NCBI GenBank assembly: GCA_043750125.1
Contig: JAYVCD010000353.1
Span: 1-43,100 of the forward strand
From: Archangiaceae bacterium
GTDB taxonomy: Bacteria; Myxococcota; Myxococcia; Myxococcales; Myxococcaceae
Direction of reading: 5' to 3'
DNA length: 43,100 nt
The position numbers and the translations under genes were made by a program. Positions 1 to 43,100 of this stretch are shown here, piece by piece. The stretch's first letter is position 1, and the number at the start of each line of letters is the position of its first letter. Below the pieces are notes generated by a model, which did no database searches, was not told where the DNA came from, and saw only the letters and a list, made by a program, of their open reading frames with translations.

Positions 1-141
1 TTCAGCCGTGGCGACGCTCTCGGCGGTGCTGACGGTGAAGTCCAGCCCGAGAACCGCCTCGAGCGAGATTCGGGTCGACGGATCATCGTCGACGACCAAC
101 ACGCGGCCCGGGCCGGCCAGGGGCTGCGAGCTCGTGACCAT
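1..141 (-). CDS. Response regulator receiver-domain protein (N-terminal part; runs off window edge)
   Basis: Manual translation from ATG 141, which overlaps the TGA of the upstream gene: MVTSSQPLAGPGRVLVVDDDPSTRISLEAVLGLDFTVSTAESVATAE, a receiver start (VLVVDDD). Not in the ORF track. Confidence 0.8.
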   Translation of the reverse strand, partial: MVTSSQPLAGPGRVLVVDDDPSTRISLEAVLGLDFTVSTAESVATAE

Positions 142-515
142 CAGGATTCCACCGCCCGCGTCCGACCCAGGGCGGACTGCAGCTGGCGCAGCATGTCGTC
201 GGGCGCCGCGGCTTTGGTCAAGAACATCGCGACCCCAGAAATCGGCTGAGGGTCATCTCCGCTGAGCATCACGATCACGGCCTGGGGTTGGTCTCGGAGC
301 AAGTCGGGGATCAATTCGGAGCCCAGCCCATCGGTCAAGTGCAGGTCCACGATCGCCAGGTCGTATTGGCCAACGCCAATCTTCAGTCGTCCTTCGGCCA
401 CCGATTCGGCTTCGGCCACCTGGTAGCCCGCGTCTTCCAGCAGCGCCCCGAGCGTGATCCGCGCCGCGAACGCGTCGTCGACCAACAACACTCTGGGTCC
501 GGAAGGCGCGCTCAC
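141..515 (-). CDS. redF: Single-domain response regulator, RedF-like
   Basis: LLVDD, DLAIVDLHLTDGLG (phospho-Asp), MLSG, LTK. GTG at 515 preceded by GAGGA. Position in a redBCDEF-like order. Confidence 0.75.
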   Translation of the reverse strand: MSAPSGPRVLLVDDAFAARITLGALLEDAGYQVAEAESVAEGRLKIGVGQYDLAIVDLHLTDGLGSELIPDLLRDQPQAVIVMLSGDDPQPISGVAMFLTKAAAPDDMLRQLQSALGRTRAVES

Positions 516-516
516 T

Positions 517-1227
517 TCACATCCTCTTGAAGACCAGCCCGACGCTTCCACCTTGCGTCGGGTGGCTGATCTGCAATTCGCCGCCCCAACGCCGCGCGAT
601 GCGCCGGGCGATCTTCAGCCCGACGCCCATTCGTTCTGGCTTGGTCGAGAAAAAAGGTTTCAACAGCAGGGGCACATCGCTCGGTGCGATCCCCGGGCCC
701 GAATCGATCACTTCAATCGCCAGCGCGTTGGGACCGTTCGCGACCTGCACCCGGACCGTGCGATCGGAACTGGCGGCCATCGCTTCGACGGAATTTTCGA
801 CGAGGCAGAAAATTGCCAGCTGAAGCTCGGTCTCGTTGGCCTTGATCATCGCCGTCTGGGCCTCGGGAAGAGTGACCGCGACCGACGCGGGCAGCCGCAG
901 CAACTCGAACAGCGCCGAGGCCGCGGCGATCACGTCGACCTGACTGCTGCCTACGTCTTCGGGTTGGCCGAGCCGAGAGACGAGCATGTCCCCCAGCAAG
1001 CCGAGCTCGTCATCGATCATCTGTAGAAACTTCGGTAGCCGTGCATCTGATTCGAGCACCGTTGGAAAGCCTTCCAGCTTCCGCCGAATGTAGAACGCGC
1101 CGTTGCGGACCGAAGCCAGCTTGCCTCGCACGTCGTGCCGCATCAGCGAGGTGGCTTCTTCGGCAACGAAGGATCGAAGCACGTCCTCGAGGGCCAGCGG
1201 GCAGACGACGCTTCGGGCGGTTCCCAT
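517..1227 (-). CDS. redE: Soluble sensorless histidine kinase-like protein, RedE-like
   Basis: H-box MRHDVRGKL, degenerate N-box CLVENS, G1 DSGPGI, F-box PFFSTK, G2 MGVGL; no transmembrane or sensor domain. Confidence 0.75.
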   Translation of the reverse strand: MGTARSVVCPLALEDVLRSFVAEEATSLMRHDVRGKLASVRNGAFYIRRKLEGFPTVLESDARLPKFLQMIDDELGLLGDMLVSRLGQPEDVGSSQVDVIAAASALFELLRLPASVAVTLPEAQTAMIKANETELQLAIFCLVENSVEAMAASSDRTVRVQVANGPNALAIEVIDSGPGIAPSDVPLLLKPFFSTKPERMGVGLKIARRIARRWGGELQISHPTQGGSVGLVFKRM

Positions 1228-1228
1228 G

Positions 1229-1981
1229 TCAGCTGGCGATGAGACGCATGGGGGCCCCGGCTCTTTCGCCCCGAGCCAGAGCGATCGCGCGGATCAGATC
1301 TCGCATCGCGAACGGCTTTCTCATGAAGGTGTGCATCCCCGCGGCAGCGACCTGGCGAATCATCTCGGGTACGTCGTGGCCCGAGACCGCCACGATGGAG
1401 ATCGACGGGTCGAGCGCACGCACTTTCGCGGTCAGCTCGGCCCCCGACATGCCCGGCATCACCAGGTCCACCACGCACAGGTCGACCTCGCCCGCCTTGA
1501 GCACCTCGATCGCTTCGTCTCCCGAAGTCACCGCGTGCGAACGCAAACCCGAGGCCTGCAGCGCGGCGCTGGTCGATTCGGCTACGTCCTTCATGTCGTC
1601 GATCACCAGCACTACCGGGACGCGGGCCGCGCTGGTCACGGTGCGCAGCGCCTGCTCGACATTGAACGGTTTGGGCAGCACCGCGAACGCTCCCTCTTCG
1701 AGCGCTCCTTTCACCAGCCCTTCGAGCGCAAACCCGGTCATCAACACCACCGGCATGTGCAGCCCGGCCGCGCGCAGTGCACGAAACAGGTCGACTCCAG
1801 TCATCCCCGGCATCCGGATGTCGGTCAGCACCAGGTCGAAGCTCTGGCGGGTGGCCAGCTCGAGCGCCCGTTCGGCATTCGGGGCCTCGACGACCTCGAA
1901 CCCTTCGAGCTCGAGATTCGCGGCGAGCATCGTGCGCAGGTTGTCTTCGTCGTCGACGACCAGGATTTTACGAGGGGTCAT
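1229..1981 (-). CDS. redD: Dual receiver-domain response regulator, RedD-like
   Basis: From ATG 1981 (ATGA overlap): ILVVDDE..DIRMPGMTG..KP and VLVIDD..DLVMPGMSG..KP; no output domain. Confidence 0.8.
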   Translation of the reverse strand: MTPRKILVVDDEDNLRTMLAANLELEGFEVVEAPNAERALELATRQSFDLVLTDIRMPGMTGVDLFRALRAAGLHMPVVLMTGFALEGLVKGALEEGAFAVLPKPFNVEQALRTVTSAARVPVVLVIDDMKDVAESTSAALQASGLRSHAVTSGDEAIEVLKAGEVDLCVVDLVMPGMSGAELTAKVRALDPSISIVAVSGHDVPEMIRQVAAAGMHTFMRKPFAMRDLIRAIALARGERAGAPMRLIAS

Positions 1982-3372
1982 GCCGGCACCGGGGCAGTGA
2001 GGGTGGGAGAGTGAGGCAACTCGACGTGGAACGTGCTGCCTTTGCCGTGATCGCTCGAGACGCTGATCGTGCCCCCATGGCGGCGGACCATGCCGGCGAC
2101 GATCGCCAGGCCCAGTCCGGTGCCCTTGGTCTTGGTGGTGAACAGCGGGAGGAAGATCTTCGGAATGACGTCCTGTGGAATTCCGATTCCGTCGTCGGTG
2201 ATGCTGATCTTCCAGGGGGCGGCGTTTCCCCCTTCGGCCCGAATCGTGACCGACCCCGGCCGTTCGGACGGAATCGATTCGACCGCGTTCTGGATCAGGT
2301 TGATCAGCAGCTGGCGGAACTGTTCCTTGTCCAGCTGCGGAATCGGCAGGCCCTGGGGGACCTCGTTGGTCACCTTCACGTGGGCGCGCACCGGCACCAG
2401 CGACACGGCTTCGTCGATCAGCGGCCAGAGCGGGCAAGGCCGAAGCTCGGGCGGTCGTTCGCGCGCGAAGTCGAGCAGGTCGCTGATGATCCGCGAAGAC
2501 ACCTGAAGCTCGTGGTCCATCAGGTTGAGGAACTGCTTGAAGCGCGGGTCGGCAGAGAGGACCTCGGCGGTGGCCTTCGGGTCGAGGGTGCGCTTGGTGA
2601 TGTAGGCCAGGCCGTTGCGAACCGCGGCGATTGGATTTCGAAGCTCGTGCCCGACGCTGGCCGCCAGTTGGCCGATCTCGGCGAGCTTCGTCAGGCGCTC
2701 GCGGGTTGCGGCGGCCTCGACCAGAGCCACCGCGTTGGCGCGCTCGGTGGCCGAGAGTCCTTCGATCTCGGCCTGGCGATCGGCCACCAATTGGGTCTCT
2801 TGAACGCCGCGCAGACAGGCGAGGATCAACACGATGTCTTCGCAGATCACCCAGAAGGCATGCTCGAGGAAACGCCACCACTCGGGGTTGATGACCCCGT
2901 AAACCGATTCGGACCACAGGATTCCGCGCAGCAGGTGGTCCGCGACGACGACCAGGGTCGACGCGACTACGGCTTTCCAGTTTCGGTAGAAAGCGACGAA
3001 AGCCAACGACGCAAAGATGTGGAAGTGGGTTTCAATTCGCCCGCCGGAAAGGTGAATCAGCAAGGCGCCCCACAGCATCTGGGCGATGGCGACCACGTAT
3101 TGGGTGATCGCGGCGGTCGGGCGGGTGAGCGTGAGGAACAGCGGCAGGCTGCTGATGGCTGCCCCGAGAAAGATCGCGGTGTAGAGGTGGATGTGAACCG
3201 TCTGCACCCGGCCTTCCCACCCGTAGGGCGACCAGAAGGTGGCGATCAGGATTCCGAATACCCACTGAGCGACCATCAGCACCGCGAACACCCGCGAGGT
3301 TCGCCGGTTGTTGGTGGTGAGGTATTCGTCGAACAGCTGCGCTGCCCGCTGCTTCACGTCGGTTTGGGTCAT
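1978..3372 (-). CDS. redC: Membrane-bound sensor histidine kinase, RedC-like
   Basis: Multi-TM N-terminus with GGRIETHFHIF; H-box GHELRNP, NLIQNA, DDGIGI, FTTK, GTGLGL. Confidence 0.85.
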   Translation of the reverse strand: MTQTDVKQRAAQLFDEYLTTNNRRTSRVFAVLMVAQWVFGILIATFWSPYGWEGRVQTVHIHLYTAIFLGAAISSLPLFLTLTRPTAAITQYVVAIAQMLWGALLIHLSGGRIETHFHIFASLAFVAFYRNWKAVVASTLVVVADHLLRGILWSESVYGVINPEWWRFLEHAFWVICEDIVLILACLRGVQETQLVADRQAEIEGLSATERANAVALVEAAATRERLTKLAEIGQLAASVGHELRNPIAAVRNGLAYITKRTLDPKATAEVLSADPRFKQFLNLMDHELQVSSRIISDLLDFARERPPELRPCPLWPLIDEAVSLVPVRAHVKVTNEVPQGLPIPQLDKEQFRQLLINLIQNAVESIPSERPGSVTIRAEGGNAAPWKISITDDGIGIPQDVIPKIFLPLFTTKTKGTGLGLAIVAGMVRRHGGTISVSSDHGKGSTFHVELPHSPTLTAPVPA

Positions 3373-3980
3373 CGTTCCCCTTGTTTTTTGTCAGTCAACT
3401 GACAGCCAAAGACCGGCGCGGCGGCGAGCTCTGATTCACCCGTGGTGACCAGCCCGAAAATTCTCTCGGCCCCGGGGCTGTCGCCTTCATGGCCCCGGGA
3501 CACCGTGATCCCACCCGCGAACTGCAATGTGCCGTCGGCCGCGTAGAGCAACGCCTGGCCCGAAGTGAGACTGCCAAAGCGCCGCGCCTCGATTCCCCCG
3601 CGGTCGACGATGGCCTCTACCCCCGGAATCGCTTTCGCCTGGTCCCACAGGTCCGAGTGTTCCCAGCTTTCCTCTGGGGTGCCCTCGGGGCGAACGAACA
3701 AGACGTGGGTGGACACCCGGGGACCCAAACGGGTGGTGAGCCGTGCCAGCTCAGTCAGCGTGGCGCGGGTGCAGGGGCAGCGCGGGTGGGCCAGCAGGAC
3801 CAGCGTGGGCAGCCCCGATTGCGGGCGGACAATGCTGTCGGTCGGCCATCGCGCCGGAGCCTGCGCCGAAGGGCCGGGGCGGTTCTTGTATTGGGACAGC
3901 GCCGTCAGCGCGCCAGCGACCGCGAGGACCCAGACGGAAACGCCGGCGAGCGTGAGAAGGCGTTTTCTGAATTGGCGCAA
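3369..3980 (-). CDS. redB: RedB-like membrane-anchored thioredoxin-fold protein
   Basis: N-terminal TM, LAHPRCPCTRA motif, C-terminal VFGC. TTG at 3980 preceded by GAGGAG; coupled to the redC-like gene. Confidence 0.7.
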   Translation of the reverse strand: MRQFRKRLLTLAGVSVWVLAVAGALTALSQYKNRPGPSAQAPARWPTDSIVRPQSGLPTLVLLAHPRCPCTRATLTELARLTTRLGPRVSTHVLFVRPEGTPEESWEHSDLWDQAKAIPGVEAIVDRGGIEARRFGSLTSGQALLYAADGTLQFAGGITVSRGHEGDSPGAERIFGLVTTGESELAAAPVFGCQLTDKKQGER

Positions 3981-4112
3981 TGGACTCCTCACTCGGTGCA
4001 GCCTGGTTCCAAAAATACACTGCAAACCAAGGTGGGAGGATAGGCGCTCGTGAGCCCCATAGAGGCAGGCAGATCCGCATGCTTTCCGAGTTTTTGAGTT
4101 CCGCGATCGGTG

Positions 4113-4787
4113 CTACGGGCAGGTTCGGAATTCCCAGCCGCAGGTGCCGGACGCGCCTTTGAGGCACCGTCGGGTATTGCACCCCACCGAGCCGTCACTG
4201 CAGATGCAAGTCGCAGAGCCCAGGGCTGGCCCACACAGACTGTCGCTACAGGTTTCCGCAGCGCAGCGGCCCTGGTCGCAAAGACCTCCATCGCACGGCG
4301 CGGCGCAGGCGACGAACGAAGCCTGCACCGACCCGGTCGTACGCAGCATCGCGCTGATCAGGTGCAAAGCCGCGTCGTAGCTCAGCTGCGGCGCGCGGGT
4401 GCGCTGCACACCCGAAGCATTGACGAGCAGCAGCTCGACCTCGCCGGTGCCCGGGTAGCTCGCGGCCGTGGGAAGGTGCAGCTCGACATCTTTGAGAAAC
4501 GTGAGGGCGGGCCCCAGAACGGCTACTGAGCCCGCCGGTGAATTGGGGGCGCTGGCCACATCGTCCAACCCGAGCTCGAGGGTGAGCGTGGTGTCGACCG
4601 CCAGCGCACCCGAGGGTACGACCAGGCGCAGCCCGCCGAGCTCGACACTCTCGGCGGAAGTGACGCTCAAGGTGCCTCCTTGCGCTGCGGTCATCGCGAC
4701 CGTCTTCAGGTAGCGCGAACCGACGTGCTGGGAAGTGCCGCAGCTGACGAACAGCGCGAACGCCAACAACAAGAGGCGGTTGATCAT
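4113..4787 (-). CDS. Lipoprotein with ZU5-like domain and C-terminal 6-Cys module
   Basis: Lipobox FVSC; GGTL..LVVPSGAL..LGP..F.K.VELHLP resembles ZU5; C-terminal CGPALG..CSDGSVG..C..GTCGWE..CP. Confidence 0.7.
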   Translation of the reverse strand: MINRLLLLAFALFVSCGTSQHVGSRYLKTVAMTAAQGGTLSVTSAESVELGGLRLVVPSGALAVDTTLTLELGLDDVASAPNSPAGSVAVLGPALTFLKDVELHLPTAASYPGTGEVELLLVNASGVQRTRAPQLSYDAALHLISAMLRTTGSVQASFVACAAPCDGGLCDQGRCAAETCSDSLCGPALGSATCICSDGSVGCNTRRCLKGASGTCGWEFRTCP

Positions 4788-6184
4788 GGTCTGGACTCCG
4801 TGGCTTGCCGGGCCTCGTTGCGATGGCGACCCGCGGGGAAGGCTGCCAGATAGGCCACCAGCCGTTTCTGGGCGTCGCTCGGGTGGCCGTCGCGGCCCGC
4901 ACAGACTGCTGCGAAGAACGCGGCGTCGTCGGCTTCACTTCCGCCCTCGCGCACCAGCGCGTCGTACTCGAGCAGCGCTGTGGCGCAGTCCCCCGTTTCG
5001 CGTTCGATGTTCGCGCGCAGCAAGCGGACCTGATTCTTTCTGTCGCTGGAAGCAAAGCGCTTCAAGAAGCTGTTCGCTTCGGTCAGAGCATCGGTGTAGC
5101 CGTTGAGCGCCAGGTGGGTCTCGATCAGGCTCAGCCAGGCGTCCTCCAGCAGCGGCCCATCGCCAAACCGCCGGCGGTATTCCTCGAAGGCGTTGGCCGC
5201 GCCGCGCAGGTCATGGGTCTTGCGAAGCCGCAACAGGCCCAGTTGGTACAGCGCGATCGCTGCGCGGGGAGTGCCGAGGTTTGCCGTTTGCCTCAGCTGC
5301 TGCTCGGCCAACGGTTCGACCGCCTTGCTCGGAACGGCGGAAGGCGGGACCGCGCGAACCGTCGGCACCGGAACGGGCGCCTGATCGGCCCGAACGGGGG
5401 GCGGCGCGGGCGGCAAGTCCGTGGCGGCGGCCGGCGGCTCTGCCACCTGCGCGGTGGGCAGCCTTTGAACCCACCCAAGCTCTTCGGCGGTGGACTCGAG
5501 CGGCGTCGCGTCGACCCCGTACGAAGACCCGCGATGAACCGGGTGCTCGCCTTCGGGCCCGCGCACCACAACCGTGCCCTCAATCACCTGAACCGCGAAC
5601 GGCGAGGCGCGAACGCGGAACACGGTTCCGACCACGGTCACGACGTGACCCGACGCTGTGACCGTGAGGGCCGCACCAGGCGCGCGCTTCGACGAGCTGA
5701 CCAACACCTCACCAGTCTCGAGCCCGAGGTGAATCGCGCCGGCGGGGGTCGAACGAATCGACAGCCGGGTCCCCGGGCCGAGCAGCGCTTTCGCCGTCTC
5801 GAAGCGCATCAAGGCTCGGGCGCCTTCCCCGGTTGTGATGTTTGCCCCGGAAGCCAGCGACGCGCCGAGGGCCAGCGGGTTTCCTCCTTCACCCCAGACG
5901 CTTCCCTGGACCAGGGTGAGCGCGGCCAGCGCGCCGGTCGGTTTTGGTTCGCCCGATGTCCACTGAAGCAGCGCCAGCACGCAGATCATCCCCGCGGCGC
6001 AGGCGCCGGCCAGAACCCCCCATCGCACCGGGCGGGGGTCCCTGCGACCTTCGAGCCGCGCCCAGGCTTTCGTCTCGGCCCCGGGCGGCGGCTGAGGATC
6101 AGGCAACGCACGAAGCAGGGCAGTCACACCCGGCTCTTCGCCGGACTCGACCCACCGTTTGTGCTCGCGCTCGTGCTCACTCAC
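4784..6184 (-). CDS. FecR-family anti-sigma factor with C-terminal TPR repeats
   Basis: Single TM, FecR-like motifs (VTVVGTVFRV, VQVIEGTVVV), Pro-rich linker, TPR helices, YLAAFPAGRH end; adjacent to an ECF sigma factor. Confidence 0.85.
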   Translation of the reverse strand: MSEHEREHKRWVESGEEPGVTALLRALPDPQPPPGAETKAWARLEGRRDPRPVRWGVLAGACAAGMICVLALLQWTSGEPKPTGALAALTLVQGSVWGEGGNPLALGASLASGANITTGEGARALMRFETAKALLGPGTRLSIRSTPAGAIHLGLETGEVLVSSSKRAPGAALTVTASGHVVTVVGTVFRVRASPFAVQVIEGTVVVRGPEGEHPVHRGSSYGVDATPLESTAEELGWVQRLPTAQVAEPPAAATDLPPAPPPVRADQAPVPVPTVRAVPPSAVPSKAVEPLAEQQLRQTANLGTPRAAIALYQLGLLRLRKTHDLRGAANAFEEYRRRFGDGPLLEDAWLSLIETHLALNGYTDALTEANSFLKRFASSDRKNQVRLLRANIERETGDCATALLEYDALVREGGSEADDAAFFAAVCAGRDGHPSDAQKRLVAYLAAFPAGRHRNEARQATESRP

Positions 6185-6803
6185 GTTCGACGACTCCCGA
6201 TTTTTCTGCCAATTCGCGAAATTCCTTTCGCGCGTGAAACAGCCGGGTCCAAACGGTACCCAGGGTGCAGCCGACCCGCTCGGAGATCTGTTCTCCGGTC
6301 AGGCCCTCGAGCTCGAACAGCACAAACACTTCGCGCTTTTTGGGCGACATCTGCTGAAGCGTGCGCGCCACGCTGTGCTCGGCTCGTTTCGAGTCGAGTT
6401 GGTCCTCGGGCGAAGGTCGCACGACTTCGCTGCGACCCCACCAGGAGAAGAGCTTCTCGCGAACCCGCCGTCGCCGGTGGCGGGCGGTGACGATGTTCGC
6501 GGTAATCCGATAGAGCCATGAGGCGAGCTGACCTTCCTTGAAGCGATCTAGGTTTTTGAAAGCGGCGAGAAAGACGTCCTGACACACATCGTCGAGCTCG
6601 GCGGCGGGCGTGCCGAGCCGTCGGGCCATTCGGAAGACGAAGGGGTAGTGCAGCCGGTGCAGATCTCGAAACGCGGTGCGGTCGCCGTTGCGACAGCGGC
6701 TGAGAATCGAAATGTCTGTCGCTCGTTCGTCATCCACGGGACCCCACGGTCCAATGTCGCGACCTCCGGAAAGCTTCATCGGGGAATTCAATGGCTCGTC
6801 CAC
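6177..6803 (-). CDS. ECF RNA polymerase sigma factor
   Basis: GDRTAF, DDVCQDVF, SWLYRITAN (region 2); REVFVLFELEGL..GTVWTRLFHARK (region 4). Exact start uncertain. Confidence 0.92.
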   Translation of the reverse strand: MDEPLNSPMKLSGGRDIGPWGPVDDERATDISILSRCRNGDRTAFRDLHRLHYPFVFRMARRLGTPAAELDDVCQDVFLAAFKNLDRFKEGQLASWLYRITANIVTARHRRRRVREKLFSWWGRSEVVRPSPEDQLDSKRAEHSVARTLQQMSPKKREVFVLFELEGLTGEQISERVGCTLGTVWTRLFHARKEFRELAEKSGVVERE

Positions 6804-7828
6804 CCGAGCTCAAGCGCGAGGCAGACACTGAAGGGCGAGGTGCGGAAAGAGGCGGTCGTTCCCTCTACATCGAAGGTGTTGGATCCCACGGGAAACAGGG
6901 CCTGGAGGACCAACCCAATCGCAAAGCCGGCGGGCCCCGGCGCGAGCGCGTGAAGGACGACTCCAAGCTCGGGCAGCACCCCCAGTCCTTGCTGGGCCCG
7001 ATTGAAGGTCCCTTGTGGACTGACGACGGTGACCAGCGCACCGGCCGCGAGCTGTGCCGAGAATTGGATGATTCGCCAACGCAGCTGGGCACCTGCCGCT
7101 GCCACCGCATGCACCTGCCAGGGGGTGAAACTTCCCACCGTGCGTTTTTGAATCACGACCGGATGGGACGGCAACAAAGGCACTTCGGACATCAGGCCCA
7201 CGCGCCACAGCCCCCGCTTGAGCGCGAGCTCGACACCGAACGTGGGAGCAAGCCCGGAATCGGTGAGCGCTCCCCCGAGGGTGGCTTCACCGTCAAACCC
7301 GAGAGCCGACGGCGGGCCACCCTCAAGGCTCGAGGGCGGGGGTAATTGGGGGACTCCGCCGTCTGCGGCAGGCAGCAGAGGCGTGGCGGCGGGCCCCACA
7401 TCCGAGGCCGGCGGTGCGGGGGACGCCTCAGGTAGGGCCTTGGGCGAGGCTGAGGAAATTTCGGGAGTGGGAACAGACCTGCTGCTCTGCGTCTCGAGCG
7501 AGCTGGTGCCCGACCAGCCCACGTCGGTCACGAACCGGTCGATGATCAGTGAGCTGATCTCGATCAAGTCCGAGCATGCGAGCAGTCCAAGCTTTCGCTC
7601 GAGGACCTGCTTCCCGTGTCGTTCGATTCGAAGCACCGGCGGCGTGCTTTCGAAGCCGACAGTGACTGACAATTCAGGCTCTGGAGACAATGCGAGGTTC
7701 AGGTCGGTCAGGCTGCGCGAAAGCTGCGATTGAAACGAGCACCCGGCCGGAGGACTGCCGCGAACCTGAACCCAGAGCGTGGGCTTGACCGGTGCGACCC
7801 ACAGCACGAGAGCAAGCCAGGCGGTCAC
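6788..7828 (-). CDS. Hypothetical exported protein with Pro-rich linker and probable C-terminal beta-barrel
   Basis: Hydrophobic N-terminus, Pro/Ser linker, amphipathic beta-strands ending LALELGW; same operon as the ECF gene. Confidence 0.65.
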   Translation of the reverse strand: MTAWLALVLWVAPVKPTLWVQVRGSPPAGCSFQSQLSRSLTDLNLALSPEPELSVTVGFESTPPVLRIERHGKQVLERKLGLLACSDLIEISSLIIDRFVTDVGWSGTSSLETQSSRSVPTPEISSASPKALPEASPAPPASDVGPAATPLLPAADGGVPQLPPPSSLEGGPPSALGFDGEATLGGALTDSGLAPTFGVELALKRGLWRVGLMSEVPLLPSHPVVIQKRTVGSFTPWQVHAVAAAGAQLRWRIIQFSAQLAAGALVTVVSPQGTFNRAQQGLGVLPELGVVLHALAPGPAGFAIGLVLQALFPVGSNTFDVEGTTASFRTSPFSVCLALELGWTSH

Positions 7829-7834
7829 CGAAGA

Positions 7835-7840
7835 ATTGTA
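7835..7840 (-). promoter_or_regulatory. Putative -10 element (TACAAT) 6 nt before GTG 7828, leaderless-type
   Basis: TACAAT-N6-GTG with no Shine-Dalgarno sequence. Confidence 0.4.
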
Positions 7841-7921
7841 CAGCAGAAGGTCTGACCCTCTGGGTCAACCTGCAGACCGCACCCGCGCACCTCGCGCGGG
7901 AAGCGGCCGCTGCCCTTCAGC

Positions 7922-8476
7922 TCAAGGGCAGGCGCGAATTTCCCAGTGGCAGGTTCCATTGGCCGGCTGGCACTTGCCGGTGTTGCCGCCCACACTGCCA
8001 TCGGCGCAAATCTGGGAGAGCAGCCCGAGCGCCGGGCCGCAGGACCCAGCGGGGCAGACCGCCGGGGCAGGGCACGACCGGATTTCCCAGTGGCAGGTTC
8101 CATTGGCCGCCGGCAGGCACTTTCCGGTGTTGCCGCCCACACTGCCATCGGCGCAAATCTGGGAGAGCAGCCCGAGCGCCGGGCCACACGCTCCGGGCTG
8201 GCACACCGGGGTGGGCGCGGGGCATTGGCGCACTTCCCAATGACAGGTGCCGTTCTGAGTATCGGCGAGGCAGCGGCCGGTGTTTCCGCCGACGCTGCCA
8301 TCGGAACATTGGAGCGTGGGCATCCCCAACGCGGGCCCACACCGTCGAGGTACACAGCTTCCGGACCGGAGCTCGTCCTGGGTTGCAGCGACGTCGTCGC
8401 CGGTGGGAACGCTCTCGTTTCCTACTCCGCAAGCAACCCAACACAGCGCAGCCAGGCCAAGCAGCAGTCGATTCAT
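7922..8476 (-). CDS. Cys-rich repeat lipoprotein (three copies of a ~48-aa 6-Cys module)
   Basis: ATG 8476 with GGAG RBS, lipobox WVAC; C..CGPALG..C.DGSVGGNTG.C..NGTCHWE.R.CP three times. Confidence 0.85.
   Translation of the reverse strand: MNRLLLGLAALCWVACGVGNESVPTGDDVAATQDELRSGSCVPRRCGPALGMPTLQCSDGSVGGNTGRCLADTQNGTCHWEVRQCPAPTPVCQPGACGPALGLLSQICADGSVGGNTGKCLPAANGTCHWEIRSCPAPAVCPAGSCGPALGLLSQICADGSVGGNTGKCQPANGTCHWEIRACP
7925..8356. repeat. Three intragenic direct repeats (~144-150 bp period)
   Basis: Near-identical DNA blocks, e.g. 7971-8038 versus 8118-8185; third copy more diverged. Confidence 0.85.
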
Positions 8477-8573
8477 GGTGTTTCTCCGTTTTTTTTCGGT
8501 TTTGAGGAGTGGGACTTCCATTGAGGAATTTCCCCACCGCGCAAAACCTTCATCGAAATCGACGGGGCCGTTT

Positions 8574-8606
8574 CGGGCGCCGGGCGCCGGGCGCCGGGCG
8601 CCGGCG
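8574..8606. repeat. Intergenic heptamer tandem repeat (CGGGCGC)x4 plus a partial copy
   Basis: Directly visible just after the permease stop codon. Confidence 0.85.
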
Positions 8607-8607
8607 T

Positions 8608-10257
8608 TCAGGCGCGGGTGATCGCGCGGAGAACGAACTCCCGGCGTTCGACCAGCAGGCGCACCGCCAGCGGCAAGACCGCGCGGTACCCAAGCCAGGC
8701 CAGCGCGGCCCACAACGCCATCAGCGCGAGGGTCGACCCATCGGGCGCAGCGTCGAGTCGCAACTTCAGTGCCCAGCCCCACGGCGTCGAGCCGGCCGAC
8801 GCGGCGGCGACGCCGATCATCGAGGCGAGAAAGGGCAACTTGTCTTTGCGCTTCAGGTTGGCGTGGAACTTCACCGGGAAATAAATCGAAAGAAAATTCC
8901 CCGTTCCGAGCAGCACCGGGAGCAGCGCGAGAACTCCCAGGACCGCGCAGCCGATGTCGATCCACGAGCCGTGCCCGAAGTAGACCCGGTAAAAAATGAT
9001 CTCGAGCAGAGCAAGGCCAAAGGCCGAGGCGGCGTGAACCAGATTCTTTGCCTTCAGCACGTCGCCCAATTCCACCGGAGCGCTGAGGAAGACCGAGAAG
9101 CCGTGCCCGTCGTAGGCGAAAGTGTTTTGAGAGAACGTCGAGGCAATCACCACCGAGCTGTAGATCGACAGCCCGCCCAGGACCCAGGCGTCGGCGGAAG
9201 CGCCGAGCAGAAAGCCGAACAGCGCGCGAGCTCCGAGCAGCTTGAGCAAGATCGAGAGTACGAACGGGACGGAAGCCAACAGCCGCGCCCGCGGGTTGTG
9301 CCAGAGGTCGATGGCCTCGCGGACCACCAGGGTGGTGAAGCGCTGGTGGGTGCGGGCGAAGGGATTTCCGGCCCGGGCCTGCGCTCCGAGACCTGGGCCC
9401 GAGCGTCCGGAATGTCGGTGGAACTGCAGCAGCAGCCCGTACGCGATGACCATCGTCACCATCATCAATTCGATCAAGCCGAAGAAATCGGCCAACGCCC
9501 GGATGAGGCCGCCGTTGCCCAGGCTCATCAACCCGTGCCCAAACCAGCCCGATGGCACCCGCCCCAGCGCCAGGGCCGCGTCTGAAATCAGCGTGTCGGG
9601 CACCGCGTTGACGTTGACGCCAATCTGGGTGAGCCACGAGGTGTCGATGGGGGGAATCAGCGAGGCCCCACAGAGGAAGAGGACGAAGAAGCCTCCAATC
9701 AGCTCGGCGCTGCGCTGCTGGCGAAGGACGTTGAGCACCATGTTCAGCCCGACCCGAGAGAGCGCGGCGTTGAAGAGCGCGAACGCGATGAACAGCAACA
9801 CCACCAGCGCCCAGGACAGCGGCGGGTGCAATCGGGTGTAGGCGAGGCTCGCGCCGATCAGCGGCCCGTAGAAGACCAGGGCCCGGGGCTCGGCCAGAGC
9901 CGCCAACGAAGAGGCGAGCAACAACCGGAAGCTCGAGATGGGAAATGCGGCGTAGCGCGAGACCTCACTGTGATCGTCGACGCCCGCGCTCATCACCGGC
10001 CAGATCGCCCAGACCGAGGTGGTGACGAAGCCCAGCAGGTTGAGAATGAACGCCTGCCACGCCGAGCTGCCCGCGATCACCGGGTGGTTCATCAGCGCAT
10101 AGAAGATCGTCGCCAGCCCGATTCCCGGCGCGCTCGAGGCGACGAAGCCCACCACCGCGAGCCACCGGTGCTTGCCCGAGTTGAGCCCGATGTCCATCCG
10201 CAGGCCCCACAACAACCGCAGGTGGGTGAGGAAGTTGGGCGCCACCCGCACGGCCAT
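8608..10257 (-). CDS. ABC-2-type exporter permease (multi-TM)
   Basis: More than 10 hydrophobic segments; directly follows the ABC ATPase. Confidence 0.75.
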   Translation of the reverse strand: MAVRVAPNFLTHLRLLWGLRMDIGLNSGKHRWLAVVGFVASSAPGIGLATIFYALMNHPVIAGSSAWQAFILNLLGFVTTSVWAIWPVMSAGVDDHSEVSRYAAFPISSFRLLLASSLAALAEPRALVFYGPLIGASLAYTRLHPPLSWALVVLLFIAFALFNAALSRVGLNMVLNVLRQQRSAELIGGFFVLFLCGASLIPPIDTSWLTQIGVNVNAVPDTLISDAALALGRVPSGWFGHGLMSLGNGGLIRALADFFGLIELMMVTMVIAYGLLLQFHRHSGRSGPGLGAQARAGNPFARTHQRFTTLVVREAIDLWHNPRARLLASVPFVLSILLKLLGARALFGFLLGASADAWVLGGLSIYSSVVIASTFSQNTFAYDGHGFSVFLSAPVELGDVLKAKNLVHAASAFGLALLEIIFYRVYFGHGSWIDIGCAVLGVLALLPVLLGTGNFLSIYFPVKFHANLKRKDKLPFLASMIGVAAASAGSTPWGWALKLRLDAAPDGSTLALMALWAALAWLGYRAVLPLAVRLLVERREFVLRAITRA

Positions 10258-11040
10258 CTAGGCCTGGCCGCCGTAGAATGACAGTCGGGTGTCCCGCGCT
10301 ACGGGCACGCCGATCAACTTCTCGAACACGTCTTCCAGATGCTCGGCCCCGTGGCGCGCCTTGAGGTCGTCGACGCTGCCTTCATCGACGAGCTTGCCGT
10401 CTTTGATCACTCCCGCGTGGGTCGCCAGGCGTTCGGCGATTTCGAGCACGTGGGTCGTCAACAGCAGCGTCACCTGTCGGCGGGACAAATCTGAGAGCAG
10501 CTCGCGAATGACCCCTGCGGCCAGAACATCGATGCCTTCGAACGGCTCATCGAGGAAGACCAGATCAGGCGCGTGGATCAACGCGGCGGCGATCGCCAAC
10601 CGCCGCCGCATTCCCTTCGAGTATTCCCCCACCAGCGCCCCGGCCTTGAAGGACAGCTCGGTCAGCCGCAGCAGCTCTTCACCGCGAGCATTGGCTTCAT
10701 CTCCCGACAGGCCGTGCATCCGGCCACAGAACGTCAGGTACTGCCGGGCCGTCAGCCGCTCGAACAGCGAGAGCTCTTCGGGGACCACTCCGATTCGGCT
10801 CTTCACGGAGAGCGGGGCCGAGATCGCGTCGACTCCGAGAATTTTCATCGAGCCCGCGTCGGGCGCGTAGATCCCGGTCAGCAGGCAGATGGTGGTCGAC
10901 TTGCCTGCGCCGTTGGGCCCCAGGAATGCGTAGAACGCGCCTTTGGGAATCGACATTTTCAAGCCGTCGACAGCCGCGACCGTGCCGAATCGCTTCACCA
11001 GCCCTTCCGCACTCACTGCCAGTTCCGACACGGGCGGCAT
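10258..11040 (-). CDS. ABC transporter ATP-binding protein
   Basis: Walker A GPNGAGKST, signature YSKGM, Walker B VFLDEP, H-loop TTH. Confidence 0.95.
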   Translation of the reverse strand: MPPVSELAVSAEGLVKRFGTVAAVDGLKMSIPKGAFYAFLGPNGAGKSTTICLLTGIYAPDAGSMKILGVDAISAPLSVKSRIGVVPEELSLFERLTARQYLTFCGRMHGLSGDEANARGEELLRLTELSFKAGALVGEYSKGMRRRLAIAAALIHAPDLVFLDEPFEGIDVLAAGVIRELLSDLSRRQVTLLLTTHVLEIAERLATHAGVIKDGKLVDEGSVDDLKARHGAEHLEDVFEKLIGVPVARDTRLSFYGGQA

Positions 11041-11162
11041 TCGAATCGACCCGCGGTGGGGACACAACCTTTCCTGTGGCTGCTGCCCCAGTTGTCATTG
11101 GGGGGACGCCTCGGCTACGAAGCGGACCCTTTGCTGGCCGGTCACTTGAAGGGGTACTTCCA

Positions 11163-12587
11163 ATGAACCAAATTCGCATCCTCGTCGCAGGTTGTGCAGT
11201 GGGCTTGATCATGTTGCTCGCGCCGGCCTGCAGTCCCCCGACCGCGAGCTGCTCGCTCGCCAACTGTAACGGCTGCTGCGACGCGGCCCAGAAGTGTCAA
11301 GGCGGCTCGACGGTCGGAGCCTGCGGCCAGGGCGCCAAGGCGTGCGTCATCTGCACCAGCGCGCAGTCTTGCCAGGCCAACGTGTGCGTCGCCGGAAGCG
11401 GCGTCGGCGGCGGAACTGGAACCGGCGGCGGAACCGGAGTCGGCGGCGGAACTGGAACCGGCGGCGGAACTGGAACCGGCGGCGGAACCGGAGTCGGTGG
11501 CGGAACTGGAACGGGCGGCGGAACTGGAACCGGCGGCGGAACTGGAACCGGCGGCGGGACCGGAGTCGGCGGCGGGACCGGAGTCGGCGGCGGGACCGGC
11601 ACCGGCGGTGGCGGCGGCGTCACGGTCTGCGGCGCAGCCAATTGCGCGGGCTGCTGCACCAGCGCCAACACCTGTCAGGCCACCTCGGCGCAGGGAGTGG
11701 GCTCGTGTGGAATCGGTGGAAAAGCCTGTGCTGCCTGCACCGGAGCTCAGACCTGCAACGCGGGTGTGTGCGGTGTCGTGGCCGTCTCGGTTGGCGCTTC
11801 GTGCGTCAACGACACCGGCTGCGCCATGCTGGGCGCGGGCGCGAAGTGCAAGCAGACCACATCCCGCGGCGATGGCACCTACGCCGGCGGCTACTGCACG
11901 CTCAACTGCACCGGCACCGGACAGGGCAGCTGCCCGACCGGCACCCGCTGCGACAACGGACTGAGCCTCGATCTCTTTGGGGAAAATGACAGCATCTGCC
12001 TCGCCGGTTGCCCCAGCAGCGGCTCACAGTCGACCTGCCGCACCGGCTACAGCTGCTATTTCGGCGCGGCCTCGGGCTCACCGGGCGCTTGCTGGCTCAG
12101 CCCGCCTCCGGCGTACGACGCAGGGTCCGCTCCCGACAAGTTGGCCTACGCGTGCGCTTCGAATTCCCAGTGCCAGAGCCCGCCGAACCCGGCGTTCGGC
12201 TTCTGCTATCCAGCAAGCATCAACGACGCCGGGACCCCGTTCTCAGGGGGCTACTGCATGTCCTCCTGCGAGACTGAGTTTGGCGGGGTCAACGGGTGTG
12301 GTCCCAAGGGCATCTGCCTGGATCTCGGCAGTGCGGCGAATCCCTTCCTCACTTGCCTCGGCACCTGCACGACTCCCAGCTCGGGAAAGATCACCCGTCC
12401 AGGTGGGGGCGCTGGCGGTCCGTACGCTTGCTACGGCTTTCACTTGAGCGACGGTGGCACCCTTCCGTTCGGCTACGTCTGGCCTGCCTGCGACGCGCCG
12501 CTGCGAGGCTGCAGCAGCATTCCAGGCACCACCTGCAACACCACCAAGGGCTTCTGCTGCTACTCCGACGGCGGCTGCGAAGGCTGA
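11163..12587 (+). CDS. Cys-rich lipoprotein with Gly/Thr linker
   Basis: ATG 11163 after GAAGGGG, lipobox-like APAC; two CxxxNCxGCC modules flanking a G[TV]GGGT linker, then two GGYC modules. Confidence 0.85.
   Translation: MNQIRILVAGCAVGLIMLLAPACSPPTASCSLANCNGCCDAAQKCQGGSTVGACGQGAKACVICTSAQSCQANVCVAGSGVGGGTGTGGGTGVGGGTGTGGGTGTGGGTGVGGGTGTGGGTGTGGGTGTGGGTGVGGGTGVGGGTGTGGGGGVTVCGAANCAGCCTSANTCQATSAQGVGSCGIGGKACAACTGAQTCNAGVCGVVAVSVGASCVNDTGCAMLGAGAKCKQTTSRGDGTYAGGYCTLNCTGTGQGSCPTGTRCDNGLSLDLFGENDSICLAGCPSSGSQSTCRTGYSCYFGAASGSPGACWLSPPPAYDAGSAPDKLAYACASNSQCQSPPNPAFGFCYPASINDAGTPFSGGYCMSSCETEFGGVNGCGPKGICLDLGSAANPFLTCLGTCTTPSSGKITRPGGGAGGPYACYGFHLSDGGTLPFGYVWPACDAPLRGCSSIPGTTCNTTKGFCCYSDGGCEG
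11400..11615 (+). repeat. 18-bp coding tandem repeat, ~12 copies (G[TV]GGGT)
   Basis: GGAACCGGCGGCGGAACT-type units visible in tandem. Confidence 0.9.
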
Positions 12588-12608
12588 AGTTCGAGGAGAT
12601 TGTTTTCC

Positions 12609-12651
12609 AAAAAGCCCGGCATCCCAAATTCGGGGCGCCGGGTTTTTCTTT
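12609..12651 (+). terminator. Rho-independent terminator
   Basis: AAAAAGCCCGGC..CCC-loop-GGG..GCCGGG followed by TTTTTCTTT, just after the stop at 12587. Confidence 0.8.
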
Positions 12652-12663
12652 GACGGTCTTCCA

Positions 12664-13438
12664 ATGCGTCGGCTGAATCTTCAGATCGCGCTCGAGCCCT
12701 TCGCGGTCGAGCTGGACTTTGGCCTGGGTCGATTTCCTCGGGCCAGCGCGAGACGACGCGCGGACCCTGCGGTTCACCGACAATCTGCAACCGGCTCCGA
12801 CCGGGCCACGGGTGATGCCGAAGATCGAAGGGACGAAAATCCTCGGCTCCGGCTTCGAAGCGCAGCTGCTCGGAGCCCACGCGGAAATCACCGGATCCCA
12901 CGAGCGGCTCGGAATCGAAGCGGTGCTGAAGCTGATGCTGGCGACCGCGTTGCTGGCTCGCTCGGCCCTGCTCGTCCACAGCGTCGCGCTGAGCGAGGGT
13001 CAGGGCTGCGCAGTCTTTCTGGGGGAATCGGGGGCAGGGAAGTCCACCCTGGGACAGCTCGGAGCCAGCGGCGGCCTGCGGCGTTTGGCCGACGAGCTCG
13101 TCGTGCTCGATGCAGAAGGGTGGGCGCACGGCACGCCCTGGAACATCGGGCTTTCAGAAGCAGCACAAGTGCGACTGCTGGGCACCCTGGGTTGGAGCGA
13201 GCGCTGCCGACTCGAGCCCGTCGCAGCCACCGACTTTCTGCCTTTGCTGCTGTCGAACACGCTGTTGGCCGACGATCGCCCTGCGACCCGGGGGACGGTT
13301 TTTCAGCTCGCGACGGGCCTGCTCAAGGCACATCAACCCGAGCGGTTCTTCTTCCCGCCGTCTGCAGCCGCGGCGCCGTTTCTGCGTTCGACGCTGCTCA
13401 GTAAAGCGGCTCGACCGCCGCGGCCCACAGCCGGTTGA
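12664..13438 (+). CDS. HprK-related P-loop kinase (paralogue 1), apparent +1 frameshift near the 5' end
   Basis: LLVHSVAL, GESGAGKSTL, LADELV, GTPW. The ATG 12664 frame (MRRLNLQIALEPFAVELD) is one base out of frame with the main ORF 12719-13438. Confidence 0.75.
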
Positions 13439-14504
13439 TCGACACCGTCCCCTTGTCATTGGGGTGGAGCCCGTCTTCCAGCTCATCGACGTGCGCCTTG
13501 AAGTGGGCATAGAGATCCGGCCCCGGGGTGAGGCCATTTCTCTTCGTCACCCCGTCGATCACGTCATTGAACTGGGGAATGGTGTTGTGCTCTTTGGGCG
13601 CGTACGGAATGCGCGCGAAGATCGGCACCCGACCCGCGGCTTTGAGCATCGCCACCATCGCTTCGAGGTTCTTGGAGAAGCCCGACGTGTCGGCGTTGTC
13701 TCCCGCCGAATCGTTCGTCCCGTAGCCGATCGCCCAATGCTTTACGTCCGGGTGCTGCTTGAGCAGCAGCGGCAGGCGCTCCAACCCCTCGCTGCTCTTC
13801 TCGAAGCCTTGCCCCCCGTTGAGCGTCATCGGGAAGTAGCCGGGGTGTTTTTTGGCGATCAGCTCGGCGAATGAGGGCTGGCTCTTCGGACTGCGGGTGA
13901 ACGCCATCGCGGTGATGCTGTCGCCCAGAAAGAACCAGGTGTCCTCAGCGCCACTGCTGATGTCGTGGATGTCGAGCTCGTCGGGCTGAATTCCGTATTT
14001 GTAGGTGTCCTTGCTCGGGCCGGTCACCACCCAGCGCACCCAGCGATTGCCAGTGAAGTCGAAGCCATGAGCGCGGGTGCGGTACTCGTTGTCGGTGACG
14101 GTCACGACGGTCTTCCACTGCTTTGCGTCGGGCGAGACCTCGATTCGGTAACTCCCCGGACCGCCGTACTGGGTCTCGTGGTGGTTGAAGCTTCCCGACG
14201 CGGTCCACGCCAGCAGCAGCCGGTCAGGACCGGGGCCGATGTCGATCGCCACCCACGCCGGCTTGTCTTCGCTGGGCATCTTGGCCGCCCACGAGCCGTC
14301 TTTGTATTTCCCGTCGGTCAGCTTGTCGGCGCTGCTCGCCATCAGGTTGCTTTCGACTGATTTGCCCCGCGACAGCAGCGGCGCGGCAGTGATCCCCTTC
14401 GCGGGTTTGACCGGCTTCTTGTAGTCGCGGCCCGCGGCAGACGCCGAGCCGGACTTGCAGCCAAACGCACACAGGCTCAACGCAACGAGGAAGAAGGTTC
14501 GCAT
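13398..14504 (-). CDS. Lipoprotein: discoidin/F5-8-like domain plus SGNH/GDSL hydrolase
   Basis: Lipobox AFGC from ATG 14504; FLGDSIT, GTND, DGLHPN catalytic blocks. Confidence 0.85.
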   Translation of the reverse strand: MRTFFLVALSLCAFGCKSGSASAAGRDYKKPVKPAKGITAAPLLSRGKSVESNLMASSADKLTDGKYKDGSWAAKMPSEDKPAWVAIDIGPGPDRLLLAWTASGSFNHHETQYGGPGSYRIEVSPDAKQWKTVVTVTDNEYRTRAHGFDFTGNRWVRWVVTGPSKDTYKYGIQPDELDIHDISSGAEDTWFFLGDSITAMAFTRSPKSQPSFAELIAKKHPGYFPMTLNGGQGFEKSSEGLERLPLLLKQHPDVKHWAIGYGTNDSAGDNADTSGFSKNLEAMVAMLKAAGRVPIFARIPYAPKEHNTIPQFNDVIDGVTKRNGLTPGPDLYAHFKAHVDELEDGLHPNDKGTVSINRLWAAAVEPLY

Positions 14505-14517
14505 GGGTTTCACGCTC

Positions 14518-15579
14518 TCAAGCATTGAGCCGCTTGCGCAGCTTCGCGCAGGGTTTTTCGATCGCCAGGTAGATGCCGTAGGAGATCGCCATCGCAAGTG
14601 CGAGCGCAATCATTCCCTGAAGGACCCCGTGCAGTTGGGGAAGGTATCGGTGCACCCCGAAGATGATCAGGTGGTGGGTCAGGTACAGCGAAAACGAGAG
14701 CACGCCGATGAACGACATCACCCGCGTATTGAGCAGTCGAAAGGGCAGAACTGTCGGCCAGCGAATGGCAACGATGAAGATTGGAACCAGCGCCAGGCCC
14801 TGAAGGCTGTACCGCGCCGATTCGCGAAATTGATCATCGCGCCACACGAAGGCCAGCAACAACACCCCCACCGACAGCGGCAGCATCACGTACTTCCAGA
14901 ACGCCGGGCTGCCTTTGGGGTCTCCGTCGAGCACCGGGTTGCCCCAGACGGCGAGCGCCGCTCCAAACAGAATCGAGTCGAACCGGGTGTCGCTGGCGAG
15001 GTAGGTGCGGTCGGTGGGCGAGTTGAACCAGAACACCAGCACGCAGCGCCACAGCAAGATCAGCCCGCACAGACTCCACAAGATGATCGCCTGTCGTCGG
15101 TGACTGGCCCGCAATCGCCGCAGCAACAAGTAGAGCCAGGGAAAGAGGAAGTAGAAATGTTCCTCCACCGCCAGCGACCAGTACACCCCCGTGCCCAGGG
15201 CCTGGCCCGAGTACCCGTGGTAGACGATCCAATAGTTTGCGTAGTGCAGGAACTGCGCGGCGACCGCCTGGGGGTTGAGCTGCCCACCCAGCACCGCCAA
15301 CGCCGCCAATACCGTCCCCACTGTAAGGACGAAGTAGAACGGCGGCAGAATTCGCAACACCCGGCGCAGGTAGAAAGCCTTCAAGCTCAGCGTGCCTGTC
15401 TTTTCGAACTCGGTGCGCATCAGGGTGGTGATCAAAAAACCTGAGAGAAAAAAGAAGACCGTCACCCCAAACCCGCCCGGGACGTACTTCTCGAGCCCGG
15501 CGTGGGCGACGAAGACGATCCCGAAGCTCACCGCACGCAGGCCGTCCAGCGAGGGAATGTGGAAGGCGCTCTTCGACAC
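14518..15579 (-). CDS. Acyltransferase family 3 (OafA/YrhL-like O-acyltransferase)
   Basis: SLDGLRA, FFFLSGFLIT, FYLRRVLRI, WSLAVEEHFY, SFSLYLTH. Confidence 0.92.
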   Translation of the reverse strand: MSKSAFHIPSLDGLRAVSFGIVFVAHAGLEKYVPGGFGVTVFFFLSGFLITTLMRTEFEKTGTLSLKAFYLRRVLRILPPFYFVLTVGTVLAALAVLGGQLNPQAVAAQFLHYANYWIVYHGYSGQALGTGVYWSLAVEEHFYFLFPWLYLLLRRLRASHRRQAIILWSLCGLILLWRCVLVFWFNSPTDRTYLASDTRFDSILFGAALAVWGNPVLDGDPKGSPAFWKYVMLPLSVGVLLLAFVWRDDQFRESARYSLQGLALVPIFIVAIRWPTVLPFRLLNTRVMSFIGVLSFSLYLTHHLIIFGVHRYLPQLHGVLQGMIALALAMAISYGIYLAIEKPCAKLRKRLNA

Positions 15580-15615
15580 GCGGTGTGCCTAGCATGCTAT
15601 GGAATTGCGCTCCCC

Positions 15616-17703
15616 ATGCGCGTGCGTCCTCTCGTCGCGTCCTTCCTGGTGCTGTTTTCCTGCGAAGGCTCCATTGAAGTTCCGCAAGGGCTCCTCAACG
15701 GGGGCTCGTGCGCGGACCCAGGTCACGTCACGCTGCGCCGTCTGAACCGAATCGAATACGACAACACCTTGCGAGATTTGCTGGGCGACACCACCAGCCC
15801 TTCGAACAATTTTCCACCCGACCCTTCGGCCAGCTTCGACAACAACGGCGATGTGCTCGCGATGTCCCCGCTGCTGCTCGAGCTCTATGAGAGCACCGCC
15901 GCTCGAGTCGTCGACGCCGCGCTATTGCCCCCGGCCGCCCCGATTTCCCACCAGTACGATGCGCCCGGACTGCACGCCGCGATGTGCCCCGGCGGAGTCG
16001 CTCCCCCCGGTTCGGACTACACCTGCTTTGGACCCGTCGACTCGACCGCCGGCACCCCGCCCACTCCGACCCTCGACATCTGGGAACACGACTACTACCT
16101 CGACAAGCTCGAGGCGTTTCCTTCCGACGGGGACTACGTGCTGTCCGTTCGCGCGTTTCAGGCCGGCAGCGTCGTCGCCAAGCTCAACGTGATCGTCGAC
16201 GGCAGAATCGTTCACCAAAGCGACGTGACCGCCCCGCGCGCCGCCCCGGTGGTGATTGCAGTGCCGGTGACGCTCGCCGCCGGCAACCATCGAATTCAGA
16301 TTCGAAACGCCAACGCGGCCCGCGGGTACGACCGGGACCTGGGCGTTGCGTTTCTCAAGGTCGATGGGCCGAACAACGTTCCCAACCCCGCCCGCGAAGC
16401 GCTGCGAATGAAGACGTTCGCCTGTGATCCGGCGAAAGACGGCGGCGAAGACGTCTGCGCGCGAAAAATTCTCTCTGAGTTCGCCCACCGCGCCTACCGC
16501 CGGCCGGTCACCGACGCTGAAATGACCGGCTTGGTCGCGCTGGTGCAGCTGGCGAAGATGCAGGGCGACGATTTTAAAACCGGCATCCGCCTCGCGTTCA
16601 AGCGGGTGCTGACCTCGGCCGAGTTCATCTTCAAGGCCGAGTTCGACGATGCCCCCGACACCCTCGACGCTCATCCGGTCAGCGAGCTCGAGCTGGCCAC
16701 CCGGCTGTCGTACTTCCTCTGGGCCAGCACGCCCGACGACGAGCTGTTGCGCGTGGCCGAGCAAGGAGGGCTTTCAAACCCCGCAACCCTCGAGGTTCAG
16801 GCCCGGCGGCTGCTCAGCGACCCGAGGTCCGATGCGCTGGTCGAGGTCTTCGCGTCCCAGTGGATGAAGCTGCGCTCGCTGACTCCGGCCAGCCCCGCGC
16901 TCGACATTTACCCGGGCTTCGATGGCGCGCTGAAGACCGCGATGCGCGATGAGACCTTGTTGTTCCTGCGCAGCTTCGTTCGGGAAGACCGCAGTGCGCT
17001 CGAGCTGCTCGACGCGCGCTTCACCTTCCTCAACGAGAAATTGGCCGGGCACTACGGGATCACCGGAGTCACCGGCCCCGCGATGCAGCGGGTCGAGCTG
17101 ACGACGGCGCAACGCGGCGGGCTGTTGACCCAGGGAAGCATCCTCACCCTCACCTCGGTGCCCAACCGCACGTCCCCGGTCAAGCGCGGGAAGTGGGTAC
17201 TGGAGCAGCTGCTGTGTCAGGAACCTCCGCCTCCCCCGGCGAACGTGCCCGCCCTCCCCGAAGGAATCGACGCCACCGGCAAGACCCTTCGCCAGCTTGC
17301 CGAAGCCCACCGCAACAACCCTTCGTGCTCGGCCTGCCATTCTCAGATGGACCCGATCGGCTTTTCGCTCGAGCACTTCGATGGCGTAGGTCATTGGCGC
17401 GACAAGGACGGGACCCTGGCGATTGATGCGACGGGGGCGTTGCCCGACGGCCGCACCTTCGATGGTTCCAGCGGGCTGGCGAGCGTCCTCAAAGACGACG
17501 CCCGGGTGCCGCGGTGCATCTCGCGCAAGATGTTGACCTACGCGATCGGTCGCGAGCTCAACGAGACGACGGACAGCTGCGCACTCGATGTCTTGAGCCT
17601 GCAGATGAGCAAGAAAGGCTACCGGCTGGGTGAGCTGGCGCTGCAGGTGGTGAAGACCCATCAGTTCGGTGAGCGCCGCGGCGCGAAGGCGGTGACGCCA
17701 TGA
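15616..17703 (+). CDS. DUF1592-type (PSD/PSCyt multi-domain) lipoprotein with c-type heme motif
   Basis: LRRLNRIEYDNTLRDLLG, RLSYFLWASTPD, RTSPVKRGKWV, CSACH..MDPIGFSLEHFD; lipobox-like LFSC. Confidence 0.88.
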   Translation: MRVRPLVASFLVLFSCEGSIEVPQGLLNGGSCADPGHVTLRRLNRIEYDNTLRDLLGDTTSPSNNFPPDPSASFDNNGDVLAMSPLLLELYESTAARVVDAALLPPAAPISHQYDAPGLHAAMCPGGVAPPGSDYTCFGPVDSTAGTPPTPTLDIWEHDYYLDKLEAFPSDGDYVLSVRAFQAGSVVAKLNVIVDGRIVHQSDVTAPRAAPVVIAVPVTLAAGNHRIQIRNANAARGYDRDLGVAFLKVDGPNNVPNPAREALRMKTFACDPAKDGGEDVCARKILSEFAHRAYRRPVTDAEMTGLVALVQLAKMQGDDFKTGIRLAFKRVLTSAEFIFKAEFDDAPDTLDAHPVSELELATRLSYFLWASTPDDELLRVAEQGGLSNPATLEVQARRLLSDPRSDALVEVFASQWMKLRSLTPASPALDIYPGFDGALKTAMRDETLLFLRSFVREDRSALELLDARFTFLNEKLAGHYGITGVTGPAMQRVELTTAQRGGLLTQGSILTLTSVPNRTSPVKRGKWVLEQLLCQEPPPPPANVPALPEGIDATGKTLRQLAEAHRNNPSCSACHSQMDPIGFSLEHFDGVGHWRDKDGTLAIDATGALPDGRTFDGSSGLASVLKDDARVPRCISRKMLTYAIGRELNETTDSCALDVLSLQMSKKGYRLGELALQVVKTHQFGERRGAKAVTP

Positions 17704-19025
17704 AGTTCAAGCTCTCGCGTCGAACCCTGCTGCGGGCCTCGGGGGTCGCGCTCAGTCTTCCCTTCCTCGAAGCGATGATGCCGCGCACCGCTCAAGCCGC
17801 CGCGGGAAAGGCGCTGCGCCTGGTCGGCTGGTACCTGCCCAATGGGTACTACCGCACCACCACCGCGGGGGTGGTGAAGGACGATTGGACTCCCACCGGC
17901 ACTGGCACCAACTACACGCTGAGCCCGATTCTTCAGCCGCTGTTGCCGTTCAAGAGCGACTTTCAGGTGCTGACCGGAATCCAGAATGCTCCGGCCGAGC
18001 TGTCGAGCATCAGCTGTGGCCACGCCCGCGGCACGGGCAGCTTCTTGAGCTGCGTCGCGCCGGGGGGAGCCGGGACCGTCGGGGGTCTGTCGATGGACCA
18101 GGCGGCGGCCGCCCAGCTCAAACAGTTCACCCGGTATTCGTCGATCGAGCTGGGCACCGACTCGGTCGGGGGCGACGTTCCGATTCGCAGCGCGATTGCG
18201 TGGGCCGACGCCAACACTCCGCTGGCGAAAGAGACGCGCGCGAGCAGCCTGTTCGATCGCTTGTTCGCCGGCCCCGAGGCCAACCTCTCGATGGCCGAGA
18301 AACAAAAACGGCTGCTGTACCGAAAGAGCATCCTCGATTCGGTGCTCTCGTCGGCCAATGGGTTGAAGGCCAGGCTTGGCAGCGGCGACAAGCAGAAGCT
18401 CGAGGGCTACCTGACCGGGGTTCGCGAGCTCGAGCAGCGGCTGGATGCTCCGGCCGGAACGGCGGCCTGCATGCCGGGGACACGGCCTCCTCCGACGGGC
18501 GACATCCGCACCCAGGTCAAGCAGCTGCTCGACGTGATGGCGCTCGCCTTCCAGTGCGATGTGACCCGCGTCTCGACGTTCATGTTTGATCGCGCCGGCA
18601 GCGATCTGGCGTTCCCGTTCTTGACCGCCAATGGCGCGCCGATCAACGCCGGCTGGCACGGGACTTCGCACCACCACGGAGTAGCCGCGAACCTCGCGCA
18701 GCTCAAATCGATCTTGATCTGGCAGATGGAACAGTTCGCGTACTTCCTCGGGAAGCTGAAGGCGATCGACGAAGGGGGCGAGTCGGTGCTCGCCAAGAGC
18801 TGCATCTTCTTGTCTTCCGAGCTGGGCGATGGAGATCTCCACGAGCACAAGAACCTGCCGGTGATCGTGGCGGGCGGCGCTGGCGGAGCGCTGACTCCCG
18901 GCAAGCACCTCGTCTTCACCAATCAGCCGCACAAGTCCGACCTGTTCTTGACCCTGCTGCACAGCGTGGGCGTCAACGTGACGAAGTTCGGCGCAGATTC
19001 GACGACCGCGCTCGTGATGAGCTGA
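17700..19025 (+). CDS. DUF1552 domain protein (Tat-exported)
   Basis: SRRTLLR..LPFLEAM Tat signal, LAFQCDVTRV, HGTSHH; ATGA-coupled to the DUF1592 gene. Confidence 0.88.
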   Translation: MKFKLSRRTLLRASGVALSLPFLEAMMPRTAQAAAGKALRLVGWYLPNGYYRTTTAGVVKDDWTPTGTGTNYTLSPILQPLLPFKSDFQVLTGIQNAPAELSSISCGHARGTGSFLSCVAPGGAGTVGGLSMDQAAAAQLKQFTRYSSIELGTDSVGGDVPIRSAIAWADANTPLAKETRASSLFDRLFAGPEANLSMAEKQKRLLYRKSILDSVLSSANGLKARLGSGDKQKLEGYLTGVRELEQRLDAPAGTAACMPGTRPPPTGDIRTQVKQLLDVMALAFQCDVTRVSTFMFDRAGSDLAFPFLTANGAPINAGWHGTSHHHGVAANLAQLKSILIWQMEQFAYFLGKLKAIDEGGESVLAKSCIFLSSELGDGDLHEHKNLPVIVAGGAGGALTPGKHLVFTNQPHKSDLFLTLLHSVGVNVTKFGADSTTALVMS

Positions 19026-19048
19026 CCATTCGAGCGTAAGTAGCTCCT

Positions 19049-20053
19049 GTGCTCACTGTGCTCCTGCTGACCCTGGCTCAAACCCCCGAGCCCACGCTTC
19101 GAATCCGCGCTGTGGGTGACGTGATGCTCGGCACCACGGTGCCCGAAGGCTTTCTTCCGCCCGAGGACGGGGTTCATTCGCTCGACGACGTAGCCGACTG
19201 GCTCAAAGACGCAGATCTCACCTTCGCCAATCTCGAGGGCCCGCTGTGCGACTCGGGCGAGACGACGAAGTGCAAGAAGACCGGCACCTGCTACGCATTT
19301 CGGTGTCCCACCCATTACGTGAAGTACCTCGTCGACGTGGGGGTGGACCTGGCTTCCACCGCCAACAACCACGCGGGCGATTTCGGGGACGTCTGTCGGC
19401 GAGAGACCGAGAAGACGCTCGATGGCGCCGGCATCACCTGGAGCGGAGCCAAGGGCACCATCGGCACCCGCACCCTTCCCGACGGGCGGAAGCTGGCCCT
19501 GGTCGGCTTCCACACTTCGGCCGTGACCAATGACATGAATGATCTCGAAGCGGCGCGCGCGATCGTGAAGCAGGCGAAGGCCGGCAACGACCTGGTGATC
19601 GTCAGCTTTCACGGGGGAGGCGAGGGGACCAAAGCCAATCGGGTGGTGAAGGGCACCGAGACGTACCTGGGCGAAAACCGCGGCGACCTGCCGGCGTTCA
19701 CCCACGCGGTGATCGACGCCGGCGCGGACCTGGTGCTCGGGCACGGCCCCCACGTGCTGCGCGGGCTCGAGCTCTACAAGGGACACCTGATCGCCTACTC
19801 GATGGGAAATTTTGCGACCTACGGCCGCTTCAATCTCTCAGGCCCGCTGAAGATCGGCGTGGTCCTCGAGGTGGAACTGGCCAAAGACGGCGCCTTCGTT
19901 CGCGGCAAGCTTCTTCCCACCGCGCAGGAAGGGCAGGGGATTCCGAAGAAAGATCCCCAGGCGCGGGCGGTGAAGATGGCCGCTGAGCTGACCGCGCTCG
20001 ATTTCCCGAAGTCGGGCGTGAAGATTGGAAGCGATGGGGTGCTCAGCCTTTAG
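19049..20053 (+). CDS. CapA/PGA_cap family metallophosphoesterase-like protein
   Basis: VGDVMLG, NLEGP, ANNHAGDFG, SFHGG, GHGPHV, YSMGNF. Confidence 0.9.
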   Translation: MLTVLLLTLAQTPEPTLRIRAVGDVMLGTTVPEGFLPPEDGVHSLDDVADWLKDADLTFANLEGPLCDSGETTKCKKTGTCYAFRCPTHYVKYLVDVGVDLASTANNHAGDFGDVCRRETEKTLDGAGITWSGAKGTIGTRTLPDGRKLALVGFHTSAVTNDMNDLEAARAIVKQAKAGNDLVIVSFHGGGEGTKANRVVKGTETYLGENRGDLPAFTHAVIDAGADLVLGHGPHVLRGLELYKGHLIAYSMGNFATYGRFNLSGPLKIGVVLEVELAKDGAFVRGKLLPTAQEGQGIPKKDPQARAVKMAAELTALDFPKSGVKIGSDGVLSL

Positions 20054-20216
20054 CCGCGCGCCCTTTTTAAAAGAAGACGTTCGGGTCGTGCCGGGCCGCA
20101 GTTTGATGGCGGTCGCGGTGAAGTTGCGGTCAAGCAAGGTGACGGCGTGGGTCGGGCTCGGCGGGGGCGCGGGGCTGGGGGCGCTTCGCGACACCCAAAT
20201 GTTCCCACGCTGAAGC

Positions 20217-21021
20217 TCAGCTCGCGGCCAGCGCTTGCGAGAGCACGCTGGCCACCCCAACGTTCGGCGCAAATGCCAGGCGCACCGCTGGCACCACTGC
20301 GAGCAGCCGGCTTGCGATTTGGAACAACGAAGAGCGCACCTGAGGCGAAGCCGCCGGCTCCAGCACGTTGGGCAACAGAACCCGTAACACCTCTGAAGGC
20401 GCGATCGGCGAGAGCTGTGCAAACGGGGCATGGGCCAGAATTCCGATCTGCTTCAACGAGGCGCGCCCTGCGGTGCTGGCATTCCAGGGCGTTGCCCAGA
20501 CTGAAAAACCAGTCTGCTCAGGAAGGACCCCGACCAGCTCGTCTGAGAGCAGCTGGAGTCCGCCCGCGCGCCCCCACCATCCCAGAGTGCTCTTCCCCGC
20601 TCCCGAGGCCCCCGTGAAGAGGGCCGCGCGGCCTTGATCGGCAAGGGCCACCCCGTGAACCAGCAGCCCGCCGCGGCGCAGCAGGGAATCACCCAGCAGA
20701 ACCCGGACCACCGCTTCGATCGGGAACCGCTCGAGCGGCCCGCGCACCCACCCCTCGCGGCGGTCGGCGGAAATGCGCGCCTCGAAGCAATCGCCGTCGA
20801 GCCTCAACCCCCCGTCGGGTTCGAGGCGAGTGGCCGGCAGCAGCGGCAGCCAGGCGGCAGGCCGGATGACCTGGCCGCGCAGCTCAACCTTCAGCGCGAG
20901 CCGGCTCGCCAGTGGGGGCACGGCAAAGGCATGCCAAGACTCACCGATTGGGTCGAGGTGTGCCGAACCCTCGAGCGAAAATTCGAAGCCGGCAATCGAA
21001 AAGGAAGAGATGAGCCCTCAA
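20217..21021 (-). CDS. HprK-related P-loop kinase (paralogue 2), 5' end frameshifted or non-canonical
   Basis: GLLVHGVAL, GASGAGKSTL, LSDELV, ATPW. The coding frame is open upstream of GTG 20921 to 21017 (SIAGFEFSLEG); the coupled TTG at 21021 is one base out of frame. Confidence 0.75.
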
Positions 21022-21188
21022 CCCCCGCTCGGGATGCAGATGTCCGATACGCAGATATCCTGCAGCGCGCAAGGGGGCGAGCAGGCAGCCAAGGCGGTGA
21101 ACTCGTGCTCCCACAAAATTACCGGAGCCTCGTAACGGTCAGGACTCGATTCGGATGGAAGCGGCTTCTTATCGTCCATTGAAGACAT
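21018..21188 (-). CDS. Putative RiPP precursor peptide (56 aa; YEAP leader motif, 4-Cys core)
   Basis: MSSMDDKKPLPSESSPDRYEAPVILWEHEFTALAACSPPCALQDICVSDICIPSGG; fills the gap between the propeller gene and the kinase, in an operon headed by PqqD. Alternative start ATG 21179. Confidence 0.7.
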   Translation of the reverse strand: MSSMDDKKPLPSESSPDRYEAPVILWEHEFTALAACSPPCALQDICVSDICIPSGG

Positions 21189-21192
21189 TCTA
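21187..21192 (-). promoter_or_regulatory. Putative -10 element (TAGAAT) 7 nt before ATG 21179
   Basis: TAGAAT-N7-ATG, no Shine-Dalgarno; would give the peptide its own leaderless transcript. Confidence 0.4.
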
Positions 21193-21195
21193 AAC

Positions 21196-24100
21196 TCAGA
21201 ACGGAAGATCGACCGCGCACAGTCGCCCGTCCAGCCCTCCGACGAACAAGCGCCTGGGAGATGTGGTGTGATCGATCGAAGGCATCCCCAACGCGGTCGC
21301 CGAGACACTGAAAGAAGCCTCGACTGCTCCGGTGGCGAAGTCGATCCGGTACACTCTTCCCAGTGAGTCCGAGACGTACAGTTTGTAAGGCGCGACGAAG
21401 GCGTCTAGCCGCGCGGCCGAAGCGCCGCTGAGCGCGGGAGGAGCCGCCCACACCGGGCTCACCGTGCTGCCCCCATCGCCATTCGCGGTGACCGTATAAC
21501 GCTGGACTCCGGCGGGGGTGCTGGCGACGAAGCCGTAGGCCCCCAGCGGAACCAGATACCCCGAAACCGCGCCGCCCAGATTGTAGCTCCACCGCTGGGC
21601 CATTGTGTTGAGGTCGAATCCGTACGCAACGCCCGCGTTGGTGACGACGTAAATTTCCCCGGCGGTCGAGTTGCGCGTCACCGCATCGTCGATGTCCCCC
21701 AGATTAAAGGTGGGCATCACCGCCAGCGGGTTGAGGGTGTCGACGATTCGAAGGGACGGCTGGGTGCCTCCAACGCCGGCGCGGCTGGCCACCCAGAGCC
21801 GGTTGTTCCGATAGTCGACGGCCATTCCCCCGCTGATGATGTCGAGGTTCCCCGGGTTGAGGGACCACTTCTGGGTACCGTCGACACTGGACAGCGCCCA
21901 GATCCGGTTGGTGCTGGTGCTGGCGGTGCGGGTGCCGAAGAAGACCAGATCCATGTTGGGGTATCGGGCCCGGAACGCAGCCCCTCCGTCGGTCGCCGGG
22001 TCCGTGAATTGCGTCAACTGCACCGCAGCCTGTGCCTGGACTCCGCCGATGCTTGCCCCGCCATTTCCGTTCCACACCGTCAAACCCGTGTCGACGTCAA
22101 TCGCATAGGTGAACCCGGACTGATCGCCGCCGAGCAGGTACGTCCCGGTACGGCCGAACAGCGGGGTCACCGTCGGGCGGCTCTGGACGATGCCGGTGGT
22201 AGCAGCCGGCCGCCAGCGCTCAGTGCCGCCGAGCGTGGGATCGGTCGAAATGTTGATTCCGGTGTACGCCCTCGCGTTGCTCGAAGTGTAGACGCCCTTT
22301 CCGAAATCAGTGAACGGCTGCTGCGGCGTGGGGAGGCCGACGCTGTAACACCACGCCGGCGACGTCGGAGCGCCCGAGGTCGGGATCGCGAACAGCCCCG
22401 AGCTGGTGGGAACGTCGCCCGACGAATACAGGTTGTAGGCGTCGTGGTTGAAGACCTTGTAGTAGTAGCGAGTGCCGTTGGTCAGTCCTGTGTCCCCATA
22501 GGTCGACGCGTAGCTCTGTAGATCTGCGTACAGAACGGTGGCGTTTCCCACTCCACCATCAGCTTGATTTGGAACTTCTCCCACGTTGTACCTGCGCCCA
22601 TTGACGGGCGCCGCGTTGGGGATCCCCGCGGTCGAGCGCAGCAGCAGCGATCCATCGTGATCGAGCGGGTTGTTCCAGGCCAGCCCGATTTTCGAGTTGG
22701 TGGCGATCGCGGTGAAACTGCTCAGCGCCGGCACTGTGCGGGGCACGAAGATCGAAACCGGGGTCTCGACCCGCACCGTGGTGCCGTCGGCCTGAAGCAG
22801 CTCGAACCGATGACTGAAGGTGGTGGTCGCAGTAACGGTGGCGATCGAGCTGAAGGTGAAAGTGAACTTCCGGGTGCTGTTTCCGGGAGGGGGCTGGATG
22901 TTAACGGCGGTGTTGGGCGAGGTGATCGGCGTCTTCCTCAGCGAACTGCTGTGGTTGCCCGGAGTCCAGCCCGACGTATCGGCCGACCAGGGAGTTCCCG
23001 AGGCGAGGAAGTGAGAATCGGGATCCAGCAGGCTGATTCCCTTGATGTCCTGATTGGCGCCGTTGAAGACCGTGTATTCCACCGACACCGGCCCGCTGTT
23101 CGACAGAACGTTCGGGTTGGCCGACACGGTGTGGGTGACGACCAGGCCGGTGGCCGAGCCGACCGGATCGCTCGAGATCGGAAACCCGCCGGAGACGGCA
23201 TTGGCCTGGCCGCTGAACTGGAACGTGCTGCCGGGGATGCCGGTGATTGTGTAGAAATAGACAAAGCTGGTTCCACTGCCCGGCGGTAACGAGGTCTGGC
23301 TGGCGGGCGTGGGCCCGCTGTTGAGCGTTGCAGTCACGGTCCCAGTCAAAGACGGCGTCGTGGGTGAGACGTTCAGGTACTGGCCGTTAGAGTTGTTGCG
23401 CACCGAGAGGGTGACCCGCACCGTTGAGCCGGAAACGAGCTTGTCGGGATAAATGCTGATCGTCCCCGGAAACCGGCCAGCGGCGAGATCACCGGTGTCG
23501 ACCGATTGGGAGTTGAGGCTGTTGGTGCTGGTATGCCCCGAGTCGGTGAAGCGGAAGACTCCTTGGTTGTTGCTGCGGTAGGTCCACTGGAAGACCCCGG
23601 TCGCGTCTTGCGCCAGCACGATCGAGGTCGGGCTGGGGGAGGTCAGCAGGGTGAACGCCGCAGGGACGGCCGGCATGGCGGTAAGGACGTCGGTGATGGT
23701 GGGGTCAAAGCGAGGCAGGAGCGTGGCGCTGCCGGTGCTGCGGTTGGTCAACGTGAGAGTCACCGTCACCGTCGCACCTGTCGGAGTCGAAGTCGGGTTT
23801 ACCGACAGGCTTGCCCCAATGCCGATTCGTTTCCAGGTTGGACTGGTGCCCAGGGTCACCACCGGAGCTCCTGTGGCGCACGCGAAGCTGGCTGAGGTCT
23901 TGTTTCCGTTGCCGGTAGTGATGAAGACCTCCGAATTCTGATCGGCATTGGCGGGCTGGCCGATGACTCTCAAGGTGAAAACGGCGGAGCCACCGGCAGC
24001 GATTCCCCGTGGACAGGCGGATCCGGTGGCGGTGAAGACCACCTTGCGATTGAGCTTGTCGACCGTGCTCACCTGCCAACCGACAGGAGCCAGGCCCCCG

Positions 24101-24324
24101 TCAATGTCGTAGTTGCTCTGGGTGAGCTGGAGGTTGACTTGCGTCAGCGCCTCGCCGCCCGTGCTGGTGTTGTTGACGTTGAACGAGATCGACGAGATCT
24201 CACCCATGACCGCCGATCCACTGGCGTAAGTGCTGGTCCAACTCGCGGTGGCGAACGCCGTGGCCGGAGCCAGCAACAAAGCGGTGAGAAGAATTAGATT
24301 TCTCATTGGGCCGATTTGCCTCAT
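21196..24324 (-). CDS. Large secreted protein: Ig-like repeats, FN3-like domain and C-terminal PQQ-like beta-propeller
   Basis: Signal peptide ending ATAFA; S/T-rich beta domains; YGDTGLTNGTRYYYKVF (FN3-like); propeller blades YAIDVDTGLTVW, ALSSVDGTQKW, FDLNTMAQRW. Confidence 0.8.
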   Translation of the reverse strand: MRQIGPMRNLILLTALLLAPATAFATASWTSTYASGSAVMGEISSISFNVNNTSTGGEALTQVNLQLTQSNYDIDGGLAPVGWQVSTVDKLNRKVVFTATGSACPRGIAAGGSAVFTLRVIGQPANADQNSEVFITTGNGNKTSASFACATGAPVVTLGTSPTWKRIGIGASLSVNPTSTPTGATVTVTLTLTNRSTGSATLLPRFDPTITDVLTAMPAVPAAFTLLTSPSPTSIVLAQDATGVFQWTYRSNNQGVFRFTDSGHTSTNSLNSQSVDTGDLAAGRFPGTISIYPDKLVSGSTVRVTLSVRNNSNGQYLNVSPTTPSLTGTVTATLNSGPTPASQTSLPPGSGTSFVYFYTITGIPGSTFQFSGQANAVSGGFPISSDPVGSATGLVVTHTVSANPNVLSNSGPVSVEYTVFNGANQDIKGISLLDPDSHFLASGTPWSADTSGWTPGNHSSSLRKTPITSPNTAVNIQPPPGNSTRKFTFTFSSIATVTATTTFSHRFELLQADGTTVRVETPVSIFVPRTVPALSSFTAIATNSKIGLAWNNPLDHDGSLLLRSTAGIPNAAPVNGRRYNVGEVPNQADGGVGNATVLYADLQSYASTYGDTGLTNGTRYYYKVFNHDAYNLYSSGDVPTSSGLFAIPTSGAPTSPAWCYSVGLPTPQQPFTDFGKGVYTSSNARAYTGINISTDPTLGGTERWRPAATTGIVQSRPTVTPLFGRTGTYLLGGDQSGFTYAIDVDTGLTVWNGNGGASIGGVQAQAAVQLTQFTDPATDGGAAFRARYPNMDLVFFGTRTASTSTNRIWALSSVDGTQKWSLNPGNLDIISGGMAVDYRNNRLWVASRAGVGGTQPSLRIVDTLNPLAVMPTFNLGDIDDAVTRNSTAGEIYVVTNAGVAYGFDLNTMAQRWSYNLGGAVSGYLVPLGAYGFVASTPAGVQRYTVTANGDGGSTVSPVWAAPPALSGASAARLDAFVAPYKLYVSDSLGRVYRIDFATGAVEASFSVSATALGMPSIDHTTSPRRLFVGGLDGRLCAVDLPF

Positions 24325-24830
24325 GGGGTCAGCTCGAAGTTGTGATTTTGCACTGACTTGCCATCGATCAGCAGGCGCGCGGTCCAGGTGCCAATCATTT
24401 TCCCGGTGTCGACTGCGGTCGCGGCGACAGGCAAAACGAACTCGAGCGGGTGCGGCTCGAAGGCAGAGCCCTCAAGCGCAACTTCCTGCCGGTCGTAGGG
24501 AGCCCCGGCGGGGTTGACGAACTCGAGGGCCGCCGTGCTGGGAGCGCCGGCACCGAACACCTCGAAAGCCACCGTCACCTGGCGTACCCGGGGGATGCTG
24601 GTTTCCAAAGCAGGAACGACGGTGATCCGAGAGGTCGCACGCAAAGGCGGCACGGGTTGCTCAACCGGAGTCGCGAGCCCAATCAGAGAGGCCGGCTCGA
24701 GCGACGGATTTTGAAGATTGTCCGGGGGGAGGACCACGTTCCCACCTGGGTCGAGGATTTTCCCGGCCGACTCCTGCTGAACACAGCCGGCCAACGACAA
24801 CACCACCACCGCGCTCCAAACTCTCATCAT
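24321..24830 (-). CDS. Hypothetical lipoprotein
   Basis: Lipobox LAGC; ATGA overlaps with both neighbours. Confidence 0.8.
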   Translation of the reverse strand: MMRVWSAVVVLSLAGCVQQESAGKILDPGGNVVLPPDNLQNPSLEPASLIGLATPVEQPVPPLRATSRITVVPALETSIPRVRQVTVAFEVFGAGAPSTAALEFVNPAGAPYDRQEVALEGSAFEPHPLEFVLPVAATAVDTGKMIGTWTARLLIDGKSVQNHNFELTP

Positions 24831-25150
24831 TTGCCTCCAGCTGAATTCGGAGTGGGTTGATCGAGCCTCAACAACTTTTTCTGAGCCAACTTGACAACGA
24901 AGGGCGCGACATCATGCAGGGCGCGCTCGGCGGGGACCCCAAATTCCGAAGCAACGCAGCTGGCGATCTCGGCGACCGAGCGGCGACCATCAATCAATTC
25001 CCAGACTCGCGCTCCGGTGGGGTTGAGCCCGCGCACGACGCTCCCTGGTGCATCTAAAATCACGAACTCCGTGCCCAGCCGGCTGGAGTCCGTGCCTGAT
25101 GCTTTGAGTGGAATTCTTCCCTCGTCCAACAGCGTTTTCGACTCGGTCAT
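24827..25150 (-). CDS. Stand-alone PqqD-family protein (RiPP recognition element)
   Basis: EFVILD..GLNPTGARVWELIDGRRSVAEIA..EFGV..ALHDV..FVVKLAQKKLL, the PqqD/RRE signature. Confidence 0.9.
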   Translation of the reverse strand: MTESKTLLDEGRIPLKASGTDSSRLGTEFVILDAPGSVVRGLNPTGARVWELIDGRRSVAEIASCVASEFGVPAERALHDVAPFVVKLAQKKLLRLDQPTPNSAGGK

Positions 25151-25335
25151 TGGACGTCAAATCTATAGGATCATCGAGCAGAGATCGAGGCGGCGCCCAG
25201 GGTGCCCATGGGGCGCCATTGACCCACAACGCCGTCGCAATGTGGGTCGCCGTATGGTGCGCGGTGCCGACCCAGTCCCAGCAGAACAGCCGGAGCGGAA
25301 ACGCGTGCAGGGGCGAGGGTCTGGGCGCCTGTTCT

Positions 25336-26235
25336 TCACTTTCCCTGAGGCGCTTTGACCTCAATGCCGGCCAGCGTTTCGAAAGCAGTGATCACCGCCG
25401 CGATGTCCGAAGCCCCTTTCCCCGCCGCGCGGGCCAGGTTGTAGGTCTCACGCAGCGACGCGGCGGTCGGCGTCGGTACTTTTTCTTTCGCCGCGCTTTC
25501 GAGAAACAGCCCGAGATCTTTGTGCATCAGGTCGATCGAAAAGTGCGTTCCAAAGTCTCGCTCGAGGATCTGCTTGCCCTTGAAGTCGAAGTACGGCGAA
25601 CGAAAGCCCGACGCAGCCACCACCTCGAGCAGCTTGCGCACGTCGACTCCCGCTTTCGCCGTCAGCAGCATCCCTTCCGACAGGCCCTGAAGCATCGCGG
25701 CGATCAACACGTTTCCGGCCAGCTTCACCTGGGTCGCAGCCCCGACGGGGCCACAGTGAATCGCCTTCTCGCCGACCGCTTCGAAGATCGGCGCACAGCG
25801 CGCAAACGTCTGCGGCGAACAGCCCGTCATGATCACCAAGGTTCCTTTCTCGGCTCCGTTCTTCGACCCCGTTACCGGCGCCTCGGCGAAGTCCACCCCC
25901 CGCTCTGCGAAGGTGGTCTCCAGCTGCTGGGTCAGCTCGGCTGAGACGGTGCTGAAGTCGATGAACAGCTGCCCTTTCCGGGCTCCCGTGAGCAGCCCCT
26001 GGGGCCCCAGCGCGACCTCTCGCAAGGCGGCTGGGTCTGCGACGCAGGTGCAGAAGGCGTCGACTTCCGCAGCCAGCGCGGCCGGGGTCTCGGCGGCGAT
26101 GACCCCGACACTGGCCAGCTCGGCCACCCGCGCGGGAGTGCGGTTGTACGCGTGGACGGTAAAACCTTTGGTCGCGAGGTTCTTCGCCATCCGGCTGCCC
26201 ATCAGACCCAATCCGACAAAACCGATTTTCTTCAT
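25336..26235 (-). CDS. NAD(P)-dependent oxidoreductase, 3-hydroxyisobutyrate dehydrogenase family
   Basis: KIGFVGLGLMG, EAPVTGS, KLAGN, FSIDLMHKDL. Confidence 0.92.
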   Translation of the reverse strand: MKKIGFVGLGLMGSRMAKNLATKGFTVHAYNRTPARVAELASVGVIAAETPAALAAEVDAFCTCVADPAALREVALGPQGLLTGARKGQLFIDFSTVSAELTQQLETTFAERGVDFAEAPVTGSKNGAEKGTLVIMTGCSPQTFARCAPIFEAVGEKAIHCGPVGAATQVKLAGNVLIAAMLQGLSEGMLLTAKAGVDVRKLLEVVAASGFRSPYFDFKGKQILERDFGTHFSIDLMHKDLGLFLESAAKEKVPTPTAASLRETYNLARAAGKGASDIAAVITAFETLAGIEVKAPQGK

Positions 26236-26264
26236 TGGTAGGGGTTCCCATATGGTGGCAGGGC

Positions 26265-26477
26265 ATGCGGTTTCCACTCCTCAAGTTGCTTCGTCGTGAA
26301 AACTCGACCGCCGCCAAGCGCGAGCGTCAAGACCAGCTCGAACGGATGTTCACCACCAGCCTGCGGGCGCTCTCGACGTTGCTGAAGTCGACCGCCGACA
26401 ACCTCGAGCGAAGGCGGCTCGAACGTTCTGGATACGAGTCGCAGGACAAGTTTCTCAAGCGGCAAGACCCGAAGTGA
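26265..26477 (+). CDS. Small hypothetical helical protein (70 aa)
   Basis: ATG 26265; fills the gap and ends 7 nt before the acyltransferase start; charged helical composition. Confidence 0.55.
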   Translation: MRFPLLKLLRRENSTAAKRERQDQLERMFTTSLRALSTLLKSTADNLERRRLERSGYESQDKFLKRQDPK

Positions 26478-26484
26478 GCTGACC

Positions 26485-27807
26485 GTGCTGTTCTACCGGG
26501 CCTTCCGGGCGGTGTTTGCGCTCGCTCTCAAGCTCTTCTACCGCCTCGAGCCCGTCCGCGATCCACACGGAGGATTGACGCTCGACGGCCCGGTCATCTT
26601 CGTCGGCAACCACCCCAATGCGCTGGTCGACCCGGGGCTGGTCTTCGTTTCCACCCGTCGCCACGTGACGTTTCTGGCCAAAGAGCCGCTGTTCAAGATG
26701 CCGGTGCTGGGAACGATGTTGCGCGCGATGAAGGCGCTGCCGGTGTTTCGCAGGCAGGACAACGTCGGGGACATGACGAAGAACGACAGCACGCTGACTG
26801 CGAGCGTCGAAGCGCTGAAGCAGGGTCGCGCGATCACGATTTTTCCCGAAGGAAAAAGCCATTCCGAGCCGCAGTTGTCGGCGCTCAAGACCGGCTGTGC
26901 GCGCATCGCGCTCGAGGCGTTGCGCCAGGGAGCGCCGGTGAAGATCGTGCCGATTGGGCTCAACTACATGCAGAAGGATCTCTTTCGTTCCCACGCCCAG
27001 GTCGATGTGGGGACACTGGTGGACCCCGCCCGGTTTGTTCCCCACGAAGGCGACGACCCCCGCGAGTCGGCGAGGAAGCTCACCGAGGCGATTGCCGACG
27101 GCTTGCGTGCGGTGACGCTCAATCTTCAGAAGTGGGAAGACCTGCCGTTGCTTCAGACCGCCGAGTCGCTCTACGCGCTGAAGGTCGGAAGTCGCGCGCC
27201 CGACGGCGAACGGCTGCGCGCCTTCGCCCGCGGAATGCACCTGCTGCGCGATGAGCAGCCCGAGCGCTTCGAGACGTTGAAGAGCGAGGTGCTCGCGTTT
27301 GCAAACCGACTGTCGCTCGTCGATGTGAAGGCCGAGGAGCTGACCTACGCGTACCGGCCCGCGACTGTCGCGTGGTTCGTGCTGCGCAATGTCCTTTGGC
27401 TGTTCGGGTTGCCGCTGATCGCACTGGGAATGGCGCTGTTCGCGATCCCCTATTGGATTCCGATTTCAGTCGTGAAGCTCACCCGTCCCGAAGTCGACAC
27501 CGAGGCCACGGTGAAGGTGCTGACCCTGCTGGTGCTTGGCCCCCTGTGGTGGGCGCTGCTGACCGGACTGGCCTGGGTCACTCTCGGCCCAGCGGCGGGG
27601 CTGATGGTTGCGGTGGGGACGCTGCCGCTGGCGCTCTTTACCCGGGTGTTCCTCGAGCGCCGGGCCAGCGCGCTGCGGGACATTCGATTGTTCCTCGTGC
27701 TCGGCAGTCGCCGGCGCCTCAAGGACCGGCTGGTCGCCGAGGGTGAGGCGATCGCCGCTCACCTCGAAACCGTGGCTGAAGAACTGCGCCCGCGCGTCGC
27801 CGGCTGA
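26485..27807 (+). CDS. Lysophospholipid/glycerol-phosphate acyltransferase (PlsC family) with C-terminal TMs
   Basis: NHPNALVD (HX4D) and IFPEG motifs. Confidence 0.9.
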   Translation: MLFYRAFRAVFALALKLFYRLEPVRDPHGGLTLDGPVIFVGNHPNALVDPGLVFVSTRRHVTFLAKEPLFKMPVLGTMLRAMKALPVFRRQDNVGDMTKNDSTLTASVEALKQGRAITIFPEGKSHSEPQLSALKTGCARIALEALRQGAPVKIVPIGLNYMQKDLFRSHAQVDVGTLVDPARFVPHEGDDPRESARKLTEAIADGLRAVTLNLQKWEDLPLLQTAESLYALKVGSRAPDGERLRAFARGMHLLRDEQPERFETLKSEVLAFANRLSLVDVKAEELTYAYRPATVAWFVLRNVLWLFGLPLIALGMALFAIPYWIPISVVKLTRPEVDTEATVKVLTLLVLGPLWWALLTGLAWVTLGPAAGLMVAVGTLPLALFTRVFLERRASALRDIRLFLVLGSRRRLKDRLVAEGEAIAAHLETVAEELRPRVAG

Positions 27808-27866
27808 GCTACGGCGTGCCGCGCGGGTCCTGCCGGGGGATGCAGGGCGGGCCGGACATTTGAGTC

Positions 27867-29075
27867 CTACCCCGACTCGGGCTGAACCACAGGAACGGAA
27901 TCGGTTCGAGGGGAGATGCTCGGCGCCGGTTTGACCGTTTCGTACTTCAGTTTCAGCGCGAGGAACCGCTTCTCGAACAGGTGGTAGCTGAGCAGGGCGG
28001 CGACGATCGAAAGCGCGATTCCAAGTGTCGCCTGAACGCCCACCGCCAGCAGGTTGTTGGGGATCCACGTCTTGAACCAGTTGAGCGTGTGGTGGGTGCC
28101 CAGGTAGTAGCTCAACATCGCGTGGAAGACGTAGAGGCCGTAGCTGTACTTGCCGAGGAAAGTCATCGGGCCCGAAGTGAAGAACCGGCCGACGACCGAC
28201 TGCCGCTGTGCGGTGATCGCAAACGCGACGATCGCCGCAAAGCAAAACGTCCACGCCGTCTCGCGCAGCGGGCGCATGATGTTCCGGCCGTAGTCCGACT
28301 GGGTATTGAACAGCGCGGTCACCCCGATGAACGCCGCGCTCGGAAAGAGCAGCGTGCGCCCCGTCTTCTTCAGCCACGCCAGCCACAGCTGGGGGTCGCC
28401 CTCACCGCGAACCGAGACGGCGAGGAAACCTCCGACGCACAGGGCGTCGAATCGACAGGGGGTCAGGGTGTAGATCGCCAGCGCGTTCGCGCCTGAAAAG
28501 TACATCGCCGTGCGCAGCCCGAACGAAAAGAGCACGAACCCCAGGCAGACCTTGAGCAGCATCGGGCGCGGGCAGAGCCAGACGATCAGCGGCCAGATCA
28601 AATAGAAGTGCTCTTCGACCGCCAGTGACCAGAAGTGCCCGATGTACGGCAGGCTCCACACCCCTTCGCGCGCGATGTGAATGTTGATCGCGTACGCCCA
28701 CGCCCACCCCTGTCGCTCGACCATCGTGTCGAGCGCAGGCCCCTGGAAAAAGGGAATGTGGGGCACGACGAAAAAGAGAACGGCCAGCACTCCGTAATAA
28801 AGGGGGAAGATTCGCAGCGTGCGACGCATGTAGAAATTCTTGAAGAAGCGCGTCGATTGCTTCGAGTCGTAGAGAATGCCGGTGATCAAAAAGCCCGAGA
28901 GCACGAAGAAGAGGTCGACTCCGAATGAGCCGTACGTCGCCAGGTGCATCACCACTTTTTCAAAGCCATTGGTCGCCGGCATGTCGCCGATGAAATGGGT
29001 CAGCAACACCAGTCCGATCGCCAGGCCGCGGACTCCGTCGAGCGCCGGAAGGTGACCTTTGAACGGGCTCTTCAC
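27867..29075 (-). CDS. Acyltransferase family 3 (polysaccharide O-acyltransferase)
   Basis: GTG 29075 (GTGA overlap); ALDGVRG, FFVLSGFLIT, RRTLRIFP, WSLAVEEHFY, SYGLYVFH. Confidence 0.9.
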   Translation of the reverse strand: MKSPFKGHLPALDGVRGLAIGLVLLTHFIGDMPATNGFEKVVMHLATYGSFGVDLFFVLSGFLITGILYDSKQSTRFFKNFYMRRTLRIFPLYYGVLAVLFFVVPHIPFFQGPALDTMVERQGWAWAYAINIHIAREGVWSLPYIGHFWSLAVEEHFYLIWPLIVWLCPRPMLLKVCLGFVLFSFGLRTAMYFSGANALAIYTLTPCRFDALCVGGFLAVSVRGEGDPQLWLAWLKKTGRTLLFPSAAFIGVTALFNTQSDYGRNIMRPLRETAWTFCFAAIVAFAITAQRQSVVGRFFTSGPMTFLGKYSYGLYVFHAMLSYYLGTHHTLNWFKTWIPNNLLAVGVQATLGIALSIVAALLSYHLFEKRFLALKLKYETVKPAPSISPRTDSVPVVQPESG

Positions 29076-30646
29076 ACCCCGGCCGCGCCGGACGGCCACG
29101 CCCCCACCCGCACCGCCATCTTGCTCGCCACGGTGATCGCCAGCGCGCAGCCCATCGAGCCGAAGTAGTTGCGGGTGCCCATGTCGCCGAAGCACTGATT
29201 GAGGTGGGCGATCACCATCGAGATCACCGTCAGGGCCGCGACCCGATCGATGGGAGCGGTGGCGAACCTGAAACTTCGGGCCGCGAGGAAGACGGCGCAC
29301 ACCAGGGGCGCGAACATTCCGAAGAACCCGAACATCCCTCCGATGGTCCACATCCAGAGAATCGTGTTGTGGGGGTGGAATTGGTACGTCGGCATCGCGA
29401 CGCTGATGTCGGGCAGCTTCACCGGCTCGTCGAACTTGTGTCCGAAGCCGAGCGGAAGAATGGGGTTCTCGCTCCAGGTGTAGAGGACGTCGAAGTTCTC
29501 GATGTCGCGGTAGTCGGCGCCGGCCTGAGCCTGGTCGCCCTTGATGATCGACTTCACCAGCTGAGAGCCGAAGAACACCTTGCTCTCTTCCCCCGCGTTC
29601 CAACCGACGACGATGTACGCCAGGATCGCCGGTGAGAGGACCAGCAGGTTGCGCAGCAGAGTTCGCTTGGCGGAATTCCACGGCTGCATCAAGACGATGG
29701 TCAGAAAGCAGCCGCCGAGGCTCACGTAGGCGATGCGGCGGTCGTTGGCGAGCATCCCCCACGTCACCAGCGGCAACCACTTGAGCAGGTCCCGGTAGGT
29801 CTGCTTGGTCTTCTTCTCGAACATCCACGCGAACTGCATCGCCAGCAGCGGGACGAAGAGCAGCGTGTCCGAGTGAGAGGTCGTGTACTCGACCGGGAAG
29901 CCCGAGCCGCGCACGAAGTAGTAGAGGAAAAACAGTCCCACCAGGCTCTTCACGCAGGCGGCGGTGATCGCGACCCGGGCCATCTGGCGCAGGTCGGCCG
30001 CCTTGCACGGAAAGGCGTAGAGCATCAGGAACGCGAACATCGGCAGCAGCAGCAGCTGTCGCAGCTGCCACAGCGATTCGTTGAAGTCCCCCTGTCGCGG
30101 AAGCGCCATCGCCAACCCGTCGGCGTTGACCACCGCGACTTCGGTGTTGACCCCCCAGATGTCCAACGCGACGACGGTCAGAACCTGAAGCACCAGCAGC
30201 GCGCTCAGCGTTCGCACCGAGGCGCTCTTTTCGTCGATCTTCGATCGGGTCGCGCGCCGGTAGAGCGCGATCAAGATCAACATCAAGGCGGTGAAGTCGA
30301 GGCCCGGGACCCGCAGCGCGCTGATCCCGGTGATCGCCGAGAGGTTCAAGAAGAGGAACTGGCCGATCGGGTAGAACGGCGAATTCCACATGTTCGACTG
30401 GGGTGATTCGGGCAGGTAGTCCGCAATCCACATCAAGAAGAGCAGGCAGAGCACCGTGGTCTTCATCGGCAGTTTCCAGATCGCGACCATCACCACCAGC
30501 CCCAGCGGGGCGGCGAGGGCGAGCACGAACTTTCCATTGCCGGCGACCACCACGAAGGCGGCGAAGAACGCGCCGAGGATCAGCGCGAGCACGAACATGA
30601 AGCTCGACGACCCCGGCTTGCGCATCGTGGCGACGGCGGCGTTCAC
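29072..30646 (-). CDS. Wzy/O-antigen ligase-like polysaccharide polymerase
   Basis: Multi-TM with periplasmic loop PLGFGH..HPHNTIL; EPS gene context. Start GTG 30646 or ATG 30625. Confidence 0.75.
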   Translation of the reverse strand: MNAAVATMRKPGSSSFMFVLALILGAFFAAFVVVAGNGKFVLALAAPLGLVVMVAIWKLPMKTTVLCLLFLMWIADYLPESPQSNMWNSPFYPIGQFLFLNLSAITGISALRVPGLDFTALMLILIALYRRATRSKIDEKSASVRTLSALLVLQVLTVVALDIWGVNTEVAVVNADGLAMALPRQGDFNESLWQLRQLLLLPMFAFLMLYAFPCKAADLRQMARVAITAACVKSLVGLFFLYYFVRGSGFPVEYTTSHSDTLLFVPLLAMQFAWMFEKKTKQTYRDLLKWLPLVTWGMLANDRRIAYVSLGGCFLTIVLMQPWNSAKRTLLRNLLVLSPAILAYIVVGWNAGEESKVFFGSQLVKSIIKGDQAQAGADYRDIENFDVLYTWSENPILPLGFGHKFDEPVKLPDISVAMPTYQFHPHNTILWMWTIGGMFGFFGMFAPLVCAVFLAARSFRFATAPIDRVAALTVISMVIAHLNQCFGDMGTRNYFGSMGCALAITVASKMAVRVGAWPSGAAGV

Positions 30647-31863
30647 GGCTTTTCCTCGACCGCAGGCGGAACCACGACCTCGCCCTCGCGCGCGGTTCGA
30701 ACCCACTCGCCCTTCTTGTCGCTTGATCCGAAGAAGATCAGCTTCACTTTCCACACCATGTAGATCGGCGCCCAGGCCAGATCGAGCAGCCCACGCGCCC
30801 CGACCTTCGAAAGCATCCACCCGCGCAGCACGTACAAACAGAGGATCAGGCAGCACAGGGCGAACGGGTAGACGGCCACCCACGAATAGCTCTCTTCCGC
30901 GGCATCGAAGAGCGCGATCGCCAACCCCAGAAAAGCCGGAGCGACGATCCACGTCAACGGCGGCACCAGCACGTCGGCGGCCATGTCGAGCAGCAGCAGG
31001 CTTTGTTTCGCCAGCCCATCGCGCAGCAGGGGAAGCCCGTACTGCTTCATCAATTGAAGCCGGCCCCCTTCCCACCGACGGCGCTGAGACCGGCTGGCCT
31101 TCTCACTGGAAACCATCTCGCCGAGCACCTGGGCTTCGTGCGCGTACCAGACCCGATGGCCGGCCCGGGCGATTCGAATTCCGTATTCCACGTCTTCCAC
31201 CACCGAGAACGCGTCGTGCGGCACTTCGCGAATCAGCGGGTGCGAGAAGCACATTCCGTTGCCGCGCAGGCCGCAGGAAACCCCCAGCCGCTCTCGCGCG
31301 AGGCTGCGCACCCCGTGAAAGACCGCGAACGCGATCGACATCAACCGGGTGCGCCAGCTGCTCTTTTCTTCCAGCACTCCGTAGTGGGCCTGGGCGGCGA
31401 AGGCCCCGGCTTCCAGTCGGGCGGCGAAGGCCTGAAGCAGATTCTTCGAGACGAGGGTATCGGCGTCGACCACCACCACCGCGTCTGCCTGCTTGTCTTC
31501 CAGGCTGCGCAGGAAGGCGTGGTGCAGCGCGTAGCCTTTGCCCTTGTTCACGAGGTCGGTGCGCTCGAGCACGATCGCTCCGGCGTCGCGGGCCTTCTGG
31601 GCGGTGGCGTCTTTGCAATTGTCGGCCACCACCAGCACCCGGAACTTGTCTTTCGGCCAGTCGATGGCCAGCAGGTTGGTCACCGTGCGCGCGATGCCGA
31701 GCTCTTCGTTGTGCGATGGGACCACGAAGTCGAACCGCAGCCGGGCAGGCCCGTAGACCGGCGGAGGAAGCCTGGCGGACAGCAGCGTCAACAGCCCCAG
31801 GTACCCGACGGGGACGAGCAGCAGCAGCCCGGCAATCGTCAGGATTGTGTCGAGGAAGAACAC
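30643..31863 (-). CDS. Glycosyltransferase family 2
   Basis: VPSHNEE, ADNC.D, VVDADT, VEDV, QRRRW; C-terminal TMs. Confidence 0.92.
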   Translation of the reverse strand: MFFLDTILTIAGLLLLVPVGYLGLLTLLSARLPPPVYGPARLRFDFVVPSHNEELGIARTVTNLLAIDWPKDKFRVLVVADNCKDATAQKARDAGAIVLERTDLVNKGKGYALHHAFLRSLEDKQADAVVVVDADTLVSKNLLQAFAARLEAGAFAAQAHYGVLEEKSSWRTRLMSIAFAVFHGVRSLARERLGVSCGLRGNGMCFSHPLIREVPHDAFSVVEDVEYGIRIARAGHRVWYAHEAQVLGEMVSSEKASRSQRRRWEGGRLQLMKQYGLPLLRDGLAKQSLLLLDMAADVLVPPLTWIVAPAFLGLAIALFDAAEESYSWVAVYPFALCCLILCLYVLRGWMLSKVGARGLLDLAWAPIYMVWKVKLIFFGSSDKKGEWVRTAREGEVVVPPAVEEKP

Positions 31864-31875
31864 GCGCCCCTTCGG

Positions 31876-33399
31876 CTACAGCTTGACCTGCGCGAGCAGC
31901 GGAATTTTCAGACGCTTCTCCACTTGCCAGCCCTCGATCACCTTGCCTCTGCGCAGGTCGAGCAGCGTGCTGGTGAGGAAGGAAAAGAGGAACCCCGCGA
32001 GCACTCCGGCGATCACGATCAGCGGGACGTTGGGCGAGATGGGATTGCGCGGGGTCTGCGCCGGGCTGACGACGGTGTAGCGGTACTTGAATGCAGCGCG
32101 TGCGGTGTCGAGCTCGATGCGGGCGGCATCGATGCGCATCAAGATGTCCTGGTAGCGCGAGGTGGCCATCCCCAGCTGCGCCCGGGCGACGGTGATCGCC
32201 GGGTCGTCGCGAAGATCCGGAGCGACTTCACTGAGCACCCGATCGACATCGCCGCCGCCGAAGTTGCGGGCTGCGAACGAGGTGGTCCCCGGCTCGACGG
32301 CGGCGTTCACGTCCCGGCCTCCGCGCGCTTTGTACTCTTCGATCAGCGCCAGCTCGTCGCGCTTGAGCGTCTCGATTTGAGGTGATTCTTTCTGCAGCGC
32401 GTCGATGCGCTGCTCGCTGTCGACCACCACCGGGTGATTGGCCGAGTACATCACCTTTTGTTCCGCCAGCTGCGCCTGCAGCTCGGTCAGTCGCCGGGCG
32501 CGAAACTCTTCGAGGTCGGCAATCGCGCGGCGTTTGGTGCGAATCTGAAACTTCAGCTGCGACAGCTCTTGCACCGGGGTCTCTTTCGCGTTGGCCGCCG
32601 GCAGCGGCTTGGGGCGGGGGGCAGGCGTCGCCGCAGCCACCGCAGCTTTTGCGTCCTTCTTCGTCTGGCTTTTGCGTTCGTCGGCGACCTTCTGCGCGTT
32701 GGTGATCGCCTCTTCAATCGCGGTCTGCGTCTCGGACGCGTGCATCTCGAGAATCGAGATCGTCTCGGAAATCGCCGACACCTCTGAAACATGGCGGGTC
32801 TCGAGAAAGTTTTGCTGCGCGGTCTCGACCAGCTGCCGGGCCATCGGGCCATCGGGCCAGTAGATGGCGATCACCACCGTGCCGTCGCCCGCGTAGACGT
32901 TGAAGCGCTTCTCGAGCGTGCCGACCATTCCGTCCATTCGCTGGTCTTCATTCGGCTTGCCGCCCAGCGCCTGCATCACGTCGTCTTTGAACTTCAGCAC
33001 GGGGTGGCGGTGCGCGTCCCAGTGCTCGAGCAGCCGGGTCTGCTTCACCATCGCGACGAGGTTGTCTCGCGCCATCACCGTTTCCTGCGCCGCGCGGGTC
33101 GGGCCGTCCATGTCCGAGTTGTTGCTGCGGTGCGGATTTCCCAGCGACGCCATCAGGGTGTTGCGGTTGGCGAGCAGCTTCGATTGCGACTCGTATTTCT
33201 TCGGGAAGACCCAGACGAGGAAGACGGCCATTCCGAAGACAGTCAAGCCGGAAAGGATTCCAGCGAAGCGGTGGCGGCCCAGGCTTCGCCAGATGAAGCC
33301 GAACCACATTTTGAGCCCGGCGTAGTCGAACAGGTCGGCGTCAGCAGGCTCGGACGGGTATTGAGGGTCGGGGTGAAGCGGAGTGGGAACTTTCGTCAT
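31876..33399 (-). CDS. Polysaccharide co-polymerase (Wzz/Wzc-like, no fused tyrosine kinase)
   Basis: TM-PKKYES, long coiled coil with YSANHP, Pro-rich VVSPAQTP..P before second TM, ending IPLLA; ATG 33399. Confidence 0.82.
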   Translation of the reverse strand: MTKVPTPLHPDPQYPSEPADADLFDYAGLKMWFGFIWRSLGRHRFAGILSGLTVFGMAVFLVWVFPKKYESQSKLLANRNTLMASLGNPHRSNNSDMDGPTRAAQETVMARDNLVAMVKQTRLLEHWDAHRHPVLKFKDDVMQALGGKPNEDQRMDGMVGTLEKRFNVYAGDGTVVIAIYWPDGPMARQLVETAQQNFLETRHVSEVSAISETISILEMHASETQTAIEEAITNAQKVADERKSQTKKDAKAAVAAATPAPRPKPLPAANAKETPVQELSQLKFQIRTKRRAIADLEEFRARRLTELQAQLAEQKVMYSANHPVVVDSEQRIDALQKESPQIETLKRDELALIEEYKARGGRDVNAAVEPGTTSFAARNFGGGDVDRVLSEVAPDLRDDPAITVARAQLGMATSRYQDILMRIDAARIELDTARAAFKYRYTVVSPAQTPRNPISPNVPLIVIAGVLAGFLFSFLTSTLLDLRRGKVIEGWQVEKRLKIPLLAQVKL

Positions 33400-33400
33400 G

Positions 33401-33616
33401 TCAGTCGTGAACCGTTTTCGAGAGGAGTTCGACCGGGCTGCGGCCAACAATCAGAGTGAAATAGATGACCACCACCGCCAACCAATAGATGAAGTTGTAG
33501 ACGAAGAAGCCGGTCAGCGTGCGGCGAAGACCGACGCCGGGGTGTCGAGCATGCGAGAACCGGACCGGGATCCAGATCATCATGATCAAAATTGAGAGCA
33601 ACAGCAGTTTTGCCAC
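33401..33616 (-). CDS. Small two-TM membrane protein heading the EPS operon
   Basis: 71 aa with two hydrophobic segments; stop 1 nt before the co-polymerase ATG. Confidence 0.7.
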   Translation of the reverse strand: MAKLLLLSILIMMIWIPVRFSHARHPGVGLRRTLTGFFVYNFIYWLAVVVIYFTLIVGRSPVELLSKTVHD

Positions 33617-33674
33617 GCGGGCACCTTACCAAACTGTGGATTTACGAATCGATTCGCGACAGATACTCGAGGCC

Positions 33675-35786
33675 ATGGTTCGACGCCTTCGCTCCGTCTT
33701 CCGTGGGTTGTTTTGCGTGATGCTGGTTGCGTGCCGAGACCCCTCGCACGCCGCCGAGCCCAAAGCCACCGGGACCGCGGCTCCACGGGTGATCGAGGTG
33801 CTGTACAGCGGGCAGCTGCAGAACGGGTGGCTGGACTACGGCTGGTCTCCGCGGACCGTGGGAACAGGCCCGGCGCAGGTGGATCTGACGAACTACGGGG
33901 GGTGGATTCTAGGCAAGCCCGGAAAAAAGCAGGGGTTTGGTGGGCTGCGGTTCAAGGTGGGCTCGGCCGACGCTGCGGACCTCGAGATTCGCATCGAAGG
34001 GCAGGGCAGCTTTCCCAAGCTTGCGCTGGTGAGCTTCGAGCCGATTTCCGAGGCGGGGGGCTGGCGCGAATATTTCCTTCCGATGGGCATGCTCAACCCC
34101 CGGGGCAGCGACTTCGAGCAGGTCGTCTTTCAGGGGAAGCGAAAGGGGAAGTTCGAGGGGGCGCGAATCGACCAGGTGGGGCTGACCGCCCCGGTCGAAG
34201 GAGGCGCGGTCGCGGGCGGCCCCACGGTCGCCGTAAAGCTTGCGGTCGATTGCGCGGGCAAAACGCGGCCGATTTCTCCTTTCATCTACGGCATCGCCTA
34301 CGACCATCAGCGCTCGGACGACGACGCGGCGCTCGACCTGGGGGCCACGATTCGGCGCTGGGGGGGAAACCACACCAGCCGGTACAACTGGCAGCTGGGC
34401 AACGCCTGGAACACGGCCAACGATTACTTCTACATGAACGTCAATCTCACCGGGAAGAAGGACTACTCGTACGAGACGTTCTTCCAGCAGCAACAGAAGT
34501 GGGATCTGCGAACCGCGCTGACGATTCCGCTGCTGGGTTGGGTCGCCAAAGACACCGAGTCTCTCGCGTTTTCAAAGGCGGCTTTCCCGCGGCAGGAACG
34601 GTTTGCTCCCGAAAATGAGCTGGCCGGCAATGGCAACTCGCTCGATGGAAAACCGATTGATCCGCCCCCGCCGACGACCACGTCGGTGGCCGCCCCGCCG
34701 GAATTCATGGGCAAGTGGGTCGAGGCGATTCGCCTCAAGGACAAGGAAACCGGGCGCGGGCGCGCAGTGAATCTGTACTTCCTCGACAACGAGCCGGCGC
34801 TGTGGAGCCACACCCACCGCGACGTACACCCCGCTCCGCTGACCTATGACGAGCTGTGGGACCGGACGGTGAAGTACGCCCGGGCGATTCGCAAAGCCGA
34901 CCCGGACGCGGTGATTGCCGGCCCGTCGGAATGGGGGTGGACGAACTTCTTCAACTCGGCCGCCGACTCGACGACCGGCAAGACTTTCCTTCGACCCGAC
35001 CGCCGCAAGCACGACGACCTGCCGATCGTGGCGTGGTGGCTGAAGAAGGCGGCCGAGCACGAGAAGAAGACCGGCGAGCGGCTGGTCGACGTCTTTGACC
35101 TCCACTTCTATCCCCAGCAAAACGACCTGGGCCTGGGCTCGACGGGGAAGATCGACGCGGCGACCAGCGCGCTGCGAATCCGTTCGGCGCGGGGCCTGTG
35201 GGATCCCACCTACAAAGACGAGTCGTGGATCAACGACACCGTGATGCTGCTGCCGCGGATGCAGGGGTGGATTGACCAGTACTACCCGGGCCGCGGAATC
35301 AGCATCGGGGAATACAACTTCGGAGCCGACCTGCATGCCTCGGGGGGGCTGGCCCAGGCCGAAGCGCTCGGTCGGTTCGGGCAAGGGGGAGTGCAGTACG
35401 CGTTCGTCTGGTATTGGCCGCCGAAGGGCAGCGCCTCGGCCCAGGGGTTCAAGGCGTTCCGGAACTTCGACGGGAAGGGGGCCCGGTTCCTCGACACCTC
35501 GGTGCCGACGAAGATGAGCGGCGCGGTCTCGCTGTTCGCTTCGCGCGACAGCACCGGGGAAAAGATGGTCCTCATCGCGCTCAATGCGGATCCCACCCAA
35601 AGCGCGGCAAGCGAGATCAAGCTCAACGGCTGCGGGGCCGTCACCGTGCAACGGGTCTTTCAGACCACCTTCGGACAACGCGGGCTCGAGCCGGTGAAGG
35701 TCGCGAAGATCGACAACGCGGTGCTGCCTCCGTATTCGATTACCGTCTTCGAGCTCACCGCGGCGCCGCCGGGGAAAGCGAAGTGA
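33675..35786 (+). CDS. Glycoside hydrolase family 44-like lipoprotein (EpsB-like endoglycanase)
   Basis: Lipobox LVAC; ISPFIYG, RWGGN..RYNW, LDNEPALW..THRDVHP, DLHFYPQ, IGEYNFG. Confidence 0.85.
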   Translation: MVRRLRSVFRGLFCVMLVACRDPSHAAEPKATGTAAPRVIEVLYSGQLQNGWLDYGWSPRTVGTGPAQVDLTNYGGWILGKPGKKQGFGGLRFKVGSADAADLEIRIEGQGSFPKLALVSFEPISEAGGWREYFLPMGMLNPRGSDFEQVVFQGKRKGKFEGARIDQVGLTAPVEGGAVAGGPTVAVKLAVDCAGKTRPISPFIYGIAYDHQRSDDDAALDLGATIRRWGGNHTSRYNWQLGNAWNTANDYFYMNVNLTGKKDYSYETFFQQQQKWDLRTALTIPLLGWVAKDTESLAFSKAAFPRQERFAPENELAGNGNSLDGKPIDPPPPTTTSVAAPPEFMGKWVEAIRLKDKETGRGRAVNLYFLDNEPALWSHTHRDVHPAPLTYDELWDRTVKYARAIRKADPDAVIAGPSEWGWTNFFNSAADSTTGKTFLRPDRRKHDDLPIVAWWLKKAAEHEKKTGERLVDVFDLHFYPQQNDLGLGSTGKIDAATSALRIRSARGLWDPTYKDESWINDTVMLLPRMQGWIDQYYPGRGISIGEYNFGADLHASGGLAQAEALGRFGQGGVQYAFVWYWPPKGSASAQGFKAFRNFDGKGARFLDTSVPTKMSGAVSLFASRDSTGEKMVLIALNADPTQSAASEIKLNGCGAVTVQRVFQTTFGQRGLEPVKVAKIDNAVLPPYSITVFELTAAPPGKAK

Positions 35787-36958
35787 AGGTGCTGATGGCG
35801 ATGCCGTTTTCTCCGGTACCCCCGGACTTCGGCGGAGCGCTGCGCGTCTACCATCTGCTTCGCCAGGTCGCGCGGCGCCACGAGGTGACGGTGCTCACCT
35901 ACGGCACGCCTGAAGATGCGGGGCGAATTCGCAGCGAGTTCGACCTGCGCGAAGTTCGAGTGGTGGCTCCGACCTGGAAAGCGTCCCGTCGGCGCGCCGG
36001 CCAGGTGTTCTCGAGCTTCACCCGCCACAGCTTCTTTCAAGCGTCCGTGACCGCTTCGGCCTTTCAGGACGAGCTCGACGCGCTGCTGAAGGACGAACAG
36101 TTCGACGTGGTGCAGACCGAGTTTTCGCACCTGGGCCCGTTTGAGCTCAAGACCCGCGCGCTGAAGATCCTCGATACGCACAACGTGGAATACGACAACT
36201 TTCGGCGCATGTTTCAGAGCACTCCGTGGGGAATCAAGAAGCTCCACTACGGGCTCGAGTTCAAGAAGATGAAGGCCGACGAGCTGGCCTGGTGCCGGCT
36301 GCAGGACCTGGTGTTGACCACCTCGGAACGGGACAAAGAGCTGTTCAGCCAGGATCTTCAGACCCCGATTCACGTCATCCCCAACGGAATGGACGGCGAG
36401 TACTTCATCCCCCGAAGTGACGTGACGCCCGAAGAGCACTCGCTGGTCTTCACCGGAATGATGGCCTACGTGCCGAACCACGACGGGATCACCTGGTTTC
36501 TCGACGAGGTGTTGCCGCTGATTCAGGCGAAGGTTCCGAAGGTGAAGCTGTACGTGGTGGGCAAGAGCCCGCCTGAGGAAATCACCCGACGGGCGAGCCC
36601 GAATGTGGTCGTCACCGGCACCGTGCCCGACGTGCGGCCCTACGTCTGGCGCTCGAGCGTCTACGTGGTGCCGCTGCGCATGGGCGGCGGGACTCGGCTG
36701 AAAGTCGCCGAGGCGCTGTCGATGAAGAAGCCCATGGTCTCGACCCGCATCGGCTGCGAAGGCATCGACTTGCAAGACGGGAAGAGCGTGCTGATGGCCG
36801 ATTCGCCCAGAGATTTTGCCGACGCGGTGGTGCGCTTGTTGGGCGATGCGAAGCTGCGCACGGTGCTGGCCGAGAACGGAGCCAGGGTCGCTCAACAGAA
36901 ATACGATTGGAACGTGATCGGCCAGAGCCTCGAAGCGCTGTACCCACAGGCGCGCTGA
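35783..36958 (+). CDS. Glycosyltransferase family 4 (GT-B)
   Basis: GTG 35783 (GTGA overlap); P.PPDFGG..R, VIPNG, GGGTRLKVAEA..PMVST..GCEGI, YDW. Confidence 0.9.
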   Translation: MKVLMAMPFSPVPPDFGGALRVYHLLRQVARRHEVTVLTYGTPEDAGRIRSEFDLREVRVVAPTWKASRRRAGQVFSSFTRHSFFQASVTASAFQDELDALLKDEQFDVVQTEFSHLGPFELKTRALKILDTHNVEYDNFRRMFQSTPWGIKKLHYGLEFKKMKADELAWCRLQDLVLTTSERDKELFSQDLQTPIHVIPNGMDGEYFIPRSDVTPEEHSLVFTGMMAYVPNHDGITWFLDEVLPLIQAKVPKVKLYVVGKSPPEEITRRASPNVVVTGTVPDVRPYVWRSSVYVVPLRMGGGTRLKVAEALSMKKPMVSTRIGCEGIDLQDGKSVLMADSPRDFADAVVRLLGDAKLRTVLAENGARVAQQKYDWNVIGQSLEALYPQAR

Positions 36959-36984
36959 CGCTCGAACGTGGTTTGATCGAAGCC

Positions 36985-38043
36985 ATGAACTTCGATCGGC
37001 CCGATTCGGAAATCGATGCCTGGCTGGAAGGGTTCCGCTCGCAAATAGACGAGCTTGGATCCGAGGCTGCGGGCGAGGTGATGCGCTCGGGAAAGCTGCG
37101 TGGGGGCGATCTGGTGGACGCCCTCGAAGCGTGTGCGCGTGAAGGAGGCAAGGCCTGCACCCAGCTGCTGGACGAAGGGGCCACCGTGCCGTCGTGGGTC
37201 GACTTCGAACAGATGAAGTCGGGCTCGCGGCTCGGGCTGCGCACGCCGGTACAGTCGGGGCTCGCATTAGTGTTGGGCAGCCTGGTCGAAAGCTACGCGT
37301 CGGCGAAGGGCGCGAAGGTGCTGATCCGCGGAGGCCGACTGGAATCGCAGGTGATTGCACGGCTGCGCGACACCACGAGTTTCGTGCTCCAGGTCGCGAG
37401 CGCCCGCGGACCCCGGCCGGGCACCCCGGCCCATCGCCACATCGTTCGAACTCGAATGGTGCACGCCTTTGTTCGCCACGGGGTGCTCAAGCGAAACGAC
37501 TGGCGCGAGGAATGGGGCAAGCCCATCAACCAGGAAGACTACGCGAGCACCTTGCTGGCCTTCTGCCACGTGTACTTGAGGTGCATGCACGCGCTGGGCG
37601 TCTTCGTCACCGACGAGGAAGAGCGCTCGGTTCACCACCTGTATCGCTGGGTCGGTCAGGTGATGGGGGTCGCGCCCGAGCTGCTCTCGGCGACCCGGGA
37701 AGAAGAACGGCTGCTCTACCAGCACATCACCCGTCGCCAGCTTCACCCCGATGACGACAGCCGGGTGCTGGCGCACGCGCTGATTTCCGCCCTGGCGGGA
37801 CGCGGGCCCCTGTTTCTTCCCGCGGCGGCGCTCGAAGGGTTGAGCCGGCAGATGCTGGGCGACTGCCTGGCCGACGGGCTGGGCTTCAGCCGCTCGGGCC
37901 GGTGGACCCGCGTGGGCCGGGTGCTGCCGGTGGCGAGCCGGGTGCAGCGGGTGGCCGAGCGGCTGCCCGGAATGTTGCCCCGCCTCGAATCGATGGGCGA
38001 GCGCGTCGCGCGGCTGATCTTCACCCGCGGGTTAAACCCGTAA
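36985..38043 (+). CDS. MpaB/DUF2236-family (Lcp-like) heme oxygenase-domain protein
   Basis: VPSWVD, RL.DT, RMVHAFVR, WGKPINQED..TL.F, R.VG..MGV. Confidence 0.8.
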   Translation: MNFDRPDSEIDAWLEGFRSQIDELGSEAAGEVMRSGKLRGGDLVDALEACAREGGKACTQLLDEGATVPSWVDFEQMKSGSRLGLRTPVQSGLALVLGSLVESYASAKGAKVLIRGGRLESQVIARLRDTTSFVLQVASARGPRPGTPAHRHIVRTRMVHAFVRHGVLKRNDWREEWGKPINQEDYASTLLAFCHVYLRCMHALGVFVTDEEERSVHHLYRWVGQVMGVAPELLSATREEERLLYQHITRRQLHPDDDSRVLAHALISALAGRGPLFLPAAALEGLSRQMLGDCLADGLGFSRSGRWTRVGRVLPVASRVQRVAERLPGMLPRLESMGERVARLIFTRGLNP

Positions 38044-38044
38044 G

Positions 38045-40360
38045 CTACTTCTTCTTTTTCACCACCCGCGCGAGCGCGATCGCTTCCCAGAATTGGGCCC
38101 GGGCGGTGCGGGCGGGCCACTGTCCATCGAGTGCCTGCCGGGCTTCGAGCAGACGGCGGGCCGCAGCCAGCAGCGGCAGGGCCTCGGTGTTGTTCCCCAG
38201 CGCCAGTTGGCACACGCCCAGCTCGAGGCGCGCGAGCTCGGAAGTCGCACCTTCCGGACCTTGCGCCAGCACCCGGGCCGCAACGTCTCGGGCTTGAAGC
38301 ACCGCTCCGGCCTCGCGCGCGAGCCGCGCGAGGTGAAGACGGACCAGCCCCGAGCCCGGCTGCGAGGCGAGCCGAAGCTCGGAAAGCTCGAGCAGGCGTT
38401 GGGCGCTGCGAGGGTGGGCGGGAAGCTGCTCGAGGCCATCGGCCACCCCCAGCAGCGTCGGCACCACCGGTTCGCGCGCCTGACTCAACGCGGTCAACGC
38501 AATCTCGAACTCGCGCTCGAAGTCCGGGGCCTTGCGCGCGCGCTCGGCGAGCACCACGCAGTGCAGGGCATGGTTTGCCCCCAGCAGCGCATCGAGGACA
38601 TCGAGCCGGGTGAACGCTTCGGCCTGGGGCGCCATTCGCAGCTGGGCCAATTGCAGCGTGGCGTTGAGCTCTTTGCGCTGCGGAAACCGCTGCACCAGGT
38701 CCGACGCGTAGGCGGCCCACATCAGCCCTTCATCGGTGCGTCCCTGGCGAACGCCGACGATGCGGGCCAGGCAGACCCAGGCGGCGGCCCGCGATTCGTC
38801 GGTGGCCCCTTCGGCTGCGCGCGCGGCCAGATGCAGCGTCTGTTCGGCGAGCTTCAGCTCTCCCAGTCGCTCGTAGCTCAGCCCCTTCAAGCGCAGCGCG
38901 GCGCTTCGAAGCTCGGGGCTGGCCTGGGCCCGCGCCTCCTTCTCGGCGGCGTCGGCCAGCCCTTGCACCTCGAGCCAAGCCCCGTCGAGCCACGCCCGGT
39001 TCGCGAGCGCCACCGCCCGTCGGGCCGGCGCCAACTGTTGGTAGACGTCGAACGCAGTCGCCGCGTCGGTCGAAAGACAAGCTTCCGGAGGAGCGGCCTC
39101 GTCGAGCAGCTGTCGGCCTTCGGACGAGCCTTCGCTGAGGGCGGTCGACGCCTCGAGAAATTCCCGTTGCCGTTCCGAAAGACACTGTTGCTCGCGAAGC
39201 AGCTGTTCGCCCGGCGCGTTGGCCGCAAAATCGGAACAGACCCGCCGGGCGGTGGCCGAAAGACCGTCGAGCCAGGTGTCCATCTGCGAGAGCACCCCGT
39301 CGGGATCTGCGCCCAGCTGGGCCAGGGTCCGGGCGCGCTGGGTCTGATGCCACTGCTCAGAGATCTCGACCTGCTTGGGCGCGCACCCCAACGCGGATCG
39401 CGGCTTGAGCACCGCGGCTCCGACCGAGGCGCTGGCGATCACCGACAGCGAGGCGATGATCGCGAGCATTCGCCGGTCGGCGGGAAGGCGGAACTTCAGC
39501 TGCCGCATCAATTCGCCCATCGAAGCAAACCGATGCTCGGGCAGGTCCTGCATTCCGCGCTTGAGCAGCGGCAGCAGCGCGCGGGGAAGATCGATCTTCG
39601 TGGCCGGCGCCGCGTACTGCTGCCGTTGGATTCGCAGCAGCTGCCCTTCGTCGCATGCGGCCCCGAAGGGCAGGGTGGAATGAAGGGCCTCGTACAGGGC
39701 GACGCAGAAGCTGAATTGGTCGCTGCGCGCATCGGTGCGGTAGCCCAACAGCTGCTCGGGCGACATGAAGCCGGGGGTTCCGGCCACGGTGGTGAGCGCT
39801 CCCGAGGCCGTCGGCGGAGGCTTGAGCATCGTGTTCCGAGCGATTCCGAAGTCGAGCAGCTGAACCCGCCCGTCCTGCCGAAGGATGACGTTGGTAGGCT
39901 TGAAGTCGCGGTGGACCAGTCCGGCGAGGTGCGCGGCGTGCAGCCCCCGACCTGCCTGCAGAAACACCTCGAGCACTTCGCGCCAGGTGCGCAGCTTCGC
40001 TTTCAGCCACCGCTCGAGCGTCAGCCCGTCGGCGTATTCCAGTGCGAGGTACGCCCGGCCGTTCTCTTCCCCGACCTCGTGCACCGCCACGACGTTGGGG
40101 TGATTGAGTCGAGCCAGCGCCCGCGCTTCGCTCAGCAGTTGTTCCCGGCTGCTCTGTTCCAGCCCCGGAAAGAGCAACTTGAGCGCGATCTTCCGGTCGA
40201 GGGTCGGGTCGAAGGCTGCGTAGACCTCGCCCATTCCTCCCGTGCCGAGCAGCTCGAGCAGGACGTAGCGGCCGACTTTTTTGGGTGGAGGCGGAGGGGC
40301 CCGCATTCCCGGCGGGGTGGGGGAATTCTGGCCGCGATCGGGGATGGTTTCGTCAGCCAT
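38045..40360 (-). CDS. Hanks-type Ser/Thr protein kinase with TM and C-terminal TPR-like region
   Basis: GTGGMG, IALK, HRDFKPTN, DFG, GTPGFMSPE, DQFS. Confidence 0.93.
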   Translation of the reverse strand: MADETIPDRGQNSPTPPGMRAPPPPPKKVGRYVLLELLGTGGMGEVYAAFDPTLDRKIALKLLFPGLEQSSREQLLSEARALARLNHPNVVAVHEVGEENGRAYLALEYADGLTLERWLKAKLRTWREVLEVFLQAGRGLHAAHLAGLVHRDFKPTNVILRQDGRVQLLDFGIARNTMLKPPPTASGALTTVAGTPGFMSPEQLLGYRTDARSDQFSFCVALYEALHSTLPFGAACDEGQLLRIQRQQYAAPATKIDLPRALLPLLKRGMQDLPEHRFASMGELMRQLKFRLPADRRMLAIIASLSVIASASVGAAVLKPRSALGCAPKQVEISEQWHQTQRARTLAQLGADPDGVLSQMDTWLDGLSATARRVCSDFAANAPGEQLLREQQCLSERQREFLEASTALSEGSSEGRQLLDEAAPPEACLSTDAATAFDVYQQLAPARRAVALANRAWLDGAWLEVQGLADAAEKEARAQASPELRSAALRLKGLSYERLGELKLAEQTLHLAARAAEGATDESRAAAWVCLARIVGVRQGRTDEGLMWAAYASDLVQRFPQRKELNATLQLAQLRMAPQAEAFTRLDVLDALLGANHALHCVVLAERARKAPDFEREFEIALTALSQAREPVVPTLLGVADGLEQLPAHPRSAQRLLELSELRLASQPGSGLVRLHLARLAREAGAVLQARDVAARVLAQGPEGATSELARLELGVCQLALGNNTEALPLLAAARRLLEARQALDGQWPARTARAQFWEAIALARVVKKKK

Positions 40361-40472
40361 TCGTGCGTGAGGCTACCGGTTCTAAGGGGGCAATGTGCCT
40401 CACCGTGGCGCGGCCGCGAACACAACCTGATGATCAGTGGTGGGTGCAGAGGCGACAAGTACGGCCCAGCTG

Positions 40473-40889
40473 ATGCAGCCGTCCGAACCGAACGCAGCAC
40501 CTACTCCGGAGGCTCAGATGATCAACGACCCATCGACGTACGTTCCTGAAGCGGTTGGACTCGCAGCCGAGACCGCAGACCGTCTCAGCAAGTCAGCTCA
40601 CGATGCGAAGGATGTTGCCGCCGAGGCTTCCCGCCGGGCCCAGGTGGAATTCAAGAAGGTCCGCGAAGAGCTGGCGCGCGTCGCCGCGAGGACCGAAGCG
40701 CTGGCGAGGGCAAATCCGTGGGCGAGCGCGGGCACGATGCTCGGGGTGGGAATCGTCCTGGGCGCAGTCGGCTACCGGCTGTTCACTCCGAAGCCGACGC
40801 TGGGTCGGATGCTGGGCGTCAGCGGTTTGCCCGAGTCTGCCCGCAGCGAATTCAAGCGGCAGCTGAAGGCGCTCAAAAAGCTCTTCTAG
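40473..40889 (+). CDS. Hypothetical protein, DUF883/ElaB-like (coiled region, NPW motif, TM)
   Basis: Helical N-terminus then RANPWASAGTMLGVGIVLG; start uncertain (40473 or 40518). Confidence 0.6.
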   Translation: MQPSEPNAAPTPEAQMINDPSTYVPEAVGLAAETADRLSKSAHDAKDVAAEASRRAQVEFKKVREELARVAARTEALARANPWASAGTMLGVGIVLGAVGYRLFTPKPTLGRMLGVSGLPESARSEFKRQLKALKKLF

Positions 40890-40895
40890 GAAGTT

Positions 40896-41705
40896 TCACT
40901 GTCCTGCGTCGGCTGCCGGTGCCTTCACCGGGCGGCAGTCGGCGTCGAGCAGCTCGGGGCGATATTCGAAGTGCATCGTGTCGTAGTGAAGCCACCGACC
41001 GCCCCAGATGAACCCTTCGGCTTCGAAGGCATCCACCACCGACTGGGGCACCTTGTTTCTCCATTTCAGCGGGAGCTTCGGCCTCTGCCAGCGCCAGTAG
41101 TACCCGCGCTCGACGTTGAGGTCGATGGCAATTCCCCAGGCATGGGTCGACAGGCTCTTGCTTCGAGCGATGGTTCGCCACTGCCAGGTGCCCCCAATCT
41201 GGGTGAAGAAGGGGAGCAGCTTCGGGTTTTCTTTCGCCGCAGCTTCCAGACGCGCAACGACCCGCTCGAGTGCGGGCACGGCGCGTTGGTGAAACGCGTA
41301 GCGAACGCCGAAAAACCGAATCTTTCCGAGCTGCTCGGTGACCTCTTTTCGGTTGGCTCCGTAGGTGGCGTAGAACAAAGGCTCGACCCGCCTTCGGCCC
41401 GGATCTTCGATGTCTCCTTCGCCGTGCACCGGGACGATCTGCCCGGTGAGGTAGGGCACGGTGAACAGTTCCTCGAGGTCCGGATCTTCGAGCGTCTCTT
41501 CCGCGCTCTTGGTGCGACGATCGTCCCACGCCAGGGTTCCTGCATCGGGAAGTTGCCACGCCCAGCCTCCGTCCAGCTGTACCGGCTTGCCCACGTAGTA
41601 CTTGCCCAGGCAGGCCAGCCCCGACGGAATCTCAACGTCGCCTTTGATCCGGCGAAGGCTGCTCGCGTCATCGACGGCCATCAACAGAAGAAGGACGGGC
41701 AGCAC
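40896..41705 (-). CDS. M15-family metallopeptidase (peptidoglycan peptidase)
   Basis: STHAWGIAIDLN (SxHxxGxAxD), FIWGGRW, DTMHFEY; probable GTG start 41705. Confidence 0.88.
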   Translation of the reverse strand: MLPVLLLLMAVDDASSLRRIKGDVEIPSGLACLGKYYVGKPVQLDGGWAWQLPDAGTLAWDDRRTKSAEETLEDPDLEELFTVPYLTGQIVPVHGEGDIEDPGRRRVEPLFYATYGANRKEVTEQLGKIRFFGVRYAFHQRAVPALERVVARLEAAAKENPKLLPFFTQIGGTWQWRTIARSKSLSTHAWGIAIDLNVERGYYWRWQRPKLPLKWRNKVPQSVVDAFEAEGFIWGGRWLHYDTMHFEYRPELLDADCRPVKAPAADAGQ

Positions 41706-41729
41706 GTGCGACGGGAGATTACCCCGCCG

Positions 41730-41905
41730 CAACCGTCGCGGTGATGATGACTGCCGGAGTTCGAAGCCCGGCCGTGCGTGCGCTGTTGAGGACCTGAAGA
41801 CCGGTCATCCTCGAGGTCTTTTGCGATCGCGATCAGGATCTCGTCTGCGTGATCTCGCAGCTCTGAGATGTTCATCGACTCGGGGCTGGAAGCAGGTTTC
41901 TTCAT
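41730..41905 (-). pseudogene. Decayed fragment resembling the RsbRD_N-type N-terminus of sensor kinases
   Basis: ESMNISELRDHADEILIAIAKDL followed, in a shifted frame, by AHARPGFELRQ..RLR; no downstream kinase domain. Confidence 0.45.
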
Positions 41906-41939
41906 AGGAACGCTCGCGGCTGCCGCGTTAAGAGGCCCA

Positions 41940-42269
41940 ATGCCCACCACGCTCTACTTAAAGAAGGGTTGAACCGGCTGCACCAAAGCGCGGGAGTTTC
42001 TCGCGCAAAAAAAACACGACGTGACCGAACGCGATCTGGTCAAGCAACCGCTGACCGCCCCCGAGCTGAAGGCGCTCGCCAAACGACTGGGAGGAATTCG
42101 CCACCTGGTCGGCCCGAAGCGGGTGGCTGAAACCGCGGCGCTCACCGACGCTCAGCTGGTCGAGCACCTGGTGGCGAACCCCGGGCACGTGCGCCGGCCG
42201 CTGATCGACACCGGGAAGGTCCTCACCGCGGGCTTCAAAGCAGACGCGCGTGAAGCGTTGGGTGGCTGA
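41940..42269 (+). CDS. ArsC/Spx-family thioredoxin-fold selenoprotein (UxxC)
   Basis: ATG 41940 after AAGAGG: MPTTLYLKKG-U(TGA 41970)-TGCTKAREFL, in frame with ORF 42021-42269 (RDLVKQPL..EL, NP..VRRPLI..GF). Confidence 0.82.
41988..42006 (+). promoter_or_regulatory. Bacterial SECIS-like hairpin
   Basis: GCGCGGGA-GTT-TCTCGCGC stem-loop; loop starts with G, 23 nt after the TGA. Confidence 0.65.
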
Positions 42270-42276
42270 AAAGGGC

Positions 42277-42828
42277 CTACTCGATCACCACCAGCTTGCT
42301 CCCGTTCTCGACCGTGGTTCCCTCGACCGCGGTGACCTCGGTGACCTTGCCGGCTTTCGGGGCCTTGAGCTCGTTTTCCATCTTCATCGCCTCGACCACC
42401 ACGACGCTCTGGCCTTCGGTCACGTCGTCTCCGACTTTGACGAACACCTTCACCACCTTGCCCGGCATCGGCGAGGTGAGGGTCTGCTTGCCTTCGACGG
42501 TGAAGATCGCAGTCGCCTCGCGAAGCCGCGCCCGCCGTTCGTCCACGATGTCGACGGTGGTCAACTGCCCCTTGAGCATCACCGCCACTTCGTCGCCCCG
42601 TTCTTCGAACTCGAAGGCATGGCTGTCTCCATCGAGCAGCATCGAGACCGCGCCATGCGGCAGCGAGAGCGCTTCGAGCTGATGGCGCACTCCGTCCATC
42701 GTCACCGCGTAGACCCCTTCGGAAAGCTTCTCGACCAGCAGCTCTCTTTTGCTCGCGAGAGCGGGCGGGGTGCCGGTGCTGCCCGCCCGCGGTTTGACGG
42801 CGGCGAGGTATTTGGTGGTGCGAGCCAT
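42277..42828 (-). CDS. Biotin carboxyl carrier protein of an acyl-CoA carboxylase
   Basis: SPMPGKVV and EAMKMENEL biotinylation motif. Confidence 0.92.
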   Translation of the reverse strand: MARTTKYLAAVKPRAGSTGTPPALASKRELLVEKLSEGVYAVTMDGVRHQLEALSLPHGAVSMLLDGDSHAFEFEERGDEVAVMLKGQLTTVDIVDERRARLREATAIFTVEGKQTLTSPMPGKVVKVFVKVGDDVTEGQSVVVVEAMKMENELKAPKAGKVTEVTAVEGTTVENGSKLVVIE

Positions 42829-43100
42829 TACGCGCGCCTCCCGAAGCTCTTCGCGTTCCAGCGTGAGCCGGTTTTCCCCGGGTGCGACGACGCGGGCAGA
42901 GTCCGGGCCTGCTTCTCCGAGCGCTGGTGGGCGTAGACCGCAGCAGCCATCACCGCTGCGTCGGTGAGCTTCGCGTCTTCGGTGCCCAGCAATTCCTGGT
43001 GCGAACGACCCAGAAAGCCGGTGTCGTAGTCGCCCTTGACGAAGTCCGGGTGGGCGCAGATCGCCTCGAGGTAGCGCAGGTTGGTGGTGATGCCCTTGAC
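42828..43100 (-). CDS. Biotin carboxylase subunit, C-terminal part (partial)
   Basis: Manual translation VKGITTNLRYLEAICAHPDFVKGDYDTGFL..; TAA overlaps the ATG of the carrier gene. Confidence 0.85.
   Translation of the reverse strand, partial: VKGITTNLRYLEAICAHPDFVKGDYDTGFLGRSHQELLGTEDAKLTDAAVMAAAVYAHQRSEKQARTLPASSHPGKTGSRWNAKSFGRRA

What the first reader, a model, noticed from the sequence alone, without database searches (positions are those of the whole stretch)
20217..25150. RiPP-like operon: PqqD/RRE, lipoprotein, large secreted beta-propeller, Cys-rich precursor and HprK-related kinase, with no cyclase, protease or radical SAM
Seen: five tightly packed minus-strand genes (ATGA, ATGA, a 7-nt gap and a TTGA overlap). 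Known: stand-alone PqqD/RRE proteins bind precursor leaders carrying YxxP motifs, and HPr-kinase homologues phosphorylate lasso precursors (paeninodin type). Inference: a peptide-modification or signalling system whose only local enzyme is a kinase, unusually combined with two cell-envelope proteins that could display or receive the peptide. The set does not match the PQQ, lasso or ranthipeptide gene sets I know; missing enzymes may be encoded elsewhere.
Basis: partly seen in the sequence, partly recalled or inferred. Interest (0 to 1): 0.85.

Follow-up and report, generated by a model that had tools for sequence, protein, structure and literature searches.

The report
Myxobacterial phosphopeptide operon with propeller protein
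This is a real, widely conserved myxobacterial operon that most likely makes a small phosphorylated peptide by a pathway first described in 2026 in Bacillota, here always encoded together with a large secreted propeller protein and a lipoprotein whose link to the peptide nobody has explained.

Summary
The five minus-strand genes are real. They are a PqqD-type peptide-binding protein, a lipoprotein, a 1042-aa secreted protein ending in an FN3-like domain and an 8-bladed propeller, a 56-aa peptide and an HprK-like P-loop kinase.

The order PqqD-lipoprotein-propeller protein-peptide-kinase recurs in 28 of 32 Myxococcaceae loci. In 22 of them a small signal-peptidase-like gene lies in front; the window lacks it.

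The set is not unmatched. Peptide, PqqD, kinase and that peptidase correspond to LppA, LppB, LppK and LppS of the linear polyphosphorylated peptides (Popov et al. 2026, PMC13381572), reported only for Bacillota. The window's Y19, P22, L25 and S37 align without gaps to a Paenibacillus LppA-like precursor. This predicts cleavage after A34 and phosphorylation of S37.

Differences from that family: no exporter, no NTP transferase, Cys-containing cores, and the two envelope proteins. A second cassette of the same design lies on another contig of this genome. Relatives in other Myxococcota families also carry large secreted proteins.

One detail is wrong: the TTG of the "TTGA overlap" is out of the kinase frame.

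Earlier notes of this scan describe similar cassettes in other genomes. Verdict: a new variant of a known kind; no chemistry was tested.

The parts
24827..25150 (-). PqqD-type RiPP recognition element (107 aa), the LppB/lasso-B1 counterpart. No signal peptide.
   Evidence: PF05402 at 1e-17. A profile of 10 orthologues hits TbiB1 (5v1u) at 1.4e-9 and LppB (9x8z_B) at 1.2e-8. Invariant N43, D80 and near-invariant F84 align to the N, D and F of LppB that the paper names as leader contacts.
24321..24830 (-). Lipoprotein (169 aa): lipobox LAGC, a disordered linker of about 60 residues, then a C-terminal Ig-like beta-sandwich.
   Evidence: Sequence. No Pfam or NCBIfam family. AlphaFold2 model has pLDDT 79.4, above 90 over residues 61-169; Foldseek gives only weak Ig-like matches (Wzt CBD, PA1606; E about 4e-4 to 1e-3). 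Present in the same position in 28 of 32 loci. Look-alikes stand beside the propeller protein in L079, L080 and L084.
21196..24324 (-). Large secreted protein (1042 aa): Sec-type signal peptide, an N-terminal half of about 520 residues with no family, an FN3-like domain and a C-terminal 8-bladed beta-propeller.
   Evidence: Sequence. Weak PQQ_2 match (8e-5) at residues 887-1015. Model of residues 520-1042 has pLDDT 82.6 and pTM 0.80. The best natural Foldseek matches are BamB (3q7m, E 1.3e-14, TMt 0.75). The C-terminal half is conserved in 9 of 10 loci.
21018..21188 (-). Precursor peptide (56 aa plus stop). Predicted leader is residues 1-34 (nt 21087-21188), with Y19 at 21132-21134 and P22. 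Predicted core is residues 35-56 (nt 21021-21086, ACSPPCALQDICVSDICIPSGG). Predicted phospho-site is S37 (nt 21078-21080).
   Evidence: Y19, P22, L25 and S37 are invariant in alignment A6, which includes the LppA-like ORF of Paenibacillus violae. The register equals the paper's Y-16, P-13, L-10 and core S3. The cleavage site and phosphorylation are inferred, not shown.
20217..21017 (-). HprK-like / ScmC-family P-loop kinase, the LppK counterpart. The conserved frame has 266 codons. The first canonical start is GTG 20921 (234 aa). The Walker A motif GASGAGKST lies at about nt 20586-20612.
   Evidence: TIGR04352 at 2e-6, TIGR04355 at 5e-4 and TIGR04249 (ScmC) at 0.011, all below their cut-offs. 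Precomputed Pfam PF27840, named ScmC in the Atlas. The profile matches HPr kinase 1jb1/2qmh at 1e-5. Invariant H121-G122, G136-x-SGAGKST and D159-E160. The profile scores 2e-16 on the LppK-like ORF and 1e-13 on the lasso kinase of L040.

Best explanation
The operon is a Myxococcota relative of the linear polyphosphorylated peptide (LPP) pathway.

Proposed steps:
1. The cytoplasmic PqqD protein binds the leader of the 56-aa precursor through Y19 and P22.
2. The HprK-like kinase phosphorylates Ser37, the third residue of the predicted core, once or several times.
3. The leader (residues 1-34, ending ALA) is removed by an LppS-like archaeal-type signal-peptidase homologue. That gene stands in the operon in most Myxococcaceae. 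Here it would have to come from the paralogous cassette on contig C239 or from another peptidase.
4. The product would be a short, Cys-containing phosphopeptide (core ACSPPCALQDICVSDICIPSGG).
5. The co-encoded lipoprotein and secreted FN3-plus-propeller protein are its functional partners in the envelope, as receptor, carrier or target.

Shown here: gene content, homology, motif register and conserved synteny. Inferred: the phosphorylation, the cleavage site, any export, and the role of the two envelope proteins.
For: 1. All four LPP core parts have homologues.
- PqqD against LppB (9x8z_B, 1.2e-8), with N43 and D80 spaced 37 residues apart like LppB N33 and D70.
- Kinase profile against the LppK-like ORF of the Paenibacillus violae LPP cluster (2e-16).
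- Myxococcaceae peptidase profile against the LppS-like ORF of that cluster (1.3e-9), the only hit among the ORFs of 9 loci. That ORF passes TIGR02228, archaeal-type signal peptidase I.
- Precursor: Y19, P22, L25 and S37 align without gaps to the LppA-like ORF.

2. The paper shows experimentally that LppK phosphorylates core S3, that LppS cleaves after position -1, and that LppS needs LppB (sections 7 and 11). A Ser stands at that position in 28 of 29 Myxococcaceae peptides (the exception is L029).

3. Kinase catalytic-type motifs are invariant in 11 orthologues and align to HPr kinase structures.

4. Complex prediction of PqqD plus peptide gave weak support. The ipSAE was 0.56 (three runs 0.56, 0.57, 0.55) and the best of 3 controls was 0.00. 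The runs agree in at least 87% of contacts, and the partner's pLDDT is at least 53. The tool's calibration: the mark was reached by 58 of 80 solved complexes and 2 of 110 mismatched pairs, but a score of 0.60 or under by only 7 of those 80 and by both mismatches that passed. RRE-leader complexes are solved, so the pass may come from memory.

5. Link to the envelope proteins.
- The order pqqd-lipo-big-pep-kin stands in 28 of 32 loci. Among the 21 loci not used to build the profiles it stands in 19. These loci cover 12 genera.
- In other genera the block is flanked by hisS, psd and miaA. In the window's genus it sits between unrelated genes, so it moved as a unit.
- A second cassette in this genome (C239) reads PqqD, a 1788-aa Ig-repeat plus FG-GAP protein, a 53-aa Cys peptide with WKPPAIL, kinase, and an S24-like fusion protein.
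- Cassettes in other Myxococcota families carry PQQ-like, FG-GAP or RCC1 propeller proteins. Three of them also have Lipo look-alikes.

6. The peptide is under coding constraint.
Against: - No chemistry was tested. Nothing here shows phosphorylation, cleavage or export.
- The window lacks the LppS-like peptidase. The genome (89% complete) has only one, fused and in another cassette.
- The operon and its conserved flanks hold no exporter and no NTP transferase. So three of the six LPP core genes are missing here. How a peptide without a signal sequence would reach secreted partners is unexplained.
- Leader positions H-8, F-3, E-2 and T-1 of the LPP motif are not conserved. The paper found that mutating F-3, E-2 and T-1 reduced cleavage.
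- The kinase has no canonical start codon in front of its conserved N-terminus.
- The operon is patchy in the genus. The orthologous kinase was found in 2 of 5 genomes (G000 and G003; not in G001, G002 or G004).
- Kinase matches to named NCBIfam models are all below their cut-offs.
- The loci compared are relatives, so synteny counts overstate independence.
- Some related cassettes lack a Ser at that position and end in Ser instead (L081, L093, L094). The site may therefore differ.
Confidence: 0.6

Rival explanations
1. The window's copy is a decaying remnant. After moving to a new locus it lost the leader peptidase and the kinase start codon, and it no longer makes a mature product, although the ancestral cassette does.
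For: - No LppS-like gene in the window, against 22 of 32 loci that have one.
- No ATG, GTG or TTG before 32 conserved kinase residues.
- The orthologous kinase was found in only 2 of 5 genomes of the genus.
Against: - All invariant kinase and PqqD residues are kept.
- All five frames are open.
- The same five-gene form without the peptidase occurs in G003 at 57-79% protein identity, and also in L029, L030 and L031 of other genera.
- The leader and Ser37 are intact.
- A peptidase of the family exists in the genome.
Confidence: 0.15
2. The kinase-like protein does not phosphorylate the peptide's Ser37. It acts elsewhere, for example on another residue or as an ATP-dependent scaffold. The defining modification concerns the Cys residues and is made by an enzyme encoded elsewhere or by envelope oxidation to disulfides.
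For: - A Cys within a few residues of the predicted cleavage site, and a Cys pair, are seen in nearly all related peptides, including those without the Ser.
- Related cassettes carry a radical SAM/SPASM enzyme (L093).
- The family is named after ScmC of the uncharacterised SynChlorMet cassette.
Against: - No such enzyme lies in 28 of 28 five-gene loci.
- Ser stands at motif position 19 in 28 of 29 peptides.
- The homologous LppK is shown to phosphorylate exactly that position.
Confidence: 0.12
3. A cyclase-less leftover of a phosphorylated lasso-peptide cluster (paeninodin type).
For: - The kinase and PqqD are homologous to the lasso kinase and B1.
- The YxxP leader is of the lasso type.
Against: - No Asn-synthase-like cyclase on this contig or on C239; the four PF00733 matches are on other contigs.
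- No B2 protease; the best PF13471 match is 5.6e-4, below the cut-off.
- No C-terminal Ser, which is the site of the lasso kinases.
- The register and the peptidase type match LPP, not lasso.
- The cyclase-less form is conserved in 28 of 32 loci.
Confidence: 0.03
4. Phospho-Ser37 is an intermediate. Elimination gives dehydroalanine, which a neighbouring Cys attacks to form a lanthionine-like thioether.
For: A conserved Ser has a Cys 1-3 residues away in nearly all family members. Phosphorylation followed by elimination is the known route in lanthipeptide classes II to V (recalled, from no call).
Against: No lyase or cyclase homologue in the operon or its flanks. LPP products keep their phosphates.
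Confidence: 0.05

Closest known systems
Linear polyphosphorylated peptides (LPP; lppA-K-B-S-D-N) of Bacillota; Popov et al., Nat Commun 2026, PMC13381572 (read: outline and sections 6, 7, 8, 11, 12; supplements not seen)
   Same: - A discrete PqqD-type RRE with the same Asn and Asp contacts.
- An HprK-like kinase.
- A precursor with Tyr, Pro, Leu and the phosphorylated Ser in the same register.
- An archaeal-type signal-peptidase-like leader peptidase in most orthologous loci.
- No macrolactam cyclase.
   Different: - Found in Myxococcota, whereas the paper calls LPP restricted to Bacillota.
- No MsbA-like exporter and no NTP transferase.
- No peptidase in the window itself.
- Leader end is A-L-A instead of F-E-T.
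- Short cores of 14-22 residues with Cys pairs, highly conserved within Myxococcus and Corallococcus-size genera.
- A large secreted propeller protein and a lipoprotein lie between the PqqD and peptide genes.
- Vertically inherited beside hisS and miaA, rather than patchy.
Paeninodin-type phosphorylated lasso peptide clusters (read: passages of review PMC8498205)
   Same: HPr-kinase homologue acting on the linear precursor; stand-alone PqqD/B1; [Y/W]xxP leader.
   Different: No cyclase, no B2 protease and no C-terminal Ser. The peptidase is of another type.
SynChlorMet cassette (ScmC/ScmD/ScmE/ScmF; NCBIfam TIGR04248-04251) and the HprK-related kinase A/B systems (TIGR04352, TIGR04355), defined by comparative genomics only
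   Same: The kinase carries the Pfam ScmC family (PF27840). The PqqD matches ScmD weakly (2e-6). A related Myxococcota cassette (L093) has a radical SAM/SPASM gene.
   Different: No radical SAM enzyme here. All matches are below the curated cut-offs. No product or function is known for these systems; searches found no paper text.

Membership tests
LPP (linear polyphosphorylated peptide) RiPP family | Precursor with the leader motif YxxPxVLxHQxIxFETxxS, with Tyr at -16, Pro at -13 and the phospho-Ser at core position 3 | tested here: met
   Ungapped register of Y19, P22, I24, L25 and S37 against the Paenibacillus LppA-like ORF (motif). His, Phe, Glu and Thr of the motif are not kept (window EH...ALA).
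LPP (linear polyphosphorylated peptide) RiPP family | Discrete RRE (LppB) with Asn and Asp contacts to the leader | tested here: met
   PF05402 at 1e-17. 9x8z_B at 1.2e-8, with N and D aligned. N43 and D80 are invariant in 10 of 10 orthologues.
LPP (linear polyphosphorylated peptide) RiPP family | HprK-like kinase (LppK) | tested here: met
LPP (linear polyphosphorylated peptide) RiPP family | Archaeal-type signal-peptidase-I-like leader peptidase (LppS) in the cluster | tested here: not met
   Absent from the window. Present directly upstream of PqqD in 22 of 32 related loci and homologous to the LppS-like ORF of L040.
LPP (linear polyphosphorylated peptide) RiPP family | MsbA-like exporter (LppD) | tested here: not met
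   No ABC exporter in the operon or its conserved flanks. The ABC-2-type pair at 8608-11067 is 9 kb away and is not conserved with the block.
LPP (linear polyphosphorylated peptide) RiPP family | NTP transferase (LppN, NTP_transf_5) | tested here: not met
   The only PF14907 match in the genome is on contig C170.
LPP (linear polyphosphorylated peptide) RiPP family | (Poly)phosphorylated linear product | not testable with these tools
   Needs mass spectrometry.
Lasso peptides | Asn-synthase-like macrolactam cyclase and a transglutaminase-like B2 protease | tested here: not met
   no PF13471 match over the cut-off. PF00733 matches lie only on four other contigs.
SynChlorMet (SCM) cassette | Radical SAM/SPASM maturases ScmE and ScmF beside ScmC and ScmD | tested here: not met
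   None in the window's block or in the related loci. ScmC and ScmD matches are below their cut-offs.

The most novel reading that the evidence does not exclude
The phosphorylated, Cys-containing peptide is the dedicated ligand, or a cofactor-like partner, of the co-encoded secreted beta-propeller protein and lipoprotein. This would be a peptide-receptor pair of the myxobacterial envelope. Paralogous cassettes would pair different peptides with different propellers (PQQ-like, FG-GAP, RCC1). It would give LPP-type peptides their first biological role, testable in Myxococcus xanthus around MXAN_3730.
Probability: 0.25. Interest if true: 0.8.

Novelty: new variant of a known kind. Interest (0 to 1): 0.6.

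Why it matters
LPP-type peptides were described only in 2026. The paper reports them only for Bacillota and states that their biological role is unknown.

This operon shows a stripped-down relative that is vertically conserved across Myxococcaceae, including the model organism Myxococcus xanthus (kinase MXAN_3730). It is always joined to a secreted propeller protein and a lipoprotein.

That pairing recurs in paralogous cassettes with other propeller types. It points to a concrete partner for the peptide, and so to a testable function in a genetically tractable host. It also widens the known range of the signal-peptidase-like leader peptidase and the HprK-like peptide kinases.

Earlier notes of this scan describe similar cassettes in Acidobacteriota, Gemmatimonadota and uncultured myxobacteria. 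I did not check those notes. If they hold, the theme may be broad.

Tried and rejected
- The search for related loci in genome contigs with the kinase alignment was swamped by the generic P-loop pattern. It hit the 600-stretch limit and confirmed only 9 distant relatives. It gave no Myxococcota loci, but it did give the Paenibacillus LPP/lasso locus L040.
- The promoter and terminator scan of 19900-25600 was uninformative: 0 promoter-like sites, and 3 terminator-like sites against 4.3 expected.
- No RNA holder was listed among the sequencing runs, so nothing can be said on expression.
- Literature searches found no paper text on this operon. 'HprK-related kinase' gave 0 papers. 'SynChlorMet' gave 0. 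RiPP + HPr kinase + Myxococc gave 0. MXAN_3726 to MXAN_3731 gave 0.
- PqqD + Myxococcus gave 6 papers; I saw 5 as listing and abstract starts and probed one. RRE-containing + myxobacteria gave 21 papers, seen as listing and abstract starts only, none on this operon by that view. In PMC12710340 only a reference-list passage matched. Supplements were not searchable and may list the cluster as a generic 'RRE-containing' region.
- Scan notes by place and by sequence returned nothing.
- Selenocysteine or read-through at the TGA between peptide and kinase was considered as a general feature and rejected. In the same-genus locus L023 the two frames differ.
- No peptide ORF with the leader motif lies beside the second kinase paralogue at 12719-13438.
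- The idea that the N-terminal ACSPPC of the predicted core mimics a metal-binding hook was dropped. Only the two genomes of this genus have it.
Full report
**Observation**

The window carries five co-directional minus-strand ORFs between 20217 and 25150.
- PqqD, 24827-25150.
- A lipoprotein, 24321-24830.
- A 1042-aa protein with a Sec-type signal peptide, 21196-24324.
- A 56-aa peptide, 21018-21188.
- A P-loop protein ending at 20217.

The first two junctions are 4-nt ATGA overlaps. A 7-nt gap precedes the peptide.

The TTG of 'TTGA' opens a frame that closes after 25 codons. The conserved kinase frame is the peptide's own frame and continues straight after its TGA. It has no ATG, GTG or TTG until GTG 20921, yet 32 conserved residues lie upstream of that codon. 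Contigs of four sequencing runs agree with the window over 20800-21300 without indels, although two of them may be the assembly's source. The kinase start remains unexplained.

**What the proteins are**

PqqD matches PF05402 at 1e-17.

The kinase matches HprK-related models only below their cut-offs: TIGR04352 at 2e-6, TIGR04355 at 5e-4 and ScmC TIGR04249 at 0.011.
- A profile of 11 orthologues aligns to HPr kinase structures (1jb1 and 2qmh at 1e-5, 1ko7 at 7e-4) over His-Gly, the P-loop and an acidic pair.
- Precomputed Pfam gives PF27840, which the Atlas names ScmC.
- The Atlas also lists a cluster of PqqD fusions whose models resemble this kinase.

The C-terminal 523 residues of the large protein fold with pLDDT 82.6 into an FN3-like domain plus an 8-bladed propeller. 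The best natural matches are BamB.

The lipoprotein is a lipobox, a disordered linker and an Ig-like sandwich.

Orthologues are named 'hypothetical protein' in Myxococcus, Pyxidicoccus and Vitiosangium. The M. xanthus DK1622 kinase is MXAN_3730.

**Conservation**

A kinase-profile search of 401 genomes of the phylum found 138 with E at or below 1e-20. The 65 best places (E at or below 1.1e-61) lie in 65 genomes, all of the window's family.

I fetched the neighbourhoods of 31 of these genomes and scored them with profiles. Profiles for 21 of the loci were built without them.
- The order peptidase-PqqD-lipoprotein-propeller protein-peptide-kinase stands in 22 of 32 loci, the window included.
- The five-gene core stands in 28 of 32, from 12 genera.
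- The exceptions are L024 (kinase divergent, no PqqD found), L025 (peptidase-PqqD-kinase only), L117 (kinase only) and L120 (PqqD-kinase).

In other genera the block is flanked by hisS, psd and miaA. So part of this conservation is plain vertical synteny. In the window's genus, however, the five genes sit together between a CapA-like gene and a dehydrogenase. They therefore moved as a unit, and lost the peptidase.

Within that genus the orthologous kinase was found in 2 of 5 genomes.

**The peptide**

The peptide ORF lies directly upstream of the kinase in 33 of 34 genomes. The consensus is YEPPAILWEQPFVALAQ(I/V)S, followed by a short core with two Cys.

Variable sites in 10 orthologues fall 8, 8 and 20 on codon positions 1, 2 and 3, with 283 synonymous against 202 non-synonymous pairwise codon differences. 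The window's genus has a diverged core with four Cys.

**Comparison with the known**

Notes of this scan on other genomes pointed to Popov et al. 2026 (PMC13381572). I read its outline and sections 6, 7, 8, 11 and 12. The paper describes the following.
- It defines linear polyphosphorylated peptides of Bacillota.
- The precursor LppA has the leader motif YxxPxVLxHQxIxFETxxS.
- The kinase LppK puts several phosphates on core Ser3.
- The RRE LppB contacts Tyr-16 through Asp70 and the kink at Pro-13 through Asn33.
- An archaeal-type signal-peptidase-like LppS cuts after position -1, and only when LppB presents the peptide.
- There is also an exporter and an NTP transferase.
- The biological role is stated to be unknown, and the family is said to be restricted to Bacillota.

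It proves to be an LPP cluster next to a lasso cluster.
- Its LppA-like ORF aligns to the Myxococcaceae peptides without gaps from Tyr to Ser. Y19, P22, L25 and S37 of the window are invariant.
- The Myxococcaceae peptidase profile hits only its LppS-like ORF (1.3e-9).
- The kinase and PqqD profiles score slightly better on its LPP genes than on its lasso genes: 2e-16 against 1e-13, and 3.8e-11 against 3.6e-7.
- The PqqD profile hits LppB (9x8z_B, 1.2e-8) with Asn and Asp aligned. N43 and D80 are invariant and 37 residues apart, as in LppB.

This predicts for the window a leader of residues 1-34 ending ALA, a core ACSPPCALQDICVSDICIPSGG, and phosphorylation of S37. A Ser stands at that position in 28 of 29 family peptides.

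A complex prediction of PqqD with the peptide gave weak support. The ipSAE was 0.56 and the best of 3 controls was 0.00. Contact agreement was at least 87% and the partner's pLDDT at least 53. The mark was reached by 58 of 80 solved complexes and 2 of 110 mismatched pairs, but at 0.60 or under by only 7 of those 80 and by both passing mismatches. Because like complexes are solved, the pass may be from memory.

**Differences from LPP**

- No exporter and no NTP transferase stand in the operon or its conserved flanks. The genome's only NTP_transf_5 gene is on another contig.
- The window has no peptidase. The only one in the genome is a fusion protein in another cassette.
- The last leader residues differ.
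- The cores are short, Cys-paired and strongly conserved.
- Two envelope proteins are inserted between the PqqD gene and the peptide gene.
- Lasso membership fails. There is no B2, and no cyclase on these contigs. Lasso kinases act on a C-terminal Ser, which is absent here.

**The envelope partners**

The same design recurs independently. On contig C239 of this genome stand a PqqD, a 1788-aa Ig-repeat plus FG-GAP protein, a 53-aa peptide with WKPPAIL and a Cys-rich end, a kinase paralogue and an S24-like fusion protein. They lie between unrelated housekeeping genes.

In other Myxococcota I found related cassettes.
- Some carry a roughly 2000-aa FG-GAP protein (L089-L092).
- Some carry PQQ-like propeller proteins with Lipo look-alikes (L079, L080, L084).
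- One carries an RCC1/EGF protein (L081).
- One carries a C25-peptidase protein together with a radical SAM/SPASM gene (L093).

The constant parts are thus PqqD, peptide, kinase and usually the peptidase. The variable part is a large secreted protein, most often with a propeller.

PqqD, peptide and kinase have no signal peptides, so a topological gap remains. Nothing here explains how the peptide would reach the envelope.

**Verdict**

However, the core belongs to a family published in 2026, and the 'missing' protease is a lineage-specific loss.

I rate it a new variant of a known kind. It is an LPP-like phosphopeptide module of Myxococcota, coupled to a secreted propeller protein and a lipoprotein. 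All chemistry is inferred.

Similar cassettes were noted before by this scan on other DNA. I used those notes as leads and checked only the paper and the Myxococcota pattern myself.

Noticed in passing
window 20921-21021: The peptide ORF and the conserved kinase frame are one continuous frame, interrupted only by the peptide's TGA. No canonical start codon precedes 32 conserved kinase residues. Contigs of four runs confirm the sequence. Possible explanations: an ATC or ATT start, reinitiation, read-through fusion, or truncation.
   Followed up: partly
own genome contig C239, locus L078:2327-9954 (minus strand): A second complete cassette of the same design: PqqD, a 1788-aa Ig-repeat plus FG-GAP propeller protein, a 53-aa Cys-rich peptide with a WKPPAIL leader, a kinase paralogue, and an S24-like peptidase fused to a further domain. 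It holds the only LppS-like peptidase of the genome.
   Followed up: partly
window 10926-13438 (+): A third ScmC/HprK-like kinase paralogue (12719-13438, 39% identical to the operon's kinase) directly follows a Cys- and Gly-rich lipoprotein with GGTGT repeats. It has no PqqD and no recognisable precursor ORF. The pair recurs in two genomes of the same genus.
   Followed up: partly
window 7922-11067 (minus strand): A secreted protein with three near-identical Cys-rich repeats (about 7922-8530) lies downstream of an ABC-2-type transporter pair (permease 8608-10257, ATPase 10258-11067). No link to the operon was found.
   Followed up: no
L093:3151-9743: A related cassette in another genus of the family. 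It reads S24-like peptidase, PqqD, a 1295-aa protein with a C25 (gingipain-type) peptidase domain, a peptide ending in Ser, a radical SAM/SPASM enzyme, and the kinase. This links the radical-SAM-less and radical-SAM-containing forms.
   Followed up: no
L040:1810-10034 (Paenibacillus violae): An LPP cluster (LppA-like ORF with YIRPMVLSQQPVRFETAQS, kinase, PqqD, SipW-like peptidase, ABC exporter, NTP_transf_5) lies directly next to a paeninodin-type lasso cluster. This is the arrangement the 2026 paper describes.
   Followed up: partly
window 15502-19025 (+): A DUF1592/DUF1588-like protein and a DUF1552-like protein form a pair; I named these families by eye and did not test them. A CapA-like gene follows at 19049-20053. 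These flank the operon and are unrelated to its flanks in other genera.
   Followed up: no
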